Shown one piece after another: positions 1-64,000 of a stretch of DNA of 64,000 nt. The notes under the pieces were generated by a model, which saw nothing but the letters and a program-made list of their open reading frames with translations, did no database searches and was not told the DNA's origin. Origin of the DNA: Heterodontus francisci. Its lineage: Eukaryota. A program made the translations under genes and the position numbers. Numbering within the stretch: the stretch's first letter is position 1; every line of letters begins with the position of its first letter. Where the stretch lies: NCBI RefSeq assembly GCF_036365525.1, contig NC_090380.1, positions 109,577,942-109,641,941 of the forward strand, written 5' to 3'.

Positions 1-1141
1 GCCCCTGCTGTTTTCAGTGCTCCGAATCTTCCATAAGCCGCCTTTTTTTTCCTGATCCAATCCTCTATATCCCTTGACATCCAGGGTTCCCTGGACCTGA
101 TGGTCCTACCCTTCACCTTAATGTGTACATGTTGGCTCTGAACCCTCACTATTTCCATTTGGAATGACTCCCATTGGCCTGATGTAGACTTTCCTACAAG
201 TAGCTGCTTCCAGTCCACTTTGGCCAGATCCTGTTTTATCAAATTGAAATCGGCCTTCCCCCAATTCAGTATCTTTATTTCTGGCCCGTCTTTGTACTTT
301 TCCAAAACTACCTTAAATCTTACAGAGTTATGGTCACAATCCCCGAAATGCAGCCCCACTGATACTTCTACCATTTGTCCATCTTCATTCACTAGGATTA
401 GGTCCAGTACTGCCCCTTCTCTTGTCGAACTTTCTACGTACTGGCTCAAAAAGCTCTCCTGTATGCATTTTAAGAATTCGTCCCCCTTTAAGCCTTTTGC
501 ACTAAGACTATTCCAGTTGATATTGGGGAAGTTGAAATCCCTTATTATTATTATTATCCTATTATTGTTACACCTCTCTGAGATTTGCCTACATATCTGT
601 TCCTCTATCTCTCCCTGACTGTTTGGAGGCCTATAGTACACACCCAGCCAAGTGATTGCCCCCCTTTTGTTTTTAAGTTCTACCCATATGGCCTCATTTG
701 AGGAACCTTCTAAGATATCATCCCTCCTCACTGCAGTAATTGACTCCTTGATCAACAGTGCAATACCACCTCCTCTTTTGTCCCCTCCCCCATCATGCCT
801 GAAGATTCTATATCCTGGAATATTGAGTTGCCAGTCCTGCCCCTCCCTCAGCCATGTCTCTGTGATGGCAATAATATCATAATCCCATGTGCTAATCAAT
901 GCCCTCAATTCATCTGCCTTATTAGTAAGACTCCTTGCATTAAGGTATATGCAATCCAGCCTTGCATTTTTCACTTGTGCCTTAACAGGTCTATATTTGC
1001 TCTGCCTTCCAGACTGACTCAGTTTCTCTTCTATATTTGGCTGTGCCCCACCCCTACTGTACCTCCACTCTGTATCCCACCCCCCTGCCAAATTAGTTTA
1101 AACACCCCGCAACAGCACTAGCAAACCTCCCAGCAAGGATA

Positions 1142-1513
1142 TTAGTCCCGTTCCAGTTCAGGTGTAACCCGTCCAACTTGTACAGGTCCCACCTTTGCCA
1201 GAAACAGGAACCTAAAGCCCTCCCTCCTGCACCATCTCCTCAGCCACGCATTCATCTGCTCTATCCTCCTATTCCTATACTCGCTAGCACATGGCACAGG
1301 GAGTAATTCAGAGATTACAACATTTGAGGTCCTGCTTTTTAATCTGCTACCTAGCTCCCTAAATTCTTGTTGCAGGACCTCATCCCTCTTTCCACCTGTG
1401 TCGTTGGTACCAACGTGTATCACAACTTCTGACTGTTCACCCTCCCCCTTCAGAATGTCCTGCAGCCGCTCCATGACATCCTTGACCCTAGCATCAGGGA
1501 GGCAACATACCAT
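1142..1513 (-). pseudogene. CR1 ORF1 SGNH esterase domain fragment
   Basis: VVIHVGTND and MNAWLRRWCRREGFRFL motifs; same as the ORF1 remnant at 19612..19839. Confidence 0.85.
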
Positions 1514-1670
1514 CCTGGAGTCTCATTTGCGGCCACAGAAACGCCTATGTGCACCCCTTATGATCTAATCCCCTCTCACTATAGCTCTTCCACCCCTTTT
1601 CCTCCCCTGCTGTGCAGCAGAGCCTTCCATGGTGCCATGAACTTGGCTGTTGCTGCTTTCCCCTGGAAGG

Positions 1671-2030
1671 TCATCCCCCCCCAACAGTATCTAAAGTGGT
1701 ATATCTGTTTGAGAGGGGCATGGCCACAGGGGACTCCTGCACTACCTGCTTGCGCCTACTACTCCGCCTGGTGGTCACCCATCCCTTTTCTGCCTGTGCA
1801 GCCATTACCTGCAGTGTGACCACCTCACTAAACGTGCTATCCACGATGTTATCAGCATCGAGGATGCTCCACAGTGAATCCACCTGCAGCTCCAGCTCCG
1901 TAATGCGGGTAGCCAGTAGCTGCAGATGGATACACTTCCTGCACACATGGTCGTCAGGGACACTGGATGCGTCCCTGATTTCCCACATAGTGCAGGAGGA
2001 GCATATCACGGGGCTGAGCTCTCCTGCCAT
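1671..2030 (-). pseudogene. CR1 ORF1 N-terminal zinc-finger/leucine-zipper region
   Basis: MAGELSPVICSSCTMWE...HVCRKCIHLQLLATRITELELQVDSL; frame broken before the esterase part. Confidence 0.85.
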
Positions 2031-2462
2031 GACTTACCCTTAGATTAATTCGTTACTTCCTTAATTAAAAAATGCTAATTACACTAGGTGCCTTGTTCTA
2101 CCCACTTGAATCTAAAGTCCTTAATAAGTTACACTGAATTTTAAAAAAACACTTTAGTAGTACTCACCTTATCACTAGAGGTTTTTTCCAACAAAAAAAC
2201 TTTCCCTTTATTTTTTAAGCTATTTAAATGCACTAACAGCTGCTACTCACCCAACCAATCACCTTGCAGATTTCCCATGATGTCACTGTAAGTTTTTTTT
2301 CGAGTCTCAGTGTGCACCGAGAGAGAGAGCAGGTCCACCAGCCGCCGCTGCTCCTGTCTTCAGGTAAGTGAGGGCCTTGAACCCCACGCTCTCTTTTACA
2401 GCTCCCGCTCCGGATCAGCTTCTGCCCAGGTCCGCCAACCGCCGCCGCTCCTGTCTTCAGGA

Positions 2463-3011
2463 TTATGTGTTCAAGTTCCACTCCAGAGACTTGGGAACAA
2501 CTTCTGAGCTGACAGTCCAGTTCAGTACTAAAGGCATGCTACATTGTCAGAGGTGCCGATTTTTAGATGAGGTGTTAAACCAAAGCCTTGTCTACACACT
2601 TACGTGGACATAAAAGATCCCACACATTATTTTGAAGAAGAGCAGAGGAGTTATCCCCAGTGTCTTGGCCAAAATTTATCTCAAAACCAACTCCGAAAAA
2701 CAGATAAATAAAAGCAAAATACTGCAAATGCTGGAAATCTGCAATAAAGACAGAAAGTGCTGGGAATACTCAGCAGGTCTGGCAGCATCTGTGGACTGAG
2801 AAGCAGAGTTAATGTTTCAGACCTGAAAACAGATTATCTGCCCAATATCACACCGTTTTTGTGGGATCTTGCTGTGCACAAAATTGGTTGTCGCATTTCT
2901 CAAATAACAACAGTGACTCAATGTCAAAAAGGTACTTTACTGGCTGTAAATCATTTTGCGATATCCTGAAGTCATGAAAGGCTCTAAATAAATGCAAGTC
3001 TTTCTTTCTTT
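2463..3011 (+). mobile_element. Deu-domain tRNA-derived SINE (SacSINE1-like), head cut by CR1, with internal Penelope-type insert
   Basis: B-box GTTCAAGT, Deu core (agatgaggtgttaaac...aaagatccc...gaagaagagcag), tail aaatgcaagtctttctttc; matches the copy at 10740. Confidence 0.8.
2706..2825 (-). mobile_element. Penelope-like short repeat (pLTR fragment)
   Basis: Same sequence as 27098-27233 and 63738-63840; flanked by AAAACAGAT direct repeats at 2697-2705 and 2826-2834. Confidence 0.7.
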
Positions 3012-3659
3012 CCAATACTACTGGCTCAGGTAGAAAAGCTATTTGAAGAACAGTTCACCTCGTGTGCTAGCCCCTATTTCTCCCTCAAGCAGCATTACCA
3101 CCAAGACACATTAGGTGGTTACTCATCTCATTCTTGCTTTTGGGACCTCGCTGTAAATCAAATATTTGCCAATTTTGACTGTGTGACAAAAATCAGTACA
3201 TTATATTGCTTTGAGAAATTCCTGAGGCACAAAATAATTCAAGTCTCTTCCTTTTAAAAAGTAATGGAGAAATATAATGAGGCAATTGGAAGAGTTTTCA
3301 ATGAAAGTAACCAATTAACTTATAGAGCTACATGGTGCTGATTAGTTCTATCCAAGAGTGATGTCTTCATATCATTTGCTCATAATCAGCAATTGAGAAT
3401 TGCAGCTATCAATTGTTGTATGCCACAGCGTACTAAGTGAGATAAATAAATTAACTTGCAGTTAGAAGAAGGTCTAAGAGGAGAATAGAAGTTGCTTTGG
3501 AAAACATGCAAATGCTGAAGCTCCAGTCTATACGTTCTGATGCTGTGAAATATTTTTTCTTTTTGATTTGATGAGCCCAGTCGTCCAATCAATCCATAAC
3601 CGAGGCACCAACAAAACTCAGGAACGGAAAGAAAACAGGTTCCCATTGTCCATGAATTT

Positions 3660-3900
3660 CTAGGCCACCATTAGTAGCCAATCACCACAATCTGCTGAGG
3701 CACTTGCAAACAGTCACCATAACCGCAGCAAGCAACTGACCAATTAAAGGTAGCTGACCATTCTTAGAAGCCAACTATCTACAGCTAACCTATGTCTGTC
3801 TATCAGTGGCTAACTCCTAGAATCCAGTCAGTGACCACCAACACCCAGTGATCCCATAGATCACAGGAGCATACTTACACCAACAGCAGCTGACAATCAG
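3660..3900. repeat. Unclassified dispersed repeat, homologous to 35520-35730
   Basis: Collinear shared blocks ccaccatta-tarccaatcaccaca, tcttagaagc, cccagt, atcag. Confidence 0.55.
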
Positions 3901-3904
3901 TATG

Positions 3905-4385
3905 AAGAAGAAAGAACTTGCATTACTATACCACCTTTCACAACCTCAGGACGTCTCAAAGCACCTTACAGCAATTAAGTACTTTTGAAGTGTAGTCACT
4001 GTTGTAATGTCCGAAATCCGGCAGCTAATTTGCACACAGCAAGCTCCCACAAACAGCAGTGTGATAATGAGCAGATAATGATTTAGCCAAGTTGGTTAAG
4101 AAATTAATATTGGCCAGAACACTAGGGAAAACCCCCCTCCTCTTGTTTGAAAAGTGTCACAGAAACCTTTACATCCAGCTGGGGGGTGGGCGGGCGGGGG
4201 GTTGCAGACGGCACCTTGATTTTGATAGCTCACCTGAAAAGACAGCACCTCTGACAGTGCAAAACTTCCTCAGTACTGCACTTAAGTGACAGCTAAAATT
4301 TTGCACTCACCTCTCTGTAGTGGGGCTTGAACCCAGAACCTTCTGTTTGAGCAATGAGAGCATTGTCACTGAGCCACAGCTGATA
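3905..4385 (-). mobile_element. Deu-domain SINE, near full length
   Basis: Reverse complement of the 10740-11200 element, with A/B-box head at ~4320-4380. Confidence 0.8.
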
Positions 4386-4631
4386 CCTAGCAGGAGTTAG
4401 GAGATGTAGACTAACACATTCTGAAATTGCTGCTCTTTGGTCCCTTTTTGTTCTCTTTGGTGAGGAAGGGTCCAGCTTTTTTCTTCCCACAGCTGTGTGG
4501 TCAAGATTGAGAACTCAGCAAAGTGAAGCACAGCAGTCAACAACTCAATGCCCAGCAGGCCATGGTGTCAATCATTGATGTTTCAAAAGGTTGGGCTCCC
4601 TGCCAAGTTAAATCTCCAACTTGGAGATATG

Positions 4632-5585
4632 TGAACATAAGAACATAAGAAATAGGAGCGGGAGTAGATCATACTGCTTGTCGAGCCTGCTCCACAATTC
4701 AATGTGATCATAGCTGATCTTCGGCTTCAACTGCACTTTCCCGCCCATTCCCGATAGCCCTTATTCCCTGAGAGACCAAAAATCTGTCTATCTCAGCATT
4801 AAATATATTCAATGATAGCTCATCCACAATCATCTGGGGTAGAGAATTCCAAAGATTCACAACCCTCAGTGAAGAAATTTGTCCTCATCTCAGTCCTAAA
4901 TGATCAGCCCCTTATCCTGAGACTGTGCCCCCGTGTTCTAGGTTCCCCAGCTGAGGGAAACAATCTTTCAGTGTCTACACTGCCCCTTCATAATCTTGAA
5001 TGTTTCAATGCGATCACCTCTTATTCTTCTAAACTCCAGACAATATAGGCCCAATTTACTTAGCCTCTCATTCCAGGGATCAATCTAGGGAACCTTCAGT
5101 ATACTGCCTCCAATGCAAGTATATCCTTCCTTAAATATGGAGACCAAAATTGCTCACAGTATTCCAGGTATGGCCTCACTAAAGCCCCGTAGAATTGTGG
5201 CAAGTCTTCTTTATTTTTGTACTCCAATCCCCTTGCAATAAAGGCCAACATGCCATTTGATTTCCTAATTGCTTGATGTACCTGAATGCAAAATTTTTGT
5301 GTTCCTTGTGCAAGTGCACTCAAGTCTCTCTTCACATCAACATTTACAGATTTCACGCTTTTTAAAAAAGATTCTGTTTTTCTATTCTTATGACCAAAGT
5401 GAATAATCTCACACTTTCCTACATTCTACTCCATCTGCCACCTTGTTGCCCACTCATTCACCTGTCTATATGTCTTTGCAGCCGCTTTGTGTCCTCCTCA
5501 CAGCTTGCATTCCCACGTAGCTTTGTATTGTCAGCAAATTTAAATACATCACTCTCTGCCTCTTCATCTAAGTCAATAATATAGA
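4632..5585 (-). mobile_element. CR1 LINE 3' fragment
   Basis: ORF 5096..5356 (LVRPYLEYCEQFWSPY); (TAAGAACA)n tail at ~4632-4650. Confidence 0.88.
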
Positions 5586-6252
5586 TTAATATAGAAGCAA
5601 TTTTCTCCAACTTTCCCACTCTCTTTTAATATACTTATAAACAACATTTACTGTTAGCTTTGATATCCCTTGCAAATTCTTTTTCATATTCTCCTTTAGC
5701 ACCTCGTAATACCTCTTTTGCATTGCTCAGTCTGTGGGTTTCAATGTTTTCTTGCTTTTGTGTCAGTCTTTTAGCTTGATTAATCTTATCTCATTTATTG
5801 ACCATGGTTGCCTAACTATGCAGGAAAAGGTTTTGTCTCTAAAGCGTAGAAAGATTGGAGAAATATATGGGGAAGATATAAGATCCAGTTTGGACCACAA
5901 GGGATTCTTTTATTATATTTCTGGGTTACGCTGTCATATAATTGGATATTGGGCACATTCCTGAACAGAAGACACTTAAACCACTTATGGGAGTGACCAG
6001 CATCACTAAATCTAAGAGAAAATAGACTGATGTTACTATCCCTTTAGGGACCATTGACTTTTAGATGCAGAAAGTCAAATTCCTAGTTATTACTGAAAGA
6101 ATTATGCCACAAGATTTCACATATTAAACAAAAAACTTTACTGTACAAGAGTTAAACAAAGCAAAATATGACTAACTTAACACAACAGTTTGGGGAAACA
6201 CATACTTTAAACTTTAAATCTTAACAGAACTTGAAGATATATTCTAACTCTA

Positions 6253-7506
6253 AGGCTGGGATTTTATCCTGGCGAGTACTGTGTGCAGTTCTGGTCACCT
6301 CATTACAGAAAGGATGTAATTGCACTAGAGAGGGTACAGAGGAGATTTACAAGGATGTTGCCAGGACTGGAAAAATACAGCTTTGAGGAAAGATTGCATA
6401 AACTGGGGTTGTTCTCCTTGGAATAGAGCAGGCTGAGGGGAGATCTGATTAAAATGTACAAGATTTTGAGGGGCCAGGATAGAGTGGAGGTGAAGGACCT
6501 ATTTATCTTAGCAGTAAAGTCAGTGACTAGGAGGCATAGATTTAAAATGATTGGTAGAAAGATTAGAGGCGAGATGAGGAAAAAGTTTTTCATTCAGAGG
6601 GTGGTGGGGTTCTGGAACTCACTGCCTGAAAGAGTAGTTAAGGCAGAAACCCTCAATTCATTTAAAAAGAGTTTGGATATGCACCTCAAGTGCCGTAATC
6701 TGCAGGGCTACGGACCAAATGCCGGAAGGTGAGATTAGAATGGGTGGATCATTTTTCGGCTGGCACAGACAAGATGAGCCAAGTGGCTTCTGTCGATGCT
6801 GTAAATCTTCTATGACTCTATGATTCTATGACGGGGATGTCGACGTCAGTAAAAAGCGATGCCGAGAACCCTGCGTCACCTCTTCTGTGGGAGGCCCACT
6901 GAATCTAGTGCCAATTAGACACTTAAGTGGACAGCGGCATGCCTTCAATGGGATCAAGGACCCCAGAGACGGAAGTCCCGCCCTCTGAGAGCTGCCGGCC
7001 AATCAAAGGTCAGCAGCTCTTTAACTGAGCAGCGCCACCATGAAGGTGGTGGCTACTGCGGGGGAGCACCTACCCGAGGCCCAGGAGAGGCACTGGACCC
7101 AGGCCACAGGTAGGTCAGTGTGGGAGGAGTGTCACGGGGTGGGGGTCGGAGGGGAGGGAGCTCTAGGGATTCGGTAGCAAGGACCGTGTGGGGGTGGGAT
7201 GGCTCTCAGCAAGCCCACCCTTCTCGATGCTGGATCCCTCATTCAGGCACTAAGTGCCTTTTAATGAGGGACCCCCCACCCCAAATAGGAGCCAGCAAGC
7301 AGCCCGCACAGTTTTTCGTGCTGATCTTCCTGTGCGGCGACAGGTCCGCCCGCCGCACGGCTAATTGCAGCAGCAGCGGGATGAGGCCTTCCTGCCCTAA
7401 ATTTAACTTTGGCAGAGGCGGGAAGGTGACGGTTCCCTCTCACCACCATCCCATCGATTATATGCTCTTCCCGCCTCCAATCCTGCCACGAAGGAGAGCA
7501 TAAAAA
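6253..7506 (+). mobile_element. GC-rich non-autonomous DNA transposon (GGCTG..TTTA-type end), interrupted by CR1
   Basis: Core ggaagtcccgcc...gagctgccggccaatca...gcagctct shared with 43620-44322 and 59079-60940. Confidence 0.6.
6275..6831 (+). mobile_element. CR1 LINE 3' fragment
   Basis: [11 protein letters not shown]...; ORF 6454..6732 is the ORF2 C-terminus; tctatgactctatgattctatg tail. Confidence 0.88.
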
Positions 7507-8374
7507 GGACTCACGGAGAGATCTTTGAATTTTAAATCTAGGATGGTCTGCAATCTTTGAAATTCTTACAGCTACACATTTAATTTCCCCAAACTAAAAG
7601 TGACCTCTAAAATATTATTACAAACTATGAATTAGATTATCATAACACTGACCTGACATTTGTAGCCGATACATTAATTGTATTTCAATAGCATTTCAGA
7701 TTAAATCTATTTATGTCACAATTGTCCATAAAATCAGTTTCTCCCAATGTCCTGCTACAATTCCGGAAAGAAACTGGCCTAACCTTCAAGAAAATGGTTG
7801 AGACTCATGAACTCTATTTCGTCTTTAGCTCTATTTGAATGTTCAGAAGATTACAAGACACTTACGGATAAGGAAGGGTATTCAACTGGTCTTAATGCAT
7901 GAATTCAAACAATCCTTCACTCAGCTCCCCATTGGTGCACCTGATTGCTTTGCATTATTCCACAGTTTCGTCTCCACCACTTTTCTTGGAAGTCCATTCC
8001 AAACATGATCATTACCTGTGTGAAGAAAAACTTCCCAATTATCAGTCCTAAAGTTTCCTTTTGCTAAATGGTACGGAGAAGATTCATCCAAAATACAACT
8101 TTAAAGTAAATGCAAATAAATGGTCCCTTTCTGATTCATTCTCATTCATTTCTTTATAATTTATTTTCTCTCCTGTAAGAACTGACTCTACTGGGGTACT
8201 GTTCCGCTATGGCTATCAACTCTTCAGGATCTCACTCAAGGGACTATACTTTATGGGTCAACATATTCAGTGTTGGTAGCATATTCACCTATGTCATAGC
8301 CAATCCTGATCTTGGCTTCACTCAACATCCCAACAGGTGCATCAATTTTAGTAGTAGTAACTGGATAGAAAACA

Positions 8375-8762
8375 GAATAACAACAACTTGCATTTATATA
8401 GCATTTTAACTGTCGTAAAACATCCCAAGGTGCTTCACAGGAGTGGTATCAAATAAAACTTGAAACTAAGCCACATAAGGAGATATTAGGACAGATGACA
8501 AAAGCTTGGCTAATGAGGTAAGCTTTAAAGAGCATCCTAAAGGAGGAGAGAGAAGTGGAGAGGTTTAGGAAGGGAATTCCAGAATTTAGGGCCTGGATAG
8601 CTGAAGGCATGGCCACCAATGGTGGAATGATTAAAATCAGGAATGCACAAGAGGTCAAAATTAGAGGAGCGCAGATATCTCGGACGGTTGTAGGCTGGAG
8701 GAGATTACAGAGGGAATTGGGGGGCGGGGAATGGGGCAAGGTCATGGAGGGGTTTGAAAAGC
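8375..8762 (-). mobile_element. L2 LINE 3' fragment
   Basis: Homologous to 13736-14150; (TTG)n tail. Confidence 0.7.
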
Positions 8763-9504
8763 AGCTTAAGAATCAGCATCCTGGCTCATTTCCCCTCCCT
8801 AGTCCTGGAAACACAAACTGAGAACAATTGTAGCATCTACACTGCCACCATAGCTGAGGTCAGCTCACTCAACACAGTTTGAGAATCTAGGCCTGGGAGT
8901 TTACTGGTCTGTGTGCATACATCAGTCTCATCCTGGATCCGTTTTGTAAATGGAACTATGGAGGGAGCCTTGAATTAGTCATCCTTTGTTTGTGATGGCC
9001 AGTTATTGCGATTCTTAATGACAAGAGCAGAGTTAATGATTGTAATTATCGGACTCTATTAGCATTCTGCTTCTGCTGGTGGAAGTGAAGCTATTTAAAT
9101 GTCTAATGTCTAATGCTCTCACCTCCCTGATAGTGCACAAATTAATTTATCCTAAGGTTCTGATGTTAATAATCTTATTTAAATATTCCTAGCCTCTAAC
9201 TTCTTGTGTGCAATATAGGATTTCCATGAGATGTTTATTTACTCTGCATGTTGTTGTAAAATTGACACTGAACATTTGAGAGGAGATTATTAAAATCCAT
9301 TATTCAAGGCTGAGATTGACAGATTCTTGGATACAAAGGGAATCAAATGAAATGATGACCGTACCTGAAAGGCATTGGTTACATTTTGAATTGCTTCACA
9401 ATGAGAGAAAGAAAGAAAAAAATTGCATTTAAGTAGCACCTTTCATGAAATCAGGACATCCCAAAGTGCTTTACAGCCAATGAAGTGCAGTCACGGATGC
9501 AATG

Positions 9505-9920
9505 TAAGAAATTCTCTGGAGTTTAGAGGAATGAGAGGTGTTCTCACTGAAACATATAAAATTCTTAAGGGGCTTGACAGTGTAGATGCTGAGCAGTTGT
9601 TTCCACTGGCAGGAGAGTCTAGGGGTCATAGTCTCAGGATAAAGGGTCATCCATTTAGGATTGAAATGAGGAAATTTCTTTAGTCAGAGGGCTGTAAATC
9701 CTTGGAATTCTGTGCCCCAGAGGGCGGTAGATGCTCAGTTGTTGAGTATATTCAAGGCTGAGATTGAAAGATTTTTGGATACAAAGGGAATCAAATGAAA
9801 TGGGGTAGGGCGGGAAAGTGGAGTTGAGGTCAAGGATCAGCCATGATTGTATTGAATGGTGGAGGAGGCTCAAGGGGATGAATGGTCTACTCCTGCTCCA
9901 TTTCTCATGTTCTTAAGTTC
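9505..9920 (+). mobile_element. CR1 LINE 3' fragment
   Basis: SLEFRGMRGVLTETYKILKGLD...; tail ttctcatgttctta. Confidence 0.8.
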
Positions 9921-10150
9921 TGATGGAAGAGAGGGGGCTCCGTTTCCTATATGCTGCATGTAGCGGGATCATAAATGTATTCCCTACAAGTGGGTTTACT
10001 ATTTCCTTACAAAGAATGGTCAAATCAAATCTCTCGCTCGTGTTATAAAAATATTTCTCCCCTCTTGTGCCAAGGAGACAGCAGTTCCGCTGAGGCTTCT
10101 AGCAATGGTCTTTTGTTTGTTTATGTCTGTCATTAGTTCCTGTCATTTAC

Positions 10151-10184
10151 CAAATAAATCTGATGTTGGCTACGTGAGCGTTCT
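10151..10184 (-). CDS. Candidate 34-nt micro-exon (speculative)
   Basis: ttttgtacttgtttttatatactacAG|AGAACGCTCACGTAGCCAACATCAGATTTATTTG|GTaaat; open as (R)ERSRSQHQIYL if joined in phase 2 to the 18701 donor. Confidence 0.2.
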
Positions 10185-10739
10185 CTGTAGTATATAAAAA
10201 CAAGTACAAAATATTCATTGCCTAGTTATATATCAGCAGCTCGATATTTTCAACTTCAGGTCTTCAGCAACAAAGTAATAAACTATATCCTCAGACAACA
10301 TAGAATCCAGAGAGGGAAAGTGAATGACGCAAAAATAAAATAAAAAGTGGGAAGAGATAGAAGGAAGGAAAGAATTCAACAAAGGAAGACAGAGACAGTC
10401 GGAGGCCAATGGTGATTGTAACCTCTGGGTCCCATTTAAATGCCACTGGTCCAATTCTTGTCTGGAAATGGAAAAAGATGGCATAGTGTGGCTGGCAGGG
10501 GAAGATTGGATGGCCAAGGGCAGCCTGCTGGATTTCAGGACAGTGGTGGGATGGACATTTTTGGGAGTGTCTCGCTGGTGCGAATGGAATGGAATGGGGG
10601 AAGGGGGTGCTGTGAAGAAGACAATTCAGGGGAGACCACGACTTTCCTTCTGGGGTACAGAGAAACACTCCTGCTGGCTGCACAATGGAATGATTTTGAC
10701 ATTTTGACTTATATGGATGGCTTGTTTGTCCATCCCACC

Positions 10740-11202
10740 ACTGTGGCTCAGTAGGTAGCACCCTCACCTCTGAGTCAGAAGGTTGTGGATTCAAGTTCCA
10801 CTTCAGAGATTTGATAACAAAATCTAGGCTGATGTTCCAGTGCAGTACTGAGGGAGCACTGCACTGTTGGAGGTGCCATCTTTCAGATGAGGTGTTATAC
10901 TGAGGTTCCATCATTCCTCTAAGGTGGACATAAAAGATCCCATGGCATGATTTCACAGAAGAGCAGGGGTGTTCTCCCTGGAATCCTGGCCAATATTTAT
11001 TCCTCAATCTACATTACTAAGACACAGATTATCTGGTCATTATCACATTGTTGTTTATGGGACCTTGCTGTGCACAAATTGGCTGCCAGGTTCCTACATT
11101 ATAACAGTGACTACATTTCAAAAGTAGTTCATCGCTGAAAGTTCTTTGGGACATCCTGAAGTTGTGATAGGCGCTATAGAAATGTGCGTCTTTGTTTCTT
11201 TA
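10740..11202 (+). mobile_element. Deu-domain tRNA-derived SINE, full length
   Basis: A-box TGGCTCAGTAGG, B-box GGATTCAAGTTCC, Deu core, L2-like 3' tail ending tctttgtttcttt. Confidence 0.85.
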
Positions 11203-11574
11203 CTTTGAAGTACATTTAGCCTGTTAGGTAGGTGAACACAGTCGCCATTGGGGAAGCTTTCACGTTCAGTGTGGTCGTGAATTGTGCGGTTATACACCCA
11301 GCCCAATTTTCCTTTCCCATTACTCCCATTGCGCCATATCTCCACAGGTTATTCTTCCCATTCCATTCTCCAATTAAGTCTTTTGCTAAAGACCCAATTC
11401 TCTTCTTGAAGTGGCAGGAGGAAGTTAATGATGATAGTGATGCAAAGGAAATCCTTAAAAGCTACCTCTTCACCTGTGCCTTTGCTGTTCTGCCCTAAAT
11501 CTTCTGCTGCTACTGTCCTGTGTCCATTTTTATCTCTGGGACACTTTGGGGTGTTTTATTGCATTTAATTAGTT

Positions 11575-11835
11575 ATTTTTTATTCACCTTCGGGGTGTTG
11601 GAGTCATTTCAAGGCTGATATTTATTACCTGTCTGGTTGACCTGATTGAATGTCTTGCTCGGCCACTTTGAGGGCAGTTAAGAGTCAATTACTTTTGGTG
11701 TGGGACTGGAGCCGCAATAAGGTCAGGCCAGGTAAGGCCAGCAGGTTTCCTTCACTAAAGGGACATTAGCCAACAAGTTGGGCTTTCACAACAGCCCAAC
11801 AGCTTCATGACACCAGCGTTTTATTTCCAGATTTC
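11575..11835 (-). mobile_element. Non-autonomous head+tail derivative of the tRNA-headed CR1-group LINE
   Basis: Right part matches the LINE leader (48660-48840); left part matches the LINE 3' tail (41340-41400). Confidence 0.6.
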
Positions 11836-11864
11836 ACAGTCTTGTTTTAGTTATGCCCTTAGGT

Positions 11865-12275
11865 ACTGCCATTCATGACCGCAGAATGTCCCAAAGTGCT
11901 TTAAAGCCGATGGAGTAATTCTGAAAGTTGGTCTGTTGTAATGTAGGAAACACAGCAGCCAACTTGCACACAGCCAGGTACTGCAAATAACAATGAGATA
12001 ATGACCAGATAATCTGGGTTAATTTGTGCTATTCCATGAGTGATAAATATTGACCGAGACATCCGGGAGAATTCCCCTGCTGTTCTTCCAATAGTGCAAT
12101 GCGAATCTGAGAGGACAGATGGGGCTTCGGTTTAATACCTTATCCGGAGTACGGCACCTCCAGCACTGCAACGCTCCCTCGGTGCCACATTGCAGTATCA
12201 GCATAGATTGTGTGCTTAAGTCTCTGGAGTGAGACGTCAACCCACAAGCTTCTGACTCAGAGGCAAGAGTGGGTT
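11865..12275 (-). mobile_element. Deu-domain SINE
   Basis: Reverse-complement match to 10740-11200. Confidence 0.75.
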
Positions 12276-13735
12276 CACCAGAATCACGGTAGTGGGAAGG
12301 ACAAAGAAGGTGGCCAGACAAGTGAAAAACATTTCCATTGTGGAGTCAGCAGGTGCAGCACAGTCTCTCTGGACCCCATCAGAAAAGTTGAGGCTGTCAG
12401 ACTACTGCCCTGTGAGCACTCGCTTCCCCCCCCACCCCACCCCCCACTGCCCTGCTGCTAGCAGCGAAACCCTCCTGAAACCCTCTGCACCACCACTTCC
12501 CTGAAAGCCGGTATGCCATCCTTGGCGACCCAATATTCCCCTGTCAACAGCTCTCCATATTTTCACCCGTTGCGGGCAGCAAATACACCATCAGTATTTA
12601 AAGGAGACCATTTCCATACATGGTCGGATTATCTTCAATTTAAAGAATTTAACGGGAACATAAATCGGCATAGATGTAAAATGGATGTAACTGGGGCTAC
12701 CGGCTCACAATCACCCATTCTACACTACTGCAAAAAGTCAAAATCTACCCCAAATTACTGAGAGAATACTGGTTGATTTTACATTTGAATGAAGTGGACT
12801 TTCTTATCTTGTGGACCCACTGCACTGCAACATATTAGAAAATAAAATGTCGATAGCATTAAAATAAAAATCAAAAGGAAATATAACCACTTTGAAATAG
12901 TTGCAACCAAGTGTTTAATTACTGCATTAAGATTTCACAACAGAAACTAAACCAACAGGCACTTTGGTTTCACTGTTGCCTGGAAATACGATAAAAATTC
13001 ACAAGAGCTCTTCAGAGTCTCCTTAATGATCGTCAGGCTGCATTATTGCAACTTCCAATTCCACATTGAGAATGTATCTTTTCATATTAAATTTACCATT
13101 TCAATGATAATGGTTGAAGATCTTAAACAGCAAATTAAATACTAAGCTGTACAAGTTGGCCATTGGCTTTTGTACACAATTATCCTTAAGGAAGAACCTT
13201 CTCTTTTGACTGTATGCATTTTCAATCTCAGTTCAGTGAAGTGAATTCATAAATGATTCGTGCTTTCTTCATACTTAATTTCCTTGCTTTACCTTTTGGC
13301 AAATTCTTTCTCTCAACTATAAAGGCCTTCTGTATAGAGTGTTTCCGTCACACAACAGGCAGGATATGCTCTCTGCCTGCCCAATGAAGGCAGCATGGCA
13401 CCCGTGTTATTTTCACAGTTGTGCCTTGTTTAAATGTGAAAAAGTGCTTCCTATAATCAATTACGCTATTTGGCGATAGGAAATTGGCAAAGGCAGACAC
13501 ATTGGAGAGGCCTGCAGGAGCACGTTAAAGGTGAGAGGGAGGAGTATCTCGAGTTAAAGGAGGCAACAGTTTAGCCCAGCAAGGATATTAAATCTACAGC
13601 TCAAAATCCACAGGGGACTGCAAAAAATGTGGGCCAAAGCTGCATCCAGTTTTCCTTGACTGCAGCTGATGATGCCTTCAATGAAAGCTTAAAATAGCCA
13701 CCTTTCATCTTCTACAACTATGTTTAGTGGGCCTA

Positions 13736-14150
13736 ATAACAACTTGCATGTATATGATGCCTTCAGCATAATAAACCGTCCCAAAGCACTTCACAGGAGT
13801 GTTTATCAAACAGAATTTGACATCTAGCCACACTAGGAGTTACTAGGACAGGTGATCAAAAGCTTGGTCAAAGTCTTGGGTTTTAAGGAGTGCTTTAAAG
13901 GAGGAGAGAAAGTTGGAGAGGTTTAGGGAGGGAATTCCAGAGCTTTGGGCCTAGTCAGTGGAAGCACAGTGACCAATGGTGGAGCGATGAAAATCAGGGA
14001 TGTGCAAGAGGCCAGAATTAGAGGAGCTCAGAGATCTCAGAGAGTTGTGGGGCTGAAGGAGGTTACAGAGATACAGAGGGGCGAGGCCATGGAGCAATTT
14101 GAAAACAAGGATCAGAATTTTAAAATTGAGACGTTGCCAGACCAAGAGTA
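13736..14150 (-). mobile_element. L2 LINE 3' fragment
   Basis: ORF 13951..14169 FKILILVFKLLHGLAPLYLCNLL...LSSSNSGLLHIP, typical L2 ORF2 C-terminus. Confidence 0.8.
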
Positions 14151-14354
14151 GAAACTTGTGGTAACCCAATTGGTGCCGATGAAAATGGCATTAGTGGGTT
14201 GTAACTAGTTCATTTGACTATGACTCCCATATATTCACCTGATTTCAGTCTGAAACAGGAGGGAATGAAGTGGTGAGTCTCCACTTTTGTTCAACATGCT
14301 ATTTTGATTCCGGTGCTGCCCATTCTTAAGTTCAAATGGTGGAGGGTAGGGCTA

Positions 14355-15610
14355 TAATCAGGGATAATCAGCATTGCTTTGTTAAGGGAAGGCCGTGTCT
14401 GACTAGATTGAATTTTTTGAGGAAGTGAAAAGGAGGCTAGATGAGGATAGTGCAGTTGATGTGATCTACATGAATTTTAGCAAGGCTTTTGACAAGGTTC
14501 CACATGGCAGACTGGTTAAAAAAATAAAATCCCATGGGATCTAGGGTAGCAAGCTGGATATAAAATTGGCTCAGTGGCAGGGTAATTATTGACAGGTGAT
14601 TTTGAAACTGGAAGGCTGTTTCCAGTGGGGTTCCGCAGGGCTCAGTACTAGGTCCCTAGCTTTTGGCGGTATATACAAATGACTTGTACACAAATGTAGG
14701 AGGAATGATCAAGAAGTTTGCAGACGACACAAAAATTGGCCACATGGTTAATAGTGAGGAGGATAGCTGTAGGCTGCAAGAAGATATTGGGCAGAAAAGT
14801 GGCAAATGGAATTTATACCAGAGGAGTGTGAGGTGATGCATTTGGGGAGGTCCAGCAAGGCAAAGGAATACATGATAAATGGGAGGATACCGAGAAGTGC
14901 AGAGGGAGTGAGGGACCTTGGAGTGTATGTCCACAGGTCCCTGAAGGTAGCAGGACAAGTCAAGTTGGTTAAGCAGTCAAATGGAATCCTTTCCTTTATT
15001 AGCCGAGGTATAGCATATAAGAGTAGGGAGGTCATGCTGGAACTGTATAAAACATTAGTTAGGCCACAACTTGAGTACTGTGTGCAGTTCTGGTCACCTC
15101 ATTACAGAAAGGATGTAATTCCACTAGTGAGGTTACAGAGGAGATTTACAAGGATGTTGCCAGGATTGTATCTATGAGGAAAGATTGAATAGGCTGGGGT
15201 TGTTCTCTATGGAACAGAGAAGGCTGAGGGGAGATTTGATTGAGATGTACAAAATTGTGAGGGGCTGAGATAGAGTGGAGGTGAAGGTTTATTTACCTTA
15301 GCAGAGAAGTCAGTGACTAGGGGACATAATTTTAAAGTGATTGATGGAAGGATTAGAGGGGAGATGAAGAAATTGTTTTTCACCCAGAGGGTGGTGGCAG
15401 TCTGGAACTCACTGCCTGAAAGGGGAGTAGAAGAAGAACCCTCAACTCATTTACAAGGTGTCTGGATGTGTACCTGAAGTGCCCTAACCTGCAGGGCTAT
15501 GGACCAAATGATGGAAAATGTATTTAGGTGGGGTGGCTCTTTTTTTTGGCCAGCATAGACACAATGGACCAAGTGGCTCCTTCTGTGCCATAAACTTTCG
15601 ATGATTCTAT
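14355..15610 (+). mobile_element. CR1 LINE RT and 3' fragment, degraded
   Basis: FSKAFDKVPH, GVPQGSVLGP, KFADDTK motifs; ORF 14806..15177; tail ttcgatgattctat. Confidence 0.88.
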
Positions 15611-15638
15611 AAAAATCGCCCTGTACATGTGAAACTGT

Positions 15639-16415
15639 TCTTCTTCTTCTTTGGCCTCCTTGTCTCGAGAGACAATGGGAAAGCGCCTAGAGGTGGTCAG
15701 TGGTTTGTGGAGCAGCTCCTGGAGTGGCTATAAAGGCCAATATTAGAGTGACAGACTCTTCCACAGGTGCTGCAGAAGAAATTGTTTGTCGGGGCTGTTA
15801 CACAGTTGGCTCTCTCCTTGCGCTTCTGTCTTTTTTCCTGCCAACTGCTAAGTCTCTTCGACTCGCCACACTTTAGCCCCGCCTTTATGGCTGCCCGCCA
15901 GCTCTGGCGATCGCTGGCAACTGACTCCCACGACTTGTGATCAATGTCACAGGACTTCATGTCGTGTTTGCAGACGTCTTTAAAGCGGAGACATGGACGG
16001 CCAGTGGGTCTGATAGCAGTGGCGAGCTCGCTGTACGATGTGTCTTTGGGGATCCTGCCATCTTCCATGCGGCTCACATGGCCAAGCCATCTCAAGCGCC
16101 ACTGACTCAGTAGTGTGTATAAGCTGGGGATGTTGGCCGACTCGAGGACTTCTGTGTTAGAGATACGGTCCTGCCACCTGATGCCAAGGATTCTCCGGAG
16201 GCAGCGAAGATGGAATGAATTGAGACATTGCTCTTAGTTGACATACGTTGTCCAGGCCTCGCTGCTGTAGAGCAAGGTACTGAGGACACAGGCTTGATAC
16301 ACTCGGACTTTTGTGTTCCGTGTCAGTGCGCCATTTTCCCACACTCTCGTGGCCAGTCTGGACATAGCAGTGGAAGCCTTTCCCATGCGTTTGCGCTTCC
16401 ACTGCTTCCACTGCT
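15639..16415 (-). mobile_element. RTE-clade LINE, 5'-truncated
   Basis: Near-identical to 25850-26590; C-terminal CSTCGRVC..H...C finger; (GAA)n tail; 12-bp TSD ATGTGAAACTGT at 15627-15638 and 16416-16427. Confidence 0.92.
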
Positions 16416-17214
16416 ATGTGAAACTGTACTAGTATGAAAAGAAGGGGAAAGAAAACAGTTATTTCCTGTTGGACCATCTCACCAGTTAAATGGTATTTCC
16501 CCCATGGTCAGCAGCCAAGGACTTATAAACAACTGCCAATCTACAAAATCATCCCTCAACCATTGTCCTCAAATTAAACTGAGTTAGTGCATATTTAGAT
16601 ACTTCTCCATAGCCAGTGTACCGAAAGGGAAAGACCAACTTCAATACTGCTATCTTATAGCAGCCAAAAAATCAGAACTTTTGTCTAGGAACAGACCACC
16701 TGTGAGCAAAACCATCGGGGATCAACTAAAATGTCAAAATCTCTCAAAGGAATAACCCCCTTAGATTATTTCTCTGTAAAAATGGTAACTCTTTATAATG
16801 TGGCCTGAGACCTATCTGTGACCTATCACACTGACCTTTTCTCTCATTCTCAATTCAAAGCCTCCTTGCTCTGGCATTTTCCAGGATCACGATCGAGGAG
16901 GTTCTTCAAAAAATGTAAGCACCACAAATTACTTTCTGGTATCTGTGTGAAAGTGCCCCTCAACAAAAGAATAATGAGTAAATACTCACTATGTGAATGA
17001 TCAACTTTGCTCATTTGGTGACATGTTACTTCTGTCTGAGAAAGATCATTGATATCGCAACCTTCATGACCTCAGGATTTCCCAAAGTGCTTCACAGCCA
17101 ATTAATGACTTTCTGAAGCATAGTGACTATAGCAATATAAGGAAACATGACTCTCAATTTGTACACCAGCTACAGTAGGGCAATGGTTAAGTTACTAGTG
17201 AGGCTTGAGGAATA

Positions 17215-17618
17215 AAGCTATTTACATTTATATAGTGCCTTATGTGCTTCAGGAAATCCCAAAGCACTTTACAGCCAATGAAGCACTTTTAAAGGGTATT
17301 CACTGTTGAAATGTAGGAAACGCAGCAGTCAATTTGTGCACAGCAAGCTCCCACGAACAGCAACGTTATAATGACCAAATGATCGGTTTCAGTGAGGTTG
17401 GTTGAGGGCTGAATATTGGCCAGGATACCAGGGATAACTCCCCTGCTTTTCTTTGAAATAGTCCCTTGGGATCTGTTATGGCCACCTGAGAAATTAGATA
17501 GGGCCTTTGTTTAACAACTCATCTGAAAAACGGCACTTCAGACAGTGCAGCATCTCCTCAGTACTACACTGGACTGTCAGCCTAGATTTTTATGCTCAAG
17601 TTTCTGGAGTGGGGCTTG
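17215..17618 (-). mobile_element. Deu-domain SINE
   Basis: Reverse-complement match to the 10740 copy. Confidence 0.75.
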
Positions 17619-17887
17619 ATATTAATGAACAGAAAATTAGTTCAAACCCATCATGGTTATTTGAGAATTTGGATTTAGTTCTCAAAAAATAACCTGGAAA
17701 TAAAAATTGGTATCAGTAAAAAAAAAATGACCACACCACTATTGGATATTTATTCATTAACAGCTGTAAGATTATTAGGTTACTAAAAGTTACTAACCAG
17801 CATACTAATTGTTAAAATCCAGCTATTATAAGCTAACAACTAACTTGTTATCGTAAACTAACATTTAGCTTTATTAGAACATTTCTT

Positions 17888-18676
17888 TGTAGTAAGGTAA
17901 AGTGGAAACACTTAGGAAATAAGGCACAGTATGGACAAGATCTCAAGGCAGAGGGATTCTGGGAGATTATGTCAAGTTTTAAAAGGTTTACTTGTCGCAA
18001 AAGTGTGAGACCTTGAGAGCAGACAGTGAAAACAGCTTCTGCGTAGATTTGCATTGTAATGAGATAAGGAACCTCGAAATGTAAAAACATTGCAATAAAT
18101 AACCAACCCAAAGAGGTGCTACTTGCACAAATACGAAAGGTTAGCAACCATCAAAAAATGATCCTTGGTTGGTCTTGTATCCTTTAATACAAGACCAATC
18201 GCTGATTGGAAGAGGGGAGGGTTAACTGGAAAGCTGCCAGGATAAAAGGAGTCCTGTCCTTGCTACTGGACAGCAGAAAATTTTGAACAACAAGATGAGA
18301 GAGAGTGAGACCAACAAGGGAAACTTGAAGACCAAAAGCTGCAAAAGAAAGAGTCATGCCTTCTGTCATCCAGTCTCTAATACAGGTAGTATCTGTATTA
18401 GACTGTTAATTACTGCCTGAGTTTGTGACTATGGTTTAAATGAAAACTTAACAAACTTGTCCTTACCTTTATCTCAATAAAGTTGATTCAGAACAAGTTT
18501 TGTACAATCTGTCCAAGATGGCTCCTGGGCTGTAAGCTCCCTAGGAAGCTCCTTTGCTGTGCAACTCTATCCATGGCCGTCTGCTCCCATTCTTACTGCT
18601 TTCTCCCCCAATCTACCCTCTTAAACTGTTTAAATTCCCCTGGCTCTTTAATCAGTACATTTTAGCCCTAACTACA
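17888..18676 (+). mobile_element. Putative solo LTR
   Basis: Inverted termini TGTAGTAAGG...CCTAACTACA; TATA-like GATAAAAG at ~18241 and AATAAA at ~18476; TSD not conserved. Confidence 0.35.
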
Positions 18677-18700
18677 AGTTAACAGCTAGTTTAATGTTAC

Positions 18701-18894
18701 CTGTGCCCACTGCCCTCTCCCAGCCATAACTGCTCTTTGCTTTCTTCATTCAGCACTGAATTTTGCTCAAACTGACATCTAAATTTCTGGACACCTAGGC
18801 TGCACTTCTCTACTGGACAAAATTGCAAAGTACAGCTGGTGATACTCTGATCTTCTGTCCTGTTGTCTACATCGTCCAGTGTGTCCGCGGCCAT
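18701..18894 (-). CDS. Candidate first coding exon of an unidentified gene (MAADTLDDVDNRTEDQ...GEGSGH)
   Basis: Strong Kozak cacgccATGG, 64 open codons, donor CAG|GTAACA at 18701/18700, CpG-rich pyrimidine-rich leader; no recognisable homology. Confidence 0.35.
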
Positions 18895-18982
18895 GGCGTG
18901 CGGTAAGTCCAGTGCAGAGAGGAAGGAGCAGCGGAACCCGAGGGTAATAAGACCTAGTACAGAGGGGAAGCATTGAGAAAAA

Positions 18983-19180
18983 GGTGCCCCCGAACTCCTA
19001 AAAAGCCACGGCCCGGCGCCAGTTGACTCCATCGCGGAACGGCTCCTCGGCCACAACTTCAAAGCGCCTGCAGGAGATGTGAGGCTCGTAGCGCTTCTGC
19101 AGCGCAATGTCGGCGAATTTCTGCTGGTACTGGCTCCCGAGGCTGACGCCCACCTCCCGGAGGACGTGGATGAGCTTTCC
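18983..19180 (-). pseudogene. BCL2: Bcl-2 family (BCL2-like) BH3-BH1 fragment, disabled
   Basis: KLIHVLREVGVSLGSQYQQKFADIALQ...RRFEVVAEEPFRDGVNWRRAVAF*EFGGT aligns to BCL2 LRxAGD..Y...FA.....[21 protein letters not shown]. In-frame TAG at 18998-19000, NWGR to NWRR, no BH4, BH2 or TM visible. Confidence 0.85.
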
Positions 19181-19220
19181 CGGCATCGATGGTGGGAACT
19201 GATGAAATGCTTTATTACCT

Positions 19221-19478
19221 GCACCCCCTTTCCAACCCCTCCCCCACTTCCCCTTCCCAGCTCCCCCATCCCAGCTCACCCCCCGCACCCTCTTCCCCCA
19301 CCCCCTCCCCCCCTCGCAACCCCTTTCCAGCTCCCCCCTCGCACCATCTTCCCCTGCACCCCCTTCCCCTGCACACCTCCCCACCCCCTGCAGCCCCCTT
19401 CCCAGCTCCCCCTCACACCCCCTTCCCTCCTCCCCTCCCCCTCGCACCCCCTCCTCCCAACTGCATCCACCTATCCCT
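19221..19478. repeat. C-rich/G-rich degenerate minisatellite (cccttcccagctccccc units)
   Basis: Unit recurs at ~19251, 19321, 19396; many C3-C7 runs. Confidence 0.85.
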
Positions 19479-19544
19479 AAGCAGGGCCCCTAACAACCCC
19501 ACTGCTTTGTGGGCATCTCGGGAGAGTCCAAAGCTAAGGGAGTA

Positions 19545-22500
19545 AACTCTTAAAAGTTAAGGGTTAAAAAGTAAGTTAAAAAGTAAGACCTCAGAGGTAG
19601 TAATCTCAGGATTGCTACCAGTGCCACGTGATAGTCACAGTAGAAATGAAAGAATAGTCAGGATGAATGCGTGGCTTGAGAGATGGTGCAGGAGGGAGGG
19701 GTTCAGATCTTTGGGACATTGGGACCGGGTCTGGGGGAGGTGGGACTATTACAAATTGGACAGTCTACACCTGGGCCAGACTGGAACCAATGTCCTTGGG
19801 GGTGCTTTTGCTAACGCTGTTGGGGAGGGTTTAAACTAATGTGGCAGGGGGATGGGAACCAAATGAGGTCAGTGGACAGTAAGGAGGTAGTAACTAAAGC
19901 CTGTAAGGAACTAGATAATGTAGTCAGCGTGACTAAGGGAAAGAGTAGGCAGGGAGCAGATGATGAACGCAAAGGGACTGGTGGTCTGAGGTGCATTTGT
20001 TTTAATGCAAGAGGTCTAGTAGGTAAGGCAGATGAACTTAGGGCTTGGATCAGTACCTGGGAGTATGATGTTATTGCTATTACTGAGACTTGGTTAAGGG
20101 AAGGGCATGATTGGCAACTAAATATCCCAGGATACCGATGCTTCAGGCGGGATAGAGAGGGAGGTAAAAGGGGTGGAGGAGTTGCATTACTGGTCAAAGA
20201 GGATATCACAGCTGTGCTGAAGGAAGGCACTATGGAGGACTCGAGCTGTGCGGCAATATGCGCAGAACTCAGAAATAGGAAGGGTGCGGTAACAATGTTG
20301 GGGCTGTACTACAGGCCTCCCAACAGCGAGCGTGAGATAGAGGTACAAATATGTAAACAGATTATGGAAAGATGTAGGAGCAACAGGTTGGTAGTGATAG
20401 GAGATTTTAATTTTCCCAACATTGACTGGGATTCACTTCGTGTTAAAGGTCTAGATGGAGCAGAATTTGTAAGGAGCATCCAGGAGGGTTTTCGAGAGCA
20501 GTATGTAAATAGTCCAACTCGGGAAGGGGCCATACTGGACCTGGTGTTGGGGAATGAGCCCGGCCAGGTGGTTGAAGTTTCAGTAGGGGACTACTTTGGG
20601 AATAGTGATCACAATTCCGTAAGTTTTAGAATACTCATGGATAAAGACGAGAGTGGTCCTAAAGGAAGAGTGCTAAATTGAGGGAAGGCCAACTATACCA
20701 AAATTCGGCAGGAGCTGGGGAATGTAGATTGGGAGCAGCTGTTTGAAGGTAAATCCACATTTGATATGTGGGAGGCTTTTAAAGAGAGGTTGATTAGCGT
20801 GCAGGAGAGACATGTTCCTGTGAAAATGAGGGGTAGAAATGGAAAGATTAGGGAACCATGGATGACAGGTGAAATTGTGAGACCAGCTAAGAGGAAAAAG
20901 GAAGCATACATAAGGTCGAGGTAGCTGAAGAAAGACGAAGCTTTGAAAGAATATTGGGATTGTAGGCGCAATCTGAAACGAGGAATTAAGAGGGCTAAAA
21001 GGGGTCATGAAATATCTTTAGCAAACAGGGTTAAGGGAAATCCCAAAGCCTTTTATTCATATATAAGGAGCAAGAGGGTAACGAGAGAAAGGATTGGCCC
21101 ACTCAAGGACAAAGGAGGAAAGTTATGCGTGAAGTCAGAGAAAATGCGTGAGATTCTAAACGAGTACTTTGCATCGGTATTCACCGAGGAGAGGGACATG
21201 ACGGATGTTGAGGTTAGGGACAGATGTTTGATTACTCTCGGTCAAGTCGGCATAAGGAGGGAGGAAGTGTTGGGTATTCTAAAAGGCATTAAGGTGGACA
21301 AGTCCCCAGGTCCGGATGGGATCTATCCCAGGTTTCTGAGGGAAGCGAGAGAGGAAATAGCTGGGGCCTTAACAGATATCTTTGCAACATCCTTAAACAC
21401 GGGTGAGGTCCCGGAGGACTGGAGAATTGCTAATGTTATCCCCTTGTTTAAGAAGGATAGCAGGGATAATCCAGGTAATTATATACCGGTGAGCCTGACG
21501 TCAGTGGTAGGGAAGCTGCTGGAGAAGATACTGAGGGATAGGATCTATTCCCATTTGGAAGAAAATGGGCTTATCAGTGATAGGCAACATGGTTTTGTGC
21601 AGGGAAGGTCATGTCTTACCAACTTACTAGAATTCTATGAGGAAGTGACAAAGCTGATTGATGAGGGAAGGGCTGTAGATGTCATATACATGGACGTCAG
21701 TAAGGCGTTTGATAAGGTTCCCCATGGTAGGCTGATGGAGAAAGTGAAGGCGCATGAGGTCCAAGGTGCACTAGCTAGATGGATAAAGAACTGGCTGGGC
21801 AACAGGAGACAGAGAGTAGCAGTGGAAGGGAGTTTCTCAAAATGGAGACGTGTGACCAGTGGTGTTCCACAGGGATCCGTGCTGGGACCACTGTTGTTTG
21901 TGATATACATAAATGATTTGGAGGAAAGTATAGGTGGTCTGATTAGCAAGTTTGCAGACGATACTAAGATTGGTGGAGTAGCAGAGTGAAGGGGACTGTC
22001 AGAGAATACAGCAGAATATAGATAGACTGGAGAGTTGGGCAGAGAAATGGCAGATGGAGTTCAATCAGGGCAAATGCGAGGTGATGCATTTTGGAAGATC
22101 CAATTCAAGAGTGAACTATACAGTAAATGGAAAAGTCCTGGGGAAAATTGATGTTCAGAGAGATTTGGGTGTTCAGGTCCATTGTTCCCTGAAGGTGGCA
22201 ATGCAGGTCAATAGAGTGGTCAAGAAGGCATACGGCATGCTTTCCTTCATGGGACTGGGTATTGAGTACAAGAGTTGGCAGGTCATGTTACAGTTGTATA
22301 GGACTTTGGTTCGGCCACATTTGGAATACTGCGTGCAGTTCTGGTCGCCACATTACCAAAAGGATGTGGATGCTTTGGAGAGGGTGCAGAGGAGGTTCAC
22401 CAGGATGTTGCCTGGTATGGAGGGCGCTAGCTATGAAGAGAGGTTGAGTAGATTAGGATTATTTTCATTAGAAAGACGGAGGTTGAGGGGGGACCTGATT

Positions 22501-22879
22501 GAGGTGTACAAAATCATGAGAGGTATAGACAGGTTGGATAGCAAGAAGCTTTTTCCCAGAGTGGGGGATTCAATTACTAGGGGACACGAGTTCAAAGTGA
22601 AAGGGGAAAAGTTTAGGGGGGATATGCGTGGAAACTTCTTTACGCAGAGGATGGTGGGTGCCTGGAACACGTTGCCAGCGGAGGTGGTAGACGCGGGCAC
22701 GATAGCGTCTTTTAAGATGTATCTCGACAGTTACATGAATGGGCAGGAAGTAAAGAGATACAGACCCTTAGAAAATAAGCGACAGGTTTAGAGAGAGGAT
22801 CTGGATCGGCGCAGGCTTGGAGGGCCGAAGGGCCTGTTCCTGTGCTGTAATTTTCTTTGTTCTTTGTTCTCTTTGTTCT
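19545..22879 (+). mobile_element. CR1 LINE, truncated in ORF1, with complete but disrupted ORF2
   Basis: ORF1 end 19612..19839; ORF2 pieces 19839..20681 (APE), 20943..21989 (RT), 22054..22791; (TTTGTTC)n tail. Confidence 0.95.
19839..22791 (+). pseudogene. CR1 ORF2 (APE endonuclease + reverse transcriptase)
   Basis: IAITETW, GDFN, SDH; QHGF, KAFDKVPH, GVPQGSVLGP, FADD; stops at ~20679 and ~20922, frameshift near 21985. Confidence 0.93.
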
Positions 22880-22884
22880 AACAG

Positions 22885-25800
22885 AAAATCCGGAGCGGAA
22901 CCCCGTAGGCGGTCATGTGTCACCTTTGGCATGTTTCCGGCAGTTCCTGCAGCCATACCGGTGCCAAACGTCGTGCTCTGCACTCCTTTGGACCCCACCA
23001 GAAAGGCCGAGAGGGGGGTTTTGATGCTTGGGCAACTCACAACCTCCATACATTCGCCCAGGCATGCGCCATGGAGATGTCACTCCATAGTCGCCTCACA
23101 GCGACCGAAACAACACGGAAGGCAGCAGTTACGGCTTATAAGTCCAGCTCAATTGGCGTAGAGATTGGACGTCACGGGTTGCCTTTGTCGGTGGGAGAGG
23201 TCATCGCACCTCACTGGACAGCTACCGCCCGCCTCAAACCGGGCAGCCCCCGGTCAATAAGGTTCTGTCCCGCCACAGTCCACCTGCTTCAATGGGTGCT
23301 TGGAGCTCAGGGTCATTGCCCGAAAAGCAGACTGCAACACCGCACCAAACAGCACGAAAAAAGGAAAGAAGGTACCAGCCCTTCGATTTCCAAGCTGGAA
23401 CGTCAGAATTATGTGTCCTGGCCTGTCGGAAGACCTTACACAAATCAACGATTCTCGGAAGACCACCATCATTAACAACGAGCTCAGTAGACTCAATGTG
23501 GACATTGCAGCATTTCAGGAGACACGCCTCCCTGCGAGCGGATCTCTAATGGAGCAAGACTACACCTTCTTCTGACAGAGTAGGGATCCTGAAGAACCAA
23601 GACAGCATGGAGTGGGCTTTTCCATCAGAAACTCTTTGCTCAGCATGATAGAGCCACCTTCAAATGGCTCAGAACGCATACTGTCCATCCGACTGCTCAC
23701 CGCCTCTGGTCCAGTACACCTACTCAGCATCTATGCTCCAACACTCTGCTCCCCACATGAAGATAAAGACCAGTTCTACGAGGAACTCCATAATATCATT
23801 AGTAGCATCCCCAATACCAATCATCTGTTCCTGCTGGGGGACTTTAATGCCAGGGTTGGGGCCGACCATGACTCATGGCCCTCCTGCCTTGGGCGCTATG
23901 GCGTTGGAAGGATGAATGAGAATGGACAGAGACTGGTTGAGTTGTGTACCTATCATAACCTCTGCATCACCAAATCGTTTTTTCACACTAAACCCTGTCA
24001 CCAGGTTTCTTGAAGGCACCCAAGATCACGTCGTTGGCACCAGCTGGACCTCATCGTCACAAGGCGAGCCTCCTTAAACAGTGTTCAAATCACACACAGC
24101 TTCCACAGTGCAGACTGCGACACCGACCACTCGCTGGTGTGCAGCAAGGTTAGACTCAAACCAAAGAAGCTGCATCACTCCAAGCAGAAGGGCCACCCTC
24201 GCATCAACACGAGCAGAATTTCTTATCCACAGCTGTTACAAAAATTTCTAAATTCACTTGAAAAAGCCCTTCAAAAACCTCCGACGCGGGATGCAGAGAC
24301 CAAGTAGGCCCACATCAGAGACGCCATCTATGAGTCAGCTATGACCACCAATGGCAAACATGTGAAGCGGAATGCAGACTAGTTTCAATCTCACTTTGAA
24401 GAGCTAGAACCTGTCATAGCCGCTAAGCGCATTGCACTGCTGAACTACAAGAAAGCCCCCAGCGAGTTAACATCCGTAGTACTTAAAACAGCCAGAAGCG
24501 CTGCACAAAGAACAGCCAGGCGCTGCGCAAATAACTACTGGCAACACCTATGCAGTCATATTCAGCTGGCCTCTGACACCGGAAACATCAGAGGAATGTA
24601 TGATGGCATTAAGAGAGCTTTTGGGCCAACCATCAAGAAGATCGCCCCCCTCAAATCTAAAGCAGGGGACATAATCACTGACCAACACAAGCAAATGGAC
24701 CGCTGGGTGGAGCACTACCTAGAACTGTACTCCAGGGATAATGTTGTCACTGAGACCGCCCTCAATGCAGCCCAGTCTCTGCCAGTCATGGATGAGCTGG
24801 ACGTACAGCCAACAAAATCGGAACTCAGTGATGCCATTGATTCTCCAGCCAGCGGAAAAGGCCCTGGGAAGGACGGCATTACCCCTGAAATCATCAAGAG
24901 TGCTAAGCCTGCTATACTCTCAGCACTCTACGAACTGCTTTACCTGTGCTGGGACCAGGGAGCAGTACCACAGGACATGCGTGATGCCAATATCATCACC
25001 CTCTATAAGAACAAGGGTGACCGCGGTGACTGCAACAACTACCATGGAATCTCCCTGCTCAGCATAGTGGGGAAAGTCTTCGCTCAAGTCGCTTTAAACA
25101 GGCTCCAGAAGCTGGCCGAGCGTGTCTACCCTGAGGTACAGTGTGGCTTTCGAGCAGAGAGATCGACCATTGACATGTTGTTCTCCCTTCGTCAGCTACA
25201 GGAGAAATGCCGTGAACAACAGATGCCCCTCTACATTGCTTTCATTGATCTCACCAAAGCCTTTGACCTCGTTAGCAGACGTGGTCTCTTCAGACTACTG
25301 GAAAAGATCGGATGTCCACCAAAGCTACTAAGTATCATCACCTCATTCCATGACAATATGAAAGGCACAATTCAGCATAGCAGTGCCTCATCAGACCCCT
25401 TTCCTATCCTGAGTAGCGTGAAACAGGGCTGTGTTCTCGCACCCACACTGTTAGGGATTTTCTTCTCCCAGCAGCTCTCACATGCGTTCAAGTCTTCAGA
25501 AGAAGGAATTTTCCTCCACGCAAGATCAGGTGGCAGGTTGTTCAACCTTGCCCATCTAAGAGTGAAGACCAAAGTATGGAAAGTCCTCATCAGGGAACTT
25601 CTCTTTGCTGACGATGCTGCATTAACATCTCACACTGAAGAGTGTTTACGGAAACTCATCGACAGGTTTGCGGCTGCCTGCAACGAATTTGGCTGAACCA
25701 TCAGCCTCAAGAAAACGAACATCATGGGACAGGACGTCAGAAATGCTCCATCCATCAATATTGGCGACCACGCTCTGGAAGTGGTTCAAGAGTTCACCTA

Positions 25801-26591
25801 CCTAGGCTCAACTATCACCAGTAACCTGTCTCTCGATGCAGAAATCAACAAGCGCATGGGAAAGGCTTCCACTGCTATGTCCAGTCTGGCCAAGAGAGTG
25901 TGTGAAAATGGCGCACTGACACGGAACACAAAAGTCCGAGTGTATCAAACCTGTGTCCTCAGTACCTTGCTCTACGGCAGCGTGACCTGGACAACGTATG
26001 TCAGCCAAGAGCGACGTCTCAATTCATTCCATCTTCGCTGCCTCCTTGGCATCAGGTGGCAGGACCATATCTCCAACACAGAAGTCCTCGAGACAGCCAA
26101 CATCCCCAGCTTATACACCCTACTGAGTCAGCGGCGCTTGAGATGGCTTGGCCATGTGAGCCGCATGGAAGATGGCAGGATCCCCAAGGACACATTGTAC
26201 AGCGAGCTCGCCACTGCTATCAGACCCACCGGCCGTCCATGTCTCCGCTTTAAAGACGTCTGCAAATGCGACATGATGTCCTGTGATCACAAGTCGTGGG
26301 AGTCAGTTGCCAGCGATTGCTAGAGCTGGCGGGCAGCCATAAAGGCGGGGCTAAAGTGTGGCGAGTCGAAGAGACTTAGCAGTTGGCAGGAAAAAAGACA
26401 GAAGCGCAAGGGGAGAGCCAACTGTGTAACAGCCCTGACAACCAATTTTATCTGCAGCACCTGTGGAAGAGTCTGTCACTCTAGTATTGGCCTTTTTTGC
26501 CACTCCAGGCGCTGCTTCACAAACTACTGACCACCTCCAGGCGCTTACCCATTGTCTTCCGAGACAAGGAGGCCAAAGAAGAAAAAGAAGA
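22885..26591 (+). mobile_element. RTE-clade (BovB-like) LINE, apparently full length
   Basis: GC-rich 5'UTR, single APE-RT reading frame, (GAA)n tail; TAACAG flanks both ends (22879-22884 and 26592-26597). Confidence 0.93.
23300..26530 (+). pseudogene. RTE ORF (APE + RT + C-terminal zinc finger), nonsense-disrupted
   Basis: ORF pieces 23300, 23612, 24596 and 25724 are in the same frame; SWNVR, LLGDFNARVG, FIDLTKAFD, VKQGCVLAP, LLFADD. Confidence 0.93.
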
Positions 26592-26639
26592 TAACAGGTT
26601 TTGTGCTGCCAAGTTTGTTCTCACTTTGGAAGGGTATAT

Positions 26640-26868
26640 AAAACACCCCTATCTTATCAAATCTTACACAGACTTTAGGGGAGGTACCTGCCATCCTTAT
26701 CCAGTCTGGCCTGCATGTGACTCCAGTCCTATACCAATGCAGTAGACTCTTAACTGCCTTTTGAATCAAACCACCAGAAGTTAACCCACCACAACCTCTT
26801 CAGGATAACTGGGGATGGGTAATAAACACTGGCTTTTCCAGCAATGCCCACATCCTGAGAAAAAAACA
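26640..26868 (+). mobile_element. Non-autonomous head+tail derivative of the tRNA-headed LINE
   Basis: gactccag...ctcttaactgcc (leader) joined to gggatgggtaataaa...gcccacatcc + A-tail. Confidence 0.6.
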
Positions 26869-27097
26869 CACAAGGTCCTGCAAATCAAAATTAAATACAT
26901 GAATGAATGAACTGTTATCATGATGATAGTGGAACAAATGTTAGCCAGGACACTGTGAGAACTCTGCTGCCCTCTTCTAATAAGCTGTTGGATCATGGAC
27001 AGGTCCTTAATTTAATGTCTCACTTGACAGAAGACAACACTGTAATGCCAAAGCATCATTCTAGAATATGTTGTTAAGCATCAGAATGGAACCCATA

Positions 27098-27233
27098 TAA
27101 TAAAAGCAAAATACTGCAGCTGCTGGAAATCTGAAATAAAAACAGAAACTGCCGGAAATACTCAGCAGGTCAGGCAGCATCTCTGGAGAGAGAAGCAGAG
27201 TTAACATTTCAGGTTTGTGACCTTTCATCAGAA
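27098..27233 (-). mobile_element. Penelope-like repeat with hammerhead motif
   Basis: Minus strand ttCTGATGAaaggtcacaaacctGAAAtgttaactctg. Confidence 0.7.
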
Positions 27234-28275
27234 CCCAAGACCTTTTAACTCAAAAGGGAATACTTTTGTTAAGCCAATGCTGACAACTTAGGATGTATGT
27301 TCAAGGACAAAAAAGCTCTTGAGTTTGGGAACAATGCTGATAAGCTAGTGCAATACTAATAGAATTCAACATTGTCATAGCTACCATCTTTTGAATGACA
27401 GGCTCAATCCTTCGTACCATCATTGGTAGCAGAGTCTTCCGCTGGCTGAGTCCTAGTCTTCAGAATTCATCTTCTCCTCCCTCTTTCCTCCTCCTAAAAC
27501 CTTCTCAATGCCCATGTCTGTGACATAACCTTCAGTCACGCCTCCTAATCTCTCCTTAGTCTCCATCTTCCATGTGGAGCCCCTTGGGCCTTTTTGTTTG
27601 ACATCCAAGGCACTGTCTAAATGCAAGTTGCTGTAATACAATAATGACAAGTTTGGTATTCTGGAGGGATAAATCAAGATAGTCTAAAGGGCCCTTTTCA
27701 TCCAAACCTATGATCTACTGTAAACATAATGCGCCAATGTTCTAGGCAGTGTGCACCTTTTCTGAATGGCCTTACTGATAACCTTTAGCTTGATCCCTTA
27801 TGAGAAAACATTTTGAGTTTAATGATAAAAAAAAGGTTATGAAAGGCATTGTAAGTTATTGTTTGTTCAACGTGATGGTTTCTGCCGAGATAAGGAGGTT
27901 TTGTTAAGTGCACTGCAATGTAAGATAACAGAAACACAGTAAGCTAATTTGCATGAGCTGCTTTTTCAATTCAAAAAATAGGATACGATAACATAGTGGT
28001 TATGTTACTAGACTAGTAATCCAGAGGCCTGGATTAATGACCCAGAGACATGAGCTCACATTCCATCTGCTGGGGAATTTAAGTTCAGTTAATTAAATAA
28101 ATCTGGAATAAAAAGCTAGTATCAGTAATGGTGACCATGAAATTACTGGATTATCATAAAAATCCATCTGATCACTCATATCCTATAGGGAAGGAAATCT
28201 GCCGTCCTTACTGGGTCTGGCCTATTCATGACTCCAGACCCACAGCAATGTTGTGGACTCTTAACTGCCCTCAGT

Positions 28276-29584
28276 GTGACTTAGATGATTTTGATGTGGC
28301 GACCAAATGTAATATTTCCAAATTTGCTGATGACACAAAACTAGGTCGGAAGTAAGTTGTGAGGACGATGCAAGGAGGCTTCAAGGGGACTTGAACAGGC
28401 AAGTGAGTGGGCAAGAACATGGCAGATGGAATATAATGTGAAGAGGTGTGAGTTATCCACTTTGGTAGAAAAAACAGAAAGACAGAGTATTGCTTAAATG
28501 ATGAGAGTTTGGGAAGTGTTGGTGTCCAAAGGGACCTGGGTGTCCTTATTCATGAGTCACTAAAAGCTAGCATGCAGATGCAGCAAGCAATTAGAAAGGC
28601 AAATGGTATGTTGGCCTTCATCACAAGGGGATTTGAGTACAGGAGTAAAGATGTATTGCTGCAATTGTATAGAGCCATGGTGAGACCACATCTGGAGTAT
28701 TGTGTGCAGTTTTGGTCTGCTTATCCGAAGAAGGATATACTTGCCATAGAGGGAGTGCAACAGAGGTTCACCAGACTAATCCCTGGGATGGTGGGATTGT
28801 CTTATGAGGAGAGATTAAGAGATTGAGGGTGGCACAGTGGTTAGCACTGCAGCCTCACAGCTCCAGCGACCTGGGTTCGGTTCTGGATACCACCTGTGTA
28901 GAGTTTACAAGTTCTCCCTGTGATCGCGTGGGTTTTCTCCGGGTGCTCCAGTTTCCTCCCACATGCCAAAGACTTGCAGGTTAATAGGTAAATTGGCCAT
29001 TGTAAAAATTGCCCCTAGTGTAGGTAGGTGGAAGGAGAATTGAGGGAAGGTGGGGATGTGAGAGGGAAAATTGGATTAATGTAGGATTAGTATAAATGGG
29101 TGGTTGATGTTTGGTGTGGCTGAAGGGCCTGTTTTGGTGCTTTATCACTCTATGACTCTAAAATGGCCCCGTATTCTCTAGAACTTCAAAGAATGAGAGG
29201 TGATCTCAGTGAAACTTACAAAATTCTTACAGGGCATCACAGGGTGGATGTAGATAGGATTTTTCCCTGGCTAGTGAGTCTAGAGCCAGGGGACGTAGTC
29301 TCAGAATAAGGTGTAGGCCAGTTAAGATTGAGATGAGGAGGAATCTCCTCACTCAGAGGCTGATGAACCTTTGGCATTCTCTATCCCAGAAGGCTGTGGA
29401 AGCAATCATAGTGCACGTTCAAGACAGATGTCAATAGATTTCTGGACACTAATAACATCAAGGGATATAGGGATAGTGCAGGAAAGTGGCGTTGAGGTAG
29501 ATGATCAACCATGATCTAATTCAATAATGGAGCAGGCTCAATGGGCTGAATGGCCTACTTCTGCTCCAATGTTCCTATGTTCCT
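28276..29584 (+). mobile_element. CR1 LINE 3' fragment inserted in the family-B leader
   Basis: ISKFADDTKLG; ORF 28509..28826; tail atgttcctatgttcct. Confidence 0.85.
28827..29161 (+). mobile_element. V-SINE (HE1-like)
   Basis: A-box TGGCACAGTGG, B-box GGTTCGGTTC, V-domain gtgggttttctccgggtgctccagtttcctcccaca, CR1-type tail. Confidence 0.88.
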
Positions 29585-30687
29585 AAATGTCCTAGCAAAT
29601 CACTCAGTTATATCAAAACCATGACAAAAATCTATAATAAGAGTCAAACTAGATGGATCATCCAGCATTGACTTGGCATAGGATTCAGAGATGACAAAGG
29701 CACACGTCGCCCAGTCAACCCTACAAAGCCCTTCTCACTTACACCTGGGGTATTGTGCAAAATTGGATCGGTGTCCCACAGACAAGTTAAGCAACAGCCT
29801 AACATAGTCACAGTCATCGAATCATAAATTTCAGCCAACATCCAAAATTCCTCCATTACCATCCATGGCTATGTCTTTTCCCAACAGAGGTGGTGGTACA
29901 GTGGTATATAATCAGAAGGGAGTGGCCCTGAGAGTCCTCAACATTGACTCTGGACCCCATGAAGTCTCATGAAATCAGGTCAAACATGGGCAAGGAAACC
30001 ACCTACCACCCTCCCTCAGCTGATGAATTAGTGCTTCACCATGTTGAACACCACCTGGAAGAAGGCACAGAATGCACTCTGGGTAGGGGACTTCAATATC
30101 CATCACCAAGAGTGGCTCGGTAGCACCACTACTGGCTGAGGGTCTGAGTCCTGAAGGCCGCATCTGCCAGACTGGGCTTGTGGCTGGTGGTGAGGGAAAC
30201 AACAGGACAGGAAAATCCTACTTGACCTCATTCTCACTAATCTACCTGTCGCAGATGTATCTGTTCATGTCAGTATTGGTAGGAGTGACCACCGCACAGT
30301 CATTGTGAAGAAGCAGCCTCCATCATGTTGTGTGGCACTACCATCATGTTAAATGCAATAGATTCAGATCAAAACTAGCACCTCAAAACTGGGCATCCAT
30401 TAGGAGCTGTGAGCCATCAGCAGTACTTCACCAAAATCTTTAACCTCATGGCCCAGCATATCCCTCAGTCTACCATTATCCTCCGGCTCCACAAATATTT
30501 TCATGCTCAATGATGGCAGAGACAAGCATATCAGTGCAAAATAAAAGGTTGAAGCATTTGCAACCATGTTCAGCCAGAAGTGCCAAGTGGGTGATCCACC
30601 TTGGCTTTTTCCTGAGGTCCCCAGCATTACAGGTACCAGTCTTCAGCCAATTCGATTCTCTCCAGGTGATATTAAGAAAGGACTGAA

Positions 30688-31275
30688 CATAGAACATAGA
30701 ACATAGAACATAGAACATACAGCACAGAACAGGCCCTTCGGCCCACAATGTTGTGCCGATCCTTTGTCCTCTGTCAAGGACAATTTAATCTATACCCCAT
30801 CATTCTCCTTTATCCATATACCTATCCAAAAGCCTTTTGAAAGTCCCTAAAGTTTCTGACTCAACAACTTCCCCGGGCAAGGCATTCCATGCCTCGACCA
30901 CTCTCTGGGTAAAGAACCTTCCCCTGACATCCCCCTTATATCTCCCACCCTTCACCTTAAATTTATGACCCCTTGTAACGCTTTGCTCCACCCGGGGAAA
31001 AAGTTTCTGACTGTCTACCCTATCTATTCCCCTGATCATCTTATAAACCTCTATCATGTCACCCCTCATCCTTCTCCTTTCTAATGAGAAGAGGCCTAGA
31101 ATGTTCAGCCTTTCCTCGTAAGACTTATTCTCCATTCCAGGCAACATCCTGGTAAATCTCCTCTGCACCCTCTCCAAGGCTTCCACATCCTTCCTAAAAT
31201 GAGGCGACCAGAACTGCACACAGTACTCCAAATGAGGCCTTACCAAGGTCCTGTACAGCTGCATCATCACCTCAC
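30688..31275 (-). mobile_element. Young 5'-truncated CR1
   Basis: Uninterrupted ORF 30800..31270; (CATAGAA)n tail; 7-bp TSD GACTGAA at 30681-30687 and 31276-31282. Confidence 0.92.
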
Positions 31276-31485
31276 GACTGAAGCTGCAAAGGCTGTGGGC
31301 GCTGACAATATCCCAGCTGTCGTTCTGAAGACTTGTGCTCCAGAACTTGCTGCAGCCTTAGCCAAGCTGTTCCAGTACAGCTACAACACTGGCATCAACC
31401 CGACAAAATGGAAAATTTCCCAGGTATCTCCCGTCCACAAAGAGCAGGACAAATCCAATCAGGCCAATTACCACCTCAAGAGTCT

Positions 31486-32312
31486 TGTGATGGAGTCCTT
31501 GTGTGCAGATTGCATTCTATACTGCTGACCTGCTGAATGAACCGTTATGTGCGATGACTTTGGGATTCAAAGCTTGTGTTTTTTCTGCGACAATCATTTG
31601 CTGGAAAAGGAAACTGAAAGCTAAAACATACAATCTTCTGATCAGAGGTGTGACAAGAGACATGTGACTGAAACTCAGGTTTCAGGTTAGAAGAATACTC
31701 TGCAGTGGGTGGAAGGCAAAAAAAAGCCAGCTGTTGCTTTTAAGAGACAATCTGGAAGCTGTTGGCAGATGCAGGCTGAGGAGATCGGACTCTGAGAGCT
31801 GGCCATTGATGGATACAAATTATGGCAGCTATTTCTGGTGACTTAAAGAGTTATCAATGGAACCATGCATTAAACCTGTTGTGGGTGAGGTTGAGGCTGT
31901 TCGACAGGTGATAAGACAGAACCGTTAAAGAGAAGATTACATCTCTCGCTATCAACGGGACATCATAACTTCCTTATCTGCATCCTGAACGACAGGACTT
32001 GGAAAGCTTGGAGGTTCCTGATCTTGATGCACTTTGGGACTGTTTGGCACCCTCTTGCTGATAGGACTGCTCAGAAGATTCCTTAGGACTATCTTCGTTG
32101 CATCTGATAATTAATGCGTAACCTTTAAGATATTCATCACAAACATGATTTAACTGTTAGTTTATGCTTAATTTATGCTGGTTTTGGTTTGAGTGTTAAA
32201 GTAAAATTTATAAAAGTGAGATCTTGTCTGTTCAGTTTTTGTTTCCTAAATTAAGGCCAGTCGGTGGATTTGATTCTTTTTTTTGTTGGTGATCTCCACG
32301 GGGATCATAACA
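31486..32312 (+). mobile_element. Solo LTR (Gypsy-type)
   Basis: TGTGAT...ATAACA termini; 4-bp TSD GTCT (31482-31485, 32313-32316); splits the host RT motif NYxPISLLS. Confidence 0.8.
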
Positions 32313-33058
32313 GTCTGCTCTCAATCATCAGCAAAGTGGTGGAAGGTGTCATCGACAAGGCTATCAAGTGGCAGTTACGTATCAATAACCTGCACACTGA
32401 TGCTCAGTTTGGGTTTCGTCAGGACCACTCAACTCCAGAACTAAATATAGACTTGGTCCAAACATGAACAAAAGAACTGAATTCCAGATGTGAGGTGAGA
32501 GTGACTGCCCTTAATATTAAGGCAGCATTTGACAGAGTGTGGTATCAAGTCAATAGGAATTAGGGGGGAAACTCTTTACTGGCTGGAGTCATACCTAGCA
32601 CAAAGGAAGATGGTTGTGGTTGTTGAAGGTCAATCATCTCAGCATTAGGACATCACTGCAGGAGTTCCTTAGGGTAGTCTCCTAGGTCCAACCATTGTCC
32701 ATTGCTTCATCAATGAACTTCTGTCCATCACAAGGTCAGAAGCAGGGATGCCCACTGATAATTGCACGGTGTTCAGTACTATTTGGAACTCCTCAGATAA
32801 TGAAGCAGTCTGTGCCTGGACAACATTCAGGCTTGGGCTAATGAGTGGCAAGTAACATTTGGGTCACACAACTGACAGGAAAAGATAGAATCTAACCATC
32901 TCCCCTTGTCATTCAACATTTCCATCAATGCATCCCTCATCATCAACATCCTGCGGATTACCACTGACCCGAAACTTACCTGGTGCAGCCAAAGGCTGGG
33001 AATCCTGTGGTGAATAATTCACCTCCTGACTCTCCACCACCTTAAATATTCACTCCCT

Positions 33059-34198
33059 GGTAAGATGTAACCACCTACCTCTTGACATGTTACTCTACTA
33101 TTAGCATATAAGAATTACCATAAATAATGAGACAACACTCAAAGCCCATTTTAAACACTAATGTATTTACTAGCTTTGGTAGGAATACCAGTTAACAATA
33201 TAAAACACCCATCAGTCACAAATACATTACAAGGAGTTATACATACGATCACCCAGTGAACGGTCACCTCCCATTGATGTTCTCTTCAGCAGCTGACCAA
33301 GTTGCTTGGCATAGGCATCAAATCACTCTTTGTATACTTTTCTTTCCAATGTAGGCAGTATGTTTCACTGACAAGATCATACTGCTCTATCAAATTCCAA
33401 TGAGGCAACTCATTTTTTGTTCAAACTACACTATTAGAGACGGCCTTGACAGTAAGCATATGCTTACATTTTCTTCACATTAGGGTTAGGGTTAGGGTTA
33501 TGGATACCTTCAAGATCATTAGCAGTAAACACAATAGCAGCTTCCTTTCATGGTCAGACACACATTTTAAAACCACAGGACAATTAAACAATCAGAGTCA
33601 CTTAAATTATTGACTTCTTACAAGCTATTTCTTGGAGTATTTCTAGTCTGTCTGCATTTCAAAAGAAGGCAAACTCTGATGTCATCAATCAGCATCAGTT
33701 TGTCACTGTCTCACAGCTTTTCAAAACACTTTGGACCACTTAGGCAACTAAATTATCATTTCTTTAAACATGATCAGTCTCTTTGTGTTTTCAGGCACCA
33801 AGGCTCCATGTTTTTGTGTACGTGAAGCTTCTTCAAAGTTCTAACTTGGCACCAAAACGAAACATAGCATTGAAGTATGTCTATTTATTGGTTTCAACTC
33901 GATTTTTATGACTTCTCTGCTTTTTGCTAAACATTCTATAGTTTTAAAGTGTTTTTTTTTCACCAGTGATTCTGTGTATCTTTAATAGAAACAGCTTGCA
34001 GCTATTAACAGGTAATTTTAGCTTGGAAAGCCATTTGGCCTTCGCAATGCATGCTGGTCAGATTCAGCCAGTTTTCTGAACACCTGTATACAGCAGAGCT
34101 TCTTGTATTTCATTTAAACTTAGCAATGCTCCAGGGTTGAATAGCCACACAAGTTTCAACCACAAATTTCAATTGAAGTAATATTACCATCTCTTGCA
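33059..34198. mobile_element. Unclassified AT-rich insertion in the family-B 3' region
   Basis: Host cactccct|ccac sequence resumes after the block; contains a 16-bp palindrome and (TTAGGG)3. Confidence 0.5.
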
Positions 34199-35734
34199 TC
34201 CTCCACAACTGGTGCACAGTGGCAGCAGTCTTTACCAACTACAAGTTGCACAGGAGCAACTCACCAAGCCTCCTTCAACAACACCTTCCAGACCTGTGAC
34301 CCCTACCACCTCGGACAAAGGCAGCAGGCAGATGAGAAAACCACTACCTGCAAATCCCCTCCAAGTCACTCACCATCCTGACTGGGAAATATATTGCTAT
34401 TCCTAACGGTCTCTTGTCAAAATCCTGGAAACCTCTCCCTAACAGCACTGTGGGTGTACCTACACCACATAGACTTTAGCAATTCGCAAAGGGGGCTCAC
34501 CAGTACGTAGAAATAGGTAATAAATGCAGGTCTTGCCAGTGACACCCACGAACAAAGAAAAAAACATTGTTCTTTATATCTAAAGGTGAAGTTAGTGCAT
34601 AGGAGGAACAGCTCCAAGGAAATTTCTAACCAAGTACTTCAAAATTAACAAACAGACATTCTAAGAGGCTTACAGAGGTCAAAACGAATAAAACTTCAGG
34701 AAATAATGCATCTATCCTCAAGTACAAGAGAAATTAGCATGTGTGAACTATCATTATGTGGTTGAATGAGCACTGGGGACAGCCTACCTGATCTCTCATT
34801 ATCTTTAAGAGCAGGGGAGTTCTCTCGGGTGCTCTGGCCAATATATATACCTTGACCAACATTACTCAATGTAAGATTGTCTGGTTATGGTTACATTATT
34901 GTTTGTGAGGCCTTGCTGTGCACAACTTGACTGCAGCTTTTCCTACTTTATAGCAGTGATCACACTGCAAAATGCTTTGGGACATCCTGACGTCATGTAA
35001 CGTGCTGCAGAAATACAAGTTTTTTCTTTCATCCACTAGATCGGAAATAAGCTAATGTAGCAACCACATTCAAGAAGACACATGCATATGTTTGAGAAAC
35101 TCTAGGTCCATTGGTCTCATCTCAAATAATAAAATCAATCATCAAGAGAAAACATGAGGACCATCTGTACTTAATGGAAAGGGAAATTTGGGTTGGGCTC
35201 ATAATTTGCGACTGATCTACTTCCAGTTTTCCATTTCAACGAAAGTTGAAAATGACCCCTTGCATGATTTGTTCACTATATTCAGTGGTGTAGGGGCAGT
35301 TTTAGAAGTGTGTATATACTCTGCATCATGCACAAGTTTTATTTTCTAGGGAGGAGGGGACTGATTTTATTTTACATACGTATACTATATTGTTTAAAAG
35401 GTTTCCTGATGTGCAAAAACATGTCCCACAATTAAAACATAGAAATAGGGTTCTTGACTGGTTAGTGAGCTTGTCCAGTTAATTGCTGGGCCTGAGAGAC
35501 AAGCCAGTGATGTAGCTAACTGACCACCATTAATAACCAATCACCACAGTCCACTGGTGAACAGCCAACACAACTGCAACCAGCAAATGACCAGTTGCCA
35601 GCCACTCTTAGAAGCTAAACATCCATGGCTTGCCTTCTAGCCATCAAACACTAGATGTTAACCAGTGATCACAAACACCCAGTCACCCCATCAGCTAGAG
35701 AAGCTAACTTCCACCAACCGCAACTATCAGTGAA

Positions 35735-36050
35735 AAGGAGACTTGGATTTCTACAGCGCATTTCATGATCTTAGACCATCCCAAAGTGCTTTACAACCAA
35801 TGAAGTATTTTTTAAAGTGCAGTCACTGTTGAAATGCAGAAAACATGGCAGTCATTTTTGCGCATAGCAAGCTCCCACATACAGCAATGTGACAATGACC
35901 AGATAATATGTTTTGGTGTTGGTTGAGGGAGATATAATTAGCCAGGACACCACGGAAAACTCCCCTGCTCTGCTTCACAGTAGTGTCATGGGATCTTTTG
36001 CAGCCAGTTGAGAGAGCAGACAGAACCTTGCTTTAACCTCTTATTTGAAG
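35735..36050 (-). mobile_element. Deu-domain SINE 3' part
   Basis: Reverse-complement match to the 10740 copy. Confidence 0.75.
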
Positions 36051-36794
36051 ATCCAATTACCTCGGTGTCAGAAGCTGAATATGTTATAAAGTGCTGGTAG
36101 TAAACTATACTTATCTCATATAAGAACACAAAAGCAAAACATCTTGCCCTGCCTTCACCAATCAACTCCTGTGTTGTGCTGGGACTACATTCCACTCCTG
36201 ATAATGGCACATGATCAATGTTTGTTATTATACATTCGACCCCTGCTACATTTTGCCCCAATGACCAAGCAATCACCAAATGCTTATAGATAGCATATTC
36301 AGTACTAATTCACTCACTCCCAAGCACTTGCATCGATTGACTGTGCCTTTGCCTTGGCAAAAAGAGGCAAAAATGAAAAGCATGTCACAACAAGGTACTG
36401 AGCTGACAGTGCCCAAGAGATTCACAGACAATGAGCTCTGTTCCTCACTACCAACAGTACATTGTCATCCAGAAAATTATTTTCAGAAAAAGCCCATAAG
36501 GTGCCATAACAACAAACAGATTTGCAACAGGGAAAAGTAAGAAGTAAAGAATTTTTTATGGAACCAATTACAGTCACTGTGCTCCACACTGACCCTGCCT
36601 GTGACAATATTTGTGCTTGTAAACTGCTTGTTACACATTCCCTATTCTGACAGCAAACTTACATAGGACCAATTGGAATTTCCCACTATGAAAAAGCAGA
36701 CTTGCCTTATCACATCTCTCAGAAACACCTCAAAGCAGCTCATATGCTGGAAACATTCAGCAGACAAGCAGCTTCAATAGAGAGGGAGACCGAG

Positions 36795-38715
36795 TTAAAA
36801 GCAGAGAAGTTATGTTAAACTTATATAGAAACATAGTTAAACCATAATTGGAGTACTATGCAAATTTCTAGTCTCCATATTATGAAAAGGACATCGAGGC
36901 ACAGGAGCAGGTGCAAATAAGATTTACAAGGATACCAAATCTGTGAGTTTATTCCTATCAGCAACAGTAGAACAGGTTGGGGCTCTTTTCTTTAGAAAAG
37001 AAAGGTCTGAGGAGGAACAATGAGGTCTACAACATCATGAAAAGATTTGATATGGTAGATATTAAGATCTTTCCACTTCTGGGGGAAGATCGAATCTGGG
37101 AGCCATCAATATTTGGTAGAAACATAGAAAATTTATGACAAGAAGGAGACCATTCAGCACACCATGTCTGTCCCTGCTAAAAATGAGCCATCCAGCCTTA
37201 TCCCATTTTCCAGCTCTTGATCTGTAGCCATGTAGGTTACAGCACTTTAAGTGCATATCCAAGTATTTTTTAAATGCGATAAGGGTTTCTGCCTCTACCA
37301 CCCTTTCAGACAGTGAGGTCCAGATCCCACCACCCTCTGAGTGAAAAAATCTCCACTACTCTCCTCTAATCCTTCTGCCAATTACTTTAACTCAATGACC
37401 CCTGGTTATTGACCTCTCTTCTAAGGGAAATAGGTCCTTCCTATTCACTCTATCTTGGCCCTCATAATTTAATACACCTCAATTGAATCTCTTCTCAGAC
37501 TCCTCTGTTCCTAAAAAAACAAACCCAGCCTATCCAATCTTACTTCATAGCTAAAATTCTCCATTCCTGACACATCCTCATAAATCTTCTCTCTACCCTC
37601 TCTAGTGTGATCCCATCTTCCTGTAATGCAGTGACTGGAACTGTATGCAGTACTCTAGCTGTGGCCTAACTCATGTTTCATACAGTTAGAGCATAACCTA
37701 ATAGGCCCCACTCCATCTTACTGCTCGCTTTCTATCTGCATGCCATTAGAAGATCTTTGGGTTCCCTTTTATGTTGAATGCCATTCTATTCTTATGTTCT
37801 CTCTCTGCCAGTCTTATTTTCCTCTTCACCTCCCCTCTCAACTTATTGTATATGGCCTGATTCTCACTTGATGAGTTCACCTGTCATGTATCATACACCC
37901 TCTTTTTTTGTCTCATCATAATCTCAATCTCCGTCGTCATTCAAGGTGCATATTCTTGGTCCCCCTACCTTTCGCCCTTGTTGGAACGTACCTAGCCTGT
38001 GCTTGAAGCATCTCTTCCTTAAAGATATCCCATTGTTCTGAGGCAGCTCTTCCTGTCAGTCATTGGTTCCATTCTACCCTGGCTAGATCCGCTCTCATTG
38101 CGTTGAAATTAGCCGTCTTCCAATCTAGACATTCTACCTTATTTTGTTCCTTGCTTTTCTGCATTACGAGTAAACCTTATAATATAATGATCACTCTTAC
38201 CCAAGTGCTCCCTGACAGACAGTAGGTCCACTTGGCCCACCTCATTTCCCAGCACCAGATCCAGCAATGCCTCCTTTCTAGTTAGGCTGAGAATTGACTG
38301 ATCAATGAAGTTCTCCTGAACATAATCCAGAAATTCCTTCCCCTCCTTATCTTTTATACTAAAATTATCCCAATTGATATTTGGGTAATTAAAGTCCCCC
38401 AGTAACACCAGCCTATAGTTCTTGTACATCTCTGTGATTTCCCTGCAGAATTGCTCCTCTCTCTCTCTCTGTCACTAGTTGGAGGTCTATAGAATGCAGA
38501 ACTTGCTACCACAAAAAGTAGTCGAGATGAATAGCATAGATACATTTAGGGGGAAGCTCGATAAATACATGAGAAGGAATGGAAGAGAAGGATCTGCTGA
38601 TAGGATGAGGAGAAGGGGGATGGGATGAGGTATGTGTGGAGAATAAACACCAGCATAAACTAGTGAGGCTGAATGACCTATTTGTGTGCTGGTAATTCTA
38701 TGTAATTCTATGAAA
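36795..38715. mobile_element. Old CR1 (+; 36795-37115 and 38500-38715) interrupted by an internally deleted CR1 (-; 37117-38495)
   Basis: ORFs 37062..37301 (ORF2 end) and 38139..38429 (LLGDFNYPNINW...SDH) on the minus strand. Confidence 0.75.
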
Positions 38716-40102
38716 CAGCATTGTGGATGCACCAAAATCACGTGGACTTTCACCAGGACTCAATGAGTTACTACAAAGAGTTATTTTGTGGTGGGAATGA
38801 TTAACCCTGGCTTTGTTTACCTGAAATGGGAAAGTGTTCCATTCCTCAGCATTAGCATCCTTCACATTGATGAGCACAAACTGTTCAACAATAAATTATT
38901 TCAGATAAAGTCAAGACAGGCAGGTGCATGGGAACACCAGCACCTACAAGCTCCCCTTCAAGTCACACACCATCCTGACTTGAACTGTTTCTTCATCATT
39001 GCTGGGTCAAAATCCTGGAACTCTCTCCCTAACAGCACTTTGGGTGCACTGATACCACATGGGCTGTCGTGGTTCAGGAAGGCAGCTCACCATTACCTTC
39101 TCAAAGGAAATTAGGGATGGGCAATAAATGCTGAGCCTGCCAACAATGCCATGAACAAATAAAAAATAAAATAATAATGCTGAGTGAAAATTGTATATAA
39201 TTATTTGGGAACAGTATCCAGGCTGAGAAGAGGCCACATCAAATCAAAATATCTTTTGAATAAAAATTGTGGTAAACATGATGGGAGAAGAATGGGTACT
39301 TAAGAAACCTATATTTCTGGAGCGATGTTTTCAGAGCCAGTTTAGAATTTCTTGAGTCAATTGTGCACAAAAGCACAACCAAACCCAATCAAGAGCAATA
39401 TAAGTGTAAAGGCCTACTAATACTTACTTGAGAAGGAGTAAAAAGAGTCCCTTTTTAAAAAGCATCTTATCATGTTTTGTCAGGAACATCTCAAGCATTT
39501 TTCATATACAGTGAACTACTTTTTGAAATGTGGGCAAATATGGCAGCCATTTCTCACACAGCAAGATCTCACAAACATCAGTGAGTAGTTAATTTGATTT
39601 TGGTGGTTTTAATAGGCTATGGTTTGGCCAGAAACCAGAGGACACAGTGCTTATCATTCTAGGATTCTAATGTTGGACAGGCCCATCTTTGCACTTCTTC
39701 AAGTGTCTTGAAAGCCAATTTGAAGCAGTGGAGAGACGGACATTTAAACTACAATGGATCTTATAAACTCACTCATAGCAAAGATTTAGGTGCAAGTGGA
39801 TGAAATCTGATGGCCTTAGAAATGTAGATGGCATTAAATAATTGTTTTCAGTGTGATTCGAAGAGATGTATGTCATTGTCAGTTTAATAATGGGTAACAA
39901 ATCATTGACTTGGTGGATTGGGATAACTTGTGTGAGAATGGAAATTGAAATATTAAAATTACTATCTCTTCTGCCAACCTTCTCCCCTCTCCCCATTGTC
40001 AAGTGTGTAAAAGCACTGCTTGGTCTAATGTGAGGCCAAAAGAGACTGATAACTCCTAGGTCCAATTCTCAATTTGTGCTGAGCTTGCTGATCTCAGCTT
40101 GG

Positions 40103-40420
40103 AAAAGAAAGACAGACATTTATATAGTACCTTTCATCCCAAAGCACTTTACAGCCAATGAAGTACTTTTGAAGTGTAGTCACTGTTGTAATGTAGGAAA
40201 TGTGGCTGCCAATTTGTGCATAGCAAGTTCCCACAAAAAAAACAATGTGATAATGGCCATATAATCTGTTTTTCGTGATGTTGATTGAGGGATAAATATT
40301 GGCCAGGATACCAGGGAGAACTCCCCTGCTCTTCTTTAAAATAGTGCAGTGAAGCTTTTACATCTGCCCAAGAGGGCAGATGGGAGTTCAGTTTAATGTC
40401 TCATCCAAAAGACAGCGTAT
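40103..40420 (-). mobile_element. Deu-domain SINE 3' part
   Basis: Reverse-complement match to the 10740 copy. Confidence 0.75.
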
Positions 40421-41329
40421 CTATAAGATTATCATGCATTAATTTTCTAATAATTGTTTTACTGATTCATTTATCGATATACTGTTATGAGGATAAGACT
40501 CTGTCTTTGACAATGTTGTAATCTGAGTAATTCTAAAATGCAAACCATATGTTTGAACAAACGTTTCTGTTCCGTTGGGTCATCTTAGGGAAGTACTTGG
40601 CATTAATGAGTAACTGAAACTTGTGAATCACATCAGCAATTACTATTGTCTGCAAAAGGTTAATGTATTAAGTTAATAAATGTAACAATGGGTGTGGACA
40701 AAAATGATTAGGCTAATTGAGTCAGATGACCAACACTTTGGGGGCATAAAAGAAGGGGGATTTAACAGTCAGAAACAGAGTTCGAAAAGAAGGAGAAGAC
40801 ATTTAGCTTGTGTGGGTGGACATAATGTTAGCAGGAGCCTAACAGTCACCTATCTAAAGAACAATACAACCTGTGGTACTCTGTCCAATTTTCAACAGGT
40901 GATACATAATATGTTTGGAACTGTAAATTACTGCTAAACACTGTAATGTGTTAATCTCTGCTGTGGGATAATAAAAGAGATTTACCACAACCAACTGGCG
41001 TCAGGTCCAGAATTCCCGCAAGTGCAACACCTCAGACAGCGCAAGAGTCCCAGCAGAGGACACTGGAGTGTCAGCTTTAACTCTTGAACTCCATTTTCAG
41101 GAGGAGACACACTCACAATCTTCTACCTCAGAGAGAAGAGTGCCAGCAAATGAGCCACAGCGGACACTTAACTACAATAACAGTTAGGCTGAGTGCCATT
41201 GAGTTAGGGAGAGGAAATTATCTAAGGCTCCTACTCTCGATCAATGTCCAGTGCCCCCGTCAAAAGATACATGTGTACAGGTCAGGTGAGGATCGCATTT
41301 GGTTTGGTTGTGACACCCTCAATGTTAAT

Positions 41330-43335
41330 TTTTTTAAATTCATTCATGGAATGTGGGTGTTGCTGGCCAGGGCAGCATTTATTGCCCATCCCTAATTGCC
41401 CTTGAGAAGGTGGTGGTGAGCTGCCTTCTTGAACTGATGCTATCCATGTGGGGTAGGTACACCCACAGTGCTGTTAGGAAGGGGGTTCCAGGATTTTGAC
41501 CCAGCGACAGTGAAGGAACGGTGATATAGTTCCAAGTCAGGATGGTGTGTGACTTGGAGGGGAACTTGCAGGTGGTGGAGTTCCCATGCATTTGCTGCCC
41601 TTGTCTTTCCAGTTGGTAGAAGTTGCAGGTTTGTAAGGGTGCTATCTAAGGAGCCTTGTTGCATTGCTGCAGTGCATCTTGTAGATGGTACACACTGCTG
41701 CCGCTGTGCGCGGTGGTGGAGGGAGTGAATGTTTGTAGATGGGGTGCCAATCAAGGGGACTGCTTTGTCCTGGATGGTGTCGAGCTTCTTGAGTGTTGTT
41801 GGAGCTGCACCCATCCAGACAAGTGGAGAATATTCCATCACACTCCTGACTTGTGCCTTGTAGATGGTGGACAGGCTTTGGGGAGTCAGATGAGTTACTC
41901 GCTGCAGGATTCCTAGCTTCTGACCTGGTCTTGTAGTCACGGCATTTATATGGCCACTCCAGTTACATTTCTGGTCAATGGTAGCCCCTAGGATGTTGAT
42001 AGTGGCGGATTCAGCAATGGTAATGTCATTTAATGTCAAGGGGAGATGGTTAGATTCTTTCTTGTTGGAGATGGTCTTTGCCTGGCACTTGTGTGGCACA
42101 AATGTTACTTGCCACTTCTCAGCCCAAGCTTGGATATTGTCCAAGTCTTGGTGCATTTCTACACGGACTGCTTCAGTATCTGAGGAGTCACGAATGGTGC
42201 TGAACATTGTGCAATCATCAGCGAACATCCCCACTCTGACCTTATGATTGAAGGAAGGTCATTGATGAAGCAGCTGAAGATGGTTGGGCCTAGTACACTA
42301 CCCTGAGGAACTCCTGCAGTGATGTCCTGGAGCTCAGATGATCGATCTCCAAAAAGCACAACCATCTTCCTTTGCGCTAGGTATGACTCCAACCAGCAGA
42401 GGGTTTTCCCCCTGATTCGCACTGACTTCAGTTTTGCTAGGGTGCCTTGATGCCATACTCGGTCAAATGCTGCCTTGATGTCAAGGTCAGTCACTCTCAC
42501 CTCACCTCTTGAGTTCAGTTCTTTTGTCCATATTTGAACCAAGGCTGTAATGAGGACAGGAGCTGAGTGGCCCTGGCGGAACCCAAACGGAGCGTCACTG
42601 AGCAGGTTATTGCTAAGCAAGTGCCGCTTGATGGCACTGTTGATGACACCTTCCATCACTTTACTGATGATTGAGAGTAGGCTGATGGGGCGGTAATTGG
42701 CCAGGTTGAACTTGTCCTGCTTTTTGCGTACAGGACATACCTGGGCAATTTTCCACATTGCAGGGTAGATGCCAGTGTTGTAGCTGTACTGGAATAGCTT
42801 GGTTAGGGGCGCAGCAAGTTCTGAAGCAGAGGTCTTCAGTACTATTGCCGGAATATTGTCAGGGCCCATAGTCTTTGCAGAATCCAGTGCCTTCATTCGT
42901 TTCTTGAAATCACGCGGAGTGAATCAAATTGGCTGAAGTCCGGCATCTGTGATGCTGGGGACTTCAGGAGGAGGACGAGATGGATCATCAACTTGGCACT
43001 TCTGGCTGAAGATTGTTGCAAATGCTTCAGCCTTATCTTTCGCATTGATGTGCTGGGCTCCCCCATCATTGAGGATGGGGATATGTGTGGAGCCACCTCC
43101 TCCAGTTAGTTGTTTAATTGTCCACCACCAATTATGGCCAGATGTGGCAGGAGTGTAGAGCTTAGATCTGATCCATTGATTATGGCATCGCTTAGCTCTG
43201 TCTATTGCATGCTGCTTACGCAGTTTGGCACTCAGATAGTCCTGTATTGTCGTTTCACCAGGTTGACACCTCATTTTGAGGTATGCCCGGTGCTGCTCCT
43301 GGCATGCTCTCCTGCACTCTTCATTGAACCAGGGT
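41330..43335 (-). mobile_element. CR1-group LINE family B, 5'-truncated
   Basis: ORFs 42924..43427, 42159..42896 (NYRPISLL, DIKAAFDRVWH, GVPQGSVLGP), 41440..42234 (MFADD). Confidence 0.9.
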
Positions 43336-43619
43336 CTACCAGCACTCATTGTACAGGTCCATGCATAACACTCATGAATTTTCTTATTAGCAAAGCAAAT
43401 GGCCAAATCTAAGCCATGGGCACACAATAATGAGAAAAGATAGCAAACAGACGTTGTTTTAACACTTCAGGATTGTTACAATCTTCTAGCTAATCAGATA
43501 TTGTTGTATGATTTATTTGGAGGCTGCTTGACTGAATTGCCAAGGAAACAGGTTAATAGAAGTTAATTGCTCCCAACCAAGCTGGATTCATTTTTCTGGA
43601 AAGTCATAACCAGAGACTA

Positions 43620-44322
43620 TGGGCTGGATTTTACATCGGGTGGAAGGGAGCTGGCCACCGACGTAAAAGTCAGTGGCGAACCCACTGCCGTCTAGCCTGG
43701 GGATCCGTCCCGCATTTTAATTGTCCCGAGGCAGGACTTCCACCCGCTTAAGGGAGGAAGTCCCACCTCATTGAGCTGCCGGTCAATCAATGGGCTGGCA
43801 GCTCTTAGTCCCAGCAGCACCACTGGGAGTGGTGGTCACTGCTGGGACTGCAGCCCAGCCGAGGACACGGAGCCAGGACTGCAGGTAAGTTTGGGTTGCC
43901 TTGCCGGAGTAATCATTCGGGCCCCAGCAAGGCAAAGGTGGTCGTTTGGGGGGCATCTTGGGCCCTGGGGGTTGTTGGGGAAGAGGGGACGGCCCTCAAT
44001 TGGGCACCCTGTGCCCGATTGTCAGGGCCCCTCTGGAACACGGAGAGGCCGACAACATTCACCGGGCAGCTTTTCCCAGCTCCAGCATGCCCACTTGCCA
44101 TGGGGAAAATCCCCGTGGAGGCGGGCAAAGGCCCTTAAGTGGCAGTTAAGTGGCCACTCAAGGGCTGGGGCGGGCAGCCTGTTTTTCCGCACCCCCGCCA
44201 CCCTACGTAAAGTGGGGCAGAGGCGGGAGTGGGTCAGGAAGGCTCCCGCAGCCTCCCGCTCAATTTTACACCACCAACCCCCGCCACCATCCAGCTTGCT
44301 GGGGTGGCGTAAAATTCCGGCA
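43620..44322 (+). mobile_element. GC-rich MITE-like DNA transposon (possibly PIF/Harbinger)
   Basis: Inverted termini GGCTGGATTTTAC / GTAAAATTCCGGC; core shared with two other copies. Confidence 0.65.
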
Positions 44323-45194
44323 TGTATCATGAGCCCAGAAATTGAGTCGAGGAAGCTTCACAGCAGGAATTTTGAGCTGTGAATGATGTGAGGCCTTTTA
44401 TTCAGTTTCCGACATTAAATCACAGTGCTCAGGTCTCCCCGAGCAGACGCACCTGCCACTGGCCCCTCCTCAGCACCCACAGTATGAAGTACGAGAATGT
44501 CTGGCAGCCCTACCCAGGGGCCACACTGAACGGACCTGCCAATGTTGGAACCCGGCTGCCATTCCTAATTGGACAGGCCTCCCAGAGGTGTTTTCTTAGT
44601 TGGCTGCCTCCGGGAAGATTGTGTCCGACATCCTGCCATGGCCACTTCTGGATTCCTGACCTGGAATTGAGCTTGCCATCAGGATCGCGACACACCTACC
44701 CAGGAAAATTCAGCCCCTGATCTCTATCTTGTCAGTACTCACACATTTATTTTTTACCTCAACTGTGTCTTTTTTTTGTGCCAAGAATTCGCATTAGTCT
44801 GCTGATGCCCATGTTTGCCCAGAATCTGCTTGCATCTAATGCAATTACAGAATTTTCAATTGGAGATTACTCTGTTATGCAATACAGCAGCAAGAACTCT
44901 GCCAGCTCTCAAATGAGCCCATCTCTACGTGATCTCATCCAAGCCCTCATAAAAGGGTTCTGAAGCAAAATGCAGGCCATCTGAACAACGATCGAAGGCC
45001 TTTGTGTCAGGTTGCATTGGTAGCCCTCTCGTCTCTGAAGCAGAAGGTTTTGATATAAAAACACTTCTTGGTATTGAACAGACAAATTAGGCTGAGGCAT
45101 CAATGTTATACCCAGAGAGCTGCATCGATAGAAGCATGATAACGAAGGGCCTGTTTCAGTGCTGTATCTCTAAATTGAATAAATAAAATAAAAA

Positions 45195-45513
45195 ATACAA
45201 GAAGCACTGCAGCAACTCGCCAAGTCTCCTTTCGCAGCATCTTCCAAACCGCATCCTCTACCACCTAGAAGGGCAAGGGCAGCAGACACATGGGATCATC
45301 ACCACCTGCAAATTGCTGTCCAAGTCACACACCATCCTGACCTGTAAATATGTCACTGTTCCTTCACTGTCACTTGGTCAAGATCCTGGAACTCCCCTCC
45401 TAACAGCACTGTGGGTGTGCAGCTCACCACCACCTTCTCAAAGGTAATTCGGGATGGGAAATAAATGCTGTCATTGCCAGTGATGGTCACATCCCACGAA
45501 TGAATAAAAAAAA
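45195..45513 (+). mobile_element. 3' end of the family-B LINE, inverted relative to its body
   Basis: tacaagaagcactgcagcaac is the expected continuation of the body ending at ~46188. Confidence 0.75.
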
Positions 45514-45860
45514 ACTTAAAACATATTATCTGGTCATGTATCTCATTGCTGTTTGTGGGACTTTGCTGTTGTGTTTTCTACAACAGTAACTAACTTTTGA
45601 TGTTCTTCATTGTCTGTGAAGTGCTTTTGGAGGTCCTGAGGTCATGAAAAGTGCTATAGCAATGCAAGTTCTTTCTTTCCTAAATAACTGCAGACATTAC
45701 AAAGTATGATATAATATTCAGTTATACATCCTATATAGTTTGGTCAAATGGGCCTTTCTAGTGCTTAAAATTTCTTATGTATTAGTTGGATATGGGCCGA
45801 ATGGACTCCTTCTATGCTGTAAATGGCTCTATGATTCAGGTAACAACCTTACGTTCATTA

Positions 45861-46187
45861 TTTTTTTTTTATTTAGAGATACAGCACTGAAACAGGCCCT
45901 TCGGCCCACCGAGTCCGTGCTGACCAACAACCACCCATTTATACTAATCCTACATTAATCCCATATTCCCTACCATATCCCCACCATTCTCCTACCACCT
46001 ACCTACACTAGGGGCAATTTACAATGGCCAATTTACCTATCAACCTGCAAGTCTTTGGCTGTGGGAGGAAACCGGAGCACCCGGTGGAAACCCACGCGGT
46101 CACAGGGAGAATTTGCAAACTCCGCACAGGCAGTACCCAGAACTGAACCTGGGTCGCTGGAGCTGTGAGGCTGCGGTGCTAACCACG
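45861..46187 (-). mobile_element. V-SINE (HE1-like)
   Basis: Reverse complement of the 28827 element, with A-rich tail. Confidence 0.88.
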
Positions 46188-48962
46188 GTATATGGTACAC
46201 ACTGCTGCCACTGTGTGCCGGTGGTGAAGGGAGTGAATGTTGAAGTTGTGGATGGGGTGCCAATGAAGCGGGCTGCTTTGTCCCGGATAGTGTTGAACTT
46301 CTTGAGTGTTGTTGGAGCAGCACCCATCCAGGCAAATGGAGAGTATTCCATCACACTCCTGTCTTTTGCCTTGCAGATTGTGGACAGGTTTTTGGGAGTC
46401 AGGAGGTAGGTTACTCACCACAGAATTCCCTGTATCTGACCTGCTCTTGGAGCTATTGTGATTATGTGGCTGGTCCAGTTCAGTTTCTGATCAATGATAA
46501 CCTCCAGGATGTTGATGGTGGGGCATTCAGCGATAATGATCCTGTTGAATGTCAAGGGACATGGTTAGATTCTCTCTTGGTGGAGATAGTCATTGCTTTC
46601 CACTTATGTGAATTAGATGTTTCTTACCACTTATTAGCTCAAGCCTGAATGTTGTCCAGGTCTTGTCGCATTTCTACACAGACTGCTTCAATATTTGAGG
46701 AGTCGCGAATGGTGCTGAACATTGTGCAATCATCAGCGAACATCCCCACTTCTGACCTTATGATTGAAGGGAGGTCATTGATGAAACAGCTGAAGATGGT
46801 TGGGCCTAGTACACTACCCTGAGGAACTCCTGCAGTGATGTCCTGGAGCTCAGATGTTTGACCTCCAACAATCACAACCATCTTCCTTTGTGTAAGGTAT
46901 GACTCCAACCAGTGGTGAGTTTTTCCCCTGATTCCAGTTTTGCTAGGGCTCCTTGATGCCATACTGTCAAATGCTGCCTTGATGTCAAGGGCAGTCACTC
47001 TCACTTCACCTCTGGAATTCAGCTCTTTTGTCCATGTTTGGACCAACGCTGTAGTGAGGTCAGGAGCCAAGTGGCCCTGGCTGAACCTAAACTGAGCATC
47101 AGTTATTAGCAAGTACAGCTTGATAACACTGTCCACGATACCTTCCATCACTTTGCTGATGATTGAGATTAGACTGATAGTTTGGTAATTGGCTGGGCTA
47201 GAATTCTGCTGCTTTTTAATGGATAGGACATACCTGGGCAATTTTCCACATTGCCGGGTAGATGCCAGAGCTGTAGCTGTATTGGAAAATCTTGGCGAGG
47301 GGCGCAGCTAGTTTTGGAGTACAAGTCTTCAGCACTACAGTCAGAATGCTGTCAGGGCCCACAGCCTTTGCTGTATCCAGTGCAGTCTAGTTGGAACCCT
47401 TGGAGGAAGCTGAGATGGATCTTTATTTGACACCTATTGCTGAAGATGGTTGCAAATGCTTCAGCCTTGTCTTCTGTACTGATGTGATGGGATCCCACAT
47501 CACTGCGGATGGGGATATTTCTGGAGCCTCCTCCTCCAGTTAGTTGTTTAATGGTCCGCTACCATTCACGACTGGATGTGGTAAGACTGCAAAGCTTTGA
47601 TCTGATCCTTTGATTGGGGGAATCGCTTAGTCCTGTCTATAGCAGGCTGCTGCTGCTGTTTAATATGCGTGTAGTCCTGTATTGTTGCTGCAGCAATTGG
47701 CGCCTCATTTTTAGCTATGACTGGTTCTGCTCCTGGCATATTCTTCTGCACTTCTCATTGAACCAGGGTTGATCCCCCGGCTTGATGGTGATGGTAGAGT
47801 GAGAGATATGCTGGACCATAAATTTACAGATTGTGGTGGAATACAATTGTGCTGCTGCTGATGGCCCACAGCAACTCATGGATTCCCAGTTTTGCATTGC
47901 TGGATCTGTTCTGAATCTATCCTCTTTAGCAAAGTGGCAGTGCCACACAACATGATGGAGGGTATCCTCAGTAGAAAGACTGGACTTCATCTCCACAAGG
48001 ACTGTGCAGTAGTCACTCCTACCAATACTGTCATGGATAAACATATCTCCGATTGATAGATTGGTGAGGACGAGGTCAAGTAGGTTTTCCCTTGTGTTGG
48101 TTCCCTTACCACCTGCCGCAGGCCCAGTCTGGCAGATATGTCCTTTAGGACTCGGCCAGCTCGGTCAGTAGTGGTGCTACTGAGCCACTCTTTGGTGACG
48201 GACATTGAAGTTCTCCAGCCAGAGTACATTCTTTGCCCTTGCCACTCTCAACGCTTCCCTCCAAGTGGTGTTCAGCATGAAGGATTACTAATTTATCAGC
48301 TGACAGGGTGGGGTAGGTGATAATCAGCAGGAGGTTTCTTTGCCTCTATTGACCTAATGCCATGACATATAGTAGTGGGACAGGACATACCCAGGGATGG
48401 TGATTGTGGTGTCTGGGACATTGGCTGTAAGGTATGATTCGGTGAGTATGACTGTGTCAGGCTGTTGCTTGACTAGTCTATGGGAAAGCTCTCCCAATTT
48501 TGCCACAAATTCCCAGATGTTATTGAGGAGCACTTTGTAGGGTTGACCGGGCAGGGAGTGTCTTAGTTGTATCTAGGGCCTAGGTCAATGCTAGGTGGTC
48601 CATCTTTTGCATACTTATTTGACTTTTTTGTAGTCATTTTATCTGACAGAGTGATTTACTAGGCCATTTCAGAGTCAACCACATTGCTGTGGGTCTGGAG
48701 TCAGATGTCAGCCAGACCGAGTAAGGGTAGCAGATTTCCTTTTCTGGAGGACATTAGTGAAGCTGATGTGTTTTTTCTTTACAACAATCTGATTGTCCCA
48801 TGGTTACCATTACTAAGACTAGCTTTTTATTCCAGATTTATTTAATTCATTGAATTTAAATTCCCCTGCTGCCATGGTGGAATTTGAACTCATGTCTCCA
48901 CTGTATTAGTCCAGACCTCTGGATTAATAGTTTAGTAGCATATCCCCTGTGCTACCGTGCCC
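46188..48962 (-). mobile_element. tRNA-headed CR1-group LINE family B, 5'-complete
   Basis: A-box TAGCACAGGGG (~48944-48954), B-box GTTCAAATTCC (~48879-48889), APE start NIWEFVAKLGEL...DTVILTE at ~48525, RT ORF 46639..47241. Confidence 0.85.
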
Positions 48963-48964
48963 TC

Positions 48965-49210
48965 AACCATGTTGGTTTAGGGATAGCTATTGGCCAGGTA
49001 ACTCCCCCGCTCTTCTTCAAAATAGTGCCATGGGATCTTTGATGTCCATCTGAGTAGGTAAATAGGGCCTCAGTTTAACACCTGATCCAGAAAGCTGGCA
49101 CCTCTGACAGTGCAGCAATCTCTCAGTACTGCACTGCAGTGTCTGCCTAGGTTATGTGCTGAAGTCTCTGGAGTGGCACTTATGGCCTTCTGACAGAAAG
49201 GCAATAGTGC
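48965..49210 (-). mobile_element. Deu-domain SINE 5' half (host of the family-B insertion)
   Basis: Deu core ends where the LINE head begins; a 3' half lies at 45515-45680 (+). Confidence 0.7.
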
Positions 49211-49844
49211 CTAACTAGCTGTATTTTGTATTTGCTTAATATAATTGTCCTTAAGGCTGTCACAAACTGGAGGAGAAAATTCTTGGACTCTGTGTTTGAT
49301 CATTTGTAATGGAATGACTTTTACGTATTCTGAAAAAGACATCAATTGTATCTTTGTACAAAAATTGGTGGCATTGAGAGATAGAGATTTTAGAAATGAA
49401 CCTTGGAGAAAAAAAAAAGCTGTAAATTGAATGAAAAAAACCTGGAGAAATAGTATTTTTTTGTCAGGCAGGGATATTAAAGGTTACGGAACCAAGGTCA
49501 GTGAATGGAGTTAAGATACAGATCAGCCACAATCTAATTGGAAGTGGAACAGGCTCCAGGGGCTGAATGGCCTTCTCCTGCTCCTACATTGAACAAGAAA
49601 ATGAGACAATTCAATTGGAGTGACTGGGTTAAACAGTGTCCCATTGTGGAACTGGGTAAGTCATCGTGTAAACATCTGCACTAAGGGAGAATAAAACAAT
49701 GACAGTCAACTTTGATAATACTTTATTATAAACAAATTAGACAGATAAGCAGATCCGCCAAGAATAAGAAAAGGTTATGGATGCATAAATCTGCAAGTGT
49801 CCTTTTCAACTCATTGAGATAAGCAGAGGGGTGAACTATAAAAA

Positions 49845-50135
49845 AAGATGGGAGGGGGAGGACAGAAAGAGGAGGGAAGGATGGGAAGAGACAGTGGAGG
49901 CGTTCAGGAAGGGGAAGAGAGCAGAGAGGGGAGGAGAAAGTGAGATGAGGAGAAGGCCGGGAGGGGAGAGAGAGGTGAAGGGAAGAGGGAATGGGGAGAG
50001 GGTAAGCGGGGAGAGGGAATGGGAAGGGAGAGAGAGAGAGAGAGAAAGTGGGGAGGGGCAGGGGAAGAGAGGCAAGGAGGGAGGGGAGAAGGGGGAAGGA
50101 GTAGGGGGAGGGAGAAGGAAGGCTGAGGAAGGGGC
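49845..50135. repeat. Polypurine (GA-rich) low-complexity tract
   Basis: Almost pure G/A on the + strand, including (GA)n. Confidence 0.9.
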
Positions 50136-52005
50136 AGTAAAGCATGGAAAATTTCACAAAGAGATGGTTCTAGTGGCCCAGGAATGCGGCAGAGAAAGGT
50201 GGGTAGACCCCAGCGAAGCAGATCATTCACCCAGCCTCCAACTGTGAGGCGATAGGGGATTCCCCACCCCAAGCAGCAGCTCACACCTCCTCCACTCTCT
50301 GGTGCAGCCATTCTCCATTACCAGTATTGCTGTCGGAGTGGAAATGGGAGCAGTGATTAAAGTCATGTTGGAAAGGCCTATGGGTCAAAGGTAATGCTAC
50401 AACACTGTCATATTGATTGGCCTTGACCTCTCTTATCTCTCACTCCCTTCTCTCTCCAGAAATGAATCTAATTTGTACTTTTATCATTAGTTGAAATCTG
50501 TTCTTCAAGACGGGGCTATTCAGCAATGCTGACCCTTATTACTTCGGAGCATGATTTTGTCAGCTTTATTCCTCATACAGAATAAATCCTCCTTCCCTGC
50601 CGGGGCAAGAAGTGGCAGACCTGGAAATGGGACTTGGGAGCAAGCAGGCATTGTTGGGGATTTTTCAGAAAACATAGCTTCTTGCTTTACAAATTGGTAC
50701 TTTCTAATTTAAAGACAATTAACGGCATAGGTCAGACAATAAAGATGAAGAAGTAATAGAAATAACATGGATGTGACCAATAATCCGAGCCAACTGTCAA
50801 TTAGGGCACAAAAATGCAGATCTGACCTGAAGCTGTCAAGTGTAGGAGTCCACTGTTAAGTGAAACAAATGGGAGTCAGACATACCACATAAGAGATTGT
50901 CCTTACTCAACAAACTAATTACAAGAACATCATTAGATATTAATCAATAATCAATTAAGAACACTTCAAACCAGCGTGCTGCAGCTGTGTCTGTCTACTA
51001 ATGTGGTTCATTGACTCCCAAGTACATGTTTGGGAGCTGTAATTGGTATGTGCTCGACATCTGTTTGCCTGATTGACAACCAGTGCAGTGACCAATTAAA
51101 GAGACACTGTCTTCATGCAAAGAAGTGCCTGGCGACCTAGAAGTTCTTCAGATGACAGACGTCAGGGCTGGAAAATAAAACACCTTCCATTTCAGAGCTA
51201 ACCCATGTTAGGGTCAAGCCTTCTCAGATCAGGCGTACGTAGGGTAAGACTTAGGCCAGCCTTCCTGTTGCTTTTCAGATGGAGATTGCTGAGATCGGTG
51301 TTAAATAAGGGCCAGTTTTATGCAATGGGTCTTGCAATGAATTGACTGATCGTCCAGGCTAAAATTGCTAAAATTCTCCTGTATTAACCCAAATTATACA
51401 GGCTTGTAATGTAAAGAGAAATGTTAAACCTTCCTTGTCATTGCTCATTGTGAAAGGTGAAGATAAATTCTCTCTTGCTCCCACTCCCACTCTTTTTGTT
51501 TGGAGATGGAGGCAGTAATAGAGGGATGGGTGTTCATCTACTACAGAAAGGCATGTGTTACATGGGAATTATGGCTCGGAATGTTGACATTGTGGGTCTT
51601 GAAATATAATACACTACAGTTTCTTAGGATTTAGGTGGTAATCATAGGAACTAATGCTGAAGGCAGAAGGGAGAGATGGTTGAGAGATCTTATTGTTCTG
51701 GTGATATTGAGGGACAAAATGTAATGTATTCCTATGTTATGAGCATGCCCCATGTCTGATTACATCATAAAACATGTGATCTGGCCAACTTGGTGTTTGT
51801 CTTTCTCACAAGTTCCTCCCATAACAGATTTTGACAACGAAATGGAATGAAAGTGCAAAATGATTTGTAGCAAATGGCAGTAAAAAAGCGAACTCCCAGT
51901 GACCTACCCACTAGGACGAAGATTTTCAACTAGATTGTGTTGAGCCTCATTGTTTCTGAAAATGTGTGGCAACACTCAGTTGAATTGAATCTGCAGTGTT
52001 CTAGT

Positions 52006-52485
52006 TAAAAGCCTGCTACCCGATCCGAACCCAACAGGACCCGACGACATGTGTTGGGTTCGAATCGGGTTGGGTCCCTCTTCCGGGTCCGGCTTTCGGG
52101 CTCGGGTCGGGCCGGGTCCGGGTCGGACACAAACAGTAAGTATTGCAATTTGCTCTGCTGGTAAGTGTCAGAAGTTGAAATGCCTACCTGAGCTGGGAGT
52201 CTGGGACGTCAAGGAGGGAAACTCTGAGTCTGCGCAGTGAGCGAGTGAGCATCCCTGTGATGTCATCGCATTCATGCTGCAGCTTCCTGCAGATTGGGAG
52301 TCGGAAGGTAGAGTCGGAAGGTAAAATGAACATTCTGGTGGTCGGGTCGGGCACGGGTCGGGTCGGCCTCGGGTCGGGTCGGGTGCAGGAAAAAATAGAG
52401 GGACTCGGGCCGGGCTTGATTCAGGTCCATTGTGGGTCTGTCGGGTTTGGGTCGGGTTTTTTTCCCTGACCTGCACAGGCCTTTA
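52006..52485. mobile_element. hAT-type non-autonomous element
   Basis: TIRs TAAAAGCCTG / CAGGCCTTTA; 8-bp TSD GTTCTAGT (51998-52005) / GTTCTAAT (52486-52493); subterminal TCGGG/CCCGA arrays. Confidence 0.8.
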
Positions 52486-52519
52486 GTTCTAATGTTTATC
52501 TGATTCAACGACTGACTAC

Positions 52520-55500
52520 ACTGGCTTTATCCCAGTCATGTGGATATTCATGACAGTATGTTCTAATCATCGCTTTGAGAGTCTGGTGAAATCTCTCTCA
52601 AGCTCCCTGTGATTGTGGGCGATATGCTGAAGATTTCAACTGTCTAATCCCCAAATTGCCCATGACTTCTTGAAATGTCCTAGATATGAAATTAGAGCCT
52701 TAATCTGATTGAACGTCTAGTGGCAACCCATAGCTCGTAAAGAATTGGATTAACGTTTTGACTACTACTCTAGCAGTAATTGTCCTCAAAGGAATGGCCT
52801 CTGGAAATGGAGTAGCCATATCCATGATAGTAAGTATGTATTGTTGCCCTGCTTTTGTTTTGAGCATGGATCCTACACAATCTACGAATACCCTGCTAAA
52901 TGGTTCCTTAATCACTGGTATGGGAACTTGTGGTGCTGGCTTTATGGTAGGTTGTGGTTTTCCCACCACTTGACAGGTATGGCTTGTCCTATAAAATTGT
53001 CTCACATCCTTTGTAAGACCTGGCCAGTAATAATGTTGGCTTTTGCATGATTTGGTCTTCCAAATCCCCCTATGTCCTGCAAAAGGAATTTTGTGTGCTA
53101 ACCTTAATAATCCTTGGCGATATTTAGCTGGTACCACTATCTGTTCAACAACTGTTCAGTCTTCATGGGCAGGCCTATGAGGCGGTCTCCATTTCCTCCT
53201 CAAAACCCTGATGGCCATATAATAGCCTTCCAGAACTCCTTTCACCTCAGCTCCTGACAGAGCCATCTGTGCTATTTGGTATATCTCTGGATCAGCTTGC
53301 TTAGCTGCAATGATGGATGATCTGTTAAACGTCTCATTTGGATTATCTAAATCCCCAAATATGGTTTCAGATACTTGACTATCTATTTGTTGTACCCCCT
53401 TTACCTCTGACAATGGATCCTGTTCAGCCATTGCTTGGGCAACAACACACCACAGGAAATATTCCTGGAACTTGTTCCTGTAATTGCTCAGTTTCCTTAA
53501 TTTCACTTGGTTCCTCTGTAATTATAGGAGAAACTGATACTTTTGATCCAGCCAAATCATTTCCTGAGAGTAGATCAATTCCCTTTACTGACAAACTGTG
53601 GACAACTCCTACAGTTACTATCCCAGATATTAAGTCACTCATTAGGCATGCTTTATACAAAGGTACGGGTATATACTCCCCGCCAATTCCATTAACTAAA
53701 ACTTTAGCATTCAAGGCACTCTCTAGTGGAAACCTCATATCTTTACCCAGCAAGAATGTTTGGGTTGCTGCTGTGTCCCTGAGTATAATGATAGGTTTTC
53801 CTGCCTCACTTACAGGATATGGAGTTACTCTCCCCTTTGACATCATTATAACTCTCAGGTATTTTGTTCTTAACCCCTACACTCACTCTAGTTTTAGTAT
53901 CTGGTTTTACAGCTGTTGTTAAAGCTATAGCCTCGTCTGCTATACACTCAATGAGAGTCCTTTCTTCTGCACTAGCCTTGTGTACCCCAACAAGTCCTAT
54001 GCCTTTTTGACCTGAGGAGGTAATCCTGGGTCATTCTCGGTTGTTTCTTCCTGTCCCCGGCTACTTGCCTTCCTTTCAATCTCCAACTTTCCTTCTCGGC
54101 TTTATGGGGGTGACGGACAAAAGAGGTTAGCTTATTCACAAGCTCAAAATCACAGCAATTTCTGCTGCTTACCGAGCTTTCAGAGCTTTCAGGTTATCTA
54201 TATGAGTTCTCACTACCGAAGGAATGGCGTTTTTAAACTCTTCTAAGATAATCAATTCTCATATCTCTATCTCTATCTCTAACGCCCATATCCAACGGTC
54301 AAAAGTAATTTGCTTTGCCCTCTCAAATTCTAAATATGTCCACCCAGCCAATTTTCATAAGTTCCTAAACTTCAGGGACTAACTCATACGCAGCGAGAAT
54401 AGCCTTTTTTGCCATTTCATAATCTACACAAGCTTCTTCGGGAAGTATGGCATAAACTTCATGAGCTCTGCCTACCAACCTGCCCTGCATAAGCAGTGTC
54501 CAGCTTTCTTTCAGCCATTTCATCTATTTGCCTATTTTATCAATAGATATGAAAAATACCTATATGTCCCTTTCCTCGAACCTAGGAAGAGCCTGTATAA
54601 ATTTAAACAACTTTTTGCTGGGTCCTGAGCTAAATTCAGATTCTTCCTGACCTGAATTTTCCCTGGATTCAAGACTATCCTTTAGTTTTAGTTCCATCTC
54701 TTTTAACTTAAATTCCCTCTCTTTCTCCCTTTCCTCTTTCTGGAATTCAAGCTTAAGTCTTTTCAATGCTATTGCTGTTTCTTTATCTTGTTCAAGTTTT
54801 CTTATTGTTTCTTCTTTTTCTTTTTCCCTTTCCTCTTTTTCCAATTCAAGTTTTCTTAATTCCTTTTCAGCCTCAAGTTTTTTCATTTCGAACTAAATCC
54901 TAGCCAATACCACTGCATCACTCTCTGGCCTACTACTTTCTTGTTCCTCATATTCTCCTTCATCAAATTCTTCTTCTTCTAATTCCAGACGTTGGGCTAT
55001 TATGTCAATTATCTCTGCTTTTTTGGCACCTAATTTCAATTCCAACCCCAATTTCACTGCCAATTCTTTTAACTTGTTCTTAGTTAAAGTTATCAAGTCA
55101 CTTAGGGAAATATTCTGCTTTCCCCAAAACTCTGCTGCAATCACTAATGCCATTACAATGGTATAGACTGTACCTTATTTTACAAGAGACCTGGTTCTTT
55201 TTATTTCTTTGTAATTGGCATTAGATTTAGATCCCAACAATAGAGTTTCCAATTTCCCCCAATTTAAATGTGTTATCCCAGAAACGAGTAATTAATATGA
55301 TTCTAAATGCCGACCTTTCAAATTAGTCTGATTCTGATCCCAGACGCGAGCTGCTTAATTAAAATATGATTCAATTGCGCGCGAGCCTCCAATTAATATG
55401 TTACAACACGACTGCTCAAGACAACGCCCCCAATCATAATATATGATTCTGATTGTGGTAGGAGCAATGCACTGTCAATTCAGTCCCGTCACTCCATAGA

Positions 55501-56202
55501 TCGCCAAACATGTCACTTCAAACTTTCCAAATTAAAGAAAGTCACAGCTGAATTAAACCATCTATTAACCCCCGAATGAGGTGAACCAAACCATGTATCT
55601 TTAGATCAACAAATTAACTGTTTATTAGAAAAAACTAAATTCGTAAACACTACTAAGACAAATAGGAAAATACACAGTCCTTGCAGATTTACACTTCCCA
55701 AAGAACTCTGATTCAAAGTCCACTCGCAATCTTCCAGGGTCCGATGAGGGAAGGAAAACAGTTCTAGTCCACTCGTAATCTTCCAGGGTCTGATGAGGAA
55801 ATGAAAACAGTCCAACATCCGAAGCTTCAAACTCCTCTTTCTTCCAGTGATGACCACAGCAGATCAACAACTCACAACCGCTTTCAAAAGAATCAATCTG
55901 GTCTCAGAATTTTGAGGGATAAACAATAATCACAGTTTAAATTCATCCTTCACGTTTAAATTAACAGAGGTCTCTGTTCAGTTCATGCTAGCCCAGCTGT
56001 CTGTCTGTTAGAACAGTCTATCTCAAATAATGAGCCAGTTTAAAAGTCAATTGCAACATTGTATATCGATCCTCAATCTCTGAGTGGCTGTATCCAAGGC
56101 ATCCAGGATGTAACTTCTACAGATGGCTTGTTCTTAAAGTAGTACTGATCCTTTGCTGTCTTAAAGACACATCACAGTTTCCAAAAAAAATGCATCATGA
56201 CA
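52520..56202 (-). mobile_element. Gmr1-like Gypsy LTR retrotransposon, 3'-truncated (LTR-gag-PR-IN)
   Basis: Gag 54893..55153 and 54560..54886; protease ILRDTAATQT (53424..53846); integrase H...H..YWP..TCQ and VFVDCVG..VQSD (52700..53137). Confidence 0.88.
55399..56202 (-). repeat. 5' LTR of the Gmr1-like element
   Basis: TGTCATG...TGTAACA on the minus strand, followed by TGGAGGCTCG (tRNA-Pro-like PBS). Confidence 0.6.
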
Positions 56203-59020
56203 CGATACTGAGAGTACAGTTCAGTTGAAAAACTACTCTGGTGAGGTGTTAGAAATGTGTGGACAAATGGAGTGCAATGTCCAATGTAAGGGCAAATCTC
56301 TCAAGTTACCCACTGTTGTAGCGAGCTATGTCAACAAACCAACATAAATGGGCAAAGACTGGCTTTGTTCGCTGAGCTTAGACTGGAAGTAGGTTTTCCA
56401 AGTTGAGACAAACAAGAAGCTTGATCAGCTTTGGAATAATTACAGAACATTTTTGAAGATAGTTATCAGGGTCTAATCGGTGTGAAGGTGTACATCCGAA
56501 TTAGGCCTGATGCAAAACCAGTATATTGCAAAGCTACACCAGTTCCTTATACTTTCAGAACCTACGTTGAAGAGGAGCTAAAGAGGCTAGAGAGAAATGC
56601 TGTACCAGTGAAAACTGATCACAGTGATTGGGCAACCCCAATTGTATAGTGCCCAAATTAGAATAAATAGTAAGACTATGCAGGGACTACAAAGTCCCAA
56701 CCAACCAGGCAATGGATGATGAGAAGTATCCACTATTGACCTCTCAACATTTGTATGCTGTGTTAGTGGGATCCAAGCAACTCACAAAGTTGGATTTGTC
56801 CCACCTTATGCACTGCTCAATGTGGATTGAGAGAGTCAGCAGCATCTCATGATCAACACACATAGGATTATATTCTTACATGGTGTGAAGTCTTCTCCAA
56901 AAATTATCCAAACTACCATGGATAAGATTTTGCAAGGAATGCTACATTGCTTGTGCAATCAGGATGATGTGTTGATCATGACCTCAACAATCTTCATGTG
57001 TGAGGGATGCAGTGTTAAAAAGGCACAATGATCATAATGTGAAGTTGAAAAAGAGCAAGTGTGCTTTCATGCAATCTGAGGTAGTAAACAGGAGGGTATT
57101 GAGAGGGGTAGAAGAAGTGAGAGACCTTGGAGTGCATGTCCACAGGTCCCTGAAGGTGACAGGACAGGTAGATAGAGTGGTGAAGAAGGCATATGGAATG
57201 CTTTCCTTTATTGGCCGAGATATAGAATACAAAAGCAGGGATGTAATGCTGGAACTGTATAAAATGCAGGTTAGGCCACAGCTGGAGTATTGTATACAGT
57301 TCTGGTCACCACATTACAGGAAGGACATAATTGCTCTTGAGAGAGTACAGAGGAAATTTACAAGAATGTTTCCAGCGCTTGAAGGTTGCAGCTATGAAGA
57401 AAGATTGGATCCAGAATAGGCTAGGGTTGTTTTCCTTAGAACAGAGGAGGCTGAGGGGTGACATAATTGAGGTGCACAAAATTATGAGGGGCCGAGATAG
57501 AGTAGACGGGAAGGACCTGTTTCCCCTAACGGAGAGGTCAATTACCAGAAGGGACAGATTTAAGGTGATTGGTAGAAGGATTAGAGGGAACATGAGGAAA
57601 AACCTTTTCACCCAGAGGGTGGTGGGTGTCTGGAATTCACTGCCAGGAATGGTGGTGGAGGCAGAAATCCTTAATTCATTTAAAAGGTACCTGGACATGC
57701 ACCTGAAGTTCTGCAAGCTGCAAGGCTATGGACTAGGTGCTGGAAGGTGGGATTAGATTGGATGGCTAGTTTCTATTTTATTTCTTCTCGGCCGGCATGG
57801 ACATGACAGGCTGAATGGCCTCCTCCTTAATGGCCATAATGTTTCTATGGTTCTATGGCTTCAAATCAATGAGAAAGGATTACAGCCAATGAAAGAAAAG
57901 ATAAAGGCTATAATCAATGCCCTAAAGCCAAAAGATGTATCTGAGGTTAGATCTTTTCTGGGCATCGTCCAACACTACTCAATTTCTGCCTGAGCTTGCA
58001 ATGGTTTTAACTCCACTACAGGAGTTGTTGAAGAAAGAAGTGAAATGGAAATGATTTAAAGCATAACAAGATGCTTATGATGCATGTAAGAGAAGCTTGA
58101 CCAGTGATGCACTACTTGTTCATTACGACAAAAAATGTGACCTGAAGCCAGCACGTGATGCTTCAAACTATGGAGTTGGAGCAGTGATCAGTCACGTCAT
58201 GGATAATGGTCAAGAGAAGCCCATAGCATTCACATCATGTATCCTGACCAAGAGTGAACGTAACTACACATAGATAGAAAAGGAAGTGCTTGGAATCATC
58301 TTTGGAGTCAAAAGGTTTCACCAATTTTTGTTGGATTGGACCTTTATGCAAGTTACAGATCATAAACTCCTAGTAGCTATTCTGGGTCCAAAGTCTGTAA
58401 TACAAACAATGGCAGCGTCAAGGATACAGCGGTGAGCTGTACTTCTCACATGTATGACTACAACATTGAACATCATAGTTCAAAGGAGAAAGCTTTCGCT
58501 GATGCATTGTCGCATTTCCTGCATGAAGATTCAAAAGTAGACTGTGAAGATGCAATCTTCGCAACAGGAGTTGTGGATAAGGACTTTCAAATCACCTCAA
58601 CTGAAATTGCAGATCAAACTCAGAAAGACCTAGTTTTAATCTGAGTTCTACGAACAGACTTTGAGTGGTTGGACAGAGTTTGACCAGCATGCAGATGATG
58701 AACAGAAACCATTCCACTATTAATGTAACGAGTTGTCATGTGAACAGGGATGCATTAAGTGGGGTCACAGAGTGGTATTACCTAGTTCTTTAAGAGACAA
58801 GATTCTTGCAGAACCTCATACTGAACACACAGGGTATAGCTAACGTGAAATCTGTATCCCGCACTTTTGTTTGTTGGCCTGGTTTAGACGGTGATCTAGA
58901 ATCATTGGTTAGCAAATGTATCATTTGTCAAAAATGCAGGAATAAGCCGCCAAAAACACCTTTACAACCCTGACTATCGGTGACTCATCCATTTCAAAGA
59001 GTCCATGTAGATCATATGAC
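56203..59020 (+). mobile_element. Degraded Gypsy pol (RT-RNaseH-IN), conventional order
   Basis: KPVYCKATPVPY, SDWATPIV, DASNYGVGAV, RNYT*IEKE, VTDHK, PFQRVHVD motifs with many stops. Confidence 0.85.
57085..57857 (+). mobile_element. CR1 3' fragment inserted into Gypsy RT
   Basis: ORFs 57000..57419 and 57331..57756; tail ttctatggttctatg. Confidence 0.88.
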
Positions 59021-59078
59021 CCCAGCAAAACTTAAGGATGAACTCTGATAAAGGTCACAGACTTAAAACGTTAACTCT

Positions 59079-60940
59079 GGGCTGAATCTTACATTGGGCG
59101 GGAGACTCCGCCCACCGGCCGAAAAGCCAGGGTTTAGCCTGCCTCCACCAGCCTTGGGGAGCCACGCCAGGATTGTTCCCTCCCCTGGCCCTTAATTGGC
59201 CTTGTGGGGAGGGGATTCCCACCTTCTTGAGGCAGGAAGTCCTGCCGAATAAAGCTGCTGGCCAATCAATGGGCAGACAGCTCTTAGTCCCAGCATCGCA
59301 ACCGGGAGCAGTGACCAGTGCTGGGACTGCACCCAGCCCACAGAAGCAAGAAGCACGACAGCCCCGGAACTAAGGTAAGTTTCTGGGGCCTCACCAGGGA
59401 CAATTGGCCGGGCCCCAGCAAAGCAAGGCAGGGTCAGTCAGAGTGGGTGTGTTGTGCAGTGGGGACAGTTGGGCCATGGAGGAGGGGGTGGCCCTCCATG
59501 GGGCATAGGGAACCTGATCATGAGGTCCCCCCCCCACTAGCCCGCAAGAAGGCTGCCAAAGTGGACCATGTCCAGAGGGACACGATGTTCAAACTTCTGG
59601 ATAAAGGGGGAAAAAACGTACCCAACATTGCCCTCATCCTGATGGTCACCTTTGTGTGCGGCTGCATCAAGCTGTGCGTACAGCCCCAGTACGCAAACAC
59701 CAAGTGTCACTATGTGCTGAGGTTCTATCTGTCCCCGGTGTTGCGAAGGATGGGTTTGGCCACATTGCCGTGGAACGCTCCATCAAGTTGGACTGTGCCG
59801 TACCACCTATCCTTCCTGGAAAAGTTTCTGCAGAAAAACACCTTTGACCACCAATCTATCAGGCAGTGGTCTGCACGGAATGTCCTCAAGGCCCTACAGG
59901 AAAAAGAGATGGTGGATCCTGTCAGATGGTTCCCTGAGCAGACTTCCAAAGTGATTTGGCAGAATGCCTCATCACCAGAACTTTCAAACAAGCACCAAGG
60001 TGTAGCTTGGCTGGTGGTGAGAAGGGCCCTCTCTGTCAGATGCTTCCTGCACGCTGGGAATCTCACCGTCTCTGCACGCTGCCCTCGAGGTGGCTGTGGT
60101 GGGGGAGAGACCATTGCCCACCTCCTTCTGGATGTGCCTTTGCAAAGCTAGTCTGGAAAGAGATGCAGTGGTTTTTGTCGAGGTTCATCCCAAGTAGCTC
60201 TGTAACTCAGGAGTCTGTGCTCCACAGTCTGTTCCCAGGGACGTATATCTAAATAAATATCAACTGCTGCTGGAGGACCATCAACTCAATGAAAGATGCT
60301 CCTTGACCTGCCCAAAACTTGCTGGTCTTCTAATGCAAAGAATTGTCCACGACCAAGTGTTGCAGACTGGCACATTCCAAGGTCCAGGATCATGTGCTGA
60401 GGGACGCACTAATGCTTGGGGCAGACGCCGCAAAGGCTCAATGGGGAAAGGCCACTGTGTCAGGTCCTCCCGCTATAGTGAACCGAGGGGCTGGAACCTG
60501 TGTAAAATCCCTCAGGCTGTATGCACCAAAATATGGTTTTGCTGTAATGCAAATCTACATTGCAGGTAAAATGGAATGGAAGGGTTGTGAGGCAACTCAC
60601 GTTCTGTATTGAAGAAAACTAATTTCTTTTGCAATCTCTGGAATGTCAACTTGGAACTGTTTTGTAATGTATTTTTTTTTTACAGATTTTTATGAATAAA
60701 GTATGTTTTTGGGAAAAAAAAGCAAAAAGGCTGCCAGGTGGTTAATTGACCACTTAAGGACCTTGATTAGCCTGGGACAGATGGGCCATTTCTCTCCACT
60801 GCCATCCCATATAAAATTGCAGCAGGGGTGGGAAGGTGTCAGGAATGGTAGCCCCTCCCACCCCCAACTGCCTCCCACTCAATTTTATGGCTCCCCACCA
60901 TCTCCAGCCCGCTCATGTGGGGAGCCATAAAATTCCAGCC
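59079..60940 (+). mobile_element. GC-rich MITE-like element hosting a Tx1 insertion
   Basis: Termini GGCTGAATCTTA / TAAAATTCCAGCC; shared core. Confidence 0.65.
59559..60726 (+). mobile_element. L1/Tx1-clade LINE 3' fragment
   Basis: KGG..VPN, CPRGGCGGGETIAHLLL zinc-knuckle region, AATAAA + A-tail; TSD AAGGCTGCCA at 59549-59558 and 60727-60736. Confidence 0.82.
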
Positions 60941-62014
60941 TCTGTCTGTCTGTCTGTCTCTCTCTTCACAGATGCTGACGGATTTGCTGAGGATTTCCAG
61001 CATTTTCTGTTTCTTAATTTATTATTTATTGTCATCAACTTATTCTTTTCTGAAAAAATTATTTTGCCAGACTTTTTAAGGTATTCTCTATTCTGAAATG
61101 CATGTTGACAAAAACTAAGTTGCTCTCAGAGTCCCACAGCTACTCTGATAAAGGTCTTGTTAAATGGCATCGTATACATGAAGAAAATTCAAATGGAAAA
61201 ATACAAGCAGAAATTGAGATAGAGACAAATTATTCTATGTTGTAGTTAGTGTTTTGAAAATTAGATCAGAAACGGAGCTACATTAATACTTCACAGTTTG
61301 ATTACCAGGACCCTGACAGGTGTGATCCGCACCTGACAATCATTTTAGCTGAATGATTCTCCGATCAGAAAACCTTCTAAATCTCTGTAAGGATGAGCAA
61401 GGACAATAGAAGAAGACATAAACCCAGACAATTGCTTTACAAAGAGCTCTCGGCTCCCGTCAAATCATTTAACATTCCTCAGTAATGACACATTGTTTGG
61501 TACATGCCAAGTGGGAATTGCCTGTGAAAAGATATATCAGCAGACAGACGACACCACTAAAAACTGGTTATCTGGTCATTCATTCGGTTGCTATTTGTGA
61601 AACCCAGCTGTGCATTAATGGCCTGCTTATTTTTGTGGTCTTCATTCTCAGGTTGCCTACTCTGGTTGGGCATACTCCTGGAGATTTCATCACATGACCT
61701 GCCGCCTTGAACCACCTCATTCCCCACTCTTCCGCCATTTGTCCATCCTCCAGGGGCACTGCCTACCCACAGCCAATTGGGAAGGGAACAGACACTTTGT
61801 TACCCAATTGGATTCATCTTGACTGTGAGCTCTTTTCCCACTATTTCCCATATTGTTGCAATTGATGAATGAAAATGTTCAAAGAAAATGAAAATAAATC
61901 ATAATTTTGTCTCATGCCCCCATGTCTTTTCTTCTGAGTTGCTTATTGCAGTGCCCTGGATATTAATCTTCAATTCCTGGAGACTCCAGGACCATCCTGG
62001 AGGGTTGACAACCC

Positions 62015-62240
62015 TATTCCCTGGATGTGGGCATCGAGAGCAAGGCTGGCATTTATTTTCCATCCCTAGTTGCCTTTGAGGAAGTCATGATGGTCACCTT
62101 CTTGAACCCCTAAATCACAGTGGTTTGATACAACTGGGTGGCTTGCTAGGCTGCTCCACAGGTCAGTTAGGAGTCGACCGTGTTGGTGTGGGACTCGAGT
62201 CACATGTAGCTCAGGTCAGGCAAACTTCCTTACCTAAAGC
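62015..62240 (-). mobile_element. Non-autonomous head+tail derivative of the tRNA-headed LINE
   Basis: Same bipartite junction as the 11575 and 26640 copies. Confidence 0.6.
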
Positions 62241-63737
62241 ATATTTGCTTACATAGAAGGAGGCATTTAGCCCATGCCCAAGAAATCTCTCCTGTCTCTC
62301 AGCACGACATTGAACTATCAACCTAAATTATGTACCTAAATCCTGAAGTGAATCCAGAACCTTCTGACTTGCTGGGCGAGGGTGCTATCAACTGACATTG
62401 ACATAACAACAGTGATTGCATTACAAGAGTAAGATAATTGATCCACAGCCTGCTCTGGCTTAGCTGATATTTTGCTCGACAAGGATATAAAAGGATATGA
62501 AGCAAAAGTAGATGGATGGAGTTAAGATACACATCAGTCATAATCTCATTGAATGGTGGAACTGGTTTGAGAGGCTGAATGGTCTCCTCCTGTTCATGTC
62601 TCAGATGGGGCATTCAGAGGGTGCTGCAGTTGGCTTTAGTGCCTCTGGGCCAGGAAGGGAAAATGGGTGGGTGCTGGAACATCAGGTGAGGACAAGATCT
62701 GGGTAGGTTGTGCCACTTTGGGTGGTTGAGTAGCTTACCAAGGCTCTCAGGTAAGGAACAGCAATTTAGGGAAGTTCAGGAGAATGAAAATAAGAGCAGT
62801 CACTACCTTCAGCAGAAGAGGAAGACCAGAAAATTGATGAAAGATAAAAGAAATAAGGATAGGCATTGTATACATTCCCAAGTGTCCGTTTTGTAATGCT
62901 GATAAATTTTTAAATCTCTGCAGTGTGCCTTTGAACATCAATACTGCACCTAATAAGGACATCTCAAATAACATCTGACTGACATGTTGGATAGTATAAG
63001 TACGGAGATGTTCAAAAAATCCAGGAATCACTGATGTGTTGTGTCCATCATAGAATTTTTGTAGATCACAGAGCATTTAGAACTACTTTTTTTTGTTGCA
63101 GAATACATCAAGACAAATACCCAGGGATAATTTTAATCAACTTTAGTTTGTGAAGTACAGCATGTCCAGATCAGAGGAACATCACTTGGCTCTCTCACAG
63201 CTCTGCTGCTTTCTGTTCACTACTAAAGCATTTCCCTTGATGCCAACTAGACAACAATACAAATTTACCAACACAAAAGGGCTCTAACCCCAGGAACAAA
63301 ATAGAATGTTGGACAGTTTATTGATCAAGTTTTAAGAACATATGACAAGGCAAGGGCGAGTAAAGGCAATTTAGCCCAGGAAGCTCGTCCCTCTTGCATG
63401 CAACAACAATATTCAGGATATACTTCTAAAGGCTGCATACTGTGCCCAGCAAATTATTTGAGATTTTTATCATAATTGTACGAAGACCTTGCTTCTGGTA
63501 TCTGATGTAAGTTTTTTTCTTCATTTACTCACATTTATGACCTTGGGCCTATTACCCTTCTTTATCTTAAAGTAATAATCAATATTTACTTTATCTAAGC
63601 TGCTTGATATCGTATATACTTCAATGACATGCTCCATGAACTATATTCTTTGTGCGCATCAGAGATTGAACTTTGTTAGTCTGTCCTCATAGCTCATTCC
63701 TGAGCACCAGCCATTACATGGAAATGATCTTCTTACT

Positions 63738-64000
63738 GAAATAAAAACAGAAAATGCTGGAAATACTCAGCAGGTATGGCAGCATCTGTGGAGAGAGAAG
63801 CAGAGTTGACGTTCCAGGTCAGCTACCCTTCATCAGAACTGTGAAAAGTTAGAAATGTAATAGATTTTGAGTGAGTGAAAGGGGAGAGTGTTGGAAGAAG
63901 AACAAAAGGGGATGTCTGTGAAAAGGTGGAGGGCATGAGAGATTAAATGACAAGGTTCTGATGAAGGGTCACTGACCTGAAACGTTTACTCTGCTTCTCT
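63738..64000. mobile_element. Penelope-like element end with inverted pLTR pair
   Basis: Minus copy 63738-63840 and plus copy from 63955 to the window end. Confidence 0.75.
63953..63992 (+). ncRNA. Minimal type I hammerhead ribozyme motif
   Basis: CTGATGA-A-GGGTC(ACT)GACCT-GAAAC-GTT: complete core, stem II hairpin, palindromic ACGT stem III. Confidence 0.6.

Follow-up and report, generated by a model that had tools for sequence, protein, structure and literature searches.

A disabled segment of BCL2 coding sequence was identified on the minus strand of a 64,000-nucleotide stretch of DNA (the window), inside a nest of mobile elements. Judged by its sequence, this segment is disabled BCL2 exon sequence rather than Bcl-xL, and together with its flanks it is, with near certainty, a many-copy repeat in three organisms. 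We think it probable, if well short of certain, that the piece was captured once, in antisense orientation, into the 5′ leader of an RTE-type LINE and was spread as a non-coding passenger.

Identity of the BCL2 segment

The segment and its immediate surroundings comprise the following features.

18983..19178, minus strand: BCL2-derived segment (end of the loop, BH3, and BH1), corresponding to skate residues 57-121
Within 18983..19178, minus strand: damage, consisting of a one-base frameshift at about 19169-19166, NWGR changed to NWRR, and an in-frame TAG at 19000-18998
19218..19480, plus strand: C-rich low-complexity tract (G-rich on the minus strand), the source of the long open frame described in an earlier note on this DNA

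The minus-strand peptide reads MPGKLIHVLREVG...FRDGVNWRRAVAF*EFGGT, with an ATG at 19186. The earlier note had described the in-frame TAG and an end of homology after EFGGT, and both are seen in the sequence, homology to BCL2 stopping after GGT at 18983. From VLREVG to GGT (18983-19165, minus strand), 43 of 61 residues are identical to skate BCL2. A phmmer search against PDB matched the fragment to BCL2 (E = 1.2e-12), and among 1.84 billion representative proteins the BCL2 of the skate Rhinoraja longicauda was the best match by far (E = 9.9e-15), with 26 proteins of that collection giving E values below 0.001. The Pfam Bcl-2 profile matched at E = 1.2e-5 over profile positions 1-54 of 100, its 26.2 bits lying below the gathering score of 31.4 bits. 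These matches bear out the origin in the Bcl-2 family that had been proposed. Word-index protein searches with the fragment returned no match, a weak null since the skate protein sits in the same collection.

The earlier assignment to BCL2 and not Bcl-xL also holds, with 70% identity to skate BCL2 vs 47% to sawshark Bcl-xL, but the reason given for it, the EFGG motif, does not, because skate BCL2 has VFGG. In a tree of 15 rows, 14 of them chosen from 50 proteins, the fragment was sister to skate BCL2 at 99/99, on an end branch of 0.51 vs 0.014 for skate BCL2; such a long branch flags the placement as uncertain. The fragment shares with elasmobranch BCL2 (R. longicauda, XP_078276420.1 / XP_078276411.1) the VGD-type BH3 context, FADIALQ, and FRDGVNW. 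It differs from skate BCL2 in spanning residues 57-121 only, in its frameshift, stop, and NWRR, and in being without BH4, BH2, and the membrane anchor. Unlike skate BCL2, it is also many-copy and sits within a retroelement.

Within the window, the BCL2 piece occupies a single locus, and a tblastn search with 50 proteins found no BH4, BH2, anchor, or other Bcl-2 part elsewhere in these 64 kb. The skate BCL2 isoforms split only beyond NGDW, so the piece was likely cut mid-exon on both sides, within one exon, and with such cuts the RNA and DNA routes of capture look alike. Distant Bcl-2 homologs were also encountered on two viral contigs (L069:2993-3442 and L070:5001-5423; 36% and 26% identical to skate BCL2, respectively) and are, as far as seen, unrelated to the piece.

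Copies in sequencing runs and decay of the reading frame

Four of 14 sequencing runs (X1, X5, X6, and X7), spanning organisms A, B, and C, were aligned to 17700-19250 at 80% likeness. X1, a DNA run of organism A, yielded 4,808 contigs on this stretch, which fell over its whole length into identity classes of 497 (99% and above), 1075 (95-99%), 1889 (90-95%), and 1347 (under 90%). Summed word depth in X1 was 6.9 in the bin 17700-17751 and 457 to 89,845 in all others, with 2,100 to 67,000 over the BCL2 piece (five bins, 18948-19207); summed depth is not a copy number and is read here only as many copies. Coverage of the piece extends to organisms B and C, whose runs have 188 and 73 contigs on the whole of 17700-19250. 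Many diverged copies with different flanks were found, as in an interspersed repeat. The 3′ junction of the piece at 18983 is spanned by X5 record 15, X6 records 22 and 23, and X7 record 31; since it is bridged in three runs, the fusion is a family trait and not the one-off joining to unrelated DNA that had been supposed. The earlier descriptions of the fragment as an orphan and as a single partial duplicate or retrocopy thus give way to that of a segment of an amplified retroelement, many-copy in three organisms.

The parent's reading frame is broken. Skate KAH was found at 19178-19170 in the adjacent frame, shifted by one base from VLREVG, and four bases stand where one codon is expected just upstream of VLREVG, which constitutes a frameshift. 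The residues LIH, the ATG at 19186, and the open frame as far as 19447 are therefore accidental. That frame, previously reported as open from 19447, is mechanically open (on the minus strand from 19489), but it is not the frame of the parent. In BH1, the window copy has lost the NWGR glycine (NWRR), as the earlier note had seen, and carries L102P and the TAG.

Some of the differences belong to this copy alone. Skate BCL2 reads LREVGD in BH3 and FFVFGGT in BH1. The Asp-codon base at position 19146 (BH3) was present in 3,769 of 3,784 X1 depth units, the Val-codon base at 18996 in 257 of 288, and both in all of X5, X6, and X7; a base other than that of the window copy was seen in 50 X1 contigs at 19146 and in 11 at 18996. 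The VGV of BH3 and the EFGG are private mutations of the window copy, and most copies have VGD and VFGG. Of the BH3 damage formerly given as AGD to VGV, the D to V is a real lesion, whereas the A to V is native, as skate BCL2 has VGD. Four X5 contigs are without 19010-19036, which encodes nine BH1 core codons, and show TGG at the stop codon (a by-eye reading of the loose end at 19037). One X1 contig is without 18983-19036, and one X7 contig omits 19080-19150 (71 bases). Variant places totaled 552; position 18999 is not among the 40 of these that were listed.

In a simulation, the 18 changed residues agreed with about 10% unselected base change, which is an upper estimate, some of the 18 being shark-skate differences, and is protein-based, taken against skate BCL2 and not the species' own BCL2. 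The piece likely codes for no protein, and its reading frame decays freely. A functional Bcl-2 protein was considered and rejected: the BH1 NWGR needed for anti-apoptotic function is not intact (NWRR, L102P, TAG), and BH4, BH2, and a membrane anchor do not occur together in one frame. A truncated product, which had been thought conceivable, is unlikely because of the frameshift, the stop, and the lack of BH4, BH2, or anchor. A classical processed pseudogene was likewise rejected, as the piece has no poly(A) or target-site duplication of its own at its ends; the target-site duplication that was found encloses a whole 8.1-kb insertion and not the BCL2 piece alone.

The piece lies, as the earlier note had it, in a CpG-rich patch of a CpG-poor window. 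There are 20 CpG in 18983-19190, with an observed/expected ratio of 0.97 vs 0.30 window-wide, and this is the most CpG-dense 208-base stretch in the window (the runner-up has 16 CpG). GC3 of the BCL2 piece is 0.84, and two RTE copies in the window differ at 16% of CpG sites vs 4.5% of other sites. With such a GC3 and a modest age, most inherited CpGs would survive, so the unmethylated or regulatory state that had been read into them is not needed. The adjoining 18861-18982 is also CpG-rich (7 in 122 bases) and may be a second captured piece.

Nested elements and the carrier of the segment

The piece lies in an 8.1-kb insertion (18504-26592) that interrupts an LTR-like element. From left to right, the nest contains the following.

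17765..18503: left part of the LTR-like element, the insertion target, with a sharp end at 17765 in 77 X1 contigs that have unrelated flanks
18492..18503, plus strand: target-site duplication, left copy, 12 bases, 11 of 12 identical to 26593-26604
18504..19575, plus strand: first kilobase of the insertion, carrying the BCL2 piece antisense; many-copy in X1, X5, X6, and X7 over 18504-19250
18514..18522, plus strand: CAAGATGGC motif, 10 bases within the 5′ end of the insertion, its sole occurrence on either strand in the window
18903..18908, plus strand: consensus splice donor GCG/GTAAGT, found by sequence; one X5 contig departs behind 18903, a weak sign of use
19576..22879, plus strand: presumed CR1-type LINE, beginning inside ORF1, with endonuclease, reverse transcriptase (RT), and a (TTTGTTC)n-like tail
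22880..26592, plus strand: body of a likely RTE-type LINE, with a CpG-rich leader of about 380 bases, one long frame, and a (GAA)n-like tail
26593..26604, plus strand: target-site duplication, right copy, 12 bases, directly 3′ of the RTE tail
26605..26668: right part of the LTR-like element; 46 X1 contigs run from 18503 into matching sequence

The two halves of the LTR-like element fixed both duplication sites independently. Beyond 18503, the sequence of the 46 X1 contigs matches 26605-26634 at 26 of 30 bases (the next best match in the window has 19), and the start at 17765 and 26660-26668 form perfect 9-base inverted ends, TG...CA. The element measures 803 bases in all, and three of four flanking bases are repeated. 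In trials with a fixed 12-mer, a random match equal to that of the duplication arose in a 60-base target 4 times per about 20,000.

The BCL2 piece occupies the opposite strand, at 480-675 bases from the 5′ end of the insertion. One X5 contig and one X7 contig enter the insertion at 18513 and 18514, coming from unrelated sequence. We take CAAGATGGC to be a YY1-type motif, a label carried over from the human L1 promoter. The X5 contig that leaves at 18903 continues with 255 foreign letters and could be a chimeric first exon. Depth inside the first kilobase is very uneven, from about 90,000 at 18532-18583 to 15-330 at single places in 18772-18814, so this part may be modular. Depth at 18514-18687 (plus strand), the first 170 bases of the insertion, is far above that of the part behind and reaches about 90,000; this may reflect a non-autonomous derivative of shorter length or a promoter module that is shared.

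The RTE-type frame has 1,023 codons with six stops and no frameshift, and it encodes endonuclease and RT. Pfam Exo_endo_phos_2 and RVT_1 were matched in a single frame, 23261-26330, with no ORF1. The Atlas matches of its RT are unnamed or DUF6451. Frame layout, tail, and duplication together point to 22880..26592 as a likely RTE-type LINE, and the microsatellite 3′ tail and a duplication within 7-15 bases that starts with A were found as in the RTE clade. Target-site duplications peak at 10-12 bases in the RTE clade and at 3-5 bases in CR1 and L2 (extracts of PMC4245944 and PMC6007223); those of RTE elements range over 7-15 bases and in animals often begin with A (extract of PMC6007223). The 12-base duplication in the window begins with A. 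A second RTE-type copy at 15638-16393 (minus strand) is 5′-truncated, is 92.5% identical over 756 bases, and has its own target-site duplication of 12-15 bases with a similar start; its 5′ junction has some 35 additional bases that include a short inverted repeat. A 609-base contig in a bacterial metagenome-assembled genome (L068:4-606) codes for an RT that shares 68% identity with the RTE-type frame, without flanks, and is likely animal DNA in a bacterial assembly.

The CR1 label of 19576..22879 is our assumption from the ORF1 esterase and the tail type. A 12-base unit is repeated at the 5′ junction of this element (19563-19587), and no clear duplication was found at its own ends.

In the window copy, the piece thus sits in an insertion with a 12-base duplication and an RTE 3′ end. 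Under the capture reading that we favor, an RTE-type LINE of an ancestral cartilaginous fish would have taken up about 195 bases of BCL2 coding exon in reverse, by template switch or recombination, which leave indistinguishable outcomes. Copies made by target-primed reverse transcription would have spread the piece before organisms A, B, and C separated, or else the piece would have moved between them. The window copy would have inserted into the LTR-like element and been hit later by CR1, and the CpG-rich piece would only sit in, or add CpGs to, the internal promoter region of the element. The first kilobase and the RTE body probably form one transcript in the family, judging from a single copy with CR1 between them, and CR1 likely arrived after the insertion. 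The window copy itself is a dead insertion, with six stops in the RTE frame and CR1 in the leader.

Two other readings of sequence in the first kilobase were rejected. A primer-binding site at 18519 onward, considered by eye, would have made this the leader of an LTR element, for which no 12-base duplication is expected, and the window has no second LTR. A 65-codon minus-strand frame from the ATG at 18894 (18700-18894) has a good Kozak context and a GT donor at its end. It was rejected as a gene, since searches of Pfam, PDB, the word index, and Atlas gave it no support and the window copy alone carries its ATG, where 4,394 of 4,882 X1 depth units have GTG. No Rfam match was found in 17600-23400. 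A degenerate 21-mer hit 67 metagenome loci, and 0 of the 67 were related by blastn or tblastn; a leader 21-mer had no match in prokaryote genomes and viral contigs.

Other elements were seen elsewhere in the window. The stretch 52700-54900 (minus strand) has zinc-binding and core matches to integrase and is the decayed interior of an LTR retrotransposon; next to it, (GGTCG)n occurs in CpG-rich sequence at 51950-52480. Broken frames occupy 59315-60569 (plus strand), where two frames were scanned without a Pfam match; the broken frames look like the C-terminal part of an L1/Tx1-type RT.

Rival readings and related captures

The leader is linked to the RTE body in one copy only, with CR1 in between, and two readings of the junctions fit. 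The second, which we regard as rather unlikely, makes the BCL2 kilobase the 5′ part of a CR1 subfamily minus most of ORF1, or else a separate non-autonomous element, and has the RTE come later into the right-hand duplication. The kilobase directly adjoins CR1, and TAACAG is present at both the CR1/RTE junction (22879) and the RTE 3′ end (26592), so the RTE could be a separate, later insertion with a short duplication; 22880-26592 (3.7 kb) alone is a plausible full length. Secondary losses of ORF1 are known in CR1 lineages (extract of PMC13343379), and the CR1 tail supplies a T-stretch such as RTEs favor upstream of the cut (extract of PMC6007223). However, a duplication of 12 bases is atypical for CR1 (3-5 bases; extract of PMC4245944), one of 5-6 bases is short for an RTE (7-15 bases; extract of PMC6007223), and the target starts AGAAC, like the RTE tail and the target of the second RTE copy and unlike the CR1 tail. 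The unit repeated at the CR1 5′ junction is also what would be expected of a truncated insertion end, and the other CR1 of the window (182-2300) has a leader unlike the BCL2 kilobase. The earlier note saw the piece as a lone copy of a BCL2 exon, made by duplication or as a retrocopy, and as perhaps regulatory or encoding a truncated protein, which is very unlikely. Its one locus in the 64-kb window and its CpG richness would suit that view, but many diverged copies with a common junction occur in three organisms, the piece has no poly(A) or duplication of its own, its ATG is out of the parent's frame, and the ATG at 18894 is mostly GTG in X1. A genuine BCL2 paralog with a sequencing error at the TAG would explain the high similarity to BCL2 over 61 codons and is hardly credible given the mid-exon ends on both sides, the absence of BH4, BH2, and anchor elsewhere in the window, the frameshift, NWRR, and L to P in BH1, and the location in a mobile-element nest.

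Host sequence is multiplied by mobile elements elsewhere. In human SVA_F1, a MAST2 exon is fused to the 5′ end of SVA, and Pack-type DNA transposons take up and multiply host sequence. SVA_F1 acquired its exon, a 5′ one, in sense and through splicing, whereas here an internal coding stretch is antisense, with mid-exon cuts on both sides. In anatomy alone, the piece can be likened to the gene-capture telomeric LINEs of Drosophila (TART-A/nxf2 and the aub and piwi captures; extract of PMC13534243), in which a host coding fragment of 140-235 bases is amplified in a non-LTR retrotransposon; the BCL2 fragment, at about 195 bases, lies in a non-coding part, outside any element frame. Unlike those LINEs, the present element has a vertebrate host, is RTE-type and not Jockey-clade, is dispersed and not telomeric, and carries an apoptosis regulator. 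With RTE-clade LINEs (BovB and RTE-1 types; extracts of PMC6007223 and PMC4245944) it has in common the single endonuclease-RT frame, the microsatellite tail, and the 12-base duplication starting with A, and, provided that leader and body are truly linked, it differs from them in having some 1.4 kb of 5′ leader that includes a piece of a host exon. Our literature search found no paper that describes a repeat with BCL2 sequence in cartilaginous fishes; Repbase, Dfam, and supplementary repeat libraries lay outside that search and may already contain the family. The string "bcl" does not occur in the main text of the Squalomix preprint, of PMC13343379, or of PMC3597677, and in the Greenland shark preprint "bcl2" occurs only as bcl2fastq. 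Capture of a host gene that reaches a non-LTR consensus is rarely reported, with too few cases to test (extract of PMC3597677).

An antisense effect on BCL2 is possible. The piece might be retained as antisense RNA, its transcripts or derived piRNAs/siRNAs pairing with BCL2 mRNA and lowering it, which would tie the activity of the element to cell death or force the host to relax silencing; we rate this reading as improbable. Its size and UTR position match those of the Drosophila captures (140-235 bases; extract of PMC13534243), its orientation is antisense to the insertion strand, and it is kept in three organisms. The exit of the X5 contig at the plus-strand donor 18903 is a weak hint of read-out antisense to BCL2, the status of X5, like that of X7, as RNA being a guess. 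Retention is, however, equally expected from hitch-hiking, and copies carry deletions within the piece. In Drosophila, piRNAs target the host gene when identity is about 90% and no longer do so at 79-82%, and the window copy, about 10% or more from functional BCL2, is near that failure level; eight of nine Drosophila captures are of silencing genes, which BCL2 is not (extract of PMC13534243). The wider conjecture that a shark-lineage LINE acts as a BCL2-antisense tripwire or hostage at hundreds or thousands of loci, coupling element activity to apoptosis via small RNAs, seems to us just as improbable. If true, it would be the first case in a vertebrate to parallel the gene-capture conflict of Drosophila, with a death regulator and not a silencing gene as its target.

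The best-studied captures are in flies, and the BCL2 case is a family-wide capture, in a vertebrate, of a well-known gene, likely neutral, with its carrier unsettled. If the piece is merely a passenger, its interest lies mainly in repeat curation. Copies can inflate BCL2 hit counts and copy-number calls and can affect primers and RNA-seq mapping in animals that are studied for longevity and cancer resistance. As a marker of capture in a vertebrate, the BCL2 piece is dated and many-copy, and with it one can test directly whether fragments of this kind act on the gene that they came from.

Follow-up and report, generated by a model that had tools for sequence, protein, structure and literature searches.

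A tRNA-like head with A and B boxes on the single-ORF Zenon LINEs of sharks and rays: a candidate Pol III promoter on a coding retrotransposon

Introduction

CR1 LINEs usually carry an internal Pol II promoter and encode ORF1, and heads with an A box and a B box are typical of SINEs. A locus of Heterodontus francisci, in which a head with both boxes stands at the 5' end of a CR1-group LINE, raises the question of whether a long, protein-coding retrotransposon may be driven by a promoter of the tRNA type. Reviews assign LINEs to Pol II and SINEs to Pol III, and take Pol III to set a limit on element length (PMC10886601).

The window, that is, the whole stretch of DNA that was analysed, comprises 64,000 nt of the forward strand of the H. 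francisci assembly GCF_036365525.1 (NC_090380.1, 109,577,942-109,641,941), and the coordinates given below are positions within it. The analysis of individual copies rests on the three decayed Zenon copies of the window (A, B, and E).

Results

Copy A, which is read on the minus strand, belongs to the single-ORF Zenon LINEs known from sharks and rays; it is full-length but decayed, with all its parts present, yet rearranged. It opens with a tRNA-like head (48870-48962) that comprises the A box, the B box, an anticodon-like arm and an extra arm of ~20 nt, followed by the remaining 5' leader (48537-48869), made up of an A-rich tract, a core (about 48760-48655) that is nearly invariant across shark and ray consensuses, and a linker. 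The decayed APE and RT coding region (46188-48536), identified by profile, by tree and by a Pfam match (RVT_1, E 3e-19), contains many stops, frameshifts and deletions. A younger SINE (45858-46189, minus strand; 89.6% identical to a copy at 28834-29026), presumably V-SINE/HE1-like, lies within the Zenon 3' region. The 3' end of copy A was located by self-comparison and read joints in inverted orientation at 45196-45514 (plus strand; poly(A) at 45506-45514), preceded by a duplicate of the last ~49 nt of the younger SINE (45143-45191); the lower limit of 46188 that the initial annotation assigned to the element is therefore wrong. The A-rich tract (48850-48820, minus strand) holds two AATAAA hexamers ~120 nt into the leader and could be the remnant of a donor SINE's tail.

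Profile matches to APE and RT run in sequence order from 48545 down to 46170 and span frameshifts. The APE profile, built from 16 full-length relatives, matched from its position 12 at 48545 (iE 4.7e-9); Pfam alone found the RT and missed the broken APE pieces. The homologue of the KVLL-N-IW motif begins at 48536, 427 nt from the 5' end of the head, in agreement with the initial annotation, which had placed the APE start ~440 nt from the 5' end with no room for ORF1. An esterase (Lipase_GDSL_2, E 1e-8) was found in the CR1 at 1-2462, as expected from the ORF1 attributed to it earlier. The closest named match of the Zenon RT is a protein of Mobula birostris (70% identical over part of the query); other matches are ~45-52% identical, and many of them are APE-RT ORFs of 930-1,060 aa on contigs of 3.1-3.7 kb. 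In an RT tree of 67 rows (49 of the best 120 matches, 14 of 80 loci and 4 window sequences), copies A and E grouped with the Mobula birostris protein (support 100/100) inside a clade (99/98) with butterfly, beetle and Hydra proteins, and the canonical CR1 of the window fell outside; the tree holds no labelled Zenon reference protein, and the Zenon label comes from the match of the leader to named consensuses. The Zenon RT is 37% identical to that of the canonical CR1. The element showed neither the esterase ORF1 nor the placement in the vertebrate CR1 clade that characterize canonical (HER1-like) CR1, and displayed the traits of Zenon, namely an RT grouping apart from CR1, no ORF1, a poly(A), and APE and RT in one ORF. 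Four tails in the window end in (ATGA)-like units and A-rich runs. In the accessible part of the survey by Stuart et al. (2026; PMC13343379), the Zenon elements of elasmobranchs, coelacanth and hagfish are universally without ORF1 and with poly(A); the lack of ORF1, which had been taken as an oddity of this locus, is thus already on record for every Zenon element surveyed, and ORF1 in trans is not needed.

Copy A splits an older SINE, here called SINE X, the insertion target of the Zenon unit. Its 5' half (48969-49221, minus strand) ends at 48969 and its 3' half (45515-45698, plus strand) resumes at 45515, directly after the poly(A) of copy A. SINE X is presumably Deu/SacSINE1-like. In five of the six intact copies of SINE X the halves meet at 315|317, 334|336, 164|167, 173|179 and 304|312; the sixth aligns poorly at the split. 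Since the two halves abut within a few nucleotides, head, APE-RT and tail were inserted together. No target site duplication is visible around copy A, and 6 extra nt precede the head. These nucleotides (48968-48963) are the reverse complement of the hexamer just upstream in intact X copies, either a fold-back addition or chance.

Raw reads connect 46188/46191 with 45199/45196, the two sides lying on opposite strands (1,063 and 934 reads, with ~200 start places each), and because these joints are seen in reads from other copies of the family, the tail at 45196-45514 belongs to copy A; its inversion would be later than the insertion. Within 45143-45858 the Zenon tail and one half of SINE X appear to have been inverted locally, with the 49-nt duplication of the younger SINE's end at the breakpoint; this may be a real rearrangement or an assembly artefact. 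Read depth, measured with capture-library reads at 80% likeness to the decayed copy, was ~22,000 near the 3' end, about 2,800-3,500 at the APE and 1,500-2,500 in the leader, a profile that fits 5' truncation with no sign of a separate high-copy head.

The initial annotation had noticed two copies with the same leader, and both were recovered: copy A starts at 48962 (minus strand) and copy B at about 27981 (plus strand), with 298 nt aligned at 75.5%. The head and leader of copy B (27981-28272) are followed by a nested CR1 fragment (28273-29585), past which the copy resumes at 29586 (73% over 302 nt) with the head-APE junction as in A and continues through the leader end, APE and RT to 33035 in three pieces (29586-30690, 31280-31478 and 32305-33035); a tail piece at 34200-34545 may also belong to it. 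The insertion of ~830 nt in copy B (31479-32305), with no other match in the self-comparison of the window, is possibly a solo LTR. Copy E (41325-43335, minus strand) is a third copy, truncated at the 5' end, with RT, tail and poly(A). Two short elements have no head: in element C (11575-11846, minus strand) the leader core is joined directly to a Zenon-type tail, and in element D (26688-26870, plus strand) to a longer tail piece. The leader-tail joins of C and D lie at different points, and both elements have in common about four diagnostic bases that are absent from A and B, by which they look like an older short family. They are candidates for a Zenon-partner SINE or SIDE family, which may be either the donor SINE or a derivative. 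Among the 15 read joints listed of 5,346, none was of the short leader-tail form.

Other features of the window include two RTE-like LINE copies (23230-26590, plus strand, and 15638-16500, minus strand) that are 92% identical over 756 nt, the longer being near full length, and broken gag, protease and integrase fragments, presumably Gypsy-like, recognized in ORF translations at 52700-54892 (minus strand). A stop-free frame of 192 codons beside a G-rich tract (18697-19275, minus strand) reads like an exon or a gene fragment.

The A box of copy A (TAGCACAGGGG, 48954-48944) and its B box (GTTCAAATTCC, about 48891-48879) are both present on the minus strand at the positions where they had been annotated. 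In copy B the A box is near-canonical (27989-27999) and the B box is decayed. The window contains three A/B-box pairs, compared with 0.33 per shuffled window; a single pair is by itself weak evidence, and all three stand at repeat heads, namely the Zenon head of copy A and two SINE-like heads. At a threshold of 90%, the sole tRNA-like call of ARAGORN in the 64 kb was the head of copy A (48961-48870), with a cloverleaf-like fold, and none of 1000 shuffles of this head was called. At 85% there were 9 calls in the window, and the accepted SINE heads of the window were called only at thresholds of 75-85%. The head of copy B gave no call down to 70%, and default settings yielded no call either in the window or in the 60 of 80 metagenome loci scanned. 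A relaxed search (90%) of the 80 metagenome loci (284 kb) returned 2 calls near LINE-like ORFs (L011:382-473 and L055:1023-1105), which may be chance. In Rfam, the head of copy B had only a non-significant tRNA match (14.6 bits, E=1) and that of copy A had none, in a search that also missed a control SINE head.

The head of copy B contains a 5-bp stem with the loop CUAGUAA, a loop that by itself suggests a tRNA-Thr(AGU)-like head; the extra arm of ~20 nt resembles a tandem duplication. Copy A has an imperfect acceptor stem, the stem is not conserved among the consensuses (by eye), and folds of the whole leader were unremarkable (z -1.1 for copy A and -2.5 for copy B). Overall, the element has the A/B-box head at the 5' end that marks tRNA-derived SINEs (SINE2), and at ~3.3 kb with APE-RT it is neither short nor non-coding as these are. 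A 22-nt leader motif had no matches in viral, prokaryote-genome and metagenome collections.

Published consensuses were compared over their first 400 nt, by eye. All seven elasmobranch Zenon consensuses, from five species (great white, whale shark, catshark, dogfish with three, and stingray; 2,886-3,314 nt), start with the A-box/B-box leader. The A box fits TRGCNNAGTGG in 7/7, with variation only at the degenerate positions, six of the seven B boxes are intact, that of HypSab being one base short, and the sequence between and around the boxes differs while the boxes are kept. The window copies are closest to the dogfish (SquAca) type of leader, AATAAA hexamers occur in the leader of six of the seven consensuses, and across species the leader core is more conserved than the head. 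When the first 400 nt of 1,003 CR1-group consensuses were searched for two B-box strings, as exact strings only, six occurrences were found, 6/6 in elasmobranch Zenons. By eye, the first 400 nt of the three hagfish and coelacanth consensuses, the ends of which may be mis-bounded, show no such head and contain T-runs in all three, and the exact A box was present in 0/80 metagenome LINE loci. From its absence in these consensuses and loci, the head looks like an elasmobranch acquisition that predates the shark-ray split, which is placed roughly at 250-300 Ma.

Two observations could have spoken against the earlier proposal that head and LINE spread as a unit, a consensus reaching 5' into an ORF1 and a head-APE junction differing among copies. 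In the published genome-wide consensuses (2.9-3.3 kb) the head comes first, with no ORF1 upstream of it, and the junction is the same in A, B and 7/7 consensuses, so that, together with the split of SINE X, the proposal stands. Copy numbers run from 59 to 2,313 per consensus among the rows listed of Table S3 (PMC13343379, accessible part). The terms tRNA, promoter and polymerase III have no occurrence in the main text of PMC13343379, and the leader motifs matched no described SINE domain in the paper texts and the hagfish SINE supplement that were searched, though the leader may still be identical to a SINE body named elsewhere. The tRNA-like head is apparently an undescribed trait in the literature searched. 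The idea that the leader is SacSINE1/Deu was dropped: the tail of SacSINE1 is described as L2-type in the accessible part of PMC5499810, and the leader matches the Zenon consensuses.

HypSab_Zenon-1 is the sole consensus whose first 400 nt cover both the AUG of the leader and the APE start. This AUG, conserved in six of the seven consensuses, opens in HypSab_Zenon-1 and in copy A an ORF of ~46 codons, which overlaps the start of the APE in a different frame, with the same frame offset in both (by eye in HypSab_Zenon-1); in copy A the short upstream ORF is decayed and was placed at 48473-48612 (minus strand) by three-frame translation. Consensus differences fall mostly at third codon positions of this ORF (48612-48473; by eye), a hint of translation. 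In both sequences the APE frame has a stop upstream and no in-frame AUG; relatives have an in-frame Met near the APE motif. The lack of an in-frame AUG implies that initiation is non-canonical (by frameshift or at a non-AUG codon) or that the consensus carries a shared error, and no conserved slippery heptamer was seen by eye among the consensuses. This translation puzzle neither proves nor excludes Pol III.

Vertebrate Pol III stops at runs of four or more T (T4+). The sense strand of the Zenon copies contains 5 such runs in 7,755 nt, compared with 16.2 expected from base shuffling (P=0.001), and the comparison elements contain 44 in 10,813 nt (CR1) and 9 in 4,224 nt (RTE), the rates differing from that of Zenon with P=1e-6 and 0.026, respectively. 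In pairwise alignments of the Zenon copies (6,106 columns) 0 sense T4 were shared and 8 were private, and the corresponding figures were 20 and 29 for Zenon antisense T4 and 16 and 75 for CR1 sense T4; for 96% of the body of copy A, a second copy was there to compare. No T4 was seen by eye in the first 400 nt of the seven consensuses. Runs of T3 were depleted under both codon-aware nulls (P=0.006 and <0.001), and third-position T stood at 0.34 after T versus 0.49 elsewhere for Zenon, with corresponding values of 0.59/0.63 for CR1 and 0.33/0.38 for RTE. A single T4 was observed in the coding pieces, with 4.3 (P=0.034) and 3.2 (P=0.11) expected under the codon-aware nulls. Under dinucleotide shuffles the depletion of T4 was not significant (P 0.23-0.87 per segment), and the canonical CR1 at 1-2033 likewise has only 2 T4.

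As positive controls, SINE X (decayed, 29% T) had 15 T4 in 2,513 nt versus 13.4 expected, with shared and private runs numbering 4 and 43, and the younger SINE had 2 versus 2.5 expected. Since these decayed SINEs show no depletion of T4, T-run counts are not diagnostic of Pol III here, and the test is consistent with Pol III at most. Five metagenome relatives of the same RT clade carry 49, 33, 42, 5 and 5 sense T4. The presence of T4 in clade relatives together with the A box in 0/80 loci suggests that the scarcity of T-runs goes with the head, but two of the five relatives are also T4-poor, which argues against such a link.

Discussion

Copy A belongs to Zenon, was inserted as one unit, and carries a head that is family-wide, with conserved boxes and few T-runs in the sense strand. 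The best reading is that such an element is a single-ORF LINE, autonomous and driven by a captured Pol III promoter, a reading that from the available sequences may be held with about as much belief as doubt. The complete scenario, in which Pol II would have been replaced by a tRNA-derived Pol III promoter, terminators would have been purged from a 2.8-kb frame and uncapped RNA would be translated without an in-frame AUG, across hundreds to thousands of near-full-length copies, is proposed tentatively and at slightly under even chances. The head would have been gained before the shark-ray split, by a template switch from an ancestral Zenon to the RNA of a tRNA or a tRNA-SINE. With TFIIIC bound to the boxes, transcription by Pol III would begin at the head's first G, so that every full-length copy would regenerate the promoter, the head acting as internal promoter for the whole ~3.3-kb RNA. 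Selection would purge TTTT from the sense strand and termination would take place at the first T-run in the 3' flank, as for SINEs. Translation of this uncapped RNA would be non-canonical, with the short out-of-frame ORF and the conserved core of the leader as candidate elements, and its insertion would be the work of APE-RT through target-primed reverse transcription, with ORF1 not involved. Several points count against transcription by Pol III. The AATAAA located ~40 nt before the poly(A) of the Zenon tail is as expected for a Pol II RNA, non-LTR retrotransposons are held to be transcribed by Pol II, Pol III being length-limited (PMC10886601, accessible part), and an uncapped RNA that lacks an in-frame AUG would be hard to translate.

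Alternatively, a tRNA-SINE head may have been captured by an element that is still transcribed by Pol II, its mRNA arising from the leader core or by host read-through, and the boxes may be kept as a TFIIIC-bound boundary or enhancer, or the family may have stopped evolving soon after the capture. This is less likely in our judgement, although it accounts for capping and translation, agrees with the 3' AATAAA and poly(A), with the more conserved leader core and with SINE controls in which T4 content is non-diagnostic, and finds a parallel in the lepidopteran, Zenon-derived Persaeus, whose 5' end derives from the Zenon 5' UTR and which, in the accessible part of PMC6740152, is without a Pol III promoter. 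An internal Pol II promoter would, however, have to start at the first base of the head in order to regenerate it in every consensus; moreover, box positions are kept across the shark and ray lineages where neighbouring bases have changed, no sense T4 is shared over 96% of the body, and AATAAA hexamers stand inside the leader of 6/7 consensuses (by eye). HDV-like ribozymes define the 5' ends of R2, RTE and Ingi. By analogy with the ribozyme-defined 5' ends of six LINE clades (PMC5786205), the head might instead be an RNA-processing signal, a read-through host transcript being cut (RNase P-like) at the tRNA-like fold, which would set the precise 5' end of the family and suits the cloverleaf-like fold of copy A; this seems improbable, since it is the promoter boxes that are conserved and not the imperfect acceptor stem, the scarcity of T-runs is not predicted, and the leader folds are unremarkable.

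The initial annotation also considered an element that borrows ORF1 in trans. A non-autonomous chimera that lost ORF1 and relies on that of canonical CR1 would fit the lack of an in-frame AUG before the APE, the short out-of-frame upstream ORF, which could be an ORF1 remnant, and the presence of esterase-ORF1 CR1s in the same genome, but it likewise appears improbable given that surveyed Zenons of all phyla are without ORF1, that in many relatives APE-RT ORFs of 930-1,060 aa fill contigs of 3.1-3.7 kb, and that the element lies outside the canonical CR1 branch. A chance neighbourhood of a free SINE and a 5'-truncated LINE, which the dense nesting of repeats in the window and the short leader-plus-tail elements C and D might suggest, retains hardly any probability: it is refuted by the split of SINE X and by the consensuses, in 7/7 of which, as in two copies, the junction is identical, and the read depth of the leader (about 1,500-2,500) is not above that of the APE (2,800-3,500).

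The closest known elements are SquAca_Zenon-1/2/3 and the CarCar, RhiTyp, ScyCan and HypSab_Zenon-1 consensuses, which have the same leader (by eye) and, in the accessible part of PMC13343379, ~3.3 kb with APE and RT, a poly(A) and no ORF1. The Zenons of invertebrates, hagfish and coelacanth, with the SIDE Persaeus, share the RT clade, the single ORF, the poly(A) and short, internally deleted derivatives (PMC6740152, accessible part); elements C and D resemble SIDEs such as Persaeus. Unlike the shark and ray Zenon, Persaeus is described there as having no tRNA homology. SINEs derived from tRNA, and bipartite SINEs that contain LINE-derived parts (Bov-tA type; Kojima, 2018; PMC5786205), fuse an A/B-box tRNA head to LINE-derived sequence, as here, but these SINEs are short and non-coding, with middles derived from RTE or Vingi, whereas the Zenon head leads a full CR1-group APE-RT element. 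The nearest precedent found is RTE-1_DAn and relatives, LINEs to whose tRNA-like sequence PMC5786205 devotes a single sentence; they belong to the RTE clade, and that paper does not say where the tRNA-like part lies or what it does. TRIMp3 elements (Cassandra, Helenus and Ajax) are retroelements with a Pol III promoter derived from a small RNA, in which they are like the Zenon head, and, unlike Zenon, they are non-autonomous LTR elements of 0.3-1.3 kb without coding capacity (PMC10886601, accessible part).

Conclusion

The feature is real and the family is known, and the head is a trait that apparently has gone undescribed; new here are the host SINE split by the unit, the tail confirmed by reads and a controlled T-run analysis with a failed positive control. 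Even if the element were transcribed by Pol II, it appears to have gone unremarked that a major LINE family of vertebrates has a conserved tRNA head. The family is large, with 59 to 2,313 copies per consensus among the rows listed, so that annotations of SINEs or tRNA pseudogenes in shark genomes may wrongly include thousands of these A/B boxes. If the Pol III reading is true, this 3.3-kb coding LINE with its type 2 Pol III promoter would represent a natural long Pol III mRNA, would break the rule that assigns LINEs to Pol II and SINEs to Pol III, and would provide a model for cap-independent translation, and modules would have flowed from a SINE or tRNA to a LINE, opposite to the usual direction.
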